Source: Vermamoeba vermiformis
Lineage: Eukaryota
Direction: 5' to 3'
Length of the DNA stretch: 64,000 bases
Assembly (NCBI GenBank): GCA_045837725.1
Contig: JBEWZL010000011.1
Location: 372,001-436,000, forward strand
The number at the start of each line of letters is the position of its first letter. Positions within the stretch are counted from its first letter, which is position 1. The position numbers were made by a program, and so were the translations under genes. Shown here piece by piece: positions 1 to 64,000 of the stretch. Under the pieces are notes generated by a model that had not been told where the DNA came from, did no database searches, and saw nothing but the letters and a program-made list of their open reading frames with translations.

Positions 1-780
1 CTTTAACGTGCAACAATTCAGGTATTTAAATCGTTGGTTTCAATTTTTGTCGCTGATCAATATTTTTTGTAGTTGCCGATGATAAGAAGATCCACTGGAC
101 AAGGTTGACTCGTTCGTATTCTGTTTTCTATTTCAACGGCACCATCCGCTGCCATTATTCTGCTCCTGTTAAGCCTCCTCCAGTATTCAAACCCCACTTG
201 ACCCTTAATTACTTTGGTACCGGCCCCTACTGCTCCTCGTCATCAGTCTACAGGGTCATTGTTAATCACACAGATTCTTGCACACCTGGCTGCCAAAAGA
301 TTGGAGACTCGTACGTAAAGACTGAATGCGACACTGAGCCGATCTTGCCACCTGGTGATAATTGGATCGCAGAAATTAACAATGGAAACATCTACTCGTG
401 CAACAAGTACGTATAAACTACAAACAGTAACTCTTACGGATGACTTAACGAGATCTGAATCTGGATTTGTTTTCTGGATTTGGGTCAATTAAATTAATTA
501 ATTGCCTGATGCAGATTACGTACTTGCTAAATTATACGCATATATCTAATAGTATTGTTTTAGTCCCGTATCTGTGAAGTACACCAAGCAAAACTACTGT
601 GACGGTGCATACAAGATGTATGAAACATGCGACGCGGACACGGTGTATTGGCACAAATGCAACACTGCTACTTGCAACCAATGCTCGTTGTACACTAAGG
701 CCGCTACGAACTATTGCATGTACGGTTATAATTATCAGTGCATCAAAGCCAATTCTACCGTTGCCATACCTTTTATGTAA
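1..780 (+). CDS. 3' part of a secreted Cys-rich protein (end of MRH-like domain plus Cys-rich C-terminal module); 5' end lies outside the window
   Basis: Spliced exons give ...TLTCNNS/VADDKKIHWT...HLTLNYFGTGPYCSSSSVY...CTPGCQKIG...SCNK/PVSVKYTKQNYCDG...CIKANSTVAIPFM*. Clear paralog of 35320-36946 with matching intron positions. Confidence 0.8.
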
Positions 781-1084
781 TGCGACAAACAGGCTACATA
801 ATTACTCGTGCTTAACTTTTGCTTTCCACGGGTCTTATTCTAAATAACAAAGTCTCTGATATCAAATAAAGTCGATCATGACCAAAAAAAGTACGTTCGA
901 TCCACGTTAAAATTACCAAATAATTTCAAAAATCTATCGTTGATACGCTCTAGGCTCACTCGCCTTATGTTTATTCCTGGATGTGTTCTTTTTTTTGGAC
1001 TTCAGCGAAATTTCCAATGGACGATTCCTAATTACCCGCAAAGTATTCCTAGTTTATTATAGAAATACGACTTATTACTACAAC

Positions 1085-2304
1085 TTATTTTGTGAACTTT
1101 TTTCGCAGGAAAAATGCACCGATACAAATCGCACCAATTGCTGCCACCGCGCCAACGATCAATGAAGTATTAGTACTCTTAGTCGCCAATGATTTGGTGC
1201 TTGAATGGCGGCCATAGTTCTTATTTTCAAGCATGCGCTCGATATTCTTCCGCACTCTTTGCTTCAATTTATCGGTGTCGCCATTCGTGGAAATTTCGAC
1301 GCCGTAAATAACTCGTAACGGCGAAATAACGGCAGCTTCAAACGACACCGTTTCATCATCGAACTCAAGATCTAATATACTTAATAAATCTTGCAAGTAA
1401 TCATGCTTCATCTCGTCGGTGATGAGTTTCTCGTTCTGTTTGAAAACTTCTTGGACGTAGTCTTTGACCAATGAAAAGTCGTTCGGGGAAATCTTGAGCT
1501 TGTAAATGCCATAAAAAACAACGTCGCGTGGTCTGTCGTCAACCCCATTGATAACATTATGCGCTAGTACTTGTATCTCTATCTTTCTGAGGTATTCGGA
1601 GTGAGGTTTGTCCATGAAAAAGAGCGGATCCGATGCACTTTTTTGAAAGAGATCTTCAATCAAAGCCTTGTATCCATCATTCAGGCGCTTGTTTTCTCCG
1701 AAAATCGCCTGTTTAATCCTTTTGTTAAATAACGAAGTAAAATTTCATCGATTTAACGCACCTTCATCTGTTTGAATTCGTCCGCCTTAACTTGAGCCAA
1801 ATACTTGCATCTTTGCGCAATAACGGAGGTCTTAACTAAAATTCTTCTAAAGTACAGTCTGTGCATTACAATAATGTTAATAAAGCAACGGACAATGGGC
1901 CGTTAATTGTTAACTTACACAGTCGCCACCATAGCCTGAAATATCTCGTGTAGTAGCTCGCCGTTCGTAGATACAATTGACATTGAAAATTGCTTTGTCC
2001 AATGGTCCAAGCCGCCAGGTCGATCACGTCCTTAATTTAAATTTAATAAAAAATTCTCGGAAAAATTAATAATTTCTGCGTACCAAACTCAACTGCTGCC
2101 AGTAGATAAAGAGCCCAACTGCTCACATTCGACTGCAAATGCAATTACGTAATTAATTACTTACGTTGGTATCGTTTTAATTGTTTTTTAAAGACCGCAA
2201 CTTACGTAATCAAAAGCCATCGCTGTAATATCTTCGACAAATTCAAACATGAAGTAAAGCAGAATGTCGCCAAAGGACTCCATTGTTTTGTTCAAAACAG
2301 CCAT
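1085..2304 (-). CDS. Hypothetical multi-exon protein with C-terminal transmembrane helix (tail-anchored type)
   Basis: Long terminal exon ends SLIVGAVAAIGAICIGAFFLRKKFTK*. Upstream short exons with GT-AG sites run back to an ATG at 2304 (or 2283). Confidence 0.65.
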
Positions 2305-2512
2305 GCACCTTTCTTGCCACGGTCTCGAATTCAAGCTCTAACATTGATTAATTTGATATAATTGATATTGCTACTGTGCGACGCATTCAAATTCGTAGGA
2401 TTTTTTCGGGAAACAATAAAAATGTCAACACTCATCACGTGACCAATGTTTCAGCTCCACGTGGGACTTTCCTAATAAGGCATATCCGAGCCATCCCTAA
2501 CAGCCATAGTTT

Positions 2513-4372
2513 TCAAATGGGATTTATATAGATGCGATGCCGGGAGAGTGCGCAATAGTTTTCGCAAAAAATCGAGTAGTATAATTTGAATTCGCGCCAA
2601 ACAGTATTTGTAAATAATATTACCTCATCAAGTTCAAAGCCTCGGCTCATGCCTTCGATCATATCTATAGCCGATTTGCTTTGTTTCGTGCTGCATTTTT
2701 GCAAAGTTAGAAATTTTCGTGCATTGGATTGATAGTACGAAATACAATACTCACTTCATATTACATAATCTTTCCGAGGAATTTAAAACAATGCGCATCA
2801 TATCCCATTGGATCAATATATTTTGTTGGTTCTCGCTGGCATTGGCGTACTTGCTTTTCGGCGGTATTCTGCCGTAAAGAAGCAAGTACAAAAAATCCGG
2901 CAAACGGACCTTGAAAGGGGGAATGTTGCGGTCACTATAGCAGGGACTGAGGTTATCCTCGATATTGTCGATTTTACTCAACTCAAACGCTGATAAGAGA
3001 TGCTCCACCACTATAAATAAAAAATCAACCAATATCTATCTATTTCTAGTGTTTGCTAAAATTGGGGCAAAGTTAAAAATTTTAACCGTGAAAAAATTGG
3101 TGTCAAAATGACGCGTGTCAAAAAATGACACGTGTCACTGACCTGTCATTTATCAACACATGCAACCACCGTCAGAAAAACACTTACCGACATTTGAATA
3201 GAGATCTAATGGTGTTTGAGCATGCTGTTGTTGGTACTTCAACAGATCGAACACGAACGGATGTGAGCCGAGGTTCACTTTCACTTCATGATTATGCAGT
3301 GAAACTGTTGCATGTAAGTTTTCGAGCTCCAGCAAACGATCGTCATTGAAGTTTTTGCTTGTTTCGTAGATCAAATTTCCATTTTTGGTAAAGAACACCG
3401 ATTGTTTCGCAAAGTTGATGCCAAACCCCACTATGAGAGTATATTATTATGTAAATTTAATACACTACCAGAAAAATCATTATTTTTATACATACCAACA
3501 TCGTTGCTATGAAAAGCAAACTCTTCCGGCTCCTCTTTGAGCGTCAGATCGCACTCCAAATAGATCCCGCCATCACTCGAATATCCGTAGGATGAAAGGC
3601 TATTACCTACGTATCCGATGAACCCTTCAATTGCACCTCCAATAACTAAATCGAAATCGGCGCTGGGCGACAACAACGAATCCAGTTAATTTTTTAAAAT
3701 TTCAATCTTATTCAACGAGGGCTTACCTAGTACCAACATCGATGACTTCTACTTCAAAATAAGCCGTTTTGAAATTTCCGATTGGTAGTGGATACATCTT
3801 AATCTGGCTTTGAAGACTCTGGTAACGGATCCAGATGTGAGTGGCGAGAAAAGAAAATGAAAATGAGCTAGAACTTACGCAATAGACGCCTTCGATGTCT
3901 TCATTGGTGGCACCACTGACCTTGAAATGATATTTAGAGATGGTTTGTAGCTTAGGAAGGCTCTCTTTGGAACTGTTGGGGCGAATCTGACCGTTTCTGA
4001 TGCTGGTGTTGAAAAATGATGCAATTTTAAATTCTTTCTTCCAATCGATGGCGTTTGTAATTATAACTTCATTCGTATGTGGTAACGCTGATGATGCAAT
4101 TAAAAAAAATAATAAATAATTAAAATAAAATATTTTGGCCATTCTGAAACGTCTTTCAACCGATTAATATTAAAATACGCACCACCAGCACTCCAATGAA
4201 ATATTTTTCTGGTTAGCTGCTCCCAAAGTCCATGGCTCGTGTCAAACAGTTTCAGATGAGCTGAACTCACCGAATAGAAATTGATTGCCGATGACGTAGG
4301 TAATAGCGAAAGCAAATCAACCAATACTTCGCGAGGTATGGTCGTAAAGATCAAGTCTTGTGTTGCGTCCAT
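2513..4372 (-). CDS. F-box plus SPRY/B30.2 domain protein (multi-exon)
   Basis: N-terminal FTTIPREVLVDLLSLL...FYSVS...LWEQL is F-box-like. YFEVEVID, IGYVGNSLSSYGYSSDG, GFGINFAKQSVFFTKNG and VKVNLGSHPFVFD are SPRY hallmarks. ORF pieces join at GT-AG introns. Confidence 0.8.
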
Positions 4373-4708
4373 CACTGAAAAGGTGAAAAGAAGCGGTTCG
4401 AATTTCAGCCGAGATAAGGGTAATTTCCTTGACAAAAAACGCGGTCCTTCTTTTTCAATTCCAACGCAAGCGTTGCGCTGTTACAATTTGCCGTCATTAG
4501 TTTTTGCCTCCGTTTCAAGAATTATGAACAAAGATCCAGGATCAAATCCACAACATCCGTAAAGGTGGCATTACTTTGTAACGATTTTACGATGTATATG
4601 GACACCATATTAATATGAAGTATTAATGAGGTTTACTTAATCGCGTGAGGCTTGGAGGATCAAGCAAAAAAATTGCGTGTTTTTATTATTATTAGTTATT
4701 ATGAAAAT

Positions 4709-10473
<5,765 letters not shown>

Positions 10474-10948
10474 TAGGGAGGCTCTTTAATTGTTGTAAGT
10501 AATAAATTAGGTTCCACGATCGTAGAAAACATTTACTGCTCACGCGAGTGAACGATAATTAATTCACTCGTTGATTTATAAATAATACAGAAAGTGTGTG
10601 CGCAATAGTATTTTGTAACAACGCAAAGGAAAGTCGAAAAGTCTCCTGATAAAAACGAGCAATTTTTGGTTGAAAATTCAAAAGGCGCCAAAACTTGTTT
10701 ATCTGCCTTGAACGAACACTATTCAAAGTTATTTAATATGGTACTTGATATTTATTTATGGCAAAAATAGAAAGGCCTAATTTAGGCTCGAAATTCAGAA
10801 GCGCACTGCTTTCAAGATCTTTTATTTGAAAATGCGTGTTTATTTATTTGAAAGTGCGCCAACATAAAACCAGACGAGGTTCGACCAGCAATTTTTCTAG
10901 CATAAAGTGCAACAACGAGCTAGCTAATAGCAAATCCGAAGGACTCTA

Positions 10949-13900
10949 ATGGCCAGATACGGTTTAGTCAACCTTGAAAATGAATTATTATGCCCACTGC
11001 AATCTGTTAATGTATCATCCACTTTTGTAGACAGATTTGGTAAGCACTTTACATGCATCAAACGCCTCTTGTTCGTAACCTAATATTTTTCATTAGGATC
11101 CGCTGTAGTGACCCAAGTCTTCCAAAATAATAGTGATGATCCTATAGAAGCAGTATTTACGTTTCCAAAAGACGATCAAGCAGCAATAACAGGATTCAAA
11201 GTGAAAATAAATGACAAAACACTGATTGGTCAAATCGAAGCCAGCGATGAAGCACAAGAGAAATACAGTGATGCAATTGCGGAAGGCAAAGGTGCATATT
11301 TGCTCTCGCAAAAACGACCAGACATCATCTCTCTGTATATCGGTAAGTTTAACATCTTAAATTTTTTGATCGGATCTAACGAACAAATTTAAATTTGTTT
11401 AGGCAGCCTTTTACCGAACCAAAAAGTAACAATTGAGCTCAAGTACGTAATTGAAGCGCAATGGGAAGGAGATTCGTTAAGAATAACATTCCCAACGACC
11501 ATTGCACCTCGTTACACGCCTCAACAATTTCAACAAGACGAAGATCATAAATTAAATCCAGCTTATCATTCAAATGATAATACGCTGCCATATGACTTCA
11601 CATTCGAATCGTCAGTGCAATTAACGCTTGATACAATTTCATCGTTTGAATCTCCGACACACGAGTTCGATCTGACTTTATCGGGAGATCGAAAAGAGAT
11701 TAAAGTCGAAGCAAAGTTATATAACGGAGATAATTTGGCGAATAGAGACGTAGTTCTTATTGTCCATTCACATGAACGACAACAACGCAAAACACCAGTC
11801 ATGCTTGATGAAATTGACAAAAATGGGCATCACGCGCTGTACATCTCATTTATTCCAAAAATAGTAACGCAAGCTACAACACTGCCTCGAAGTCAATACG
11901 AGATTATCTTCTTAGTTGACAGGTAACACTTCGTTTGACACGTGTCATTCTGAAACTAATTCTTTTTTGATCAATAGAAGCGGAAGCATGTCCGGCGCAC
12001 CAATGGAAAACTGCAAGGCTGCGTTGTTACTCTTCTTACGGTCCTTGCCGAGCGACTCGTTCTTCAATATTGTCAGCTTCGGTACAAATCATGTCTCACT
12101 GTACAAAACACCTCAAGCTTACGACGATGCGTCGTTGGACTACGCTTCAAAGCAGGTGCAAAAATTTGGTGCCGATTTAGGTAAAGCAAATGAAATTTCG
12201 CTACATTTGATGCTGACGAACGATAGGTGGAACTGAACTATTTGCCCCGCTGAAACATATTTTAAGCGCTTCAAAACAAAAGAACAGAAAAAGAGTTGTG
12301 TTTGTCTTAACGGACGGCGAAGTTTCGAACTCTGGTCAAGTGATAGACCTGGTTCGTTCTCACGCCGCAACAACGTCAGTTTACACATTCGGCCTTGGAA
12401 ACAATGTCAGTAGGAACCTCGTTAATGGCATGGCCCAGGCTGGCAATGGTTACGCTGAATATGCCGCAAGCAACGAACGACTTCAACCTAAGATCATTCG
12501 ACAGGTAAAAATGTCATTTTATGACACTTTGACACTTTGACACGTGTCAACAGAATCTGCTCAAATCGTATGTTCTAACTTAGTTTTGCAGCTGAAAAGC
12601 GCCTTAAACTCATTTTCCGTGAAAGTTAATTGGAAATCAAAAGCCGTCAAAATGTTCCCGAACAACGTAATGCCAACAAACGAAGACGAGCCAGTTCACT
12701 TTATGGCCTTTATCGAAGATAACAATTACCTAAATAGGTAAGTGCAGCATTTAATAATCAATAACCTTTGAAAGTTTTTTAATAATTTTTTTAGCGTGAA
12801 GGAAATCGAACTGTTGTTGGAGGCTGACGGAAAGGCGTTTAAAACGGCAGTTCCGTTAAGTTCCGTAACGCAAATCCAAGGTGAAAAAATTCATCAGCTG
12901 TTCGTGAAGCACAAGGCTGATTCGTTAGAACGGGCTGCGCGACCAGAGAAGAAAAAGAAAATTCAAGAATTGTGCAAGAAGTATCGCGTGTTGTCGAATT
13001 TGACAAGTTTTTTGGTCGTAGAACGAAGAAATATTGCGACCGAAAAAACACCAAAACTAGTTGATGTGCCATTAGCCAAGCCTCAATTGAAAACTCAACC
13101 AACATCGCACCTCGGAAAAGCCAATTTTGTCGGCAACCATTCGTTCTGTGCATCTTATATCTCCACTATTGGCGTTGACTTCAAGATGACCAGCGTTAAT
13201 TTGGGCTCAGCTGGAACAGCTAAAGCACAAAACTGGGACACTGGTACGTATTTGACACTTGACATTTTGACACGTGTCATTCGGAGCTCGGATCGTCTCA
13301 TTGACACGCCAATTATTACAAATGATTATATACGAAAACATTAACGTAGAGGTTATTAATGTACTTTTTTATAGGTGGTCAAGAACGTTTCCGTTCGATG
13401 TCAACGAGTTATTACCGCGGAGCTAACGCCGTGCTACTCGTGTACAGTATTGACAGAAGCGACTCTTTCAAGCAAATTCAACACTTCTATAATGAAGCTC
13501 TTAACTCGTGTGGTCCCATCACCGTGTTCTTGCTTGTCGGAAACAAGTTGGATCTGCAAGCCCAGCGTCAAGTCTCATTCGACGAAGGCTTGGCTTGGGC
13601 TACACGTTACAACATTCCGTTCTTTGAAGTTAGTGCTAAAGACTTGTCGAATATGGCTGAAATGGTGCAAAGTCTTTACAATAACATGTACATGAAGCAA
13701 TGGGAAGACGGTGCAAGCTCAGTGAACTTTAAAAGTAAGTTCGGAAAAACTCGTTGAATTATTCCGTAGGTCTCTAACGGACTTTCCTTTTTAGGTGTTA
13801 CTGTCGGTGAGTCCGGCGTTGGCAAATCGGTCATTACTGAACGCATGTCTGGATTTTCGATCGATCTTAGCGACCTGGTCGAACGATATCCGCTTAGTAC

Positions 13901-14498
13901 CGGATCTTACAACACTAGTAATACTAATACTGGTTATACTCATACAAGCGCAAATTCGAATTCAAATTCTGGATCCAGCATGTTTGGCAAGCTTTGGAGT
14001 GGATTCACGGGACTTTTCAGTCGAAAAAGTGCCACTCAAACAGTCACAAGCTCAACGCCAGTAACTTCAGCGCCTATCAGAAACGATCAGATTAATAGTA
14101 ACTTTAACAACACTAATCAAAGTGCCGGGTCAACGCTTGGTCAAACAACCAGCAATAATAATAATTACAGCGCAAGTACGACTTCAAAGTTGTCGAGCAA
14201 GTCGATGGATGCAATGTTATTGTTACAAGAAGCCGCTGGCAATTGGAAATTGCATCAACATTTGGCCAAGTTGTTGAACATCGATTGGACTACACTCGAG
14301 TCGGCAAAGCCGAAAGAAATTACCGACGATGCGTGGATGACGTTGGTTTGCGTTGCTTATTTACACAATATTTGCAGCCAGCACAAGTCAGAATGGGAAC
14401 TGATCGTTCAGAAGGCTGAAAATTGGTTGAAAACTGTTGGTGCAAACAGATCTGAATGGAATCAACGTGCAAGACAGTTGATACAACAAAGTGTTTGA
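10949..14498 (+). CDS. VIT + vWA (vWA5A-like) protein with an inserted circularly permuted Rab-like GTPase domain, paralog 1
   Basis: VIT: PLQSVNVSS...VTQVFQNNSDDPIEAVFTFP. vWA MIDAS: D/RSGSM, VLTDGEV. GTPase motifs in order: STIGVDF, WDTG/GQE, NKLD, EVSAK, then FK/SVTVGESGVGKS. vWA5A-like tail: LLQEAAGNW...WELIVQKAENWL. Confidence 0.9.
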
Positions 14499-14584
14499 AA
14501 GTAAACGTGTGGTGTGTTGATTTTCCCAAATAAGGCAATTTTATCGACCACTTCGCCACGTGACATTTTTCTCGGTCGTTGATC

Positions 14585-14667
14585 GCATCGGTGCCCGAGT
14601 TGGTCTAAGGGGTTGGATTAAGGCTCCAATATCTTCGGATGCAAGGGTTCGAATCCCTTCCGATGCA
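14585..14667 (+). tRNA. tRNA-Leu (anticodon AAG)
   Basis: Acceptor stem GCATCGG/CCGATGC-A, anticodon arm TTGGA-TTAAGGC-TCCAA, long variable arm, T-loop GTTCGAATCC, downstream TTTTT Pol III terminator. Confidence 0.95.
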
Positions 14668-15024
14668 ATACCTTTTTGCCTCTTTACGTCTGACTACTTC
14701 TACCTTCCTTTACCGGTCTTTATGCGTCTCCAATCTGTCAAAGTAATTTTTTGTGACGAGAAATCTTTCGGCGTTTTTTCTCGGTTCGCTAAAGTAAAAA
14801 TTGGCACTGCCGTCGTTTATTCACCTCTGAAACCAACAACGTGACAACATGAACCTTATTTAATTAATTATTATTAATATCTGTGCATCACTCGCATTTA
14901 CACCTGACAAGGCATAATAACGTAAGTAAATTTTTTAAAATTAATTAATTAATTTATTCTGCTCGTTTTCGAATATTCTACTGTCTTTGGCTCAGTAAAT
15001 AATAATAATTTTTATTTCAAGACA

Positions 15025-15678
15025 ATGTCAAAAATCGACAATAAAGCAGAATATTATTTTGGAAACAAGCCAGTCATCGAGAAAGGCGCTGATGAGAATG
15101 AATTCGAAGGATCATTCACAGAGTCCGTAGATTTAGAAAAATTGGCGTTAATTCGCGAACAAAACCTGGCTAACTTCTGGGAGCAAATCTGGATCGAGCT
15201 CGCGATGCTCCGTTGCGGAATTGAAGTCAATGATAACTCAGATATTATTACATTGACCGAAGTGTCTCCTATTGCTCGCCAGAGGTACCCTTACGGCGGC
15301 CAACAGCAGATTTGGTCCGAGAACGTAACTGGCGCCAGAAAAAGGGGTTGGGACTGGAGCGGCGATACTGAAATTTATGCTAAGACCTTAAACGGTCCTA
15401 AGAACTTATTTGAAGCAGTAATTTCGTTGATGATCTCCGAATACTCTGGATTCTGGATTTACAGCGACCTTATGACGATCGAACCAGGCGAGCACTCTGC
15501 ATATCAAGATTGGCAAAGCTTTTGGAACGACTCCTGCCACTCATATGAAAATGATTTGCCGGCATGGAAAGGCAGGCCTGAGCGAGATGTGGTCCTGAAA
15601 CAGGATGGCAACACTGGCATTCACTTGGCACAAAAATCAGGTGGAACTTATGTCATTGTATATTTCCTTACTTCTTAG
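15025..15678 (+). CDS. Hypothetical 217-aa acidic, Trp-rich protein with an intronless CDS
   Basis: Uninterrupted ATG-to-TAG ORF flanked by AT-rich sequence; no family recognised. Confidence 0.7.
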   Translation: MSKIDNKAEYYFGNKPVIEKGADENEFEGSFTESVDLEKLALIREQNLANFWEQIWIELAMLRCGIEVNDNSDIITLTEVSPIARQRYPYGGQQQIWSENVTGARKRGWDWSGDTEIYAKTLNGPKNLFEAVISLMISEYSGFWIYSDLMTIEPGEHSAYQDWQSFWNDSCHSYENDLPAWKGRPERDVVLKQDGNTGIHLAQKSGGTYVIVYFLTS

Positions 15679-15822
15679 TTGATAATTTCAAATTGTAAAT
15701 AAACTTCATCGCTTCTAGTTGAACTTTATCAAACGATCGGATCCTATGGTAAAGCGGCGCAACGTCAATTAAGAGCTAAGTATATTTATGAGTCCAATAG
15801 TAAATGCAACTATATTAAGAGC

Positions 15823-16994
15823 TTATTTGCGCAACAGAAGGGACAAAAAGTCGCTGGCGAAAGCGTTGGTGCAGGTCAACTTTGGATTCACCTTGTTGGG
15901 AGGAGCCTGAATAACAGCAACGTTAGTATTTCAATATAAATACTTAAGTGTATATTTTCTTACGTAGATGGAAGGAGAGAAGGGACCAGAAACGGTGTTG
16001 AAGAAGTTGAGTTGGAGATCTCCCAAGTACTCAATACCCTCAACGTCAATTTGGACAATAGTGGTGGTCTTAGTAGAGACCCAAATAGTGACAGGGGCAG
16101 TGTAGCCGAAGACAGCAGCTATTTACAAGAGTTAATAAGATGCTTTTTTTTTGACAGATCAAAACTCGTGTCAGATGGCCAGATCCGTGTCGTTTTCTTA
16201 CCTTCGAACTCCCAGCCAGTGCAAGGTTTACCAGCGACGACCTTGTTGCCGACGAATGAAGCATTGGAAGGCAATTGGAAGGGGAAGAAGATCAAAAGGG
16301 AGGCGGGAACAGAGCCTAAAAGGTACGTGTTCACATTAGTTCACGAACGGCAAAAACTTACGAATGGTAGGTTCACTGGAACTTTCCAAAATATCACAAA
16401 TCGATCATATACTAATGCCTTAAAGCTTAATATGACTTACCAAAGTTCCAGCACAAAGGACCTTCGTACATGTAACCTTGAAACGAGCAAGATTAATTAA
16501 AGATTTGGCAAGTTTCTCAAATTGGATTATGTCTCATACCAGTAGTAGTGCCTTGGCTAGCATCAGGGGAAGCAACGAGGTTGGTGTGGAAAGACAATGG
16601 AACATCTAAATGTCAAGAATGTCAGTCTTCAGCTCGATCGGATTTCGATCTGCACTTACACTCTTCACCACCGACTTCCAAGAAAGAACCAGCGTTGACG
16701 TAATCCAAAGCAAAGAATCCCGAGACAAAGACGGGAGAATCAGTTGGGGAAACGTAGCCAGGCAAAACAACTGTCAAAATCGTGAAATTAATTTCTGGAT
16801 CTGAATCATCGCTTATAATCTAGCCATGCATTAAACTGCACGTTGAACAATTTAAGGACAAATTTATTATTATTATTATTTTTAAACTTACGCGTGAAGT
16901 TGGTGTAGAACTGTTGAGGAAGCTTTGGCGGAGTTTGGCAGAAGGCAGTGCCAACGACGCAGAGAATAGCAGCGATAACGATAATCGATCTCAT
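15823..16994 (-). CDS. Secreted ependymin-related (EPDR/LolA-like) protein, copy A
   Basis: Signal peptide MRSIIVIAAILCVVGTAFC, then PPKLPQQFYTNF, FVGNKVVAGKPCTGWE, VTIWVS and FSPSIYAPP..C. Multi-exon, about 220 aa. Family call is from motif pattern only. Confidence 0.6.
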
Positions 16995-17682
16995 GTTTTA
17001 AGATTTGTGGCGCAGTGCTTATCAATAAACAAATAAAATCAAGAATAAAATCTGTTTTTGTGCTTGCCAAACTCTTCGCAGGAACTTTCTTTATGCACCT
17101 TGTCAGTCCACAAAAGCACTTTTGCGTATTAATTTTACGACCCTTATGCAAGACGAACTACGATTCAAAATATCTCGCCACTAGCCATTAATGTCAAGAT
17201 TATCGGTCTTTCCTCCGAAAATTATGATAATCTTATTATTATTATAATGTAATTATGGTATATATTTATGTAATAAAAAATTATTGCACCCATCAGTAAA
17301 GCGAGGTAGAACCGGAAGATCCAGCACCGAGTTTTCTTTGGCGCCAAGTATGATCACCATCAGCTAAGACGAAGGCTGGATTGACAATATACGTATGCTT
17401 GTGAAGCAAACATGTTCATACGGGATGCCCTTACAGAAGTCTATTCCAATTCAACTGCATCCGGATGATTTAAACCACAGCTTATGGCTTGCTTCGCTCA
17501 AATACTTGAAGCTATTAAAACGACGTACTGCTTAAGAAGCACCGCTTTATGACACATTTGTTACTTCTGGCTTCAGATCGACTGCTGGCCACCGAAATTT
17601 CAAATACACGTCACTTCTGGTCTATTCTATTGCCTTAAATAATCGCGATTTGTTTCTACTACTGCTAATTTGAACATAAACG

Positions 17683-20600
17683 ATGGCACAACAAGGGTTT
17701 ATCGACATTAAGACTGGACAGTTATGTCCTTTAGTTTCTCTTCAAATCCGATCCGCCTTCATCGATCGTTTTGGTAATATTCTTGATAATATACAGCTGT
17801 ATAAATAACTTAGTAATTTTTTTTCCTTAGGTTCTATTGAGGTTGTCCAAGAATACGAAAACACAGGCAAAAATCCGATAGAAGCAGTATTCACGTTTCC
17901 AAAAGACGATCAAGCAGCAGTAACAGGATTCAAAGTGAAAATAAATGACAAAACGCTGATTGGTCAAATTGAAGCCAGCGATGAAGCACAAGAGAAATAC
18001 AGGTGATGCAATTGCTGAAGGCAAAGGTGCATATTTGCTCTCTCAAAAGCGATCAGATATCGTAACTCTTTATATTGGTAAGTTTTATCGTGGTAAATTA
18101 CGCAAATCTTGTCATCTTTTGGATGCTGTGCTACATCTGGTCCCGAAAATATTTTCTAAATCTTACACCAACTTTAAAACAAATTAACGTAGCTTAAATT
18201 GGGTATAACAATTTATTCATGATTTTTCTCCACATTTATTCGTCTCATCTAACAAAAATCGGATTCGGATCTGACTTAACTTTTATTTAGGCAGCCTTTT
18301 ACCGCAACAAAAGGTTCAAGTCGAAATAACCTGCGTTACAGAAGCTCAATGGGAAGGCAAAGCACTTAGAATAACATTCCCAACGACCATTGCACCCCGT
18401 TACACGCCTCAACAATTTCAACAAGACGAAGATCACCAGATCAACCCCGTTTATCATTCAAATGATAACCAATTGCCATATGACTTCATATTCGAATCTT
18501 CAGTGCAATTAACGCATGATACAATTTCATCATTTGAATCTCCTACGCATAAATTTTCGGAGATCGACATCTCAGCGGATCGAACCAAAGTCAGCGCGAA
18601 AGTGCAGGCAAAGAAAGGAGATATCATAGCTGATAGAGATATCGTTCTTATAGTTCATGCCGATAAGAGATCGTTGCAAAAAATGCCGATTATGATTAAC
18701 GAAGTAGATGCAGCCGGACACCACGCACTTTATCTCTCGTTCATTCCAAAAATAATTTGTAACAAAATTTCGAAGAAAAAAATGCACGAAATTATATTTG
18801 TTATCGACAGGTAAGAAATTCAACGGTAATTTTAATTTCAAAAATTTTAGATCCAAATTTAAATTTTAATAGGAGCGGAAGTATGGACGGTCAGCAAATG
18901 AATTGTGCGAAAGAAGCTTTGCAACTATTTCTTCGTTCATTGCCCGCGTGTTTCTTCGACATTGTCAGCTTTGGATCGAACTTTCAACAAATGTTCGGAT
19001 CTCCTGCGCAATATTCTAACGAGTCTTTGGCGCAAGCTACTGAACAAGTGAAGAAATTTCAAGCTGATTTGGGTATGCTACAAAATTTGAATTTTAAATA
19101 TAATTTACTAAACGTGAGAATAAGGTGGTACGGAGCTTTTGCGGCCTTTAAGCCAGATCTACCAACAATCACCAAAAGGTGGCAAAAGAATCATATTCGT
19201 ATTAACAGGTACGACATATTAAATCACTCATATTAGTATTAAATTAATTCTTTTCTTTAGATGGTCAGATCTCGAACACGCGTCAAGTGGTGGATCTCGT
19301 CAAAAAGAATTCGGCCACAACTTCAGTATTCACGCTGGGAATAGGCGATTCTGTTAGTAGAGACCTAGTTAATGGCATGGCTCAGGCTGGCAATGGATAC
19401 GCTGAATATGCAACGGGCAACGAGCGACTTCAACCTAAGATCATTCGACAGGTAAAATGTCATTTTATGACACTTTGACACTTTGACACGTGTCAAGTTG
19501 AAGTTTCTTAGGTCACGTTTTACAACCTTAGTACTACATTTAAATCGATGATAGATTATTTTGAATGCTAGAAATGACTAACCTATGAAATGACAGTTGA
19601 GGCGTGCCCTTGAAAACTTCTCCGTTGAGATTGATTGGCATTCACGAACGGTAGAACAATTCCCAGAACATATTTCTCCGATCTCTGACGAAGATCCGTT
19701 GCACGTGATGGCATTTGTTGACGACTCGTACCTTCGAAGGTAAAATTTAATCCCTTCTAAATGAGTTCCAGGTATTAATTCTTTTTTATTCTTAAAGCAA
19801 CAAGAAGATTATGATTAAAATCAGTTGCGATGATAATAATGAATATTCGATCCCGTTTGATCTAGCTCAAATGAAGACAGTCCGCGGCAACAGAATTCAC
19901 CAATTATTTGCTAAGAAAAAGGCTGATACAATGAGTTCCGATGCAACCAACAATAAGAATCAAATTCGCAATCTGCAAATATTGTGCAAAAAATACACCG
20001 TGCTGTCAAACGTCACAAGTTTCGTACTAGTCGAACAACGAAAAATTGCTACAACGACCACGCCAGAGCTCGTAAATATTCCGCTTGCCAGACCTAAGCC
20101 TGCGCCGTTGACAGCTCAAACAATAGTGACCAATGGCACCGTGTCACTTGGCGGAAAATTCTCAATGAATTACAAAGCGACAATTGGCGCAGATTTTGCT
20201 ACGTGCAGAATAGTATTGGCTGATAGAGAAGTGAGGGTGCAACTATGGGATCCATGTAAGTATCATTCGTTCATGAACCAAATTTTCACTGAACTGACTT
20301 CGAAATTTTTTCACAGCCGGATCTGAACGATTTGGTGGACCGTCGAGAATATTTTATAGTGGTACATCTGCAGCTGTTATTATGTACGATGTGCATTCTC
20401 GACCTTCATTTGACAACGTGAAAGATTGGATTGACAAATTGACCGTGCAAGCTGGATCCGACATTCCGATGGTTTTAGCGGGCAATAAGATTGATAAAGA
20501 TGGTCAAAAAGTTTCAACGGGAGAAGGCCAAAAATTAGCAGATTCATTGGGCATTGCTTTCTTCGAAATTTCCGTGAAAGATACCACGAACATGGGTGAC

Positions 20601-21335
20601 TTGGTGAAACTGCTCTTCGCTACTATGATATTGAACGACCCTAATAATACTGTGCTTAAAGGTAGGCCGACACCTATAATAATAGTTAATAGATCTAAAG
20701 GGGTTTTAGTTATTATTCTCGGAGATTCAGCCGTCGGAAAAACCAGTTTCAACACGAGACTTGCCGGATCCACCATCAACTTGAGCGACATCGACACGCG
20801 AAACTTAATAGGCTCTCAAAGTACTACTCAAGATACTCAAGCCCAGGATAATAATGGCTCGTTACTTGGAAAAGTATGGCAAGGCTTCAAAAGCGTGGTT
20901 GGTTATTTCAGCGGATCCAGATCTACAAATGACGCGTCAATTGCGACTACGAATACGAATAATACAAGCAATAATACAAACACCGTGCTTGTGCAAAAGC
21001 CACAAAAAGTCATGGTGCAGTTGCCGCCCAAGCAAAAAAAAGTCGATTTGAATGCTATTATTTTGGCGCAAAACGCTGAAGGCGCTTGGAACATCAACGC
21101 AGCCGAATCAGTTCAGCTTTTTGGATCGGATCTGACAACTCAAGCACCGCAAGGAGTCAAACAAGATATTTGGACGACGATAGTTTGCATCGCTTATTTG
21201 ACGGTCAAATGTAGCCAGCACAAGTCAGAATGGGAATTGATCGTTCAGAAGGCTGAAAATTGGTTGAAAACTGTTGGTGCAAACAAATCTGAATGGAATC
21301 AACGTGCAAGACAGTTGATACAACAAACTGTTTGA
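17683..21335 (+). CDS. VIT + vWA protein with circularly permuted Rab-like GTPase, paralog 2; apparent +1 frameshift near 18002
   Basis: Same architecture as 10949-14498: ATIGADF, WDPS/GSE, NKID, EISVK, LK/VIILGDSAVGKT. AAATACAGGTGA versus paralog AAATACAGTGA puts TGA in frame (real lesion or sequencing indel). Confidence 0.85.
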
Positions 21336-21421
21336 AAGTAAACGTGCAGTACGTTGATTTTCCCAAATAAGGCAATTTTATCGACCACTTCGCCACGTGA
21401 CATTTTTCTCGGTCGTTGATC

Positions 21422-21504
21422 GCATCGGTGCCCGAGTTGGTCTAAGGGGTTGGATTAAGGCTCCAATATCTTCGGATGCAAGGGTTCGAATCCCTTCCGA
21501 TGCA
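21422..21504 (+). tRNA. tRNA-Leu (anticodon AAG), identical to 14585-14667
   Basis: Identical cloverleaf sequence followed by TTTTT. Confidence 0.95.
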
Positions 21505-22002
21505 ATACCTTTTTGCGTACTAGATCGAAGGTACGTGGCCTATTAATGTTACGTAAATCCAGCGAATCAAACCAAGAAAACTGATTTTAAAATATTACTC
21601 ATGCATAAAATAATATTTAATATTTCTTGTTGGTTGAAGCAAAACGCGATAGAAAAACGTTAGCCTTAGTTTTTTTTTAAAATTGCTGCAAAATTATTGG
21701 CTGCCTATTTTTAAAATGGACCAATGAGATTTTACCGGCCCTATATAGATATGCCCCTAGCGACCGCTAAAAGATTCAATAACTGATACTAAGCCGAGTT
21801 CAACGAGTTTGAGACGTCGATCGATTCCCTTACTCCCTTTCCATTTTTGGAGTGAACCCTGTTACTCTATTGGTCCGCATTATTTTAAGAGCGGCCAATT
21901 ATATCATTAGGCACCTCCCGATTGGCCAAGAAAAAAATCGATTTAACCTTAAAACGTTTTTGGATCTTGTTCATTGATAAGCACTGAAGACAATCTTAAA
22001 AC

Positions 22003-23193
22003 ATGAGATCGCTCATTGTTATCGCAGCTATTCTCTGCGTCGTTGGCACCGTCTTCTGCCAAACCCCGCCAAAGCTTCCTCAACAGTTCTACACCAACTT
22101 CACGCGTAAGTTTAAAAATATACTAATAAAATTGTTAAAATTAATAATAGAGAAATTATCTGTCGCAGGTTATCCTTAATTATGCGTCCGCAATAATTTG
22201 CGTTGCTTAACGATCGGAGAGGATTAAGATCGAGAGTATTAATTTTAATGAATTTTGTGCCAGTTCGTTTTCCTAGCTATTCTTCACCGACTGATTCTCC
22301 CGTCTATATCGCGGGATTCTTTGCTTTGGATTATGTTAACGGTGGCGCTTTCTTGGACGTCGGTGGCGAGGATTGTAAGTGCGGATCTGATGCGGATCGC
22401 GCTGCAGACTAACGCTCTCGCCTATTTAGATATTCCTTTGTCTTTCCACACCAATCTCGTTGCTTCTCCTGATGCCAGCCAAGGCACCACCACTGGTACG
22501 AGCCATAATTTAACTTACGAAACTTAATTAATCCTTTTCGTTTCAAAGGTTACATGTACGAAGGTCCTTTGTGCTGGAATTTTGGTAAGTCATATAAAAC
22601 CATATTGTACGATCGTTTGTGATTAATTGAAATTCTGCCAATGTTAGTAATTTTGCGATTAATGAACTAATGCGAACACGTACCTTTTAGGCTCTGTCCC
22701 TGTCTCCATCTCGAGTTTCTTCCCCTTTGAATTGCCTTCCAATGCTTCATTCGTCGGCAACAAGGTCGTCGGGGGTCAGCCTTGCAGTGGCTGGGAATTG
22801 GAAGGTAAGAAAATGACGCGGATCTGCCCGTGTGACACGAGTTTTGAAATCGTCAAAAAAAAGCATCCAATCATCTTATTAATTCTTGTAAAAGCTGCTG
22901 CTATCTTCGGCTACGTTACTCCCATCACCGTTTGGATCTCTACTAAGACCTCTAATATTGTCCAAATTGACGTTGAGGGTATCGATTACGTGGGCGAACT
23001 CCAAATCAATTTCTCCAACACCGTTTCTGGTCCCTTCTCTCCTTCCATCTACGTAAGATAATATTCTCCTACATTTTTATATTGAAGTACTAACGCTGCT
23101 GTTATTTAGGCTCCTCCCAACAAGGTGAATCCACAGTTGACCTGCACCAACGCTTTTGTCAGCGACTTTTTGTCTCTTCTGTTGCGCAGATAA
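22003..23193 (+). CDS. Secreted ependymin-related protein, copy B
   Basis: Paralog of copy A with the same exon structure: MRSLIVIAAILCVVGTVFC...PCSGWE...CTNAFVSDFLSLLLRR*. Confidence 0.6.
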
Positions 23194-23309
23194 GCTCTTA
23201 AAATAGTTACGTGTACAATTAGACCATAAATATACTGAGGCTAACTCTTGATTTCGTGGCGGTAACGTTTGACGCCCGATACGCTATATTTTTTGACGTG
23301 ATTTACTTT

Positions 23310-23451
23310 GCCTTTTTTGGCAGGTGTGTTTTGAACACTGGTGATATGGTCCAAGGAATTATAAACGACTAAGTATATCCTTTTTAGCATTATATCTCAA
23401 TTGTAGCTTTCTCGAAGTTGCGGATCGTCTGCATCCGAACGTTAAAGCCTG
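23310..23451 (-). pseudogene. Degenerate fragment of the SLC45-like transporter gene
   Basis: CCTTTTTTGGCAGGTGTGTT...GATATGGTCCAAGGAAT...TTAGCATTATA...GGATCG..TCTGCATCCG matches 25461-25594; GTTAAAGCCTG matches about 25708. Confidence 0.7.
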
Positions 23452-23774
23452 TTGATTCGATCTCCTTTTAAAATTAATGCGAAGGAGATTCAAGAGATGA
23501 AAGTGTATCTTGCGTTAATTGCGTTGATGACAGAATATGAAGGGAGCACAATTTGAAAGACCAGCAGGGGATCGGTACAATATAATTTATAGTCTTGGCT
23601 CCTTTTCAATTGTATTCCATAACAATTTTTCTATTAATTTTTTAGAAGGACTTCGCATAAAGGGCGTTAATTAATACGAAGGAAAGTTCCTGAGAAGAGT
23701 ATGGCTACAACCACAAAAATCTGATTTTATTCTGATTTTATTGTTTATTAATACGCTGAACCACAAGCTTAAAC

Positions 23775-24939
23775 ATGAGATCGATTATCGTTATCGCTGC
23801 TATTCTCTGCGTCGTTGGCACTGCCCTCTGCCAAACCCCGCCAACGCTTCCTCAACAGTTCTACACCAACTACACGCGTAAGCTAAGCAATAATAATCAT
23901 AACAAATTGTGTTCAATATGGCCACGCGCAATACGCTTTCTAAACAATGAGACATTGTTTCCAGATCGAGTATTAATTTTTACGAATTTTGTACCAGTTG
24001 TTTTGCCTAGCTACGTTTCACCGACTACTGCTCCCGTCTATATCTCGGGCTTCTTTGCTTTGGATTACATCAACGCTGGCTCTTTCTTAGAAGTTGGTGG
24101 TGAAGAGTGTAAGTTGCAGAATCTGATCTAAATCTGATCGAGCTGCCGACTAACGTTCTCGCCATTTTAGATATTCCGTTGTCGTTCCACACTACTTTCG
24201 TTGCTTCTCCGGATGCTAGCCAAGGCACCATCACTGGTACGAACCTAACCTAACTAATGAAACTTTAATTAATCCTTACTGGTTTCAAGGTTACATGTAC
24301 GAAGGTCCTTTGTGCTGGAACTGGGGTAGGTTATATTAAACCATCGTATACGATTAATTTGTGATACATTGGAAATTACGGCGAACCAGCCCAATGCCAT
24401 TAATTTAGCGGTTTTTGCGGTTCATGAACTAATGCGAACACGTACCTTTTAGGCTCTGTTCCTGCCTCCCTTTTGACATTTTTCCCCTTCCAATTGCCTG
24501 TTAATTCTTCATTCGTCGGCAGCAAGGTCGTCGCAGGTCAACCTTGCACTGGATGGGCGTTCGAAGGTAAGAAAGTGACGCAGATCTGACAGTCCGACGC
24601 GAATGTTGAAATGTAGAAAAGCCCTAATAATTCTTGTAAATAGCTGCTGTCTTCGGATACACTGCCCCTGTCACCATTTGGGTCTCTACTAAGACCACTA
24701 ATATCGTCCAAATTGACGTCAAGGCTGTTGAATACTTGGGAGAACTCCAACTCAACTTCTTCAACACCGTTTCTGGTCCCTTCTCTCCTTCCATCTACGT
24801 AAGATAATAATCGCCTACATTTTTATATCGAAATACTAACGTTACTGTTGTTAAGGCTCCTCCCAACAAGGTGAATCCACAGTTGACCTGCACCACCAAC
24901 TTCTTCGGCGGCTTTTTGTCCCTTCTTTTGCGCAAATAA
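23775..24939 (+). CDS. Secreted ependymin-related protein, copy C
   Basis: Paralog of copies A and B with the same introns; ends CTTNFFGGFLSLLLRK*. Confidence 0.6.
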
Positions 24940-25135
24940 GCTCTGAATATAGTTGCAATTACTGGTAGACTCATAAATATACTTAGCTCTTAATTCGACG
25001 TTTTACTGGTTAACTAGATCCGATCGTTACGACTTGAAACATCGCTAAATGTTCGCTAAATAATAATATCTACATTATTTCATATATAATTGCTCTCGGC
25101 ATATTATTTAGTATTATTACAATTATAAGTTTGCG

Positions 25136-27442
25136 TTAGTTGATGTAATCGCCGTCCAAAAATCTTGCCGCCTCTTCATCTGGATCCACGAGCTCACTCG
25201 GATCGTCATCAACGCTAATAGGCTTATCATAATCATTGCGAATAAGCACTAATATTAATACAGCGCCAATAGCGGTAATTATTCCGCCAAACAAAAACAC
25301 CCATTCAAAACTATTGAACAGTTTTAAGATGAGCGATGACGTGCCTGAATTAATTAGCTGGGCAAAGTACATCGCTAGTGTGCTCGTTGCCAAATATAGT
25401 CCTAATTACCATATTTAGTAATTCTAAGTCGACCTTCAGTTTGATCGTAAAGATGCTTTACCTTTTTTGGCAGGTGTGTTCTGAACGCAAACTGCTGATA
25501 TGGTCCAAGGAATAATAAATAACTATATATATCCATATTAGCATTATAAATCAATATTAGCTCTCCTGAAGTAACGGATCGGCATCTGCATCCGTGACGA
25601 AAATTTTCGATTTATGACGAATACTTACCGAAATAATATTGATGCTCATTAACGCGTTAATGATCAAAGCGACGGGGAAAGAGTTCACAAAGAGCGTAGC
25701 AAAGAATGTTAAAGCCTGTAAAAGACATCGAGATCAGATCCACATCAAAAACTTGCAACAATGATCGATAGACTTACGAATGATAGCTGAGCGAAGAAAT
25801 AGACAGGTTTAACGCCGATCTTGTTGAGCATAATAATCAATAATGGTGCGTAAACGAACGAAACGAGACTTCCAACAGCGGATCCGGTTGCAGCCAACAT
25901 AACTCCATTCTAAATATAAAACAGCATTAGATTACGATAAAACAATACTATATAGTCTATATTATTGCTTACGTTATATTTGTCGTGAGCTTCAGATCCG
26001 TTAGGCGCGGATGGATCTCCTCCAGCAATATAAATGCCGTACCAAGTCGATGAATAGAAAGTCCAAGTCGAATATCCGAAATATCCGAATAATTTTACGA
26101 TAAAATTCCTTTTCATGCGTCGCGGTAAGTTAGGTAACGCGAATACGACTTCCTAAAAAGGAAATATTTTGTAAGGCATTTTTCTATATTGAAATTAACG
26201 ATAGAATAGTAATTCCGTATTAATAATACTATGATATGACGGTACTATAGCTCTATAGTCGTATTAATTCATTACCTTAATGCTGCCCCAAAATGAAATT
26301 TTCTTCGAAACGATATTGTTCGTAGGCGGCTCTTTGACGAATATAATACACAATAACGAGCAAATAATAAGCAGAAACGATCCTAATGTCACCATTGCAC
26401 GAAGTTCGTTGCCCATAAAAGGCAATACCATCATAATACTGAACGATACGTGCGGTATTTTGCCTGCAAGCAGTCCCGATAAAACTCCTCCGAGACTAGC
26501 AAAGCCTAATGATATAATGTCAGATATTATATATAGATATAATACTAGCACTTACTTGCGATAAATCCATTGCCTGATTTTTGTTGTTGCGACGAAGCTC
26601 GATCCGCTAACAAAGCAATAATTGCAGGCTGAAAGACGCTCAAAGCGAAATCGAGGATCCAAAAGCTCGTTATAGCTAATGTTAAGGCAATAGCAGTCGA
26701 ATCTTCAGTATCTAAATCAAATTTTTAAGTTCGTGTAGCGGATTTGGATCTATTTTCAGCGCACCTCCCAGCAACGTTCCAAAATAATCGGAAAAGGCGA
26801 AACATTCGAAAAATATGACAGTAGATATCGTGCCTAGCACAATGAACGGTTTTCTTTTGCCCCATCTGTTACGCATGTGTCAGATTTTGTTGCGGAAATT
26901 TAGCATAGAAATTTCCTTATTTGGATTTTACTTACCGACTACGCCAATTATCGCTTACAGTTCCAATCAATGGCTGCGTTAGTATTCCTGATACTGGCCT
27001 ACATTATTGCGTTAATTCGATGCTCACAATTTTACGAAGATAACAGAAAAAACGGATCTATTATTTCTCCGTTAATGCTTTGCTAAGCTAAGAAATTGAT
27101 ATTATTTAATAAATATGGAATATAACAAGGTCATGTTATTGCGTCGTGATATTGCCGAGAAATGAGAAAAAAATTTTGCTCGATCTACACATACCCAGCG
27201 AGCCAGATCCAAGGCACGATCCAATTTTCTAATCCCAAATTAAGTAATGTAGGTGTTGTAAATATCGATTGAATAGCGCGAACAAAAGCCCAGGCAAAGA
27301 TCGGCAATGTTATCAAGAAGAGTTCTTTTTTGCTAGCCACTTGTTCTTGGCCCGAAGAATATCGATCAAATTTTAAGAGATTATCTTCATATAAATCTGA
27401 ATTAATATGTTCTGTATCAAACGCGTAGCTCTTCTGGCTCAT
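25136..27442 (-). CDS. MFS sugar transporter, SLC45/SUC (sucrose-proton symporter-like) family
   Basis: TPTLLNLGL...WIWLAG/PVSGILTQPLIGTVSD...RWGKRKPFI, FWILDFALSVFQPAIIALLAD and many hydrophobic exons. Confidence 0.85.
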
Positions 27443-28133
27443 GACGATCGAGATGTCCTTTCGTCAACCTAGATCTTCTGTTAGAAATTCGTTGTAGTAG
27501 TCTCCTGATGCAGACTAATAATAAATAGTTGTTCTATCCTGCAATTCTATTATTTGTGCCAGCCGCAGTGAATTTGATAATTTCAATTGACTTTTCATTC
27601 GCAATTGTTGCAGCGTACAAAAGTAAATACGAACTATTTGCATTTTGTATCACGATTACCAGTTAACAATGCAAAATATGCACACTTGCTCAGGACTTGT
27701 CCACCATCAAGAAAAGTGACGGATTCACGCGGAACGTTTCCATCTTACAGCTTCCTTCAAACACTTCAAAAAAATATTTGTCAGTAAGTAAAATATAAGT
27801 ATGCAAGCGTGCAGTATTATTGGGAAAATAACGTGTTGCTGAACAAATCCAGTTGGAAAAAAATTAACTTAAATTTAATTGGTTGTGTATCATCTCATTA
27901 CTTACCGCATAATATTTTAAAGCCACCAATACGCTATATTTAATAGTATGCAATTTAGTTTTAGTTTTAATTGTTAGTTTTAACGATTTTGTTGTGCCCG
28001 GTCAACTCACCCCTTTTTAAACGGTCTTTAGACCTTTAAACAAGCAATTAAGGTGCATTATAATCGTGCAATTTATGCTGTGTTGTTGAGCGTTCAGCAT
28101 TGTTTTCATTTTAAATTAATGTTTTGTTATCAG

Positions 28134-29584
28134 ATGAAGAGAACACGCGAAGAGAACGACAATGAAGAGCAACCACAAACTAAAAAAGCGAAAATAGATT
28201 GTAATTATAATATTGATGGAGAAGATGATGGTCGTGGTGTGTTTGATATCTCAGAATTAGTGGAACATATCGTCAAACATTTGATCTGTTCTCCCAAAAC
28301 AATTCGCAATTTGTTGATCACGTGCAAAAGGTAATCGATAATATTTGAAACAATATTATACGAATTAATTCAATTATTAAAAAAATTGACATTAGTTTGT
28401 GACAGATTCGTTTTTGACTCAAAAAAAAAACTGACCGTTTATCGCAGAATCCGTCGCATTGTCCTCAAACCATATCTATGGCAACAATTAGGCTTTAATA
28501 TGCTGCATATTAACCCGTCTGACCAAACGATGGACCCAAAGATCTTCAACCATTTTCTTGTGAGCTTGGAGATCGCTAGAATCAACAGAAAAACGTTCGA
28601 AATGCAACAAAGAATTAACAAATTGACGAAACATAACGAGACAACGTTGCCTACCGAGTACAAGCTGTAAGTCCAATGTATTTCAGTTTTTTTTCTCCGT
28701 TAGTACTAACGGTTATCAGATCACTAACTACGTCCCCAAACAAAGAATATGCATCGCGTATATTCAGCGAAGATTTTGTCACCAACAGACGATTAACTCG
28801 CGAAGCCCTGGACGCGTTAATTACGCTCAAAAGTTTGTTGCATTTTTCCAGCGATGTCTTATCAATATACGATATCGTTAGATTCATTGAGTTATCCAAA
28901 GACGAGTGCCAACGATTACGTACGTAATAATAATGCCCAAAATTCTAGGAATTTTTTCCGATCCACCGTGCATTTTTTATTTCTTATTTAATAATATCCT
29001 TATATTATCGCTAATATTTACTTATTAGAGGGAAGTAAGATATTAGCAGCTAAATCCATCGAGCCAAGTGCACTAGACATCGCATTCGAATATTTTCGGC
29101 CAGTACGTCGTTTTATTTGTCCTATAAATGCGGAATACTTGTAAGAATAGAATTCTCTCTATAAGATTGAAATCGAGGTTTTAACTTTCATATGAATTAG
29201 AGAAGATACACATAGCGAAGACGAAGAATTTGAATTGTTCTTCGGGGCGGCTACACTCGGAGACGAATTTAACTACGATTTTTCAGTATTAAAAATATTC
29301 ATTGATGGCAGCAGATCTATTCTGGTAATTAAATATGAAAACGAATGCATCACCTGTTCCATGGCGATAGTTGTAAGTAGTCGGAATTTGAATTCAAATT
29401 TAATAATGCTTATTTGTTCTTAAATTAGCACAACATTGAAAGCAATCTTATTGAGGATTGCGGTGATATAAATCAGTTGAAAGAAAAATATCCGAATTTG
29501 AGAAAACATCAACATTTTCGTGGCTCTTGGGATCCGACTCCAACTATCCATTTCTGTAACATTCCGTTTCTACAATTGCAATAA
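28134..29584 (+). CDS. F-box-like protein with N-terminal basic NLS-like motif, multi-exon
   Basis: MKRTREEND...PQTKKAK, then VFDISELVEHIVKHL..PKTIRNLLITCKR/..LWQQL. Last exon ends FCNIPFLQLQ*. Confidence 0.6.
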
Positions 29585-29871
29585 ATTTTATGTAGAATAA
29601 CCGTATAAATATAAACGGTAAGTTGTGTTTATTGATAAGAGTAAAAGCGTACAAAAAATAACGATACAAAGTGTTTTTATCTCGCGAGATCATCGCGAGA
29701 TTTTAGGCGATATGTCGCCTAGCGCGAACTCTTTTCGCGTGGTGTTACATTTTACTTCATAAATATCGCATGATTAAGTGTATTGAAGTCGCACAATAAA
29801 ATTATTAATTTCAAAAAAAAACTAGTATTATTAAGAAAACAAGCGCATTATGAAACCAACCATTTCATTTG

Positions 29872-31331
29872 TTATTGATAAAATCGAACATTACAAGTAA
29901 TTTTTAGTCCACTGCCGTTGAACCAGCGAAGACCAAAGTCAATGTCGTGTAAGTAGTACCGAAAACTATGCTGCAGATCCAAAGGAAGTGCCACTATTTG
30001 AAGCAAATTATCCAAATCGCTATAATTGGCTTCGGAATATTCTCCATGCTCCTCTATTAAATTCTCGGCGCTATTAAACTGAACGAAAATAATTAATCGT
30101 CGATCACCATAAATTTTTCCGTGATTACCTTAATATAATACGAGCAACTCTCGCCTAAATCAATATCCTGCATAAATATAAACACTACTGATCGATTTTC
30201 ATCAAGGAATGTCTTGAACACTTTGATTTCGACTGAATCATCTTGTGCATGTAGTAACTTGAAGAATTTAGGGAAGCTATTTATAAATTAAGCTTTAATA
30301 GATTAGGATGAATTATGACCGTACGGTTTATCCCATCCGTTTTGCCCATTGCTGAATCCGGATCTGTTTTTTGGATAGTATACCAGCGCAATTGGTAGAA
30401 AATTCGAGCGAGCCCTGAGTACGTGCGATCCCTCTATAATATTATTAACATTAAATTTAAGTTAATGAATTTAAAGAGCGGATCTTTACGTCGATAAAAC
30501 GTTTACCTAACCGAGTCAGTTCATCTCGTGATACCTCCATAAACATAATAATATCATCAATTGATAGGAGGTTCATTGAACTCGCCAACTGATATTTGAA
30601 GGTCAACAAAATTTCAACAGCTTCTTTGGTAAGTCGTCTGTTCGTTACAAAGTCTTCGCTCGGAATGGTAAAAGGCGACCATATATGCGATGTTTTGCGC
30701 TTAAATCGTTCTATAATACTATTATAGTAGCATCGTTAGTTCGGGGTATCGTTCTGGAATCAAAGAAGATCTGATGGGTTGCACTTACGGCGAATATTCA
30801 ACAGGGGTCAGATTTTCGGACTCAACTGACAGTACATTCATTATTTGCTGCATGTTAAGTAATTTTCGCTTCATTTTGACAATTTGTAAGCTCGAGAGAA
30901 AATGCGAAAATATGTTCGGGGCAACTGTTGGGCTAGAAGCATCGATGTGAAGCGCATTAAAGCCTAATTTTTGCCATAATGATGCATTTAAAATATATTG
31001 ACGAGTCCTGAAAGAAAATATGTTAATGTTACCAAAAAAATGTGACATCCAAAACAAATCTGTCAAAACGAAAGAAGTGCCAAAAATAAAATTGAATTAA
31101 TTCGTATAATATTGTTTCAAATATTATCGATTACCTTTTGCAGGTGATCAACAAGTTGCGAATTGTTTTTGGAGAACCAAGCAAATATTTGACGATATTT
31201 TCCACTAATTCTGAGATATCAAACACACCATGACCATCATCTTCTCCATCAATATTATAATTACAATCTATTTTCGCTTTTTTAGTTTGTGGTTGCTCTT
31301 CATTGTCGTTCTCTTCGCGTGTTCTCTTCAT
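29872..31331 (-). CDS. F-box-like protein, convergent paralog of 28134-29584
   Basis: Near-identical first coding exon; homologous later exons (LWQKLGFNALHID; SEDFVTNRRLTKEA); ends ITCNVRFYQ*. Confidence 0.6.
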
Positions 31332-31779
31332 CTGAGCACAAAACATTTTAAAATGAAAACAATGCTGAACTCTCAACAACACAACATAAATTGCACGATT
31401 GTAATTGCAGTATTTGATGCTAAATTAACTCAAAGGCTGAACAGAAAGCAGATCTAGTAAAATTTTCATTTGACTTTGATTTTACCGCCCTCAGCACGTG
31501 TACCTCGCAGTTAATAGTGAGTATTTTTAGATAACTTCAACAGTATAATATGGTTGCAACCATTACGCATGTATTCATTGCTATCTTTATTAAATTAAAA
31601 AAATTCAATAGCAAATCAGATTTGACTCGCTATCAGTTTCTTTTCCTTTAAATGCTGCTGGATAATTAACAATATAGAAAGCATTTTTTTAAAAAATAAT
31701 CCAGTGCTAAATCCGTTTTTTTTGAACGCGATCAGATGCTGCTCGGAGCTCCACAAATTAGATATGACCTGGTCTGTAC

Positions 31780-32700
31780 TAGCACAACGAGCAAGTCACA
31801 AGTAACAAGCTCGTGCAAGCGCACGACAAGATCGTTTCAGCCACCAAACAAACGATACGTAAAAAACAAAAAGATCAGCAGCGCTTTTCGTTGGTCCCAA
31901 CTCCGTAATTTCAATTCATTGATGCCTTGTTTGGACGAATATCAAAAGTGTAAGTAAGTTAAGGTATTATCATCCACGACACGACCTAACGTACAATTAC
32001 TATTTTAAGGCTATTTCATGAAATGAAACTACTTTCAGACCGAATCTTCGTGCTCAATCTCCGTTAATTATGGCTCGTTTTTGAAAGTATATTCTCGGAG
32101 TTATAACCGCTCCCAAGCTACTTCGGTAAGACCATCCACAATAACGCATGTTTTATTGCCATTTTAAGGCGATTTCAATTTCGATTGGGACACGTGTCAA
32201 TTTCCCAACAGATTTTTTGACTTCGCTCAAATCTCCGCTCGAACATCAATTTCAAAGCTTTACTGACGATGCTATTTTAGGACAATACGTACTGCGGAGA
32301 TGAAGAAGAGCATTGATCAACGGATAACTGCGCTGTTTGTGCGATTGTGTCGGAGAATCAATCACCGAGACAATGATCAAGCTCCGCTGAAACAACGCGA
32401 GTCAATATAAACGCCAGTCATTCATGAACGAGTTCCGTTGGCCAGCAGTATCTTGTCGCGCGATGATGAATTTGACCATTTATGGTAAGTGGTCTCGTTC
32501 GCATAAATAAGTTCTCATTTCGATTCATTTTGATTTGTGATCACTTTGAGATGACTCTCGACACACTTTCTAGGGGGCTCTCAAGCGCGTTGTTTCAAAT
32601 TGATGTTTGATCGATCGCGCTGGCTCCGTTATTACGTCCCTAGAGAGTGTCTCCGGAGTCATTTCGAAGTCGTTACAACTGCACTAGGCATAATAATTTA
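31780..32700 (+). repeat. Dispersed spliced non-coding module, copy A
   Basis: High identity to 39060-39960(-), 43215-43830(-), 44999-45255(-) and 56606-57152(+). GT-AG introns conserved; indels between copies are not multiples of three. Confidence 0.85.
32535..32678 (+). ncRNA. Candidate intronic pre-miRNA-like hairpin, copy A
   Basis: Stem of about 42 bp (TTGTGATCACTTTGAGATGACTCTCGACACACTTTCTAGGGG pairing with TCCCTAGAGAGTGTCTCCGGAGTCATTTCGAAGTCGTTACAA) inside an intron starting GTAAGT at 32485. Confidence 0.6.
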
Positions 32701-34620
32701 CAGTTCATTAGGTCTCACCAGGTACTCCTTTGTTATATCTGCAAAACATGTTGTTCAAAGTAAGTAATACGGAACGAAACAACGACGTTTAGTTATTAAT
32801 AATTTATTCAGACAAAAAGCTGCGATCGCTAGAAGCAACTAAGCTTTGATAATTTTTGAACATCCATATTCGCTGTAGTCCCTATGTAAGTTCGATTAGC
32901 CTCTCTAAAGTCATTCTTTTTTGGATGCGGATGCGATCTAATTTTGGCGTCAAGTCAAATTGATTCTAAATTATTATGTTAGGCTTGCGACAACTTTGCT
33001 GTCAAAATCCGTTACGACTGGATACGGCTTGTTACGGAAGAAGATTGGTAAGTTCAAATAATATTTTCATAAATTACTCGAAATTAGTTAGATTATTCGT
33101 CCGTCCAATTCTCTTTGTATTCGTTCAATTGTGTTAATAGTTATTTGTTATAGACTTCGCGATTCAATTTTGCATGAATTCCTTTGACACAACACAGCCC
33201 TAACATAATTAGTTTCGTAAGTACTTAACGCGCAGTACCACTCAAGTTCAAATTCTAATCAATTGCGTAGGATTAATTCGTTCATGTCTCGCACATAAGT
33301 CTGATCGTAGGACTTGTCTGTATGTTCTGTGAACGTTCCGTTGATACAAGGTGGCAGCGGATCGCGCCGCGCTTCGTCAAGCCGTCTGCACCAAATTGCT
33401 GCCTTGAAGCGAAAATGCACCAAGTACTACACGCATCTACAGTACCAAGGCAGAGAGACAAGTTACTCAATCATCAAGGTCGAAAAGCTGCCTGAATGTA
33501 CCCTGCTGCTCTTAACAGTTCGGTACGTACGATAAACCCCGTTAAAACAGTTGTTTAATTCATTATAATTATTCTAATAATAATATTCTTTAGAGGTTTC
33601 AAATCAAGACTTGCATTTCGGCAGCAGGACAAAACTACAACATAAAATGATCAACACGACTTCCTGGACCGTGCACGCACCAACGCCTCTTCACCCTAGA
33701 ATTCTCCAGCCACAATGATGCCCAGGTTCATAGTCTATGCTGTTCACCACGTATTCAGGACGAAGCGACAAAACGAAGAGGAGAGTAGTACTGTTCCAAA
33801 CAAGGTAATTAAGTTTATTATCGCAACAGATAAAATATTTATTATTTTTATCAGGCATTCGCACATCAACTGCAATAAGCCATGGCCATCCACTGAAACA
33901 AATATTGCGATGTATACTCTTTGTAGCTATGTAAGTATTATCCGTATTATTCGTACAAAGTACTAGCGCTAACCAATCGACAGACCAAGTTCAGCAGAAT
34001 AGCTTCAAGCCTTCAGAGTGGAGCTGCAGCAAGGAACTGACGCGAGGCAATTGGACAAGTAATACACACTTCAATTGTATGAAATTTCACAACAATTTGA
34101 AGGTAAGGTGTGACAACTACACACGACACGAGTGTAACTAACTCACGAGTTCATTTAGTCGCGACGTTCTTGAGACGTAGCAGCTCAGTATTGTACGGAT
34201 AAAGAGATACGGTACGTTAACCTTAACCAAAGTCTTAACTAATCATCATTAATGATTACTGAAGAACGTAAGATATTCTACCTAATTTTTGCGGAGAACT
34301 AATCGTTTTTTGTGAGGCAGCTCAAGACTCAAACAAAGCAACATTTACACACGATGAATTATATGCTGTTTAACGCGATGCTTATATTTGTAAGGATTAC
34401 GAACGCATCCGACAAAACTTTACGATCCAGAGTGCCTAACGCTCTTCTTTGCGTCAATAGAATAAATTTAGTAGAATTATTCTCTTAACAGAGCTTAGGT
34501 GTATCAGCAATAGCTTTTTCAATAATGCTTCGTAGTAACCTTGATATCAGAGACTTTGTTATTTAGAATAAGATGCGATACAATATTTAGCACGAGTAAT
34601 TATATTGCCTATTTGTAGCA

Positions 34621-34840
34621 TTAAATCAAAGGTTCGGCATCCGCAGAATTGGCGGTGATGCGCTGGAACATAGTTCCGTACGAGCACCAGTTCGTAGCGA
34701 TCTTAGAGTTCAATGAGCATTGGTTGCAACTAGCAGTGTTACACGAGTGCCAATACACTGTGTTCGCATCGCACGTTTGGTACGAAAAGTTGAGATCATC
34801 GGTGCAGTAGTTTTGCTTCGTGTAGATCGCATATTGGGGA
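34621..34840 (-). other. Duplicated terminal exon of the Cys-rich family (alternative last exon or relic)
   Basis: Acceptor TTTTAG, then PQYAIYTKQNYCTDD...CDANTVYWHSCNTASCNQC...EPLI*; homologous to exon 35320-35525. Confidence 0.65.
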
Positions 34841-35319
34841 CTAAAATGTGCAAGTAGATATGAGAATAATTCATTAAGTATAATCTGCAATGGAACAATT
34901 AAATTGACACCAATAAGTAATTTAGAAAAATAAATCCGGATTCGATCGCGGGAACTCATGCTTAAGAGTTACTATTTTGTATATCAAGATCGAATTTATC
35001 TAATACAAGAGACTTTGTTATAAGAATAATATTTAAAAATACGATACAAACGAAAATTAAGCCGAGTATTTTCTAGCCTACTGTAACGATCTCGCTAAGA
35101 TCGTTAATATCAATAATATCAATAATAAAATTAAATAACGCTATCCAAACTAATGGAGATCAATTCCCATCGTGTTTTGTGGAATTTTCCTTATAAGGAA
35201 AATTCCACGCGATAAATATAAACTTGTACCACGCTAATAAACGAAGTTCTCCCACGTCCAGTACAACACAACTCTTTATATATTGTTACGCCTTTTATTT
35301 GTTAGTAGCATCGTTACAC

Positions 35320-36946
35320 CTACTGTAGCATGACGTCAAAGGGTTGGATGCATTGATAGAGTTGACCCAAAATGCATAGGTTGGTTAATACCTTAGAACT
35401 CAATGTGCAATAGTTGCAAGAAGCGCTGTCGCACGAGTAATTGTACACCGTGTCTGCGTCGCACTTTTGAGATGAAAAGTTGCTGTTGCAGTACTTAGAC
35501 TTCTTGTAGATCGAATACTGGGGACTAAAATGCATATTAGATACTCGGATAAGATATAATTTACATCGGGCAATTAAATTGACCTAAAGAAATAATTAAG
35601 AAGTAAATCCGGATTCAGATCCCGGACTTTTCAGCGCAAAATTATAGGAACTGTTACATTAACGTACGTTTTGCAATCGTATTCGTTGTAATGAATTTGT
35701 TCGATCCAAGTTTCTCCATTAGGCAAGTTTAGATTCTCGTCGCACGTAGTCATAACAAACGAGCCTCCAGTCCAAGATCCGATTGTTTGGCAGCCAGGTG
35801 TGCAAGAAGTTGTATAATTCACAGTAGCCATGTAGACCGAGGACGAGGAGCATTTGGTGCCTGAACCAAAGTACTGAACGGTCACGTGGCGGTTAGATCC
35901 GGATTGAGGAGCTCTAACAGGAACAGCCACAGGAGATGCAATATTAGGGCAGTAAATGGTGCCGTTGAAGTAGGTAACAGGAGGCATACCAGGTTCTCCA
36001 CCAGACAAGCTTGTCCATTCGACCTTCGTCGGATCGGCAGCTAAAAAAAACAAAATTAGCGACAAATAATTGCAACCAAACGGATTTAAATACATGATGT
36101 ACTGCACGTTAAAGTAATAACCGATTGTCTGGGACCTGGTGGATTGCACGAGCCACAGACGTCTCCACCCGAGTACGTGATCTGAACACCTGAGCCTCCG
36201 TCTGCAGAAAAAATTGGTTACAAACAAATTATATCAAATTTCATAAATCATTGCAGGTAAGAGCAAATTTACACGCCTTCTACTGCCGGCGAATTGAAAA
36301 AGAAGTGTTTGCACGTGTTCGTGCCAACAATTTTGGAAATTTCTACGGCGAGCGCCAAAAAATTGGGAATCGATAGTCGACGAGGTCTTAAAGGGCTAAA
36401 GTACTACGATATATATTGCTATATTACTTAATCCGACTACTGAGATCTGCGCATATTGACCCAAGCACTTCGCATTTGAACCCCAAGTTTGGCAAACGCC
36501 TACGATCGAATTATAGTTAGTTATAACTATAGTCATTGATGAATTAGTTATTAAGGTGTTAATTTATAATGCGTAGCTATAGTATAAGTAACTCTCTTAT
36601 TACCTGAACTATAAGGGGAAGCGCAGGAACCGGCACATCCGGTTGGAAGTGGACTGCAGACGCTAATATTGTAGACATATTGTTGACCGTTTTGATTGGC
36701 ATAGTAGTATTGTACCCTTAATGATAGTGGTTGGATCGTTCTTGGTGTTTAGATCCGGCGAAACGATCGAAACGCCTTAACTTTTTCAATTTAGTTAACG
36801 TGAACTTACTTTGATGCAATTGCCGACAAATCATATTGGGTACCATCAGGAGCGTACGCCATGGGACAAGTATTTTTTTGGCAGATCGCGAGTTGGATCA
36901 GGAAACCAGCCAAAACAGCGACCGATATAAAGCGTAATTGAACCAT
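35320..36946 (-). CDS. Secreted protein: signal peptide, MRH (mannose-6-phosphate receptor homology) domain, Cys-rich C-terminal module
   Basis: MVQLRFISVAVLAGFLIQLAIC; APDGTQYDLS; YVYNISVC; GVCQ; KCLG; GVQITYSGGDVC; RQSVITLTC; then HVTVQYFGSGTKC...CTPGC... and a Cys-rich last exon. Confidence 0.75.
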
Positions 36947-39059
36947 GATGTCAAAGATAATATAAATTATGCTACGCTACGTTCAAATGTTGAAACGAGA
37001 AACAACAAAAGATGTCTTAATTTTTTTGTAGCAGCGGCACGTGATTCCGAATCTATTCTGCATTTTCGTTTTTTTAAGGATTGACGAACGTACCAAGCCA
37101 ATCTGTTTATTACTGATGAATGATACATCGGACGATGGAGAATGAGTTAGTAAAACCGTTTATTGTCTCGTTCGACGGAGACAGATCTTTTTGTTGTAGC
37201 TGAATCGATGCGCTTATTTAATCCTCAAATTAACTCGTGTTAAATAACACAGCAAATAGAGGAAGTTTCTATGTACTTGTTCATAATGTCGGAAATCTCT
37301 CCTGGTCGGTCTCTGCAGATCGAGTTGCTAACGTTTCGAAGCGTGTCAATTTAGTGTTTTTACGACGCAGATTTGCAAATACGAGTTTATCTAATTCTAA
37401 GATACAATACAATAAAAATTTACGAATATACAAGCTCTTTCTGGCGCTCGGCGGCTTTAATTTCTTTGATGCCGATCAGCAAGCTCTTTCTTCACCTCTG
37501 CTCGAGTTTTTGTTCGCAGACAAGGCAAATTTGCAATACAATACAAATATACAAAATAATTGAGGTAAGACTTAGCTCACCACCGGTGTTTGGGTATTTT
37601 ATTATACGCTTCGATCGCTTGCTTTATCTCAGCAAGCTCTTACGGCGCTCAGCTCGATCTTTAGCCATTGCCGTTAATTTCTTCGACGATCGTTTTTAAG
37701 TAGTACGATCGGCTTATTTCCTTAATAAAACCGTGGTCAGTAGAGAATTTTAGCGCAGCAGATTTTAGACTTACTTAAGTCTCTCGCTGAGGTTCTTGCT
37801 TAATACAGAGAGTAGGTTGATTCAAAAGCGGCGTTTAAGTTGAAGATCTTGGAAGACCGTTTGTTTTCGGTCTTCGTTATTTTAACCGACGGTTGTTCTT
37901 TGAGCAGGTCAGCGTGGTCTCGTGGAATACTAAAAAAGGAAAGGCATGGTCAGTGTTGCTCGATAAACTAACTAGTTACGAAAGAAAATTATAGAGCTGT
38001 CTGCGAAGATAATATTTTGCGCTGAACGAACAAAAAAGCAATAAATAACGCTTACTCGAAAACTTTCCACAAGCTCCAGTGGACCAGTCCGTCAAAATGA
38101 GCCCGCCAGCGAGCCCGGGAATCTGCGAGCGTAGTAGCACTTCTTGTTGTTGTTGTTTTGTTGCTGTTGCCGATCCATGGACAAGGATGAGGCCTGCTGT
38201 CTTCCATAGCGTTGATCTTAAGGCTCTTGGGAGGTTCGGCCTAAAAAAACGACTTTGTCAGTGGAGGCTTGGTAAACTAACTATCAAAATTTTGAGCCCG
38301 CGCGCGAACAAAAAATTGTTTGTAGTTACATAAATAAGAATTGCAAAGCACATCAATAACGCTTACACGAATCGTTCCCATAGTTTGGCGTTGGCAAACC
38401 AGCAAATTGAGCCCGCCAGCGAGCCACGCGAACAGTTGGGCCAATTCTCCAGCTGAAAGTAATTTGTCAGAGAGTTTTGGACATAATAACTTCAAGCTTA
38501 CCTCGTCAGTCGGAACTACTTCTTGTTATTCTTTGCCATTCATCGGAGTTGTTGAGGATGGGTTTCTCATCGCTCGAGGAATTATCGGCTGAGGCTCTCT
38601 TATCATCGCGCACAACTGGATCTTCAGTGCGCCAATTGCTCTGCTCCTCGACGCTGGCTCTCTAGGACGATTTCATTAGTTATTCGTTCATGAACGAAAA
38701 AAAACATTGGATCGGACTTACAAATTTCTGGCAGCTGACATTAATTTGTTGTGTTGTCAAGTATTTTACGTGCTTCGACCTAATAATATCAAAATTAGCC
38801 GGATATCAAGAAAATTAAATCGCTAAGATTTCGTTAACTTACCAGAATCAGATCCGCCGAACAATTCAGGCAGTAGCAGGCATGTTTCTACGAAATCGAA
38901 TGTTATTAGGTTCGATATCAACAGCAACTAACAGCTTATACGTACTAGATCCAGTTCGTTATGAAGACTAACAATTTTTCCATATTCTGTTGCATTCTGG
39001 ACAGATCTAAACCAAGACATTGAAATGAGAAATAACCAAACGTAAATGCCGTGTAATGT

Positions 39060-39960
39060 TGGTAAGTAGTTGTAACGACTTCGAAATGACTCCGGAGACA
39101 CTCTCTAGGGACGTAATAACAGAGCCAGCACGATCGATCAAACATCAATTTGAAACAACGCGCTTGAGAGCCCCCTAGAAAGTGTGTCGAGAGTCATCTC
39201 AAAGTGATCACAAATCAAAATCAATCGAAATGAGCACTTATTTATGCTGCGAACGAGTCCACTTACCATAAATGGTCAAATTCAACATCGCGCGACGAGA
39301 TTTTGCTGGCCACGGAACTCCTTCATGAATGAAAAGTTGATTTACGCATGAACCAATTCACTGCGGAGTTGAAGATCGTGGTCTAGCTGAAGATCTGGGA
39401 GCCAACGATGAAAACTGCGTTGTCTTCCGTTAATCGATTCAAATATTATTCTCGCAAGTACGAATTGTCCTAAGATAGAATCGGTTAAAATCTTTCAGAT
39501 TGGCGGAGATTTGAGCGAAGTCAAAAAAATCTGTTGGGAAATTGACACGTGTCCCAAAGCGAAATTGAAATCGCCTTAAAATGGCAATAAAACATGCGTT
39601 ATTGTGGATAATCTTACCGAAGTAGCTTGGGAGCGGTTATAACTCCGAGAATATCTTGAAGAAACGAGCCATAATTAACGGAGATTGAGCACGAAGATTC
39701 GGTCTTAAAGTAGTTTTCACGAAACGGCCTTAAAATAGTAATTGTACGTTAGGTCGTGTCGTGGATAATAATACCTTAACTTACTTACACTTTTGATATT
39801 CTGCCAAACAAGGCATCAATGACTTGAAATTACGGAGTTGCGACCAACGAAAAGCGCTGCTGATCTTTTGTTTTTACGTTCGCTTGTTTGATGGCTGAAG
39901 CGAGCTTGTCGTGCGCTTGAGCGAGCTTGTGACTTGTTCGTTGTGCTAGGACAGACTAGG
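39060..39960 (-). repeat. Dispersed spliced non-coding module, copy B
   Basis: Reverse-complement match to 31780-32700. Confidence 0.85.
39070..39213 (-). ncRNA. Candidate intronic pre-miRNA-like hairpin, copy B
   Basis: Arms identical to copy A; two substitutions, both in the apical region. Confidence 0.6.
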
Positions 39961-40657
39961 TCAAGAAATGCGCGCTTAGAAGAATACTAGTCCTGCCAAA
40001 TCCGCAGTTTTTCTAGAAAGATTTTTTTTAAGGATTAGTAATCAATTTGCTTCATATATTTTAATAATCAAATCAAAGTATTCCCATTGTTATTGAACGA
40101 GCAGAGTTAGATCGAACTTCCGTAATAAATTAAATATTAAAATCCTTTCAAATCGATATTACCACGTATGATATAATATATATTATATGTATTATGTATT
40201 ACATGTATTATAAATTAATCACTAATTAAATGAGCGCTGTCGACAGCGTTCGACTTACAAAATCTCAATCCAATGCTAGATCATCGCACATGTGCGTTTT
40301 AAATTGACTAGTCCTTTTTTCAACGCCAATTTACCTTGGACTTGAAGTGAGACATTTGTGTTTACGGCGATAACATCTTTAAATGATAATCGGTGGTCTG
40401 AAAAAGGGCGATCAGTCGCTCTCCCAAACATACATAAGCATTTTGACTGAACCAATTAACGTCATTGATATTTTGATATTAAAGCGGTCTGGCTTCGCTC
40501 GCGATCAGTTTTAAAATAGTAAAACAAATTCCCGATTCCGCTCCGCTCGACCAGGATCGCTTTTGGTCCGAAAGTGCTTTTCACTTCGACGAATGCACTC
40601 AACGCAATAATACCTTCAAAATTAATTATACGCATTAGTTTATACTGCAAGGCTTTC

Positions 40658-42350
40658 ATGTCAACAAAGGATGGGGTAAAAAATTTTGATCAGATTATCG
40701 TTCACGAGCATTGTTTTGCAACTAATTAATTAAATCACCTAAAAATATGATTAACATCATCAGATATTAATAAATTTTTAGGCGCAAATTGTAGCTGATG
40801 GGAAGGAGCTCAAAGTTGAAGAGCTGTACAAATCCAAGTTGCACTTTGCCGAGTGGAGAAAATGGACACTTGCATTGGCAAATGAAAAAGGGCATATGTT
40901 ATCGATAGAAAAGGCATTATACATATTAGAGACGTATCCTAACTCTGCAACGGCGATCCGTTTTTATGGTGATTTTAATTGGCAGTTGCATCCAACGCAG
41001 CTCAAAAGACTCAAAAAAATAATAATTAATTCGAAGAAAATTGAAAAAGTGTGGTTTGATGCGCCAATAACAGCGATGCAGACGGTTCGCAAAGCACTCG
41101 AGAAAAACACCAGCGTAACAACTCTTAGTTTCTCATTCACGTTTCCGACAATAGAGCCGTTAAACTTCACTAAAGAAATTACGAAAATGATTAAAAATAA
41201 TCCGAGAATCAAACGGATCACAGCAGCGTACGAGCAAAAGTCAGAAAAATTCTTGACCACAATAATGGCAGCAGCGAGCTGTAATCCATCTATAGATTCA
41301 TTTGGCATTTCTGAGAAGACTAGTCTATTTGAAGGCATTTATTTAGGAAATAGATTGGATCTGATCCGAGATTCGTTGGCGAAAAATCCGAATATTACCG
41401 AATTCATTCTTGGAAAGTGCTATGTATTTGAAGAGACATTACTTGGAGAAATTACGGATATTATTAAGCAAAACAAGCTCAAAATATTTGGTTTTAATGG
41501 CACGCTTCGAACACATTATCCAAACGTTGTGGATCTGACCAAGTTTATTTCAACGATTCGACTATCGTCATTAACAACTCTGAACCTAGTATGTGATCAT
41601 TTCCAAGCTGATTTTATTGCAGATATCATTTCTATTCCTAATATCAAGACTTTATCGATGAACATGGTTGGAGAAGCGAATCTAGTCGCAAAAGCATTAG
41701 CGAAAAATACAACGTTAGAAACGCTTAATTTGGCATGTAAAGACGTCCATTGGGTAGACCGCGAATCTAATCGCGAATTTTTTGGAGCTTGGAACCAACA
41801 TCCGACGTTAAAGTCGTTTTCTCTTACAAGAACGATTTTGGATGTGGATCTTGAAACAATTTCAAATTTGCTCGGTGGAAAGCATTCATTAACTAGTTTA
41901 GATTTACCACAATTAGAAATAGGATCCCATTTCGAAAAACGAAAGCATGCTGCGCTTATCTGCGAGAAACTACGATCGAACCAAAAAATCAAAAAACTTC
42001 GGATCTCCCTGGAAGGCGACAAAAAACATCAAAATGCATTATTTCAAGTCGTATCACAACATAGCTCATTGACTTCATTCGATATTGGGTTTAGCAAAGA
42101 TTTATTAAGAAAAACAGTTATCGATCTAGATTCGAAAAACTTATTCCGACTACCAAACAATGAAATCGGTGACATTTTGGCATTATTGGTAAGAAATAGA
42201 GAATACAGAATGAATATTATACTCGCTATCAAAATTATTCAAAAATCATTTTGGACCTCGTTGCCAGCGGAACTGTGGGTTAAAATAATTGATTATTTGA
42301 CGTACGGACTCTCAATCGATTATCCGAAGCTATTAAATATCGAGAAATAA
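40658..42350 (+). CDS. RNI-like leucine-rich-repeat protein with C-terminal F-box-like motif
   Basis: Exon 1 MSTKDG, intron 40676-40781, then one long exon with ALEKNTSVTTLSF, ALAKNTTLETLNL and HSSLTSFDI repeats; ends FWTSLPAELWVKIIDYL. Confidence 0.8.
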
Positions 42351-43214
42351 GTCATATGTAAAGCAGTTACGTTCGTACTCTTGACGATCCGAATAGTACA
42401 AAATTTTTATTATATCAGTAGCAGACAAATAAAAAGTGTATTTGGTATTCAGTTAGTTCAAAGTACTAAATAACTCAAGGCAGAAATACGTGAATTTATC
42501 ACTGGTGCGTTGCAGATAGTACGGCCGCAGGTGTTGCGATTGGCTCTTCAAAGAGAATTAGTTCGTGATTAACTTGCTTTTTAATAATATTGTTAAAAAT
42601 ATTGAGATTGCTTACTCGTCTGTCTTGATTGTGAGAGATCGAAGCCTGGAGCTCGTCCATTAACCCGCTGGCGCAAAGGGTTCGGCGATATTGGCGTAAA
42701 GAAGTTGAGTTCCGAGTAGAAGTCGCTGAAAAAGTCAATAAAAATTATCTCGATCAAAAACGATTCAAAGGATTATCTTACATTTTAGCGCTGCCATAAA
42801 ACCGAGAATGGATCTCGGCACGAAAGTTCGCAATGGCTTACAACGCACGTGACTACCAATATGGCACTGCATTTCGTATTAACATTCGTAGTATGGCAAT
42901 AGTGGAGGCTAAAATATTAAACGACTGTTAATTGATGAACGAACGCTTTCTTTAGCTAAAGACTGACCGTATTAAATTCTTTTTTGTTTCGATTTTGTCG
43001 CTATTATTGTTCATTTTGTTCCATTTGAAATGCAAGCAGATAAAAGAAGCAAAGGTTGAATTACATCCTATCAAAATAATTACCTTAAATAGATCGCGCA
43101 CGAGTAGGATCTATTAAATATAACTATATTTTAAACTTAACGTACCTGAGAATGTTTCTATTGGAGGTTGTAAAAGAAGTTTGCTGTAATGAATCGCGAC
43201 ACGAGCTGTGGTCG

Positions 43215-43830
43215 CAGTTGTAACGACTTCGAAATGACTCCGGAGACACTCTCTAGGGACGTAATAACAGAGCCAGCACGATCGATCAAAACATCAATTT
43301 GAACAACGCGCTTGAGAGCCCCCTAGAAAGTGTGTCGAGAGTCATCTCAAAGTGATCACAAATCAAAATCAATCGAAATGAGCACTTATTTATGCGAACG
43401 AGATCACTTACCATAAATGGGAAAATTCATCATCGCGCGACAAGATCCTGCTGGCCACGGAACTCGTTCATGAATGACTGGCTTGTAAATTGACTCGCGT
43501 AGTTTCGGCGGAGCTTGATTATTGTCTCGGTGATTGATTCTCCGACACAATCGCACAAACAGCGCAGTTATCCGTTGATCAATGCGCTTCGTAATCTCCG
43601 CAGTACGTAATGCCTTAAAATAGAATCGGTTAAAATCTTTCAGATTTGGCGGAGATTTGAGCGAAGTCAAAGTTCACGAAAACACTCTTGGGAAATTGAC
43701 ACGTGTCCCAACCGAAATTGAAATTGAATCGCCTTAAATAGTAACAATGCGTTGTCGTGGATGATCTTACCTTGCGCATGCTTTTGATATTCTTCCAAAT
43801 AAGGCGTCAAAGACTTGAAATTAACCATCT
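43215..43830 (-). repeat. Dispersed spliced non-coding module, copy C
   Basis: Reverse-complement match to the copy A module. Confidence 0.85.
43218..43361 (-). ncRNA. Candidate intronic pre-miRNA-like hairpin, copy C
   Basis: Arms identical to copy A; differences confined to the apical region. Confidence 0.6.
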
Positions 43831-44309
43831 CGTTTTGTTGCCGAGCTTGTTTTACCTTATTGTCCTTTCAACTCGCGTTCAGTATCAATTACTCGACTTC
43901 ATATCTATGTAATATATGTCAGGTCTAATAGAAATATCAACTCGAGGTCAAATAGCAATATTAGGTCAGAGTTAGCGGATTTAGGTTTGATCAAATCCAA
44001 AATAATTGTTAAATAATTCAAAAAAATCCAACAAGTTCGGTTTGAATAATATACATTGCAATTCAAGCTAAATTATTGTACGCAGGTGCAATTAAAAATA
44101 TTTTTACTTGTTTACCTTGATCAACTTGCTCTCGAGCTCAAATCTGGTTTGAAGCCAGCGTAGTAATTGATTCGAGCTTAAAATGACCCCCGGTAAACTT
44201 GATTTTAATAAAATCATGCGGGCGTTTTATGGTCGCGCTTTCGTTTGGTTTGCAGATCAAGGGAACAGCTTGTTTGAAGTTATCGACTACTTAATTATTT
44301 ACGAATTGG

Positions 44310-44929
44310 ATGAATACCACTGAATTATTTGAGCAACTTAAACCCAACCCGCAATTCCAAACGCTGGATGAACGTCTGGCCGAGATGGAGCTTATAATTA
44401 CTGTTATAGATGCGCTGCAGATTAAATTGAAGCAAGCGAGGTCGGAATATGAACAGCTCGTTAAAAATCAAGAAAATGTGTGCGCGGAGCCGAATTTAAC
44501 AACGGATCAACAAAAAAATGAGATGCATCTAATCGTTAAGAAGGCTAGAAAAGAAGTGAGACTTCTCAGATTAAAAATTGTGCTTCTACAAAGAATGGTA
44601 TGAATAACAATGATTATATCATTTAGATTAATAACTTCAAGTTTCGGATTCAATTTTTTTTCTCAATAATGGATGCGAGGACTAATGCATTCAACTAGTA
44701 TATAGAATTATTACCAGAAGATATGAAACGAATTAAGAAAAAGCTCGTAAGGTTACAAAACATCGCGGGGTTGACGTGGGAAGTTACGCTGCATTTGCCG
44801 AAGAAAAAACACCAAATCATCGCGCTGTTTTGGAAGCATCGTGAACTGGTTAATGAAGCATCAAATAACTCAATTACGCTCAATTGTCAAAAAAAATACC
44901 TTGATTTGTATCGACGTTGTCCGGATTAA
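44310..44929 (+). CDS. Hypothetical two-exon coiled-coil protein (about 170 aa)
   Basis: ORFs 44310-44597 and 44699-44929 join in frame across a phase-0 GT-AG intron; heptad-like LAEMEL..IDALQIKLKQA. Confidence 0.55.
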
Positions 44930-44998
44930 ATAGCTAATTACGCTTACATCAAATATTTTCGTAAGTGGATAGATCACGTGGGATAGTTCCGGAGCCAC

Positions 44999-45255
44999 TT
45001 CATGAATGCCTCGTGTACTTGCCTCGATACTGCATGTTGACTCGCGTCGTTCGGCGAGCATCGTCAATCACACAAACAGCGCAGTTATCCGTGGATCAAT
45101 GCTGAGCGAAGTCAAAAAAATCTTTTGGGAAATTGACACGTGTCCCAAGCGAGATTGAAATTGAATCGCCTTTATTGGCAATTATACTGCGTTGTCGTGG
45201 ATGGTCTTACCTTGCGCATATTTTTCCAAAATAAGGCGTCAATGACTTGAAATTT
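44999..45255 (-). repeat. Truncated copy D of the non-coding module (lacks the hairpin)
   Basis: Shares the TTGACACGTGTCCC intron segment and the CAAACAGCGCAGTTATCCG exon segment, with internal deletions. Upstream flank resembles 43830-44110. Confidence 0.75.
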
Positions 45256-45938
45256 GGTTGAACAAAGCGCTTTCTTGCCGATCTTGTTTGCGTGCTTTCA
45301 ATTCGCGTTCAATGTTGTGATTAGAATCAAACGCTCGTGTCTGTATTGAGGCACCGGATTATATTAGAAATATCAAATCAGAATAAGTACCCCAATAAAT
45401 TTAATTCGTTTGATCAAATCCAAAAATTAAAAAACAATTCCAAAAAATCCAGCATTGCTTTAATTACGTGTAATATGAAGCTATAATGACGTTTATAACA
45501 TAAAGAGCGCAATTAAAAATGCTTTTACTTACCGATCTAGATTTCCATCGCATCTTCTTATTTGTTTCAACCAATTATTATAACGAGCCAAATTCAATCA
45601 CATTATAATGGATATTCTTTCTCTCATCTATTAGATCAGTTGGAAACTTAAGATGGAAGAGACGAGCAAATGCTTAGTATGCACGAGTTGACTGATAGCA
45701 ATAAATACTAGAGCTGTTTTATATTATGAGGGGCATTAATCAATATATAATGCTAATATTTGATAAACTCATCGCAGTCTGTGTTGTTTCAATCTTCACG
45801 CAAGATATTAAATTAAAATTCACGCACCAAAGACCACAAAAGATATCGCTGGTCCCTGGGTGATATTTATATTATTAGGCACATATATTTTGCTAAATTA
45901 TTGTAAACCCTTGCTTTTGAGCCCAAATCTAGTTTGTA

Positions 45939-48406
45939 ATGGAGTGGTCCACGTTGCCTGTTGAATTGTTCGGCTTGATAACTACGTATTGTAGCTCAAC
46001 GATGGTATTAAAACTTGAGTATGTCTGTAAGGCATGGAAAGAAAACCTTAGAGAGGAGTGGATTTGGAAGGTAACGTAAAAAATTCAGTAAATCCGTAAA
46101 ATAATTCAGAACAGCATTCTTATAATCTTGCATTATTTACATATTAAATATGCAATTTATTAATAATTTGAGCGTTACAGGATATTGCAACCAAAACCAC
46201 ATCCGGGTTTGCGTTGCCAAGCGATATTTATGATTGGAAAGCAGTGGCACTAAAAAGACAATTTACTATTAAAAATATGCGCGAGAAGAGGTACAAATTA
46301 AATTTAATCAAATATTTTTTTAATTTAGATCAAGCGTACCAACTTAATCTGCTTTTCTAAGGTGCATTTCCCGTTCGTTTGCAAGTGCAGAATATACCAG
46401 AGGCTATAATGAAGTAAATCACTATTGTAGTGTCTCCGGAGACGAAGCATTGATAACTTGGACGAACGTACAAGCCAACAGGTAAATCCGGATCATTTTT
46501 CCGTCTTATCTTATTTCTCTAATGCTCTAAATGTAGTTCATATAACATTGCATCATTTTTAGCACATGAAATGGTCAATTTAACAACAGGCAAACGAGAG
46601 CCAATTAAGTTATTTGAAAACACTCGCGCACTCTTAACGAAAAATTTTATTGTAACGTCCGTAAGTAATTAATTTTATATATTTATTTAAATAAATATTA
46701 ATTTAAATATCGTAATAGCAAGCAGGCCAAATCACTTGCAATTCTGAATGCACGAGTGAATTGAACATTGCGGATCGCAGAACAAACAATTTATTGAAGC
46801 CGAAGAAGATGAAAATTCCTGAAATAGGCAGTAAGTATATATACATACCAAGCCTTACTGTTTATATTAACCGTTAATAGAAAAGGGAAGAATTTACAAG
46901 AATGAAGATCCGAATTACCAAGACGGTTCGGTAATAGCCATTAGCTCGTAAGCTGAATAAACCGTATAATATTAATATATAAAGCTATATATAATATCGT
47001 TAGAATAGAACTAATATATTTGTAGCTATGACAATAAGCATTGTCTCGTGGTGGATCTAGACAAGCAAACCACGCAAAAATTCGCGGTTCCCGAAGAAGA
47101 AAATCAATTACCTGCTCACTTAACTATCACCTTTTATGGAAAGTATTTGGCAATGTCGAGAACGTTAAAAGAGCCTAAGACGATCCCGGAAACTAGGCAG
47201 TTAATAATTTTCGATACTGAAACGGAGGAACTTATTTATTGCAAAAAAGTTCAAGCCAATGCAATATCCATATCAAATAATAGGGTAAGGCAGTTTAATA
47301 AGGAATCGGCTCATTTTAAAAATTAATTTAGAAATTCGCCGAATTTTTTTGTACTGATCGATTAATTAATTTATTTCGTACTATAAAAATTATTAATAAT
47401 ACTTTATTATTTAGATAGCTCTTGTCACGTGCTCAAAATTCGGAATAGAATGGGTTGTTTACGATTTTAAAAACAACGTTGTCGCAGAAGTTACATCAAC
47501 TGTCCCCCAGGCACAAGCATTGGCACCCGTTAGAGTCCGATTTTACGGCGATATTTTGCTCGTTTTGAGCTTTGCACGTGCGTGGTTCTGCGACATCAAA
47601 AATTCTAAAATACTTTGCGATCTGCACCTGATTGGTTGGCCCGAATACGGTCCTTACATTCAGCATGATATGGTAATATATTAATATATTTATATTATAA
47701 TTCTATTATACCTTAATGTCAAAAAAACTGATCTTATTTTTATTATCAGATCGGAACAGGAAAATTTGTAATTTCATCGGTGTTTAGCAGTAGATTAATC
47801 GATTTCGAATCAATTGCAATAATCAAAGAATTTAAGCCGCAGATTATACTACCTGAACACGACTACGGCATTATCGATGAATGGAAGAGACCGATCGCGT
47901 TTCATGAACTGATGGAATTTGCGATGAAAGTCGTTGACGAGCCTTCAACCAAGTACGCGTCAATATTAATATCGCAAGATGAAGATAAGAAAGAACGGTA
48001 AGTTTTTGTAACGAAATTAAGATGACAGTGACACTTTGACATCTTGACACGTGTCACCATATTAAGCTAACTCCGATCTTTGTATTAGAACGTCGTTGAT
48101 ATTTTTAGCGGGAAAATATTATCAAACAAAAATTACTGGGCCCGAGAATAAAAAAGCAACAGAGTTGATCAAAACAATGGCTCCGGCGCACCGTTCAGTG
48201 AACATGGTTATGGCGAGGTACCGCCGATTAATTAAATAACAATTACATAAAATAATAATTATCCATCTTATTATAGGTTCACTTATGACGCGTCGTTTAT
48301 CCAGACGCACGTAGATTTCGTCAAATCGACGGACACGGTGCAAGGTCGAGCAGTGTTGTACAAAGAGAAGTTTGTCAATGGCGAATGGATTCCCGTTGAT
48401 TTTTAG
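45939..48406 (+). CDS. F-box protein, many exons
   Basis: MEWSTLPVELFGLITTY...LEYVCKAWKE..EWIWK/...DWKAVALKR is a canonical F-box. Downstream exons are beta-rich; ends NGEWIPVDF*. Confidence 0.8.
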
Positions 48407-49131
48407 CTACAGTAAATCCATTACAACGATCAAACGACTAGTCGTCAGTCAGATGTACTTGAATATGCTACAAAAGTCTGAAAGTGAGCTAAATTATTAA
48501 TATAAAAACCAGCAGGATTTAAATTAATGATATATTTACATCCAGAAAGAGTTGCGTGGCTAATGAAGTTCAGATTTATCCAATCCACGAGATATATCCA
48601 AGGCTCAAGTAAACGAAGGTAGGTTTTTTATTGCCTATTTATCTCTGGTAAAGATTGCAAATACCGTAAAAATCTTAATTTTATAAATATACGTAAAACT
48701 GAAACGGAATTGTCGTAGCCGAATTACAATGGTGTTAATTCTGAAATTTCCTGCGTTTTTTGATCGGTCCAGAAGCTTCTGAGAGTGTGCACTATGACAG
48801 CTTCAAAAATTCTTATGAACTTTCGCAAGTTTTTATAGTTAGTACCTCATTAATAGGATATGAAGAGCTCACTCCACTGCTCTTTGGCATCGGATCGGAT
48901 CCAAAATAACATCTTATTGCAAAAGTTTATCAGAGGTCAAATGGTTTATGCATAAAACCGAGGTAAGGCATATTGTACACAACGCAAAACAATCGACCTT
49001 GCAATTTTCAAGTAATTTTTTTCAACGGAAGTTTCAGTCCACAAATGCAACTAAAAAAAGAAGTTTCGTTTTTTAAACTAAATCTAAAGTTGCAATTTTA
49101 TTTCAATTCTAACGTACGACAATCAAATAGG

Positions 49132-51099
49132 ATGCTCAATATGCCTTCGATAAAATACTTGCTCTCAGCCATCGCTATCTTTTTCGTTGTCGGATCCACG
49201 TTGCTTTTGGCCCTTCCGAAGACACCAGAACAACGACCAATAAAGCCAGCATCCGATGTTGCATTGCCTTCGTCAACACCACAGCCATATTGGACCCCTC
49301 AATCTTATTCGCCGGATGCATCGTCTCCAGACTCGCAGTCACCTGATTCATCTCCATCTTGGGGACCACAGCCTTATTGGACTCCTGATCCCAATGCACC
49401 TTCTGATTCACCCGATTCAAGTGCTCCTGACGCGTACTCGCCCGACTCTGGTTCTCAGCCTTCGTCATGGTCTCCTGATGGCTCATCGTCCCCTGGTTAT
49501 GCTCCCGACACGTACTCGCCCGACTCTGGTTCTCAGCCTTTATCGTGGAGTCCAGGTGGTTCATCGTCTCCTTCTTACACGCCCGATTCATCCGCTCCTG
49601 ACGCTTCGAGTCCTTCCACGTGGAATCCGTATTGGGGACCACAGCCATATGACACACCTGACTCTGGTTCTCAGCCATCATCGTGGTCTCCCGACGGTTC
49701 ATCTTCGCCTGGTTACGCCCCTGATTCATCCGCTCCTGACTCTTCAAGTCCTTCCACGTGGAATCCGTATTGGGGACCACAACCCTATGACACGCCTGAC
49801 TCTGGTTCTCAACCTACATCCGCCCCTGACTCTGGTTCTCAGCCTTCATCGTGGTCTCCTGACGGCTCATCGTCTCCTTCGTTCTCGCCCGATGCGTCTC
49901 CTGACTCTGGTTCTCCGTCATCAATTTGGTCTCCTGACGGCTCGTCCCCATCTTACGCACCTGATGCATCTGCTCCTGACTCTTCGAATCCTTCCACGTG
50001 GAATCCGTATTGGGGACCACAACCGTATGACACACCTGACTCTGGTTCTCAGCCTTCATCGTGGAGTCCTGACGGTTCATCGTCTCCTTCTTACTCGCCC
50101 GATTCAAGTGCTCCCAACACTTACTCGCCTGACTCTGGTTCTCAGCCTTCATCATGGTCTCCTGACGGCTCATCGTCTCCTTCTTACTCGCCCGATTCAA
50201 GCGCTCCAGATTCGTCTCCTACGTGGAGTCCGTCTTGGGGACCTCAACCTTACTGGACTCCTGATTCAAATTCTCCGTCATATTCACCTGATTCATCTCC
50301 CGATGCGTCAAGTCCTACGTGGAGTCCGTCTTGGGGACCTCAACCATCTTGGAGCCCAGATCCAAACACACCCGATTCATCTCCCGATGCTTCGAGCCCT
50401 ACTTGGAGTCCGTCCTGGGGACCACAGCCTTACTGGACTCCTGATTCAAACGCACCTTCTTATTCGCCCGATTCTTCCGCTCCGCAGTTCTATTACACGC
50501 CTGATGGTTCTCAACCCTCATCGTGGACTCCAGACGGTTCGTCGTCTCCTTCGTTCTCGCCTTCGTACAGTCCTAAGACCCACGTGGCTATTCAGTATTT
50601 TGGATACGGATCTCACTGCACGAGAAGCAATGCTGAAGTTGTAACAGTCAATCGCACCGAATATTGTACGCCTGCTTGTGAGTACTATGGCGGTCAATGG
50701 GTAATCGTGGTCAAACGTGGGTCGAACAGATTAGCTATGGCAATAGCGACTATTACTGTTCTACGTAAGTACGAAAAATTTCTGAGAATTTCTTGCTTGA
50801 ATTAATTTTCAGCCTCAAGACTTAATTAATATGCTTATAAATACGGCGTATAATGTATTAATACTTAATTTAGTCCTCAGTATGCTATCTACACGAAGTC
50901 AGGCCAATGTACTGGATCTTTCGACTTTGGTCTCAGAAAATGCTCAGCGGATACGGTCTATTTTTACTCGTGTACAAGTGCTTATTGCAATCAATGCCAA
51001 CTGAACCAAAAATTAGCAACTAATTCTTGTTACGTTGGCAGTATGTACCAATGCGTCTCTGACGTTAACGGCGATGCTCGTATTAATCCGTTAATGTGA
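49132..51099 (+). CDS. Ser/Pro/Asp-rich repetitive secreted or anchored protein with the family Cys-rich C-terminal module; frameshifting deletion near 50703
   Basis: N-terminal hydrophobic segment LLSAIAIFFVVGSTLLLAL, about 430 aa of repeats, then HVAIQYFGYGSHC...CTPAC. Continues in a shifted frame (RGQTWVEQISY...C), then last exon PQYAIYTK...INPLM*. Confidence 0.75.
49270..50570 (+). repeat. Intragenic coding tandem repeats
   Basis: Recurrent units PDSGSQPSSWSPDGSSSP, STWNPYWGPQPYDT (x3) and PTWSPSWGPQP (x3). Confidence 0.9.
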
Positions 51100-51705
51100 C
51101 CGAAGTAGTTTGATACGGCTATATATTAGCCTTACTAGTCTCTGAAGTATATAAAGTCGATCTTGACAAAGCTGACGATCTTGTGGAACGATGTTTTTTA
51201 CCGTCACAACATGAATCGACACAATGCACAATATAACACGCTCGAAGTTAAAAATAATGAATTATTTTGAAGATCAGATCGCAGAAGATGCGAATAAATT
51301 GCTGCTATCTTGTCGAATTTCCGTTATGCATCTACTGTTTTATCGTTTGTCCTACTGTTTAGGCACTAATGATAGCCATATATGAGCGCAATAGAATGTC
51401 TAAGCGCATGATGCTGGTCTAGATTACCGGATCCTCAGTCATCGATCCAAATCCAGTTCGCCGACCACCTTGTGCTACTCATTGCTCGTTTAGCACGTGA
51501 TTTGACTCTGTTAAGACCTTACAAGATCAACCTTAAGCACCACTTGTACCGAGGAATTATCGGCAGAGATTTCGGATCTTTTCGTGTTTTCGCATTTTTT
51601 GCTGCGGCCTCATACTCGATTAGATAACAATTAGAATAACACATAACAAGTAAGAAACAATTAATGACGCAAATAATAGCATTTGCTAATCCTGTTTGAC
51701 GCTAG

Positions 51706-53155
51706 ATGGCTCGTTTAGCTTTTGGATGTTTGAAGGGTTCGCTCTTCTTTTTTAACCTTGCTTTCTTCGTAAGTAAAATAATGCTCATATATTAGTCGCA
51801 TTATTGGTAGACCGATTTATAATTTTAAAATTGAAATTAGAGAATAAAATAATTATTATAATTCTGGTAATATTCGTTAGGCCTTGGGAGGCGTATTATT
51901 AGGTCTTAGTGCCTATTCTATGAAGATGGGACGAGTTGGAGACGTTGTTTCTGTTCCTCAAGTCGCTTTGGGCGCTTTGCTCTTGGCTTGGTAAATCCAT
52001 TCAAAATCTCAATAATGATTCTTTCGCTTATTTTATGACTATTAATAGATTATATATTCGTTACATAATATTTTAATGATGATCATAATCTAATTACTCG
52101 ATTTAGCGTCGTTGTTGTGCTTTCATTTTTGGGATGCTGCGGTGCTTTGAGAGAAAGCAGAGGAATGATTGGAACAGTATCCTTATTAACTAATTACACG
52201 TGCTATATTAATTATAATATTATAACGGATTATAACTATCCGAGCGTTGATTTGTTATTTGCCTTAACCAAATCCAAAACAGTACTTTGTCTTCTTATTG
52301 TTGGTTATTGCTGGCCAAGTCAGTAAGTAGCATCTATATAATAATATACGCTATAATAGACGTTTTATAATTCATTTGGCGAAGTTTAAGATTGAATTCA
52401 TTTATTCGATCAGATTTGGGATCGTAACAGAAAACTCATTTAGCAACCTCGCTTTGAATTCTTACTAATCATTATTGTATTATAGTCGTTGGTTTCGTCA
52501 CTGTTAAATATACTTCCGATGTGCAAGACATGGTTGCGCAAGGCTGGAACAAATCCGACGCCGAGACTCGCAAGTGGGTCGAACAAGAATTTAACTGCTG
52601 TGGTCTCTTTGTTCTCGAGCACAACTGCAACTTGAACTCGACCTCCACACCTACTACTTGCTATGACAAATTGGTACGTACTTGATATATACTAGCATTG
52701 CAAAATACGTGCAGATCTGTCGGATCGCACGGACAATTTTTTTTCGTTTAATTGCTTAGTTTTATTGTAAATTGATATGTACCGTTGTTTTGGTAATATT
52801 ATACTCGTATTATCTCTAAAAAGAGTGATTTTTAACGTATGGATAGTCGAGATGCGATCTGGCAAAATTTTAATTTCCACCGTTGAAATTTAATTTATAA
52901 ATTATTACCATATTTGAATATACTGTTATAATACTAGCATAATTTCGTTAATAACAACACTAACTTTTATTTTCTTAGTCGGATTTCGTCGAGACTCGTT
53001 TGCGCATCGTTCAAATTGCCGCAATTACCATTGGCTGCGTGCAAATTCTCGGCTTGATCGTCTCGTGCTGCTTGTTCGCATCAATTCCGACCAAGAAAGA
53101 AGAACACAACAGATTGTTGGATGAGGCGCGTAGAGTCAACAAGTCATATCGTTAA
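51706..53155 (+). CDS. Tetraspanin
   Basis: Four TM segments, FLGCCGALRES, large loop with the CCG motif (EQEFNCCG) and later Cys residues; five introns. Confidence 0.92.
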
Positions 53156-53607
53156 AATACTTAGGCGATATGTCCTGAGTATGATTATAGCGGTATAATA
53201 GTGATACTATACTAGTGCTGCTGTAATGTAGATAAGCAGAGCTTCAGTACATAAAAGTTTGGTTTCAACACCAACAGATGTGGAGACTTGAGAGCGAACC
53301 CCTCGTTGTAAGTACGCATAATATGGAATATTTATTATCATTTTCTTCGTAGAAATTATTAAATCCGAGAAAATTCGTTGCATTACATCTACGAACTTCT
53401 ACAAATTTTTGTTTGACATTAATTCAAATTTGATCGGCAAACCAATTCTTCGCGCTATTAGTTATTAATTTATTGTCAACCTCGAACTCTTGTAAGATCC
53501 ACAACTCAGCTGGAGATTAATTTAATTGTTCCGCATCCTGAATTGAATTCTTGCCTTGCCGAAACATTATTTCCACCATTATATAATAATCCTAAAACGA
53601 GTGCAAT

Positions 53608-54370
53608 ATGTCGTCTATCTTATCAGTATCAAGCTTAGTCAGGCCAGAGCGATGCGAAGTAAGTCCAGATCTACGTGCTGTAGGATCTTGGTCTAAATTT
53701 TAAATTGTAGGAAGGCGAATTCATATACAATGTGATAAATATGGATCAAGTTAAGCGAGAAGATATTATTGAGGAGATTTCTAAGAACGGATTATCTGTG
53801 CACGTCATGGCAAGCTTTCGCGAACAAGTACGTGGCTTGATCTACTTATTAAACTCGAATTTTAACCCTAATTTGCCTATAGATTTGTGGTCGTAACTAT
53901 TGGAGGCTAAAACACGGTCATATTCACGTTTCAATTCCATTTGACGTCGCATCCAGACTCTTGGATTTGCTCTCGACAAGAAAGGATTACCTGAAGATCG
54001 ATTTAAAAGATACAAAATTATTTAAATCGTCTGAAATATGGAAAATGCTCGATTGGAGCGAATTTAAGAAGCCCAAAATGTCACTAGTTCTTGTTCGAGA
54101 TCCGATGCGTTACGAAAATGTTGTTGAATCAAGGTAAGAACGTTTAAATAATACGATAATAAATACTAATAGATATTTTACTATAGAGAGAGGAAAAAAA
54201 TGCGATTAATCACAGCTGGATTAGTCCTTACAAATTTTTTTATTCTTCCGGCGGTTGCAATGGCTGTCAAGGGCTTCGAAATGTCAACGACTGGCAAAAG
54301 TTATGGCAAATGGAACAAAGTATTTGATAGCATTTACGACGTTACTCCAAAGCACGTCATAGCGGTGTAA
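53608..54370 (+). CDS. Hypothetical protein (about 200 aa, four exons)
   Basis: Exons join in frame: MSSILSVSS.../EGEFIYNV...FREQ/ICGRNYW...VVESR/ERKK...KHVIAV*. Confidence 0.55.
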
Positions 54371-54783
54371 GGGCGAAAATTGAAATTACATACTTTTGCT
54401 AGATCGGATCCATGTAAATAAACTTTAATCTCTGAAGATCTGTCTCCGATTCGTTCGACAAAAAACCGGTTTTACTAACTCATCATGCATCGTCCGATAT
54501 CATTAATTAGCAATAGACATTTTGGCTCGGTACGTTCGTCAATCCTGAAAAAACGAAAATGCAGAACGCAATCAGAAAACTTTCGCACTTGCATGGTTCT
54601 CAAAAATAGATTAAGCAAAAAAATGCTTTTGCGTGTTATCAGATTGAAACTGGACTTCTCGTAACTATTTTCGCGTCGACGAAAAAATCACGTGTCGCAA
54701 CAAAAATATAAAAGAAATCGTTTATTGTATCTTGTTTCAACAATTGAACGTAGCGTAGCATAATTTATATAATCTTTGATATC

Positions 54784-55839
54784 ATGGTTCAATTACGCTT
54801 TATTTCAATCGCTGTTTTGGCTGGTTTCCTGATCCAACTCGCGATCTGCCAAAAAAACACTTGTCCCATGGCGTACGCTCCTGATGGTACCCAATATGAT
54901 TTGTCGGGTATCGCATCAAAGTAAGTTCACAATAACTAAATTGAAAAGGTTAAGGCGTTTGATCCGTTCGCCGGATCTAAACAACAAGAACGATCTAATC
55001 ATTATCATTATATAGGGTACAATACTACTATGCCAAGCAACACGGGCAACTATATGTCTACAATATTAGCGTCTGCAGTCCACTTCCCACTGGATGTTAC
55101 GGTTCCTGCTCGTCCCCTTATAGTTCAGGTAATAAGCGAGTTACTTGTACTATAGCTACGCATTATATATTAACACCTTAATGAATAATTCAACAATGGC
55201 TATTATTATAACTAACTACAATTCATTCAGGCGTTTGCCAAACTTGGGGTTCAAATGCGAAGTGCTTGGGTCAATATGCGCAGATCTCAGTAGTCGGATT
55301 AAGTATGATAGCAATAGATATCATAGTAATTTAGCCCTTACGACCGCGAGTATCCATTTCCCAATTTTTTGGCGCTCGGCAAGAAATTTCAAATTGTTAG
55401 AACGAACACGTGCAAACACTTCATTTTCTCTTTGCCGGCAATAGAACGCGTGTAAATTTGCTGTTATCTGCATTGATTTATGAAATTTGATTTAATTTGT
55501 TTGTAACCAATTTTTTCTGCAGATGGAGGCGAAGGTGTTCAGATCACGTACTCGGGTGGAGACGTCTGTGGCTCGTGCAATCCCTCAGGTCCCAGACAAT
55601 CGGTTATTACTTTAACATGCAGTGCATCAGGTATTTAAATCCGTTTGGTTGCAATTATTTGTCGCTAATTTTGTTTTTTTTTTAGCTGCCGATCCGACGA
55701 AGATCTACTGGACAAGCTTGTCCGGTGGAGAACCTGGTATGCCTCCTATTATCTACTTCAACGGCACTATTTACTGCCCTTAATCTGTATCGTCTGTGGC
55801 TGTTCCTTTTAGAGCCCCTTTGACGTCATGCTACAATAG
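54784..55839 (+). pseudogene. Internally deleted paralog of the MRH plus Cys-rich gene
   Basis: Closely similar to 36946-35910 (exons and introns), then jumps directly to the terminal TTTGACGTCATGCTACAATAG (FDVMLQ*), losing most of the Cys-rich module. Confidence 0.75.
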
Positions 55840-56605
55840 GCTCGAAAATACTCGTGCTTAATTTGTATCGTATTTTAAACATTATTCTCATAACAAAGTC
55901 TCTGATATTAAATAAAGTCGATCTTGATGAAAAACTAACGTTCGATCCACGTTATTTTGGTGCGACATTCAAAAATCATGAACCTAAATATTCTTAGTGC
56001 TCCAGAACTAGATACTAATGCTCCATTCAAGCGTAATCTTTCAAACGTAACACATTAACGAAGTTTTATCGTGCAGCGAGTAAAGATACGCTTTGGGCCA
56101 AGATCTTTACTCAGATTTGCTGGACACAGTTTTCGTGAGTATTAATTTATTAAAATAATATCATGCTCATGCAATCTATTATTGCTATTTTTATCCTTAA
56201 ATAGACGCTAGAGAATTAAAATTTTTTTGTTGATCGAATCTGTATTGGGTCTTATTCAGCCTTCATGTTAAAACAATCAGCTTATTTAATCAAATATTTA
56301 AATTAATTTTTCAAATGCTAGTAACTTCATAGCTCCATCGTCTTGCAGAGTTGGATCTAACTAAACTTTTTCCTTAGTTCAGGTGGTTCGCCATATCATT
56401 GATAAAGCCGTTGCCCGATACAACAGATTCAGGTAATGTCCACGGGGTAGTTAAATCGACAAAAGAACCTTAAAATTCGTCTCGATCAGACTTGATCCAT
56501 TCATGGATTTTTCAACCGTAGATTCTGGAGTTTCAAAACGCAATTATAGCTCGTTTGTGAAAGTATAATATGGAGTTACGACCACTCCCAAGTCGCTATA
56601 AGGTC

Positions 56606-57152
56606 ATTGCCATTTTAAGGCGATTCAATTTCGATTGGGACACGTGTCAATTTCCCAAAAGATTTTTTTGACTTCGCTCAAATCTCCGCTCGAACATCAA
56701 TTTCAAACCTTTACTGACGATACTATTTTAGGACAATACGTACCTACGAGAATAATATTTGAATCAATTAACGGAAGACAACGCAGTTTTCATCGTTGGC
56801 TCTGAGCTCTTCAACTCGACCACGATCTTCAACTCCGCAGCGAATTGGTTCATGCGTAAATCAACAGTTTGTTCATGAACGAGTTCCGTGGCCAGCAAAA
56901 TCTCGTCGCGCGATGATGAATTTGACCATTTATGGTAAGTGGTCTCGTTCGCATCATAAATAAGTGCTCATTTCGATTGATTTTGATTTGTGATCACTTT
57001 GAGATGACTCTCGACACACTTTCTAGGGGGCTCTCAAGCGCGTTGTTTCAAATTGATGTTTGATCGATCGTGCTGGCTCCGTTACTACGTCCCTAGAGAG
57101 TGTCTCCGGAGTCATTTCGAAGTCGTTACAACTGCACTAGGCATAATAATTT
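56606..57152 (+). repeat. Dispersed spliced non-coding module, copy E
   Basis: Direct match to 32156-32290 and 32420-32700; the middle exon matches copy B. Confidence 0.85.
56988..57131 (+). ncRNA. Candidate intronic pre-miRNA-like hairpin, copy E
   Basis: Arms identical to copy A; differences confined to the apical region; lies inside an intron starting GTAAGT at 56935. Confidence 0.6.
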
Positions 57153-60100
57153 AGTTAATTAACAGGTCTTGATTTAGATCTGCTCATTATCCTGTTGGAC
57201 GCAATCTAGAAGGGTGACGGCTTCTTATCTACGAAAGAGAGCCGAAGTTTGTAACGGTAAGTTCGCCTCATTTTCTCGGCAGATCTGCTTCAATAGCGGA
57301 TCCGGTCATACTTTTTTATTCTTTTCGTCTTATTTATACTCTTATTTGAATAGTAACGAGTTACAATCGCTCTTCTCTACGACGGAAACAACAGTTGTGG
57401 ATCGCAAAAGTAGATTGCCCATTTTATTGCCTTGCTTAATTTCAGTAAGTCTATATCGTTACGATACAACCGACGCATATATATTAACATGATTATTAAA
57501 CAGTTCTGGATAGAATACCACAAAGTATTAATCTTCGGTTATGCCTTAAACATTATTTTGTTAAGGAGCGCGACTCCAGTAAGTTCAACGTTAAAATTAA
57601 TTCGAACATGCGATATTAATTTCATTTAATTAGTTGCTACGTTTGAAAACAAGCAAAAAAGGTCTTTCTGGCAAATCCGACAGAACCCTGAGTATACCGC
57701 TTGAAATACCACTAGCCTTCCAAGAGATACGCTGCTGCACAAGGAAATAATAGTAAGTCATATTGAACGTTAAATTTAAATTTCTTTAAAAAATGCGTAA
57801 TTTGTCTGAAATTAGTCAATTATATCGTTTGACCTTCACAATATTTAATTAATATTGTTCGCCGGATTCAAATTCAACTTACTTTTTTCGCGAATGCGTC
57901 CGATAATTTATTATGCAATTCAAATCGTGCCTGTTTTTGCAACGGTTGTACAAATATGACTGTTTTAATTATATTATTATTACATTATATCTCGATGCGT
58001 GCGATGAGCCTAATATTTTTTTAGTATGAAGATTGGCATCGTTATCGAAATCCATCGTCGACGAGGAAGATCCGCTATGGAACACTTTCGCTTCAAGCCC
58101 GAAAGAGCTCAACGCATCCTAAATGCAGTGCAAAAGATGGGAAGTTAGGCACCTTATTACTAAACGCATCGCCTCTCCTTCATTCCACGGTCGTTACGCA
58201 AAGAAAATTCAAAATTCCGAAAAAGGTAATTACTTAATTAAGAATACTTAAAAAAACATTCTAATCTTCGTAATTAGGTAGAAATTATGGCTTACAAAAC
58301 AGTTCGACTACGGCATCACGAAGAAGACTTAAATGTGCATAGCCTCCTTTGCAATTCAAAAATACGCAGTGCCCTTTAACATACGATAGTACTTATACTT
58401 ACGCGTTTGCGTGACAAGATACATGCGCATAGCCTCTTTTACAATTCAAAAATGCCCATCTGGACCCGGATCTGATCGCCGATAAATAGGCAACTTAGGC
58501 AAGTCTACAATAGCACTATTCGATCAGTTGCTGACTCTATTTTTAGACCAAGTTCGGACACACCCGAGACGTGTTAGTAATATGATAGGTACTGCTCTAA
58601 AATAAGCGTTTTGACGACCAGGACAACTGACAGAGCTTCGGGCGCTCGGCCAGCCGGATCATGAACCGCTACATCTAAGACTTCAAAGCGCATAGATCGT
58701 TTTAATCTGTCCGAAAGTCAAATTCGTTGAAGGAGCAGCAGTGCCAGTTAGATCCGACCGAAGATATGAATGAGAGTATGGCAACATTCTCTTCGTTATG
58801 AATCAACCAGAGACTACTCTTGCAGGCCTGGCACGTACCCGTTACTCAATTGAAGCGAGGTAAGTACTAAATATATATATCTATACAAAAATTTGACACG
58901 TGTCATTTCACGAAATCGCGAACGTGTCAAAAGTGACACGTGTCACTCGAAATTTTTTTTAACTGTGGCTAATTTTACGACTTTTAGTACTGAGGCATGT
59001 TACAACCGGCCTCATATGACGAAGAAAGTATCCAATGACTTTCGCTCCGAAGCTGTCTCTAGGCAACCGGCACGATTATTCTTGGTACGTAGCAGAGTTA
59101 ACACCAAAATATCATTGCAAATATTTACGACCGGTTTCTTATTAAATGATCGTTTAAGGGCAAGAGATAAGAACAAAAGAAGACCTAACGCGACACCGGA
59201 TGCTTCAGAAAAATTTGCTCAAGCAACTGTCTCTCCGTTGCGCTTAATTTATCGGGTAAGCCTAACATTAATTCTATTCGTTTAAAATGAATTTTCTAAC
59301 TTAATTAGTGGTCGTAAAATTGGCAAAGAATTTGGCTACTCGCACCTTTAATTTAAATTTTTATTACTTGCCGCGCATTTTTATCTTACGACTTTATTAT
59401 TAGACGGCTCTTGATGTCCATTTGTCGCTGTATAGTACTGTCCATTGAAAGTCAACCAGGAATGACGTACCACTGCCAGAGCAAAGTTATCCAACACATC
59501 GGACATGGTTGTCATGCGGAATTATTACAATCGCTCCCACCAGAAGAAACTGTCGGCAAAGACCTTGCAGCCTCCTACGACCAAAGTTGCAGTAACAACG
59601 ATGGAGCAGCACACGAGGCTGGAACAAGAATACGCATGGGTGTTCAACGGTCTTCTGGAACTGGATCCGCTCATGGCTCTAAACGTACGTAATAATGCTG
59701 TCAATGTGTTGAATTATTTTCTAAGTAATTAATTATTTTTAGTACGTTCTGGTCGTTACCTCTTGGCTTCCGGGCACCGAACTCGTAGAACAAGTGCAGT
59801 AAAGATAACGTAAGTATTGATCGTGAAATATAAGCCATACTGATTTATTTTATTAGCTTCAACTGGACAACAAGGATTGTGCAACTGGAGGTTGTTTTTA
59901 GTCTTGGCGACTGCAGTTTTCTCCGTTGACTCGGCTGGGCGACCGCGCTTTGGTTTGGGCAAGGACTGATCGTCATCGCGATGTAGTGCTGCTATCAAAG
60001 GCGTTCTGTTCTTCGAGAACAGCTGGCTCTTCAACCATCTCAGGGGTAGTGCGTTCCTCGAGTTTTATGGGCAAGGGGGCACGCTGGTTCGCCAAATCTG

Positions 60101-61293
60101 CAGGGCACCTGGCAAGTTGGTCGATGGAGCCCTTCGACGTCAATACAGGCGTGTTGCGAAGCATTGGAGCAGGTGCACTGTGAAGTACTTGAGAACGAGC
60201 GTACGGTAAGTGCTATGAATTTGATACCATTATTTATTTGTTACTGAATATTCCTTAGGATCTATCGAGATCTTCAGCGGATCGGGCCACGTTAACCTCG
60301 ACGACTAACTTAAACAGTGTAACAGAAGAATATTTCAACATCGTTTACGTGTCGTGTTGTGAAGGTCAGACCAGGTCTGATCTTTCGTCTTCGGTCTGTC
60401 GTTAGTAAACTTGTATAAACCTGAAAAAGTTTCCTATTCATTGACAAAGAACTCGAAAAATACAGCGCTCGTCACGGTCTGACTGCAATCACTTTGACTT
60501 GTGTAAAACAGACGAAATGATTAATTTCGCTCACTTCTAAAGCAGCGACATGATGATAAAATAATATCTGTACGGAACAAGCGTTCGTTGCTACGTCCTG
60601 GGATCTGGTGACAAGACATCATTCTTAATATTGCAAGTACATCAAACAAGGCGAAATGTCGAGAGCACAAAGTCCTAGGACTTTCGTCACCAAGTCGGAT
60701 CTCGCAAACTTTTCTCACTAATTTTGTCTGATCTCCTCGTGGCAGGAGACACACACCGCCAAATAGGCGACGGATTAGCATACATGCTCAAAATGGAAGG
60801 ACCGGTAGTTTACGCATATTCCTAATTTAGGAGAGGATTCTTACAATTTATCAGAATTTCTGACCGCTCAAGCTTAAAATAGATCCGTAAAAATGCCATT
60901 ATTATCGCACACTAGAAATGACCAGCATATTAGATATCCCTCAGGAAATATTTTATTTAATTGCTCAATACGAGCTCGATTTGTTGGACCTCGGAGCGTT
61001 GCTTTGGAGCTGTAAAACACTAAATCGACGTGTAGGAGAAGATCTGCCGTTACAAAAATTATTTCTCGATAATACACAGTAAGAACGATATTATTATATT
61101 GCGATTGCACGAAGTAGCTTCATTCAATTTTATATCAAATTTAATAATTAAAATAATATCGGGCCAATTTCAAAGGATTTGGCACCTACAAAACCACTGT
61201 ATATTAACGAATCATATTAAAATCATTTGTTTTTAATATTAAATATTAAAATAAGGCATCGATATTGTAACTGACCTTCCTAAATCCAGCGTT

Positions 61294-63594
61294 ATGCTAC
61301 GCGGGCCAAGCGGTTCGTCTGTACGACGCAAATACGTCGAAGAAAAAACTGCAGTAAGTACCGGTATTACTATAGTAATATTATTTGTATTCATGATTCG
61401 TTGTCAGTACGGCATTCGGTGCAACGATCCGGATGGGGTGCTAATGAGCTTTCCGAAATTAACGCCAAAAGAGATCCTGAAGGTTTTGAAAGTTGCTAAT
61501 AATAGAATAACGCGCGAATTAAATCGGCAAATTATTGTCGATGACATTCTCAAGGCAGATGCGGACAAAGTGCTGGATTTCATTATTAAGGTACGAAGAT
61601 CTCGGTTGCAATTTCTTTTCTTAATGATATTAATATGATATAATATATAGAGTTTGATCGAGAATGCTACGCCCGAAGAAAAGAATTCTTCGATCAACGA
61701 AATTTTGTCGCTTTTTTTTGGATCGTACCTTCCTGATGTTTCAAAGTTGACAAAAGACGGAGCCGACGCTCATATTAACACTATTATGACTAAAAAGATT
61801 ATGCCTGTCTTACTGAAGTATATGCATGAGCACCAAAGCATCGTTCTGGCGAGTATCATAACCGCATCCAATTATTACTCGGTGTCGTGGTCAAATTCAG
61901 TAAGCCAAAAAATACCTACAACAACATAATATTGCTTCTAAAATATATTACATATTTATTAGTATTCTAGAAACTTGAATAATATTTTTTCTTAGAATCT
62001 TGCACCGTTGGATGTGTTAGCAGTGTTGTTAAGGCTATTCCCGACATATCCGCAATATAAATTCGATCTCAACGCACCAATCAGCAGCGACAATCATCAG
62101 TCATTAGCCCCAGGCTACTTAGTAAGTAAAACTGATTAATTTTTTATTGATCGGTTGAAGTTGGTACATCCGGATCTGAAACATTACTGCTTCATATGTG
62201 ATGATTATAATAATCTAATCGGTCTATTTTACATATCAGATTCATCCGCTTGAGTTCTGCGTGGCTATCAATGCTGCGGATGCGTTCAATTTCTTAAAGA
62301 AGAACGGATCCAAGCTCGACAAAGAGGCACCGTACTTGCCTTTAGCATTATATAATAATCGATTGAATACAACACATCTCGTTCAAGAAATTGTTGCGAA
62401 CAAATACGGTAAGCAATATAATACAATAATACCATAAAAACCAAAATGAAATTGACTAATATTGACTATTTTTTCCAAGAAATCAACAAACCTTTACCCG
62501 CGTACCTTCAATATATCGAGGCAACCACCATTTTAGGCTGGACGTTACGTTACTTTAAAGATAGCGAATCTACATCCCGTGTGGATCATTGGTAAGCTTT
62601 ATCTCATTTAAGCTAATATTCAATACGAATTACTCTCGTTTTAGTAAAAACGTTGAATTCTTTAAAATTAAGCACTAAACTAAATCTTGAGATGGCTAGC
62701 TGACTATAGTTATTAAATATATGGTATCATATTCCTATAACTTAAACAATACCAAATAATCACTTGGTGTTGTTCCAACGGTTAAGATCTGGATCCGCTA
62801 AATTAATAATAATTTCGTCAGATCAGCCTAAGTGACCACCAAACACAAGCTTATATTGAATTATTATATTAAACTTATTGAAACGAGAGTAATTGTCGTG
62901 GTTTAGGTTCATTGAGTACTTGTTGAACAACGGTGCAAAGTTGGCGAAAGAAGAGGAAGAAAAGTATTTGAATATAGAACCGACGCACTGGGCCTATAAA
63001 GCAGCGCATATAGCAAAACAACCCACTGGGTACAGTACGCTGCCTCGTCGAGTGTAAGATCCACATCCAATATTTTTTTTGCAATGAGTGAAAGAACTCA
63101 TCTCATGTGTTTTACCTAATTAGGAAAATTGACTTTGGCAATCGCACTAGCGTCCAATTCCAAGACCCTCATCTAGGATATTCTTTGCTCTTAAACAGTA
63201 CTGGCGAGTTCCAGTGCGTCAAATGTACGTAGTTCCTAAAAAGGAAATAATGTAACTTTTAGACTTGGTTTAAAATGTAGACTAATGCTATTTTAAAAGC
63301 TGGCACGTACACGGGCAATTGGATCCCGGGCAATCAAAAGGGCACGATTGTTTGTAAATCAGCGAAGAAGCGACAATATATCAGCTGGGGCAGCTATGGC
63401 TATGGTGGTGAAGAAGTTGTTAATGACAACTCTATATTCAAGTTTTACGTGGTTTTGTAAGGACGATGATCGAAATTTCAATATCGGCAGTATTTAATAA
63501 CTACTATTTTAGGATGTACGATGATACGATTGCTGTTATGCTCGACAACGTTCCACAAGATTCATATAAGGATTTGTGGAGAGTTTATCAGTAA
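61294..63594 (+). CDS. Hypothetical multi-exon protein with degenerate ankyrin-like repeats
   Basis: Exons join in frame: HPLEFCVAINAADAFNFLKKNGS and FIEYLLNNGAKL. The donor GT|GTAAGA at 63054 extends the gene to ...KDLWRVYQ*. Confidence 0.65.
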
Positions 63595-64000
63595 AAAGTT
63601 CGACTCTCGAAATATCCAACTTTTGAAAGGTCGATTAAAAAATTTCCGCCCCTAATTAGTACGTTTAATCAAGCACCTACAGCACTTTGTTCCAGCATCC
63701 AAGTTGCAGTTTAACGGTCACGTAACTCTGGCACTAACGGCTGAACCCAAATCGAACAGTCGATGACTCGAAGGTCACAACGATTTGGACGATAAAGGAC
63801 TTTGTCCAAGCTGCACCATGCTGCCAATTCACAAAAAAATAATTCGTCGCGGAACGGCGGCTCAAACACAACGCGCAGATAATACTTATTGTTCGATGAA
63901 ACATGAGTTTCCTATTTTGGAAATGAACAGACGAACCGATTGTCTTAGCAATCGCGTTGACTAAAGAAGTTAAGTTTGACTTGAATATAAGATAGACACA

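Follow-up and report, generated by a model that had tools for sequence, protein, structure and literature searches.

Permuted motif order in a putative Rab-type G domain carried by a VIT-vWA protein

Within the window, the 64-kb stretch of Vermamoeba vermiformis DNA analyzed here and the frame for every coordinate given below, a gene of nine predicted exons (gene 1, predicted CDS 10949-14498, 998 aa) encodes a VIT-vWA protein in which the five motifs of a small GTPase follow one another as G2-G3-G4-G5-G1. This permuted order is confirmed in gene 1 and recurs in a tandem paralogue (gene 2, 17683-21335), both genes lying on the + strand; in each copy G1 comes after G5, in place of the canonical Rab order G1-G2-G3-G4-G5. 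Taken as a whole, the reading that we prefer, a genuine circular permutation of a Rab-family G domain together with the activity, origin and tethering role proposed below, appears likely to us.

The G domain of gene 1 is entered through a host linker (13069-13155) whose final residues, GNHSF, match the last part of helix 1 and the opening of the switch I loop in phmmer alignments against Rab1A/B. They are followed directly by G2/switch I (YISTIGVDF, 13156-13182), with its conserved Thr present, and by the beta2-beta3 hairpin that leads into G3 (13183-13243), which was aligned to Rab1 residues up to 65. G3 (13237-13385) reads DTGG, matching DxxG, and then Q-E, with the catalytic Gln present. 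Further along come G4 (GNKLD, 13539-13553), G5 (VSAK, 13629-13640) and a stretch aligned to the C-terminal part of Rab14/Rab2 that consists of helix 5 plus the short linker leading to beta1 (13641-13734). Only then do beta1 and the G1/P-loop appear (13795-13829, with GESGVGKS at 13806-13829), followed by helix 1 (13830-13853, assigned from motif position and the ESMFold2 model) and an exit segment (13860-13889), whose sequence, IDLSDLVERY, is conserved between the two genes and which rests on helix 5 in the model. Joining 13144-13243, 13375-13734 and 13795-13860 gives one open frame with the expected G motifs, and the set of five is complete (GESGVGKS, STIG, DTGG, NKLD and SAK).

Residue 769 is the sole site of a relaxed Walker A pattern, [AG]x4GK[ST], in the 998-aa product, and the pattern is absent from the three forward frames of unspliced 10900-13150. 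The strict pattern was matched seven times in the six frames of the whole window. Two of these matches are the sites in gene 1 and gene 2 (13806 and 20721) and two are the nucleotide-binding domains of one ABC transporter; among the other three, two are interrupted by a stop within the match and the third is preceded by one 7 residues upstream. An earlier sequence-only reading had proposed the order G2-G3-G4-G5-G1 inside a VIT-vWA protein, the motifs being brought together by splicing out 13244-13374 and 13735-13794, with no P-loop upstream of G2 and with switch I attached directly to the host chain. These proposals were borne out: both predicted introns have GT..AG borders and leave one open frame, the P-loop search agrees, the order is seen in the coordinates of gene 1 and again in an uninterrupted ORF of gene 2, the Pfam VIT and VWA_3 matches fall on the upstream exons, and the attachment of switch I follows from the sequence.

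Exons 1 to 9 of gene 1 were predicted at 10949-11039, 11097-11342, 11403-11922, 11978-12180, 12227-12504, 12592-12737, 12795-13243, 13375-13734 and 13795-14498, with GT-AG junctions picked by frame, stop-free reading and similarity to the paralogue. The eight introns span 46-131 nt and have a GC content of 0.21-0.38, versus 0.43 in the exons. Predicted intron 7 (13244-13374, 131 nt, GTACGT..TATAG) interrupts G3 and splits the codon of its second Gly. A palindrome, TGACACGTGTCA, lies inside this intron. Predicted intron 8 (13735-13794, 60 nt, GTAAGT..TTTTAG) is missing in gene 2; it cannot be read through, because it contains an in-frame TGA at 13755 and a TAG at 13767. There are eight stop-free, frame-keeping GT-AG options for intron 8, and the P-loop GKS is in frame downstream of G5 in all eight; two options clip the first P-loop Gly, and 13735-13794 is the only one with a consensus donor.

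The host body consists of a VIT domain in exon 2 (11099-11341; Pfam PF08487, E 1.4e-22) and a vWA domain (11918-12504) that was matched by both VWA_3 (PF13768; E 7e-11 in exon 4 and 1.4e-09 in exon 5) and VWA (E 1.5e-06). The MIDAS motif of the vWA domain, DxSxS, reads DRSGS (residues 285-289 of the product) and straddles intron 3, so that gene 1 has the VIT and then the vWA with MIDAS that mark VIT-vWA membership. Downstream of the G domain, an S/T/N-rich low-complexity linker (13890-14201) with one conserved hydrophobic motif at 13980-14006 leads into a C-terminal host domain (14202-14495) that is conserved with gene 2. A C-terminal region after the vWA is common in VIT-vWA (VWA5A-like) proteins. 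A Pfam search of this domain and of exon 9 returned no family, the DNA at 14334-14679 is 94% identical to gene 2, and the C-terminal 104 residues matched only unnamed clusters in the ESM Atlas at 0.95-0.96 (mostly chordate in two of the three listed), an uninformative result. No signal peptide is evident in the host protein. A C-terminal Cys motif for geranylgeranylation is a feature of the Rab family; the gene 1 product, in which the G domain is internal, ends in QQSV and has no Cys in its last 30 residues, and prenylation is therefore impossible.

Gene 2 shares the architecture of gene 1 and would encode 984 aa if a one-base frameshift near 18001 were bridged. This one-base insertion breaks the VIT exon, and gene 2 may be a young pseudogene or the insertion an assembly error. 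Its G2 (20171-20197), G3 (20249-20327, with a predicted intron at 20256-20316 inside), G4 (20481-20495), G5 (20571-20579) and P-loop (20721-20744) contain ATIG, DPSG, NKID, SVK and GDSAVGKT, respectively; Ser replaces the catalytic Gln after G3, and SVK replaces SAK. Since a single ORF (20298-21335, 345 aa) runs through G3, G4, G5, the linker, the P-loop and helix 1 without interruption, the motif order does not depend on predicted intron 8. The two G domains are identical at 63 of 186 aligned positions (34%), compared with about 60-70% identity for the VIT and vWA domains, and at only 34% identity synonymous sites are saturated between the paralogues. Both copies nonetheless have allowed residues at all 12 fixed positions of G1-G5, with the same residue at 11 of them.

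Sequence comparisons support assignment of the G domain to a Rab type and not a Ras type. The Ras profile of Pfam (PF00071) aligned with residues 110-149 of exon 7 over profile positions 14-55 (E 0.005, under the cut-off when taken alone) and with residues 1-104 of exon 8 over positions 57-160 of 162 (E 6.5e-30), so that the two exons cover the profile in order. For each of the G3-G5 pieces, the 60 best listed PDB chains include 59 that are named as Rab, Ypt or Sec4, which agrees with the description of the domain as Rab-like in the sequence-only reading. G2 is Rab-type in both copies (TIGVDF in gene 1, TIGADF in gene 2). The best matches of switch I are Rab1/Rab35/Ypt1 for gene 1, which is identical to Rab1 across 11 residues, and Rab7 for gene 2, whose switch I is near that of Rab7; the Rab subfamily assigned differs from piece to piece.

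In phmmer searches, the switch I piece of gene 1 aligned with Rab1 from residue 31 (query 21/22 = Rab1B 31, E 1e-4) and that of gene 2 with Rab7 from residue 30 (E 1.2e-7). Because Rab similarity begins at about residue 30 on the N-terminal side, the cut falls at the junction of helix 1 and switch I, where it had been placed earlier, and beta1, P-loop and helix 1 are found after helix 5. Residues around LGKA upstream of G2 weakly hint at a remnant of a first P-loop; the idea stays weak because phmmer begins only at GNHSF, though Pfam begins at position 14 of the Ras profile. With the gene 2 ORF, a phmmer search of the PDB aligned query 1-95 with Rab3 81-176 and query 131-155 with Rab3 26-50 (conditional E 1.1e-4), out of order with the first stretch. 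The P-loop exon of gene 1 had no PF00071 match at E<=0.1. Searched alone against the PDB, this exon gave 14 matches at E<=10, all of them to the Walker A of ClpA/ClpB/Hsp104 (E 0.27-1.9) and none significant. The gene 2 P-loop had a Pfam RsgA_GTPase match below threshold (23.8 bits, cut-off 30), the last exon of gene 2 matched only generic small-GTPase clusters in the ESM Atlas, at 0.80, which amounts to no more than a lead, and when contigs of prokaryotic genomes were scanned with the gene 2 stretch, 117 pattern stretches came up, none of which was confirmed by tblastn. In these searches no relatives came to light beyond the window.

Structure prediction with ESMFold2 was carried out on the three exon pieces plus GTP, with the P-loop exon as the tested partner and three controls. 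The P-loop exon docked with a score of 0.81, versus 0.02 for the best of the three controls; the runs had at least 95% of contacts in common, and partner pLDDT was at least 81. When the tool was calibrated, 51 of 78 solved complexes came up to this mark, as did 2 of 108 mismatched pairs; the job here departs from that calibration in that GTP, itself unscored, was included as a ligand. The contacts of lowest error joined beta1 (VTVG) to exon 8 residues 19-24 (beta4), V8 of the P-loop to N56 of NKLD, helix 1 residues 12-16 to A87 of SAK, and the P-loop exon to residues 44-47 (beta3) in the first piece; exon 8 residues 112-119 (helix 5/linker) also touch the P-loop exon in the model. The sheet of a canonical G domain has the order 2-3-1-4-5-6. 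The modelled beta1 has beta4 and beta3 as neighbours, the same ones as in an ordinary G domain, and the model supports a position of the trailing P-loop segment in its usual slot. The ESMFold2 score may reflect memory of solved Rab structures, and it therefore speaks for likeness and not for folding in the cell. AlphaFold2, run on the gene 2 stretch (164 aa), gave a mean pLDDT of 48.3 from the single sequence and 46.4 with a 3-row window alignment, with values under 40 over the P-loop part each time. Neither of these AlphaFold2 models was usable.

The G domain begins with switch I and continues through beta2, beta3, G3, G4, G5 and helix 5; beyond a short linker it closes with beta1, the P-loop and helix 1. 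It sits after the VIT-vWA body and ahead of the conserved C-terminal domain, and its new ends fall at the helix 1/switch I junction. To judge from its motifs, the permuted domain probably still binds guanine nucleotide. Gene 1 would be able to hydrolyse GTP because it keeps the catalytic Gln after DxxG, and gene 2 would be slow or locked because it has Ser in that position. The domain may have arisen by tandem Rab-Rab duplication, after which copy 1 would have lost beta1 to helix 1 and copy 2 everything from switch I onward. Both chain ends are predicted to exit side by side, adjoining switch I; therefore, clamping of the switch I Thr by GTP/Mg would shorten or stiffen the VIT-vWA tether. We infer that nucleotide state could be passed mechanically to the VIT-vWA module, and that the host would carry its own nucleotide-gated switch as opposed to being recruited by a free prenylated Rab. 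A more far-reaching version is possible but doubtful: that this is the third, independently evolved natural permutation of the P-loop GTPase fold, no Rab having shown one before, with switch I as the tether to a VIT-vWA scaffold and the paralogues acting as prenylation-independent mimics of Rab1 and Rab7 under GTP control. If that were true, a MIDAS-bearing adhesion-type module would be plugged into the regulator and effector networks of Rab1 and Rab7.

The permuted domain could instead fold around a nucleotide held as a permanent structural cofactor, neither cycling nor coupled to the host, which we regard as unlikely. Such a role would suit the Ser and SVK of gene 2, the faster evolution of the G domain relative to VIT and vWA, and the missing prenylation site, which makes the usual membrane/GDI cycle inapplicable. 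However, gene 1 still has the switch I Thr and the Gln along with a switch II region resembling that of Rabs, and a switch I that is identical to Rab1 in one copy and Rab7-like in the other suggests that selection still acts on the switch surfaces.

Any circular permutation is expected to arise through a tandem duplication, and the locus might for that reason be no more than the relic of a Rab-Rab fusion, with G2-G5 a P-loop-less pseudo-GTPase and the trailing P-loop the decaying start of a second Rab that does not fold back. The P-loop exon of gene 1 is not recognisably Rab-like by itself, AlphaFold2 left the P-loop segment unplaced, and the gene 2 sequence after helix 1 shows a weak alignment to the beginning of Rab1 switch I (2rhd, query 131-160). 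Against decay, both paralogues have kept beta1 and the P-loop intact despite the divergence of the domain, ESMFold2 puts the segment in the canonical slot with a clear separation from the controls, and helix 1 is followed only by low-complexity sequence and the host C-terminal domain, with nothing Rab-like and no Pfam match in exon 9. We consider a relic improbable on this evidence. An artefact of the gene model or assembly, whereby the P-loop exon would belong to another transcript or the locus would be chimeric, is very improbable. The exons are predictions, and intron 8 keeps the frame but holds two stops, such that its retention would end the protein before the P-loop; gene 2, however, has the same order without the intron, the frame runs from the P-loop into the C-terminal domain common to both copies, and the donor and acceptor of intron 8 agree with those of the other seven introns.

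Two types of permuted GTPase serve for comparison, and the motif orders given for them by the sequence-only reading agree with their description by Elias and Novotny 2008 (PMC2430557). There, cpRAS is a Ras-family domain of order G3-G4-G5-G1-G2, cut between beta2 and beta3, with a 'TIE' G2; either it lies near the N-terminus, with a linker, a putative zinc finger and a vWA of the Sec23/24-trunk type behind it, or it is inserted in a COG2373-like protein, and no function is known for it (PMC2430557). Like gene 1, it is a eukaryotic permuted Ras-superfamily domain in a large vWA protein, with helix 5 joined directly to beta1. That gene 1 is an ordinary cpRAS member is barely credible in spite of the shared fusion of a permuted small GTPase to a vWA-containing protein, since by the same source gene 1 differs from it: its break is at helix 1/switch I, its G2 is of Rab type, and its G domain is C-terminal to VIT and VWA_3. 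The YlqF/YawG order, G4-G5-G1-G2-G3 with the cut between beta3 and helix 2 (PMC2430557), differs as well, as G2 and G3 precede G4 here. Gene 1 thus fits neither described type as defined in that source.

In the open full-text literature, searches found no G2-G3-G4-G5-G1 order, no permuted Rab or permuted small GTPase under such names (the listed matches to 'cpRab' were CprABC or chloroplast CPRab), and no paper combining VIT with a Rab GTPase domain, with nothing relevant beyond cpRAS. An earlier survey, as recounted in PMC2430557, had argued that the structure of the G domain tolerates a single circular permutation, cpRAS then becoming the second. A third break point, with the P-loop and switch I on opposite sides of it, would mean that ends at another loop are compatible with the fold, and would provide a natural precedent for the engineering of GTPase-based sensors with ends adjoining a switch region. 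A permuted small GTPase would also have been paired with vWA for a second time, apparently independently, hinting at a recurring functional logic, and offers a testable Rab-type switch inside one polypeptide, without prenylation or a GDI cycle.

VWA5A, the inter-alpha-trypsin inhibitor heavy chains and PARP4 resemble the host protein in having an N-terminal VIT followed by a vWA with MIDAS; to our knowledge, these VIT-vWA proteins contain no GTPase domain. YlqF/YawG (YRG) and RsgA/YjeQ likewise have a P-loop GTPase fold in non-canonical order with G1 after G5, but they are ancient universal ribosome-assembly factors and are not Rab-like; the sub-threshold RsgA_GTPase match of gene 2 was the sole link to them that turned up in the analysis. 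The closest relatives in sequence are Rab1/Ypt1, Rab7/Ypt7, Rab14, Rab2 and Rab3, the best matches for all pieces except the P-loop exon of gene 1. Whereas canonical Rabs are free-standing proteins of about 200 aa that run from G1 to G5 and end in prenylated Cys, the domain described here is permuted and internal to a 998-aa protein with no C-terminal Cys.

The DNA of the window looks eukaryotic, with a GC content of 0.39 and very short GT-AG introns. We reconstructed from it a predicted nine-exon gene of 998 codons (gene 1, 10949-14498, forward strand), taking as junctions the GT-AG pairs with a consensus donor that keep the frame and avoid stops; its eight introns measure 46-131 nt and are higher in AT than the exons. 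Pfam placed a VIT domain in exon 2 (1.4e-22) and VWA_3/VWA in exons 4-5. When the three segments of the sequence-only reading were joined, its proposed motif series was reproduced exactly: G2 (switch I, YISTIGVDF, 13156-13182), the beta2-beta3 hairpin, G3 (DTGG-QE, split by intron 7), G4 (GNKLD, 13539-13553), G5 (VSAK, 13629-13640), helix 5, a linker of about 8 residues running up to the intron at 13735-13794 and, 3' of this 60-nt intron, beta1, the P-loop (G1, GESGVGKS, 13806-13829) and a helix, all on the forward strand. The same reading saw no P-loop upstream of G2; indeed, the product contains a single match to a relaxed Walker A pattern, and the upstream forward frames contain none. The intron at 13735-13794 carries TGA and TAG in frame, so its retention would stop the protein just ahead of the P-loop, and all eight stop-free alternatives for intron 8 leave the GKS of the P-loop downstream of G5 (two of the eight clip the first Gly). 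The G1-last order in gene 1 is thereby confirmed. The Ras-family profile, for which two out-of-order partial hits had been anticipated, gave partial matches late in exon 7 (residues 110-149 to positions 14-55, E 0.005, alone under the cut-off) and in exon 8 (residues 1-104 to positions 57-160 of 162, E 6.5e-30). These lie in profile order, and the P-loop exon, exon 9, had no Pfam match of any kind.

In the tandem paralogue (gene 2, 17683-21335) an uninterrupted open reading frame likewise carries G1 downstream of G5, so this position belongs to the VIT-vWA family with a permuted Rab-like domain and does not stem from the gene model. The last exon of gene 2 (20298-21335, 345 aa) encodes the remainder of G3, GNKID, SVK (its G5), helix 5, a 22-residue linker, beta1, GDSAVGKT and helix 1, followed by a low-complexity linker and a C-terminal domain. 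A phmmer search of its residues 1-164 against the PDB placed query 1-95 on Rab3 residues 81-176 and query 131-155 on residues 26-50, in reversed order within one polypeptide. Gene 2 differs from gene 1 by an additional vWA intron (19209-19260) and by the absence of the intron before the P-loop. One extra G near 18001 relative to gene 1 shifts the frame in the VIT exon; 984 codons are otherwise open, and the frameshift is either an assembly error or the sign that gene 2 is a very young pseudogene.

The break point was located from Rab alignments. In gene 1, the similarity of the 57 residues ahead of intron 7 to Rab1A/B starts at Rab1B residue 31 (E about 1e-4), with 11 residues around switch I (13156-13182) the same as in Rab1; for the equivalent piece of gene 2 (switch I at 20171-20197), the similarity is to Rab7/Ypt7 and starts at residue 30 (the 13 best matches have E 1.2e-7 to 2e-6). 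Matches that begin near residue 30 set the new N-terminus at the end of helix 1; the new C-terminus lies beyond the helix 1 that the trailing segment supplies. The G3-G5 piece matched best to Rab14, Rab2, Sec4 and Rab5 in gene 1 and to Rab3, Rab1 and Ypt51 in gene 2, and for each piece 59 of the best 60 PDB chains listed have Rab, Ypt or Sec4 names. Judged by these alignments, the permuted domain is of Rab type, yet without membership of a single Rab subfamily. Taken by itself, the 36-aa P-loop exon of gene 1 gave no Rab-specific match, its 14 matches at E<=10 all being Clp/Hsp104 Walker A sequences (E 0.27-1.9). In both paralogues the subfamily of switch I (Rab1 in gene 1, Rab7/Ypt7 in gene 2) differs from that of the remaining domain, which may stem from convergence, conversion from canonical Rab genes or ancestral polymorphism.

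Whether the trailing P-loop could complete the fold was addressed with ESMFold2, to which gene 1 was supplied as three separate chains with GTP, one for each exon-encoded piece (47, 119 and 36 aa); the P-loop piece was the scored partner. This piece docked with a median score of 0.81 against 0.02 for the best of 3 controls; at least 95% of contacts were common to the runs, with a partner pLDDT of 81 or more. In the calibration, which is microbe-based and, unlike the gene 1 job, without ligand, 51 of 78 solved complexes attain the mark applied, as do 2 of 108 mismatched pairs. The lowest-error contacts joined beta1 (V-T-V-G) to exon 8 residues 19-24 (V-L-L-V-Y-S, beta4), V8 of the P-loop piece to N56 of NKLD, helix 1 residues 12-16 to A87 of SAK, beta3 (first piece, residues 44-47) to the P-loop piece, and L24 and Y31 of the exit segment to Y101, Y105 and W109 of helix 5, which corresponds to the canonical Ras-like sheet order. 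With so many Rab structures solved, the predictor may have passed by memorisation. What the model shows is a likeness of the pieces to a complete Rab; folding in the cell is a separate matter. AlphaFold2 on gene 2, run without a real alignment, gave pLDDT of 48 and 46.

The paralogues are about 60-70% identical over VIT and vWA, and 63 of 186 aligned positions are identical in the permuted domain. All 12 fixed G1-G5 positions hold an allowed residue in both, 11 of them identically; the catalytic Gln after DxxG is present in gene 1 and is Ser in gene 2. DNA identity is mosaic, at 92% in part of the VIT exon (11139-11350 / 17873-18085) and 94% in a block (14334-14679 / 21171-21516) spanning the C-terminal domain and a downstream tRNA-Leu(AAG), with no blastn match between the genes over the G domain. 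This mosaic suggests an old duplication whose ends were homogenised later, in what looks from sequence like gene conversion. The tRNA-Leu(AAG) copies (14585-14667 and 21422-21504) lie about 90 bp past each stop codon, within the duplicated block. A hydrophobic motif, G-K-L/V-W-x-G-F (13980-14006 and about 20860-20890), is kept in both otherwise unalignable S/T/N-rich linkers and could act as a short linear motif or an amphipathic one.

Elsewhere in the window, a 12-bp palindrome, TGACACGTGTCA (CACGTG core), has 15 sites at up to one mismatch against 0.13 expected (3126, 5745, 11936, 12538, 13268, 19484, 48045, 58894 and 58934, plus 6 one-mismatch sites); four lie within introns of the two genes and several have TGACAC-like half-sites ahead. 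The palindrome could serve as a transcription-factor site or represent a small repeat element. Upstream of gene 1, minus-strand exons at about 5800-9300 encode an ABC transporter (Pfam ABC_membrane 6e-23, 2e-16 and 3e-15; ABC_tran 1e-06; Walker A sites at 5842 and 8103). Several families of dispersed repeats, 78-92% identical and some inverted, flank the two genes (15732-17092, 21967-23239, 23679-25028) and lie further on as well (31765-32710, 39068-39963, 43214-43771, 56542-57161); the reading frames inside them have no Pfam family, and they are probably transposon remnants. Two long reading frames, 40782-42347 (522 aa) and 48967-50802 (612 aa, with internal tandem repeats at 49441-50477), had no Pfam match at 1e-4.

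The analysis establishes the motif order, where the domain is broken, its affinity to Rabs and a fold that is plausibly complete. The permuted domain would bind guanine nucleotide, and its two chain ends would exit next to each other where helix 1 meets switch I, the geometry required of a domain inserted in a host loop. Switch I, held by GTP/Mg through its Thr, would tether the domain directly to the VIT-vWA body. The gene 1 protein has no C-terminal Cys, which rules out the ordinary Rab prenyl/GDI membrane cycle for it. The best reading of function is a built-in nucleotide-gated switch within a MIDAS-bearing scaffold, in which mechanical coupling to the VIT-vWA body has the weakest support. 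The permuted domain probably goes back to two tandemly duplicated Rabs that were trimmed at either end; the weak alignment of gene 2 residues past helix 1 to the start of Rab1 switch I fits this origin.

The cpRAS paper (PMC2430557) describes cpRAS as a Ras-family domain ('TIE') of order G3-G4-G5-G1-G2, broken between beta2 and beta3, which either precedes a putative zinc finger and a Sec23/24-trunk-type vWA in the chain or is inserted in a COG2373-like protein; it gives G4-G5-G1-G2-G3 for the YRG/YlqF proteins and attributes to Anand et al. (2006) the view that this order is the sole feasible one. In the accessible text, a 2026 paper names CPRas just as a possible LECA gene and a 2019 preprint names just the CP-type PROSITE class. 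Searches of the open full-text literature turned up neither a G2-G3-G4-G5-G1 order nor a permuted Rab, and a scan of prokaryotic genome contigs with the gene 2 stretch found nothing, as expected. Sequence evidence and one structure-prediction test support the third permutation first proposed, Rab-like and within a VIT-vWA protein, as a third, Rab-derived type of permuted G domain inserted in such a protein. The domain of the two paralogues lacks the defining features of cpRAS and of YRG/YlqF, and departs from canonical Rabs in order and prenylation features. Permuted small GTPases are already known, and the Rab-derived G2-G3-G4-G5-G1 form would be an addition to them.

Follow-up and report, generated by a model that had tools for sequence, protein, structure and literature searches.

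A Rab-derived G domain with the motif order G2-G3-G4-G5-G1 in a VIT-vWA protein of Vermamoeba vermiformis and in further Amoebozoa

Introduction

According to passages of Elias and Novotny 2008 (PMC2430557), two natural permutations of the GTPase fold have been described, i.e. the order G4-G5-G1-G2-G3 of the YRG proteins and the order G3-G4-G5-G1-G2 of cpRAS; an earlier claim that only one such permutation was possible is also cited there. The YRG or YlqF/YawG proteins (e.g. YlqF, YqeH and YjeQ/RsgA) are ribosome assembly factors in which helix 5 runs natively into strand 1. The cpRAS domains, as those passages describe them, are Ras-family domains with a TIE G2 motif and a break between strands 2 and 3, found in large vWA proteins of amoebae. 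They stand at the N-terminus, have helix 5 joined to strand 1 and are followed by a zinc finger and a Sec23/24-trunk vWA domain.

Among the VIT-vWA proteins, VWA5A/BCSC-1, Dictyostelium Vwa1 and PARP4 share a VIT domain, a vWA domain with a MIDAS, a helical bundle, a strand termed VITpt2, a long loop and a C-terminal domain (CTD), as set out in parts of PMC10539598 and PMC12280208. For Dictyostelium Vwa1, the long loop has been proposed from structure prediction to permit docking of the CTD on the vWA domain, which would thereby be inhibited (PMC10539598, in part).

The present study concerns a gene of Vermamoeba vermiformis (i.e. gene A), located in a window of 64,000 nucleotides which is the whole stretch of DNA that was analysed. 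Gene A has the same host elements as VWA5A/BCSC-1, Vwa1 and PARP4, but its loop ahead of the CTD holds a permuted Rab domain; the word 'GTPase' has no occurrence in the main text of the Vwa1 paper (PMC10539598). As in the cpRAS proteins, a large vWA protein of an amoeba carries a permuted domain of the Ras superfamily in which helix 5 is connected to strand 1. The gene A domain differs from cpRAS in being G2-first with the break between helix 1 and switch I, in being Rab-type with a switch I nearest to that of Rab1, and in its internal location with VIT and VWA_3 domains upstream. It differs from the YRG proteins in motif order and in being a Rab by sequence. Canonical Rab1 and Rab7 contain the same five G motifs and, like other Rabs, carry C-terminal prenylation cysteines, whereas in gene A the P-loop comes last, such cysteines are absent and the domain is embedded in a protein of 998 amino acids. 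The tandem Rab EhRabX3 consists of two whole domains, and gene A is not a tandem of this type.

No description of the order G2-G3-G4-G5-G1 was found in targeted searches of the open-access literature. In the portions available, PMC13393502 and PMC8296547 only cite cpRAS, and bioRxiv 10.64898/2026.05.01.722283 contains no occurrence of 'GTPase'.

Results

Structure and splicing of gene A

Gene A lies in a eukaryotic, intron-rich window of ~39% GC and is composed of nine exons (Table 1). All eight introns have GT-AG borders. Splicing was assessed in four (i.e. X1, X2, X7 and X21) of 23 listed public runs; X7 and X21 are recorded as RNA (X7 as RNA-seq), X1 and X2 are presumed to be RNA, and the reads of X21 derive mostly from a relative. 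The 131-base skip of intron 7 was observed in X1, X2, X7 and three reads of X21. Skipping of the 60 bases of intron 8 was observed in X1, X2 and X7 (shifted by 3 bases in X7) and was not seen in X21. Both junctions drawn in the first-pass annotation are thereby joined in public contigs from RNA or presumed RNA. Joints were detected for seven of the eight introns, with intron 1 lying outside the coverage, and the depth of X1 and X2 dropped in intron bins (e.g. 2.8 for X1 versus 50–70 around intron 7). Retention of intron 8 leads to a stop at amino acid 772, and use of the nearer AG at 13769 as its acceptor leads to a stop at amino acid 767. Among 40 listed of 187 RNA differences, 31 were synonymous and nine replacing, and the single difference in the P-loop was silent.

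The VIT and vWA domains of the host protein were recognised by Pfam, and a family profile matched residues 620–1184 of human PARP4 with an E-value of 2e-64. The CTD has no Pfam match and was likened to the VWA5A/Vwa1 type through its BLAST relatives rather than by direct comparison with Vwa1 or VWA5A. A search of the PDB with the CTD alone produced one match only, to an unrelated protein (E 0.84). Comparison with residues 1521–1605 of PARP4, which bears on the question of a vault-binding MINT domain, gave a weak collinear match of 6.4 bits. A PARP catalytic domain is absent from the gene A protein, as judged by sequence and Pfam, and the protein terminates with the CTD without a terminal Cys. 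An amphipathic aromatic segment in the low-complexity linker is a possible membrane contact; a segment of this kind was the best window in four of seven other proteins, in a scan run without a control.

Table 1. Coordinates, in the window, of gene A, its parts and the tandem paralogue gene B
Feature	Position	Strand	Remarks
Gene A, VIT-vWA-(permuted Rab)-CTD protein	10949..14498	+	9 exons, 998 aa, no internal stop
Gene A exons	10949-11039, 11097-11342, 11403-11922, 11978-12180, 12227-12504, 12592-12737, 12795-13243, 13375-13734, 13795-14498	+	
VIT domain (exons 1-3)	10949..11455	+	Pfam VIT E 5e-23 on exon 2
vWA domain, MIDAS-type DxSxS	11900..12603	+	Pfam VWA_3 E 2e-12 and 2e-10
DRSGS, MIDAS-type motif of the vWA domain	11918-11987	+	motif interrupted by intron 3
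Final host strand ahead of the insertion, probably VITpt2 of the Vwa1 description	13003..13026	+	aligned in relatives; name from PMC10539598, in part
Short family-typical segment preceding switch I, new N-terminal entry of the G domain	13117..13134	+	member alignment
Switch I/G2, Rab1-like	13144..13185	+	PDB matches; Thr at 13165-13167
Strands 2 and 3 and start of G3	13186..13243	+	Pfam, motif positions
G3 WDTGGQ	13234-13382	+	interrupted by intron 13244-13374
Intron 7, within G3	13244..13374	+	131 bases, phase 1; skip in X1, X2, X7, X21
Exon 8: end of G3 with catalytic Gln, switch II, G4, G5, helix 5, 9-aa linker, start of strand 1	13375..13734	+	Pfam Ras 57-160, E 5e-30
G4	13539-13553	+	
G5	13626-13640	+	
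Strand 1	13725-13805	+	interrupted by intron 13735-13794
Intron 8, within strand 1	13735..13794	+	60 bases, phase 1; skip in X1, X2, X7
Remainder of strand 1, P-loop, helix 1, family motif after helix 1	13795..13874	+	motifs, orthologue conservation
P-loop G1 GESGVGKS	13806-13829	+	pattern match; helix 1 runs to ~13850
Amphipathic aromatic segment in low-complexity linker	13977..14021	+	hydrophobic moment 0.70
C-terminal helical domain (CTD), VWA5A/Vwa1 type	14193..14495	+	BLAST to relatives P0151, P0203, P0184
Gene B, tandem paralogue of gene A	17683..21335	+	motif order as in gene A
Gene B motifs	G2 20180, G3 20246-20321, G4 20484, G5 SVK 20571, G1 20721-20744	+	
Putative in-frame intron of gene B	20662-20709		48 bases, from orthologue L001

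Motif order of the G domain

The motifs of the gene A G domain occur in the order G2-G3-G4-G5-G1, with no P-loop ahead of G2 and no G2 after G1. Five P-loop patterns are present in the six frames of the window (127,996 codon positions), none of which is located 5' of G2 in gene A; those of the + strand are at 13806 (i.e. gene A) and 20721 (i.e. gene B) only. By chance, ~0.007 P-loops are expected in a 60-codon stretch read in three frames. Positions 14–55 of the Pfam Ras profile matched exon 7 (E 0.005) and positions 57–160 matched exon 8, but the final exon, which encodes the P-loop, has no Pfam match by itself. A purpose-built Rab profile detected switch I, the core and the P-loop segment, in that order. 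Motifs G1 to G5 are intact and the Gln after G3 is present. Gene A is confirmed to encode a Rab-derived G domain in which the chain opens after helix 1, ahead of switch I, and a linker of ~9 residues connects helix 5 with strand 1. The first-pass annotation had proposed this order within a VIT-vWA protein, the lack of a P-loop 5' of G2 and a distinction from both YlqF/YawG and cpRAS; the motifs and the P-loop patterns agree with the first two proposals, and the distinction holds because neither described system has this motif order.

Structure models of relatives

Structure models were made for the one-piece relatives P0175 and P0183 (the latter at full length). In the P0175 model, pLDDT was 81–98 over most of residues 251–420, with one block at 71, and the domain ended with a strand (386–393), the P-loop and a helix (399–406). 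This model overlays Rabs over residues 247–384 (Z 15–16, rmsd 1.5–2.9); sequential aligners on Rabs end at residue ~384 and cannot place strand 1, whereas overlays on YlqF-type proteins can. Overlays on YlqF, YqeH, YjeQ and RsgA covered residues 275–415 with Z-scores of 10.4–11.4 and identities of 14–25%. For RsgA (6h4d), 110 residues were aligned in 288–412 (Z 10.4, rmsd 2.4) and, for YlqF (1puj), 130 were aligned in 275–412 (Z 10.4, rmsd 3.2). The span that contains these 130 residues is 138 residues long and ends at 412, which means that no fewer than 19 of the final 27 residues are matched. In the P0175 model, the terminal strand 1, P-loop and helix 1 occupy their canonical place in the G domain, with helix 5 predicted to run into strand 1 as it does natively in YRG proteins, and the complete domain anticipated by the first-pass annotation is closed in the predicted fold of this relative. 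Weak Pfam matches to RsgA were also obtained.

Switch I had a pLDDT of <50 in both models, and the link between VITpt2 and switch I was of low confidence and predicted to be disordered in both. The full-length P0183 model contains the same G-domain elements, a helical CTD and an ITIH-like host which matches ITIH1 (6fpy) and ITIH4 (Z ~23); its pTM of 0.35 makes it uninformative on domain arrangement.

Gene B, orthologues and gene conversion

Two permuted-Rab copies, i.e. gene A and its tandem paralogue gene B, are present in the window. The G3 Gln is replaced in gene B and is also missing in the gene B orthologue. As assembled, gene B contains a +1 frameshift near 18003 and a stop at 18004, a place where the orthologue is in frame. 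A metagenome scan identified four loci (L001–L004), of which L001 is the orthologue of gene B and L002 and L003 represent the orthologue of gene A with the start of a gene B downstream. Locus L004 was rejected as a family member, being an ordinary and unrelated Rab-like match. Reading gene B from G3 to G1 as one exon is disfavoured by L001, which points to an in-frame intron of 48 bases; gene B would then share the two intron places of gene A.

Identity between orthologues over strand 1, P-loop and helix 1 was 0.74 for gene A and 0.61 for gene B, and was 0.34 and 0.45, respectively, over the linker behind. The gene A orthologue retains nine of 14 switch I residues. Over the 14 switch I codons of each orthologue pair, six synonymous and five replacing changes were found for gene A and six and three, respectively, for gene B. 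Nucleotide identity of the G domains was 0.46 between paralogues versus 0.65–0.66 between orthologues. Over the last 50 codons of the CTD, the paralogues were 0.89 and 0.99 alike versus 0.82 and 0.81 for the orthologues, and this greater likeness of the paralogues is a sign of gene conversion. A duplicated tRNA gene, into which the homogenised tract extends, may itself be the driver of conversion.

Relatives and their hosts

A motif scan of 274 fetched proteins yielded 12 rows in which switch I precedes G3, a P-loop follows G5 and no further Rab-like sequence comes behind it. These rows correspond to eight further one-piece genes, four of which come from transcriptomes. Six of the eight are from five named amoebozoan species in three NCBI phyla, and the proteins are KAH3745480.1 (VIT-vWA-CTD) and KAH3765890.1 (PARP4-like) of Pelomyxa schiedti, P0175 of Trichosphaerium sp. 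ATCC 40318, P0185 and isoforms of Mastigella eilhardi, P0186 and P0268 of Arcella intermedia, and P0190 of Rhizamoeba saxonica; the remaining two one-piece genes with the G2-first order are P0183 and P0191. The G2 Thr, the G3 Asp and Gly and the P-loop Lys are kept in 12 of 12 permuted domains, and most members have a short motif behind helix 1 (i.e. S-x-D-L or close to it).

Three types of host were observed, i.e. VIT-vWA proteins with or without PARP, CPRas-type proteins with a Sec23 trunk, and the Mastigella eilhardi protein, for which Pfam shows only a synaptobrevin-like stretch besides Ras. In P0071, the permuted Rab module is coupled to a PARP domain. The domain is N-terminal in P0186, P0190 and P0191, where the vWA module follows helix 1; these hosts are of the CPRas type with a Sec23 trunk, two have a zinc finger, and BLAST E-values to P0242 were 1e-57 to 4e-69. 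Classification of these three domains as cpRAS was ruled out by their G2-first order. The published G3-first order was recovered in the same motif scan for the cpRAS proteins P0227 and P0242.

Wider searches returned mostly plain or tandem Rabs, both among the best 150 of 17,755 phmmer matches in 1.84 billion representatives and among the 83 matches of a profile search of long proteins (5,475 candidates). A word search of long proteins with the gene B exon gave 24 matches without a permuted relative (i.e. tandem Rab arrays, Rab44/EFCAB4B types and one other), a word search with gene A exon 7 gave none in 613 candidates, and the ESM Atlas at 0.80 gave ordinary Ras/Rab clusters only. Tandem Rab arrays, which have the same local motif order as the permuted gene, are common among the matches.

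Switch faces and origin

Searches of the PDB with the switch I exon of gene A gave Rab1 for the top 22 of 96 matches, and with that of gene B gave proteins named Rab7 for 12 of the top 13 (167 matches). The best matches of gene A exon 8 were to Rab14 and Rab2 and not to Rab1, and the G3-helix 5 exons of both genes were not subfamily-specific. Three relatives were 89–95% identical to Rab5-like rows over G3 to switch II and 40–45% identical over the rest. The Rab1 face of gene A may be near the general Rab consensus.

Trees were constructed with 48 of 122 candidate reference rows, picked to cover the subfamilies and with P0151 and isoforms left out; the subfamily labels of these rows were assigned from motifs. 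Whole-domain trees placed eight of nine (94/97) and then 11 of 12 (84/98) permuted domains in one group, with P0183 grouping with Rab7 at 98/95. The permuted domains fell among the Rabs and cpRAS fell outside (98/88). With the 114 non-switch columns, 12 of 12 domains formed one group (SH-aLRT 77). With the 48 switch columns, five changes were needed and the domains scattered to Rab1/8-, Rab5- and Rab7-like rows (82–85); branches for the switch block were short and directed toward the Rab consensus. Holding all permuted domains together was not rejected (p 0.64 and 0.44). Separate origins were not rejected by AU tests either (gene A with Rab1, p 0.084; gene B and P0183 with Rab7, p 0.24; the three relatives with Rab5, p 0.29), nor was a tree holding the permuted domains and cpRAS together, at 13.9 log units worse (p-AU 0.15). 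These comparisons weakly suggest that the scaffolds group together, with switch faces that resemble Rab1 (gene A), Rab7 (gene B) or Rab5 (three relatives). The first-pass annotation had missed the adjoining paralogue, the occurrence of the module across the Amoebozoa and the fact that the switch faces differ by Rab subfamily.

Discussion

The G2-G3-G4-G5-G1 domain is confirmed as a third natural permutation of the GTPase fold, one that is real, expressed, conserved and apparently undescribed; the opening between helix 1 and switch I that had been claimed for it is upheld by motif order, splicing and the model of a relative. The gene A domain is likely to bind GTP/GDP with Mg, because motifs G1 to G5 and the G3 Gln are intact.

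On the reading favoured here, the domain provides a nucleotide-gated, Rab-mimicking surface in a regulatory loop of its host, gating the CTD-vWA state. The permuted Rab sits in the long loop that links the VIT-vWA body to the CTD and would display a switch surface of Rab1 type (gene A) or Rab7 type (gene B), which partners of the cell's own Rabs (i.e. effectors, exchange factors and GAPs) would read on a trafficking compartment. The amphipathic linker segment may hold the membrane in place of prenylation, and partner binding would shift the host between docked and open CTD-vWA states. The scaffold would have arisen once in Amoebozoa, probably by trimming of a tandem Rab duplication, followed by adaptation of the switch block to different Rab subfamilies and by transfer of the module from one host to another. 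This reading is offered tentatively and at a little short of an even chance.

A different function, considered unlikely, is that of an integrated decoy, in which a Rab-like face baits bacterial effectors aimed at Rab1, Rab5 and Rab7 and a shared output (i.e. CTD, vWA or PARP) is tripped. The three faces found are those of Rab1, Rab7 and Rab5, and complexes of Rab1 and Rab5 with bacterial proteins are named in PDB titles. The G domains of the paralogues stay different while the end of the CTD is homogenised within each species, although this tract enters the duplicated tRNA gene, itself a possible driver of conversion. Lack of the G3 Gln in gene B and its orthologue and the coupling of the module to a PARP domain in P0071 also fit a decoy, but no excess of replacing changes was detected in switch I between orthologues and only two copies occur in the window. 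Extended to the family at a similar, slightly lower probability, this proposal describes an old amoebozoan group of permuted Rab modules serving as a bait or sensor that reports tampering with Rab traffic, a form of integrated-decoy immunity. One scaffold would then have had its face repeatedly exchanged or reshaped to Rab1, Rab5 and Rab7 in VIT-vWA, PARP4-like and CPRas-like hosts.

The first-pass annotation had envisaged switch I as a direct mechanical tether, the new N-terminus tying it to the VIT-vWA body such that a change between GTP and GDP pulls on the host. The break does free switch I from helix 1 and join it to host sequence, a conserved short segment precedes switch I, and the gap from VITpt2 to the G2 Thr is 48, 49, 50 and 40 amino acids in four of the six proteins measured. 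However, this gap is 142 and 335 amino acids in the two Pelomyxa proteins, the link is predicted to be disordered in both models, and in P0186, P0190 and P0191 the N-terminal domain is connected to the vWA part through helix 1 alone. As a rule for the family, a direct lever through switch I is not supported, and pulling of this kind appears improbable.

Equally improbable is a constitutive scaffold or slow enzyme, in which insertion would have produced the permutation as a tolerated side effect and nucleotide would serve stability, leaving a fixed surface without switching. Detachment of switch I and its disorder in the models would agree with this proposal, as would the absence of the G3 Gln and the SVK sequence at G5 in B-type copies, but retention of the G2 Thr, G3 Asp and Gly and P-loop Lys in all 12 domains, together with the short switch-block branches toward the Rab consensus, argues against it. 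An artefact (i.e. a misjoined gene model, or two broken Rab pieces not forming one domain), which might be read from the P-loop exon lacking its own Pfam match, from tandem Rab arrays that mimic the local order and fill the searches, or from the gene B frameshift as assembled, is largely refuted and very improbable, since both decisive joints occur in public contigs, one-piece relatives exist, no switch I or G3 lies behind the P-loop as it would in arrays, and the model of a relative closes the fold.

The third permutation, in which switch I is cut from helix 1, offers a natural experiment on whether a GTPase can still switch when this connection is missing, and it has been retained in five named species of Amoebozoa and in three types of host. 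The domain is a candidate input for the poorly understood VWA5A/Vwa1 proteins, and the Rab1, Rab5 and Rab7 faces make a direct test of partner binding possible. The bait or sensor reading, if true, would mean an amoeba immune system built on a new GTPase topology.

Reading frame and flanking repeat of the tandem paralogues

The reading frame of gene B, the tandem paralogue of gene A, is interrupted by a stop at 18004, which results from one extra base relative to gene A (window 18001-18006). At the matching site, the gene B orthologue in L001, a metagenome locus from a related species, is in frame. The extra base represents either an assembly error or a recent loss. A 347-base repeat, with 94% identity between its copies, spans the end of the C-terminal helical domain (CTD) in genes A and B alike, together with the tRNA-Leu(AAG) gene that follows each of them. 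Homogenisation of this CTD-end repeat was likewise seen in the related species.

Nine copies of a 12-base palindrome, TGACACGTGTCA, were found in the window as compared to 0.00 expected (100 shuffles). The introns of genes A and B hold four of these nine copies, and one further copy lies within an intron of L001.

Positions of repeats, genes and open frames in the window
Feature	Position	Strand	Remarks
347-base repeat	14334-14679; 21171-21516
tRNA-Leu(AAG), behind gene A	14585-14667
tRNA-Leu(AAG), behind gene B	21422-21504
Palindrome TGACACGTGTCA	3126, 5745, 11936, 12538, 13268, 19484, 48045, 58894, 58934
Three-copy gene	15732-17092; 21967-23239; 23679-25028		intron-bearing; 80-82% identical
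ABC transporter gene	about 4700-10150	-	multi-exon; P-loops at 5842 and 8103; ABCC-like on visual inspection
241-codon open frame	14953-15678		between genes A and B
522-codon open frame	40782-42350
612-codon frame	48967-50805

Neighbouring genes and open frames

The end of the 241-codon frame was recognisable by eye in L001, upstream of the gene B orthologue; a Pfam search of this frame gave no match. The second and third copies of the three-copy gene are inverted relative to the first, and no Pfam match was obtained for the one frame of this gene that was searched. In the 522-codon frame, the matches to LRR were weak, as was a match to PRANC at the C-terminus (E 0.05); all of them lie below or near noise. 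The 612-codon frame contains repeats rich in Ser, Pro, Asp, Trp and Tyr, and presumably resembles a cell-surface or cyst-wall protein.

Rab and cpRAS domains in other proteins

Among the database proteins compared, P0053 (Bolivina argentea, EukProt) is a Rab7-like protein of 243 aa with a G3-G4-G5-G1-G2 order and may be a fragment. P0227 (ENA), a CPRas-type protein, seems to carry two consecutive cpRAS domains. The EukProt protein P0203, from Pharyngomonas kirbyi, has a Rab7-like domain with its motifs in the ordinary order, fused N-terminally to VIT-vWA-CTD; this protein lacks the permutation but has the pairing of Rab with VIT-vWA-CTD in common with the gene A family.

Follow-up and report, generated by a model that had tools for sequence, protein, structure and literature searches.

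Gene content of the region

The window, by which we mean the whole 64,000-nt stretch analysed here (Vermamoeba vermiformis contig JBEWZL010000011.1, positions 372,001 to 436,000), contains two paralogous genes, paralog 1 and paralog 2 (Table 1). The model of paralog 2, obtained by tblastn against paralog 1 and from GT-AG borders, gives a protein of 967 aa when a frameshift in exon 2 is read through, in which a VIT domain, a VWA domain, a permuted Rab-like domain, a low-complexity linker and a C-terminal domain follow each other in this order. VIT followed by VWA is the arrangement of the VIT-VWA proteins of the PARP4/VWA5A/ITIH type. With Pfam the VIT domain (PF08487) was detected in exon 2 of paralog 2 (E 7.6e-14 for 17833-18000) and in paralog 1 (E 1.4e-22 for 11099-11341), and VWA_3 in the exons of paralog 1, with which paralog 2 aligns along its whole length. 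No PARP catalytic part was found in the exon models of either gene, which start at the VIT region. The C-terminal domain aligns with P0002, P0007 and the orthologous metagenome contig L001; it matched no Pfam family and no PDB relative (best E 0.78). A tRNA-Leu gene downstream of paralog 2 has been duplicated along with the 3' end of the gene. Protein-homologue searches scored 0 among 3525 candidates with the paralog 2 ORF among longer proteins, and 0 of 32 candidates with 20319-20780 among proteins of near length.

Table 1 Coordinates of the two paralogous genes and of their features in the window
Feature	Position	Strand	Description
Paralog 1	10949..14499	+	Intact, 9 exons, 998 aa, architecture as in paralog 2
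Paralog 1, G2	13165-13182	+	YISTIGVDF
Paralog 1, G3		+	WDTGGQERF
Paralog 1, first intron in domain	13244-13374	+	Counterpart of the intron in G3 of paralog 2
Paralog 1, second intron in domain	13735-13794	+	60 nt, contains a stop
Paralog 1, G1	13806-13829	+	GESGVGKS
Paralog 2	17683..21335	+	10 exons
Paralog 2, exons	17683-17773, 17831-18077, 18291-18810, 18873-19072, 19125-19208, 19261-19451, 19597-19739, 19798-20255, 20317-20661, 20710-21335	+	
Extra G in exon 2	18002..18003	+	GG for single G of paralog 1 and L001; +1 frameshift, EKYR*
End-of-helix-1 remnant and switch I / G2	20156..20197	+	KFSMNYKATIGADF; G2 Thr at 20180-20182; new N-terminus of the permuted domain
G3 / switch II	20246..20333	+	WDPSGSERF, split by an intron (20255 joined to 20317)
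Intron in G3	20256..20316	+	61 nt, GT-AG, phase 1
Ser codon at the switch II Gln position	20322-20324	+	DPSGSE
G4	20481..20495	+	GNKID
G5	20565..20579	+	EISVK
GT-AG segment between helix 5 and strand 1	20662..20709	+	48 nt, in frame, stop-free; probably an intron, phase 1
G1 / P-loop	20721..20744	+	GDSAVGKT, after G5
Helix 1 and family motif	20745..20789	+	SFNTRLAGSTINLSD; new C-terminus of the permuted domain
Conserved C-terminal domain	21042..21332	+	VDLNAIILAQNAEGAW ... EWELIVQKAENWL
tRNA-Leu(AAG)	21422..21504	+	Downstream of paralog 2

A circularly permuted Rab-like domain

Read from its motifs, the GTPase domain of paralog 2 is a clean circular permutation with the order G2-G3-G4-G5-G1, broken at the end of helix 1. 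All five G motifs are present, in a pattern far above chance, and Rabs come out as the closest relatives; in the top 60 PDB matches listed for the core and the top 60 for the G2 segment, all entries are Rab or Ypt proteins except one for Rab3A-rabphilin, one DnaJC27 chain and an archaeal Rab. Each motif position given in the preliminary description was confirmed, exactly or within 3 nt, and G2 lies where it had been placed, but the start proposed for it (20159) is one codon late. It had also been argued that the order does not depend on splicing, and actually G4, G5 and G1 share one frame of the stop-to-stop ORF 20298-21335 (first ATG 20382). Positions 57-157 of the Pfam Ras profile match within this ORF (E 5.6e-25) and the exon upstream accounts for positions 22-54, whereas nothing upstream corresponds to positions 1-21; no G2-like sequence follows G1, G2 standing before G3. 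The P-loop corresponds to the P-loop stretch of the Pfam family RsgA_GTPase, with a sub-threshold match (23.8 bits against a cut-off of 30). In a HMMER profile made from seven relatives, positions 155-176 align to residues 5-26 of Rab5A and positions 3-142 to residues 28-166. In G5 (EISVK) the Ala of SAK is replaced by Val, as it is in P0154 and L001. The canonical Rab layout, G1-G2-G3-G4-G5 in about 200 aa, is thus not found here, since the order is permuted and the protein has about 970 aa. Rab proteins also typically carry a C-terminal Cys prenylation motif. It is absent from the window genes, where the domain is internal and the proteins end in ...LIQQTV and ...LIQQSV.

The in-frame segment between helix 5 and strand 1 had been proposed to be an intron, at a place shared with paralog 1. 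We agree that it probably is, since paralog 1 has its stop-containing intron at the same codon position and phase and the 48-nt counterpart in L001 contains an in-frame TAA and therefore has to be spliced out in that gene; removal of the paralog 2 segment yields LKVIILGDSAVGKT. The intron in G3 has the position and phase of the first in-domain intron of paralog 1 and of intron 2844-2900 of L001; paralog 1, paralog 2 and L001 thus have two introns within the domain at matching positions and phases.

An AlphaFold2 model of the domain of P0148, a relative and not a window protein, is confident (pLDDT 80.8, pTM 0.79) and predicts a Rab-like fold. Its elements run beta2, beta3 ... alpha5, beta1, alpha1, with a pLDDT of 78-87 on the moved segment. 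The best Foldseek matches of the model were Rab1, Sec4 and Rab5, with TM 0.6-0.7 over about 140 columns, sequential aligners being of a kind that cannot show strand 1 sitting in the sheet.

Distribution of the permuted order

The same permuted order was found in L001, in P0044, P0124 and P0148, which are the three non-tandem cases among the best 150 of 17,755 matches, and in P0154, P0155, P0156, P0160 and P0163, among the 12 of 71 matches checked for motif order. Proteins of Pelomyxa and Trichosphaerium are among those with the order G2-G3-G4-G5-G1, and P0148 is by its name a transcriptome record, so the order exists in mRNA. The family is conserved in eukaryotes, with members so far from Amoebozoa and environmental eukaryotes. 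Each of G1 to G5 occurs exactly once, and the columns that are invariant across distant members include the G2 Thr, WDTAGQER, GNKxD, the SxK of G5 and the VGK of the P-loop. Furthermore, paralog 2, paralog 1, L001, P0003, P0155 and P0160 have in common a motif after helix 1, GK[ST]-x4-R-x2-G-x-S-[IV]-[DN]-L-S.

The scaffolds that carry the domain vary. P0044, deposited as PARP4 of Pelomyxa schiedti, has a PARP-like part, VIT and VWA with the permuted domain at the C-terminus, and the relative P0168 matches solved PARP4 (residues 621-1180). Like PARP4 (vault PARP) and VWA5A, the window genes have VIT and then VWA_3. The Atlas neighbours of P0155 are only VWA5A-type clusters (scores 0.82-0.84), which we take as leads only, and no Ras domain is listed for them. 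P0156, P0160 and P0163 are built on a ZnF plus Sec23/24-trunk scaffold as in classical cpRAS, and P0160 is 33% identical to the classical cpRAS protein P0204 over 397 aa of this scaffold (E 1e-44).

Comparison with known permuted and tandem GTPases

The YRG or YlqF GTPases are TRAFAC GTPases of ribosome assembly, present in every domain of life, and they do not belong to the Ras superfamily. The order in the YRG/YlqF-YawG type is G4-G5-G1-G2-G3 (PMC2430557) and, as in the window domain, a natural permutation of the P-loop GTPase fold has retained the motifs. This type was once claimed to be the sole possible permutation of the fold, a claim overturned by cpRAS, a RAS-family GTPase with the order G3-G4-G5-G1-G2 and the break between strands 2 and 3, located N-terminal to the VWA domain, in an architecture of cpRAS followed by a zinc finger and then a Sec23/24-trunk VWA (PMC2430557, Elias and Novotny 2008). 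The window domain resembles cpRAS in being a permuted Ras-superfamily GTPase in a large VWA protein, with a scattered distribution that includes Amoebozoa. However, it differs in its order, in the break at the end of helix 1, in its Rab-like TIGADF and in its location C-terminal to VIT-VWA_3, and it is far from cpRAS in the trees, which have the cpRAS rows as a long-branched outgroup. The classical cpRAS proteins P0192 and P0204 showed the published order and a TIE-type G2 (PTIED), and none of the order, the RAS-family TIE-type G2 and the ZnF/Sec23/24 layout of cpRAS was found in the window genes.

With the paralog 2 core the top PDB match was EhRabX3 of Entamoeba (5c1s, 63.9 bits, in two stretches), also amoebozoan, whose tandem Rab-like domains may represent a possible intermediate towards a permutation. 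In EhRabX3 itself both domains are complete, and their motifs follow the canonical order without permutation.

Rab affinities and phylogeny

Paralog 2 had been described as Rab7-like, and this holds for the 34-residue segment formed by switch I, beta2 and beta3. The 13 best PDB sequences for 20120-20254 are all Rab7 (31.5-35.3 bits), followed by Rab6 at 26 bits, and identity to Rab7/Ypt7 reaches about 65% over these 34 residues (KFS..YKATIGADF ... DR.V..QLWD), with further likeness in G1 (LKVIILGDSAVGKTS) and GNKID. In contrast to Rab7/Ypt7, paralog 2 is permuted and internal, ends in QQTV and has DPSGSE in switch II. The Rab7-like letters are also present in L001 and in the distant P0155. For paralog 1 a likeness to Rab1 had been proposed; Rab1 is indeed its best match, but the likeness is weak, the shared letters lie near the general Rab consensus and the segment scores fall gradually (Rab1 26.5 bits, Rab35 24.7, Rab12 22, Rab8 20). 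The profile of seven relatives gives its highest score to Rab5A (181.7 bits; Rab1A and Rab11 reach 176), and Rab7 is absent from its best 60 matches and from the best 60 PDB matches of the paralog 2 core, so that a Rab7 origin is only a lean. The G1 piece alone (26 aa) cannot separate subfamilies (Rab3B E 0.26, Ypt7 E 1.4).

The trees were built by fast searches with Rab references taken from database matches rather than from the Rab set of the organism itself; the Rab7-like and Rab1-like references were picked by PDB best hits because cluster names were mostly empty (7 of the names of 20 canonical Rab clusters were informative and none was Rab7). In each of three whole-domain trees the 10 permuted domains all fell into a single clade (support 95, 93 and 82), which disfavours the suggestion of the preliminary description that the paralogs were captured or templated from different subfamilies. 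In a core-only tree (G3 to G5) paralog 2 and its ortholog grouped with the Rab7-like references (SH-aLRT 80, precisely 80.2) and the permuted domains were not one clade, their last common node comprising 19 rows with support 74. In the tree of the N-terminal third the permuted family as a whole, and paralog 1 with it, grouped with the Rab7-like references (SH-aLRT 96.9) and paralog 1 was nearest to other permuted members; in none of the trees did it group with a Rab1-like reference. A joint tree with paralog 1 forced to Rab1 and paralog 2 to Rab7 was 65 lnL units worse (p-AU 0.054 and 0.043), and the AU tests thus reject separate captures only marginally (p 0.04-0.05). The constrained searches are noisy to the point that a constraint already satisfied by the free tree scored 19 lnL units lower. 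The single placements of paralog 2 with Rab7 (p 0.23 and 0.34) and of paralog 1 with Rab1 (p 0.19 and 0.26) were not rejected, and with p-AU values of 0.19-0.34 the tree evidence alone is not decisive.

Switch II glutamine and selection

The catalytic Gln reported as missing from paralog 2 is indeed replaced, by a Ser codon at the switch II position. In L001 the same position is occupied by Asp (WDLAGDRF), and the Gln is retained in paralog 1 and in all seven of the seven relatives of alignment A2. Between paralog 2 and L001 dN/dS was 0.167 from G2 to G5 (151 codons), 0.156 in VIT-VWA and 0.15 in the C-terminal domain, counts that omit the L001 exon 6/7 junction stretch, which was not placeable in frame. 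The paralog 2-type domain is under purifying selection despite the loss of the Gln. It probably still binds guanine nucleotide, and paralog 2 would hydrolyse GTP slowly. Rab24 and other small GTPases also have Ser at this position and are reported to have low intrinsic GTPase activity; unlike paralog 2 they are canonical, prenylated small GTPases.

Extra base in exon 2

The extra G in exon 2 of paralog 2, missed in the preliminary description, leads to a stop two codons later and truncation at codon 88. Contigs of the DNA run X1, possibly the assembly data of the window itself, include both forms, three without the extra base accounting for 1656.8 of a depth of 2985.4 and those with it for 1328.6, a depth that includes paralog 1 contigs mapped at this place. 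One of the X1 contigs without the extra base ends just before the first base that distinguishes the paralogs and would fit a non-frameshifted allele. The extra G may be fixed, heterozygous or an assembly error. RNA depth was zero on both paralogs in about 46-48% of each of three runs with the same species label (X21-X23), which may come from another strain, since reads on the neighbouring gene are mostly only 95-99% alike. We also considered an alternative splice past the extra G, from the new AG|GT at 18001-18004 to the next acceptor, and rejected it, as it gives the wrong frame.

Proposed history and alternative explanations

We give a probability of about 70% to the reading in which the window contains tandem duplicates from a conserved permuted Rab-like family, with loss of the Gln and an insertion in exon 2 in paralog 2. 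The family would most likely have come from a Rab7-like GTPase by duplication and truncation, leaving strand 1, P-loop and helix 1 to follow helix 5 through a short linker, with the chain entering the domain at switch I. In the window genes this domain sits between a PARP4/VWA5A-type VIT-VWA module and a small C-terminal domain, and the two genes would descend from an ancestor that was already permuted, the Rab7-like letters having been kept in paralog 2 whereas paralog 1 moved closer to the general Rab consensus. Loss of the switch II Gln in the lineage of paralog 2 would predate its split from the L001 species, with selection staying purifying. Intrinsic hydrolysis would then be slow, or the reaction would need a GAP to bring in the catalytic residue, and the domain would act as a long-lived switch built into the VIT-VWA scaffold. 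In the assembly, paralog 2 bears a recent one-base insertion in exon 2, which would cut the protein short.

Several other explanations can be set against this one. We find it improbable that the paralogs acquired their domains, or had them re-templated, from two different canonical Rabs, Rab1 and Rab7, through repeated capture or gene conversion. In the switch I to beta3 segment Rab7 does lead by 5-9 bits for paralog 2 and Rab1 is the best match of paralog 1, the paralogs have diverged most in the GTPase domain (31% identical, compared with 65% for VIT-VWA and 58% for the C-terminal domain), and the single placements survive the AU tests. But the breakpoint is identical and the two in-domain introns, which a cDNA-templated copy would lack, coincide in position and phase; the Rab7-like letters extend to L001 and P0155, the N-terminal third brings the whole family to the Rab7-like references with paralog 1 next to other permuted members and never with Rab1, and the joint constraint costs 65 lnL units. 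A single permutation event is favoured over separate captures by the trees and by the shared breakpoint, introns and post-helix-1 motif. Even less credit is due to a functionless wreck of two tandem Rab domains, the first without strand 1 and P-loop and the second cut after helix 1. Most of the best 60 matches carry 2-5 repeats, the amoebic tandem Rab EhRabX3 is the top match of the core, and duplication with later truncation is the likely origin of the permutation as well; against it, G1 to G5 are found once each and conserved across distant members, dN/dS is 0.17 and the P0148 model is predicted as one compact domain including the moved segment. An assembly or exon-order artefact is hardly conceivable. 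Near-identical 3' ends of the paralogs could in principle mislead an assembler and nothing of the kind was found, while a single open frame contains G4, G5 and G1, the tiled X1 contigs show no rearrangement over 19467-21170, and the order recurs on the independent metagenome contig, in Pelomyxa proteins from GenBank and in a protein of transcriptome origin.

A stronger contender, though one we hold somewhat less probable than its opposite, concerns the fate of paralog 2. The gene may be a young pseudogene, with the extra G real and fixed, no full-length protein made and the Gln-less domain mattering only in relatives. This agrees with an insertion that is absent from paralog 1 and L001 and followed by an immediate stop, with the X1 depth behind the inserted form and with the zero RNA reads on the gene. 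On the other side, the remaining 9 exons and the 9 GT-AG introns are intact and the 2.9 kb of coding sequence show no further defect, three X1 contigs are without the extra base, and the RNA runs are zero on the intact paralog 1 too.

Implications for permuted GTPases

Returning to the permuted Rab-like family, the order is shared with relatives in other amoebae and apparently undescribed, although the supplementary lists of PMC2430557 might include such ZnF-Sec23-trunk proteins. We consider it nearly an even bet, slightly on the unfavourable side, that the order G2-G3-G4-G5-G1 adds a third to the natural permutations of the P-loop GTPase fold and a second to those of the Ras superfamily, and that it arose once from a Rab7-like GTPase before being recruited onto VIT-VWA and ZnF-Sec23-trunk scaffolds. 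If so, VWA scaffolds acquired permuted GTPases more than once, and a new Rab-like breakpoint under selection would show that the GTPase fold tolerates termini right at switch I. With the chain entering the GTPase at switch I, the nucleotide state could be passed mechanically to the neighbouring VWA module, which would make the window domain a natural case of a switch region wired directly into a larger protein, and in the paralog 2 lineage this switch would be without the Gln and either slow or dependent on a GAP. That permuted GTPases recur on VWA scaffolds also gives a concrete, testable hint on the function of CPRas-type proteins, which PMC2430557 did not settle. The Ras-profile matches of the relatives begin at position 14-24 (Pfam), and proteins matched without the first ~20 positions, that is, without the P-loop, can look like defective GTPases. 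At present the relatives stand in the databases under the names 'von willebrand factor a' or 'PARP4'.

Motif order and gene models

The window is eukaryotic in character (GC 0.39, short GT-AG introns). Paralog 1 (10949-14499) is a clean gene of 9 exons coding for 998 aa, and paralog 2 (17683-21335), with 10 exons, has the same architecture, namely VIT, VWA, the permuted Rab-like domain, a low-complexity linker and a C-terminal domain. The preliminary description had claimed for paralog 2 the order G2-G3-G4-G5-G1 and the loss of the switch II Gln, and both were borne out. G4, G5 and G1 lie in a single open frame (20298-21335), which makes their order independent of splicing. The Pfam Ras profile was split accordingly: the upstream exon matched its positions 22-54 and this ORF 57-157 (E 5.6e-25). 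Positions 1-21 were absent upstream, and the P-loop stretch comes after G5 instead. G3 reads QLWDPSGSERF, without the Gln.

In exon 2, paralog 2 reads GG at 18002-18003 vs a single G in paralog 1 and in the ortholog on metagenome contig L001, and the frame stops two codons past this point. Omitting one base gives a 967-aa frame otherwise free of defects. In the DNA run X1, 1656.8 of the 2985.4 depth (3 contigs) lacked the extra base, but paralog 1 contigs were demonstrably also aligned on this 92%-identical stretch, where two marks, G>A at 17920 and a loose end at 17873, show the letters of paralog 1. Given this mixture, the insertion may be fixed, heterozygous or an error. An extra intron in the VWA exon, after VLT (19209-19260), has 52 nt in paralog 2 and 48 nt in L001 and is absent in paralog 1.

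Motifs of paralog 2 and repeated elements in the window
Feature	Position	Strand	Remarks
G2 KFSMNYKATIGADF	20156-20197	+	paralog 2 translation
G3 QLWDP + SGSERF	intron 20256-20316	+	joined across the 61-nt phase 1 intron
G4 GNKID	20481-20495	+	paralog 2
G5 EISVK	20565-20579	+	paralog 2
In-frame GT-AG segment, 48 nt	20662-20709	+	paralog 2, upstream of G1
G1 GDSAVGKT	20721-20744	+	paralog 2, after the 48-nt segment
tRNA-Leu(AAG) genes	14585-14667, 21422-21504		within the 94%-identical 3' ends of the paralogs
Palindrome TGACACGTGTCA, 12 nt each	3126, 5745, 11936, 12538, 13268, 19484, 48045, 58894, 58934		9 copies

Breakpoint and predicted fold

Seven relatives, kept in their native order, were made into a profile (alignment A2) that aligned to Rab5A in two pieces, profile 155-176 matching Rab5A residues 5-26 and profile 3-142 matching residues 28-166, as in a true circular permutation. 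This alignment places the break where helix 1 ends, immediately ahead of switch I. By eye, the 'G-x-F' element of the end of helix 1 is found in both pieces (C-terminal GK[ST]...R[LM]xG[FS]S[IV]D, N-terminal LGGKF...), as would be expected of a remnant of duplication followed by truncation. AlphaFold2 predicted the domain of the relative P0148, with the 7-row alignment, at pLDDT 80.8 and pTM 0.79, in the order beta2, beta3, ..., alpha5, beta1, alpha1 and with pLDDT 78-87 on the moved segment. The best Foldseek matches of the model were Rab1a, Sec4 and Rab5, with TM 0.6-0.7 over ~140 columns, as expected of a sequential aligner unable to include the moved segment.

Relatives and scaffolds

The full HMMER scan gave 17,755 matches. 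Tandem multi-Rab proteins were the majority of the best 60. In three of the best 150, G1 comes after G5 and a second domain is lacking: P0044, a 1636-aa protein deposited as Pelomyxa schiedti PARP4; P0148, of 495 aa and from a Trichosphaerium transcriptome; and P0124, a metagenome protein of 349 aa. Another four of these 150 (P0002, P0003, P0006, P0007) are close relatives in fragmentary form. A word-based search with P0148 retrieved 71 longer proteins, and motif order was inspected in 12 of them. P0154 (Pelomyxa) and P0155 combine VIT-VWA with the permuted G2-G3-G4-G5-G1 domain, while P0156, P0160 and P0163 carry it at the N-terminus of a zinc-finger and Sec23/24-trunk protein. Two others, P0192 and P0204, are classical cpRAS proteins (G3-G4-G5-G1-G2, PTIED), whose scaffold is homologous to that of P0156, P0160 and P0163 (P0160 vs P0204, 33% identity over 397 aa, E 1e-44), indicating that homologous scaffolds bear two different permuted GTPases in the same place. 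P0168 (1040 aa) is a VIT-VWA protein that begins with an unpermuted, canonical Rab7-like domain (169 bits to Rab7 vs 120 to Rab9), a second, separate tie between Rab7-like domains and this scaffold. Its C-terminal domain, too, is of the same kind.

Searches of the openly available full-text literature led to the cpRAS paper (PMC2430557) and papers citing it, but to no description of a permuted Rab-like domain or of the order G2-G3-G4-G5-G1; subscription journals or supplements may hold one. The main text of PMC2430557 does not contain the word 'Rab', and a passage of PMC13393502 refers to 'unpublished observations' on CPRas.

Rab affinity and number of origins

The preliminary description considered paralog 2 Rab7-like and paralog 1 Rab1-like. 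When the 45-residue stretch with switch I-beta3 was searched against all PDB sequences, the first 13 matches of paralog 2 were all Rab7 (31.5-35.3 bits), followed by Rab6 (26 bits), but Rab7 was missing from the best 60 PDB matches of its G3-G5 core, which matched EhRabX3, Rab1a, Rab3 and Ypt51. For paralog 1 the stretch had Rab1A/B first (26.5 bits), but with a gradual drop to Rab35, Ypt1, Rab12 and Rab8, and the core matched Rab14, Rab2A, Sec4 and Rab5a. The cores of both paralogs are without the preference seen in the switch I-beta3 segment.

Separate templating from the two Rab subfamilies, as had been proposed, was weighed against a single origin in trees of 53 rows: 10 permuted domains reordered by script, 2 cpRAS, 38 single-domain matches of 170-260 aa and 3 Rab7-like references (P0048 and P0168, confirmed by their best PDB matches, and P0202, picked on Rab7-like motifs), the partial sequences P0124, P0003 and P0026 being excluded. 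All 10 permuted domains formed one clade in the whole-domain trees (FastTree 95, IQ-TREE PMSF SH-aLRT 93, LG+F+G4 82). In the N-terminal third (57 columns) they fell together with all three Rab7-like references plus another row (96.9), and paralog 1 was closest to other permuted members. The core tree (121 columns), however, placed paralog 2 and L001 with the Rab7-like references (80.2) and scattered the remaining permuted domains. AU tests gave p 0.227 (PMSF) and 0.34 (LG) for paralog 2 alone with Rab7, and 0.186 and 0.26 for paralog 1 alone with Rab1. Both placements jointly cost 65 lnL units (p 0.054 and 0.043), the noise of these fast searches being about 20 lnL units, and a single clade of all permuted domains plus Rab7 had p 0.44. 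One permutation event is the probable reading, probably from a Rab7-like ancestor, with paralog 2 conservative and paralog 1 derived.

Ortholog and selection

Over 3 kb, L001 (3885 nt) runs collinear to paralog 2 with 66% nucleotide identity. Its exon 2 is free of the frameshift, and it shares the positions and phases of the two introns within the permuted domain. Its counterpart of the segment preceding G1 is likewise of 48 nt and carries an in-frame TAA, making its removal there obligatory. The motifs read WDLAGDRF (G3), EISVK (G5) and GDTGVGKT (G1). Between both genes dN/dS, by our own Nei-Gojobori-type script, was 0.156 in VIT-VWA (444 codons), 0.167 in G2-G5 (151 codons, with dS 1.95, near saturation), 0.40 in the G1 piece (28 codons) and 0.15 in the C-terminal domain. 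The Gln-less lineage is hence old and constrained. At L001 2198-2425, the junction equivalent to paralog 2 exons 7/8, there are no in-frame GT-AG borders (142 vs 143 nt), which could be a contig indel or an unusual splice site.

Putative function and expression

Each nucleotide-binding motif is present once and conserved in A2, so that GTP/GDP binding by the permuted domain is likely. The missing switch II Gln would make intrinsic hydrolysis slow. TBC-type Rab GAPs provide a Gln in trans, and hence GAP-driven hydrolysis could persist. As the polypeptide runs into the domain at switch I and exits after helix 1, switch I movement might be relayed to the upstream VIT-VWA module. The gene model of paralog 2 has no prenylation motif, arguing against a membrane-cycling Rab.

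The RNA runs X21-X23, which bear the same species label, had zero depth on both paralogs vs 3-10x on a gene nearby (15.8-16.9 kb), where the likeness was mostly 95-99%; this is neutral on expression of the paralogs. This expressed gene (15813-16944) lies between them; its reads are spliced across 15906-15962 (CT..AC, or GT-AG when read on the minus strand), other joints being irregular, and fixed differences between RNA and window suggest another strain as the source.

Duplication and other features of the window

The stretches 14334-14679 and 21171-21516 are 94% identical, comprising the last ~165 nt of coding sequence of both paralogs, the 3' flank and the tRNA gene. The remainder is mostly unalignable by blastn, with just three shorter stretches at 83-92% identity, and the proteins are 31-65% identical, depending on the region. 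The pattern suggests that tRNA-Leu(AAG) belonged to the unit duplicated in tandem and that gene conversion followed at the 3' end. The perfect palindrome TGACACGTGTCA occurs 9 times in the window (0 copies expected from 100 shuffles), three of them in paralog 1 introns and one in a paralog 2 intron whose L001 equivalent also carries it. DNA contigs break or join at it (loose ends at 13266, 19467 and 19496; one record joins 13279 to 19474); a dispersed repeat and a regulatory element are both possible explanations. Two minus-strand P-loops, GRTGAGKS (5819-5842) and GQVGSGKS (8080-8103), have contexts resembling the pair of nucleotide-binding domains of an ABC transporter.

Follow-up and report, generated by a model that had tools for sequence, protein, structure and literature searches.

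The window analysed here is a 64-kb stretch of Vermamoeba vermiformis DNA (64,000 nt of contig JBEWZL010000011.1). A segmental duplication of ~6.8–6.9 kb (11086–14679 and 17820–21516), 83–94% identical between its copies, harbours a gene that has VIT/vWA-like and Rab-like GTPase parts, and each copy ends in a tRNA-Leu(AAG) of identical score (14585–14667 and 21422–21504). The best relative of the Rab-like ORF of the window was a JGI protein with 60% identity. An ABCC-transporter fragment of 164 aa was 95% identical to one JGI protein; among the 120 relatives listed for it, all 29 that carried an organism name were fungal (48–60% identity), and we take these names to belong to Ascomycota, Glomeromycota and chytrids. 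Coming from one fragment, this is weak evidence; it would point to a fungus or a neighbour of the fungi and lends no support to the amoebozoan framing of the earlier note. A segment of ~1.3 kb occurs in three copies, two in tandem and one inverted (15732–17092, 21967–23239 and 23679–25028; 78–82% identical), and its sequence reads as another local gene-family expansion. At 48967–50802 (+) there is an open frame of 612 codons with Ser/Pro/Asp-rich repeats (SWSPDGSSSPSYSPDSS...) and a Cys-containing terminal domain, which recurs in neighbouring ORFs (35634–36233 (−) and 54686–55819); Pfam gave no match. The stretch 35907–37046 is ~90% identical to 54686–55819 in inverted orientation. A further inverted pair, 28057–28375 and 31090–31405 (319 nt, 95% identity, ~2.7 kb apart), lies just upstream of the first of the repeat units described below.

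Four copies of a 144-nt hairpin, here called c1 to c4, are located at 32535–32678 (+), 39070–39213 (−), 43218–43361 (−) and 56988–57131 (+). An earlier note on this DNA had placed the hairpin at these four sites, and in each of them TTGTGATCAC was found to begin it, at 32535 (+), 39213 (−), 43361 (−) and 56988 (+), respectively. In c1, the 5' arm covers 32535–32575, the apical three-way part 32576–32637 and the 3' arm 32638–32678; the arms of c2, c3 and c4 are identical to those of c1, and c3 shows a shifted T in its apical part. A scan of the window with the 28-nt core of either arm, allowing up to 3 mismatches, found exactly four occurrences; the number expected from 100 shuffles was 0. The sequence runs ..TTTGAT before the first arm, which begins TTGTGATC..., and CTGC.. 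follows the GTTACAA that ends the second arm; these flanks show no direct repeat.

The predicted fold was far more stable than that of shuffled controls, a comparison that the earlier note had named as a check. The sense RNA of 166 nt reached −73.0 kcal/mol (z −7.44), with none of 200 shuffles equally stable, and the antisense strand of the same length reached −54.2 kcal/mol (z −4.59). In the 144-nt folds, the sense strand was the better one by 19–26 kcal/mol in all four copies: −71.6 against −52.6 kcal/mol in c1, −68.1 against −43.4 in c2, −68.0 against −42.5 in c3 and −69.7 against −47.2 in c4. The 41 positions of the lower stem comprise 32 Watson-Crick pairs, 6 G·U pairs, 3 C·C oppositions (1x1 mismatches) and no A·C. 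The next pair above them is a seventh G·U, and once it is included the composition agrees with the 7 G·U, 3 C·C and 0 A·C that had been counted by hand over ~42 bp. There are neither secondary stems nor large loops in the lower stem, and branching begins above it. Compared as DNA, the arms are complementary at 32 of 41 positions (78%) and share no exact 9-mer, which is why they were absent among the 15 pairs returned by the inverted-repeat finder; among the pairs that it did give, no comparable hairpin was present elsewhere in the 64 kb. In c1 and c4, the apical loop is 86% complementary over 21–22 nt to a site ~340 nt upstream in the same unit (32236–32256 and 32593–32613 in c1; 56687–56708 and 57045–57066 in c4), and this site is deleted in c2 and c3; the complementarity may reflect long-range pairing or chance.

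The hairpin forms the 3' end of a repeat unit of 540–900 nt, which is a recombinant mosaic. An nhmmer profile of the four units located them at 32143–32682 (+) for c1 (E 3e-191), 39066–39600 (−) for c2 (E 5e-186), 43214–43753 (−) for c3 (E 2e-184) and 56604–57135 (+) for c4 (E 5e-182), and homology between c1 and c2 extends back to 31765. In all four, the hairpin has the same place and orientation relative to the unit, and no fifth hairpin was found in the 64 kb at up to 3 mismatches. The profile also detected a fifth, partial unit at 44990–45193 (−), ~1.4 kb upstream of unit c3, which matches profile positions 2–89 and 161–289 only (E 4e-19 and 6e-7). It consists of block A, a segment of ~80 nt that includes TTGGGACACGTGTCAATTTCCCAA, and part of the variable segment, and it is devoid of block B and of the hairpin. 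Block B, the highly conserved portion of ~265 nt, lies at 32418–32682 (+) in c1, 39066–39332 (−) in c2, 43214–43477 (−) in c3 and 56869–57135 (+) in c4. It is composed of a ~67-nt 'exon end', the motif ATG/GTAAGT (32482–32490 in c1; the slash marks the candidate donor), a 50-nt linker with ATAAATAA, and the hairpin. The mean pairwise identity is 0.89–1.00 in block B and 0.62–0.73 directly upstream, and the conserved region starts ~115 nt upstream of the stem and ends right after it.

Pairwise blastn of the six copy pairs showed homology in sense orientation over 380–915 nt upstream of the hairpin, and in all six it ended 2–32 nt past the hairpin, in agreement with the earlier note, which had similarity ending soon after the stem. 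A faint remnant of ~70–90 nt past the stem is common to c1, c2 and c4. Since the homology is upstream only, these loci are not whole-gene paralogues with an intron in common. The identity pattern along the unit changes partner: c1 equals c2 at 87–100% over alignment columns 201–520 and c4 at 94–100% over columns 521–640, and in columns 641–800 c1 groups with c3 and c2 with c4, the two types being ~45–60% alike. Across the hairpin all four copies are 80–100% alike with identical arms, and further upstream in the unit the copy types differ by up to ~50%. The mosaic shows that the copies recombine or convert. The age of the unit family has sufficed for deep divergence, which blocks A and B resist.

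Both 41-nt arms were invariant among the four copies (0 of 82 columns), and 11 of the 62 columns of the apical part varied, which by our own count corresponds to five events, including three substitutions and the one-base T shift in c3. The claim that the arms are identical and that every difference is apical was therefore borne out. Of the 120 flanking columns that precede the hairpin, 17 varied (~14 events). Counted by events, the arms differed from the apical part (Fisher p 0.013) and from the upstream flank (Fisher p 0.001), and counted by columns, the apical part and the flank changed at a similar rate (p 0.52). Two apical pairs carried one-sided changes with the pairing kept: (i) one that is G-C in one copy and G·U in three, as had already been remarked, and (ii) one that is C-G in two copies and U·G in two. 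Among the 88 predicted pairs, not one showed a double-sided (compensatory) change between copies; covariation therefore gives no proof, nor could it be expected to with four young copies, and the structure rests on thermodynamics, on the asymmetry of the wobble pairs and on conservation in four recent copies.

In a DNA inverted repeat, a transition in one arm reads as G·U in one strand and as A·C in its complement, so that neutral decay predicts equal numbers of the two. The 6–7 G·U pairs against no A·C deviate from this expectation (one-sided p about 0.016–0.008). Mutation bias linked to transcription could push the same way, but its usual size is too small to give 7:0 alone. These findings point to selection on the structure of the sense-strand RNA and not to a decaying DNA palindrome. 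With arms that are invariant as against a variable loop and variable flanks, and with wobbles on one strand, they support the earlier proposal of a structured RNA family selected on the sense strand, and the 144-nt hairpin probably functions as an RNA element and may be the precursor of small RNAs. As the copies recombine, gene conversion may account for part of their identity.

Six contigs from run X1 (151–198 nt, 95–99% identity) cover genic and non-genic parts at a flat depth of 2–5, and we therefore take them as low-coverage DNA of a close relative and not as transcription. One of them, from this relative (~97.5% alike), spans 43148–43295 and contains 78 bases of the c3 hairpin at the orthologous site without substitution; as the overall divergence is just ~2.5%, this conservation of the 3' half is not significant. 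The contig has one extra C in a CCC run of the 3' half, which would add a G-C pair. In the X1 relative, 13 other letters replace 205 nt within unit c3 (43918–44124), and a 110-nt GT..AG segment, 46069–46178, is absent (46068–46179), which would be a difference in intron presence if X1 is DNA.

The earlier note had placed the hairpin in the same intron in all copies. This is borne out in part: a candidate donor, ATG/GTAAGT, precedes the hairpin in all four copies, 50 nt upstream in c1 and c3 and 53 nt upstream in c2 and c4. No homology was found between the downstream sequences (0 tblastx matches in six of six pairs, with 2.5 kb compared per copy). Intron-like segments are also present higher up in the unit, for example GTAAGT...CCTAAC...TTTTAAG in c1 and c2, which suggests a spliced, probably non-coding sense transcript. 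The open frames differ between the copies and are interrupted by 1-nt indels and stops. The ORF of 89 aa whose end coincides with the c3 donor had no relatives at E up to 0.1 among proteins of near length, and the 82-aa ORF through hairpin c2 had none among 1.84 billion representatives. A small ORF across the donor, MMNLTIYGKWSRSHK, was dropped because of a stop in c3 (TGG to TGA). A protein-coding exon and intron of a paralogous gene family was ruled out by the inconsistent frames, the missing downstream tblastx matches and the lack of protein relatives in these searches. The leader unit is small, duplicated and probably non-coding.

The possibility exists that the hairpin helps or regulates splicing, in that it would fold 144 nt of a long intron away and bring GTAAGT near the branch point and acceptor in the manner of a zipper stem. 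The donor motif 50–53 nt before the stem in all four copies is in line with this, as are YAG acceptor candidates 22–66 nt past it. The two introns observed in a transcript from this region (run X3, see below) are short, 56 and 59 nt, so that an intron of at least 220 nt, as would be required here, would be unusual. In the yeast zipper stems described in the extracts from PMC12350175, the 5' linker has a minimum of 10 nt and the total is 42–85 nt; the 50-nt linker exceeds this minimum, and in c4 a candidate branch point, TTAAC, ~30 nt past the stem would give a total of ~81 nt, within that range. Taken together, the candidates for branch point and acceptor give totals of ~70–120 nt. A small predicted stem (CCAUUUA / UAAGUGG with a 3-nt loop; 32476–32492 and its equivalents) also encloses the donor-like GTAAGT; it is kept in three of the four copies and has C·A at its base in c3. 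Like the yeast zipper stems, the hairpin would be a stem flanked by a donor, here a candidate 50 nt away, and by the likely branch point. In those extracts, however, zipper stems are short, from 6 bp upwards, and show 20–30% sequence conservation between Saccharomyces species, whereas the present stem greatly exceeds them in length and in sequence conservation, with 82 of 82 arm bases fixed, 41 bp and −70 kcal/mol. In addition, the candidate donor, branch point and acceptor are known from sequence alone, and the downstream sequences are unrelated among the copies, so that there is no common mRNA for such a stem to serve. We therefore regard a role in splicing as unlikely.

Another repeated intronic structure with which the hairpin may be compared is the introner-like element of fungi. 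The elements treated in PMC3609843 and the hairpin have in common that they are repeated, that they occupy an intron (here an intron candidate) longer than usual and that they have a very stable predicted structure; only four copies of the hairpin are present in the window, all in one context. An introner-like element was rejected because the similarity, instead of being limited to the intron, reaches 400–900 nt beyond the donor on its upstream side and breaks off within the intron candidate.

The hairpin could also be what is left of a MITE-like or foldback transposon, or of a DNA palindrome, that was present in the ancestral unit and has been kept alike by gene conversion without any RNA function. 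MITEs and foldback transposons can give rise to hairpin-RNA genes, and the two inverted 41-nt arms around a 62-nt core, 144 nt in all, have the size and layout of a MITE, so that a MITE is plausible as the origin of the hairpin. Recombination among the copies is evident, and the units cease to be homologous at the hairpin or just past it, as they would at the end of a mobile element or at a breakpoint induced by a palindrome. Conversion, however, would homogenise the loop as well as the arms, yet all five changes are in the loop (p 0.015), and the wobble asymmetry of 6–7 against 0 also speaks against a relic that has no function as RNA. Unlike a MITE, the hairpin shows wobbles on one strand, and its copies are not scattered over the window: the four share one context and one orientation, and a further copy was not found in the 64 kb at up to 3 mismatches. 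No target-site duplication was found at the inverted arms, with no direct repeat where they begin and end (..GATT and CTGC..). Transposase and reverse transcriptase were not found in the 50 ORFs of at least 75 aa that were scanned out of 68 overlapping 26–64 kb; Pfam gave nothing above the cut-off for these 50, and three weak matches (LRR, tetraspanin and Flp1-like). It is thus quite unlikely that the hairpin is such a relic. Two other element types were considered and dropped: a Helitron end, judged from the sequence (Helitron 3' hairpins are short and precede CTRR), and a solo LTR, as no TG..CA ends with target duplication were seen.

Transcript evidence was collected over 40500–46500. A 200-nt contig from run X3, 100% identical to the window over 42683–42997 (−), lacks 42726–42781 and 42909–42967, two introns with GT..AG ends, and its two joints together with its identity indicate that X3 contains RNA of this organism. 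This spliced transcript is on the strand of the hairpin and lies 220–680 nt downstream of c3. No contig crossed the c3 hairpin in X3, the single run that is clearly RNA. A second X3 contig, of 379 nt, shares exactly 30 nt with the window (43214 to 43185, −), the first of them 4 nt beyond the end of the c3 stem, and continues into sequence absent from the window. As an overlap of 30 nt equals the k-1 of the assembler, we read it as a branch of the assembly graph (another paralogue or variant) and not as a cleavage end; as its source, a further paralogue, structural variation and the end of an RNA are all conceivable. The raw RNA-seq runs X4 and X6, which carry the same species label, gave 0 reads on 40500–46500, including its 522-codon LRR ORF, and were uninformative.

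It is conceivable that the hairpin acts in cis as a double-stranded element of the leader, cleaved by an RNase III or bound by a dsRNA-binding protein, and sets the level of the transcript without functional small RNAs. The evidence from structure and conservation is the same as for a small-RNA precursor, the c3 hairpin is upstream of a spliced transcript on the same strand, and one leader cassette before unrelated sequence in four copies is what a shared regulatory module would look like. The contig that begins 4 nt past the stem base may be a mere graph branch, however, and the exact conservation of both arms exceeds what a purely structural site needs. We assign a cis-acting role of this kind a slim probability. 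It is very improbable that the hairpin makes up a small structured RNA in its own right, ~150 nt long, neither intronic nor diced and driven by a promoter in block B: the TATA-like ATAAATAA is kept in all four copies ~35 nt before the stem, conservation starts ~115 nt upstream and stops right after the stem, and the longest T run within the hairpin is four at most in c3 and three or fewer in c1, c2 and c4, but there is neither a conserved 3' signal nor a T-run past the stem, no Rfam family matched even at E up to 10, and the single RNA run has no contig over the hairpin.

The reading that we tentatively prefer, and hold to be a little short of an even chance, is that the hairpin is a substrate of a Dicer-type RNase III and the precursor of a lineage-specific miRNA-like or hairpin-siRNA family. 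In the proposed mechanism, the RNA hairpin would act within the sense transcript of the duplicated leader unit, as ~41 near-perfect base pairs capped by a variable three-way apical part. Transcription would then run through the hairpin, and its position would presumably be intronic. A Dicer-type RNase III would cut the long duplex into small RNAs of ~21–22 nt from both arms, purifying selection would fix both arms while the loop and flanks drift, and at least four paralogues with an identical duplex would feed one small-RNA family that may act on targets. Exact conservation confined to the arms, with a free loop, is the classical footprint of a small-RNA precursor.

Several properties of the hairpin agree with those of known small-RNA loci. 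According to the parts of PMC9757828 and PMC11014262 that deal with structural rules, the duplex of a hairpin small-RNA locus lacks secondary stems and large loops, as does the duplex here. Such a locus should not derive from another structured non-coding RNA, and the hairpin had no Rfam match at the gathering score or at E up to 10; a family of another class such as H/ACA, which the earlier note had raised, is therefore not indicated. C/D and H/ACA snoRNAs were rejected, since only C/D models matched, below threshold and at places that precede the hairpin (snoZ43 scored 19.4 bits, E 0.61, where the gathering score is 43), and the box-C-like GATGATGA reads GATGTTGA in c2. The geometry of the animal Microprocessor is not fitted by a ~41-bp stem with a branched top. 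When every 21-mer of the hairpin was scanned against the 64-kb window, no target-like site was found for either arm, and the nine matches with up to 4 mismatches were all from the apical part. Exact-pattern scans, which detect identical sequence only, gave 0 matches for the 5' arm and 0 for the 3' arm in metagenome contigs. The 5' arm had 0 matches in viral contigs as well, and its string was not found in full-text literature.

With the protist miRNA families covered by the extracts from PMC11014262, the hairpin has in common a long plant-like stem, arms that are the same across paralogues, a loop free to vary and perhaps a location in an intron. In that material, amoebozoan pre-miRNAs are mostly 75–125 nt long, and the present 144 nt with a branched top are at or above the usual size; asu-mir-1204 has eight paralogues; paralogous loci with the same duplex are documented in Amoebozoa; and in one amoebozoan species the miRNAs are mostly intronic. 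Protist miRNA loci are defined there by mapped 5p and 3p reads with precise ends, whereas the hairpin is known from its letters. The fungal milRNA loci in the extracts from PMC9757828 share with it the hairpin structure rules, the non-coding nature and the lack of homology to structural RNAs in Rfam, and fungal hairpin small-RNA loci wholly inside introns are described in them as very rare.

A more far-reaching version of the preferred reading is that block A, the variable segment and block B form a recombining or mobile 'leader cassette' placed before unrelated sequences, with a Dicer-substrate hairpin in the first intron or leader; we consider it improbable. Readings other than the small-RNA precursor and the four alternatives weighed above (splicing, transposon relic, cis-acting element and stand-alone RNA) jointly have little probability. 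The hairpin is a well-supported structured RNA of unproven function, with no sign of a new kind of system. Should it turn out to serve splicing or an RNase III, its length and its sequence constraint would be unusual among elements of that kind. If the leader cassette proved real, the expression of unrelated genes would be coupled to one intron-borne small RNA. If the arms do yield small RNAs, a clean multi-copy miRNA-like family would have been found from sequence alone in a poorly sampled eukaryote, and conservation confined to the arms, together with wobbles on one strand, would be usable as a sequence-only screen for such families.
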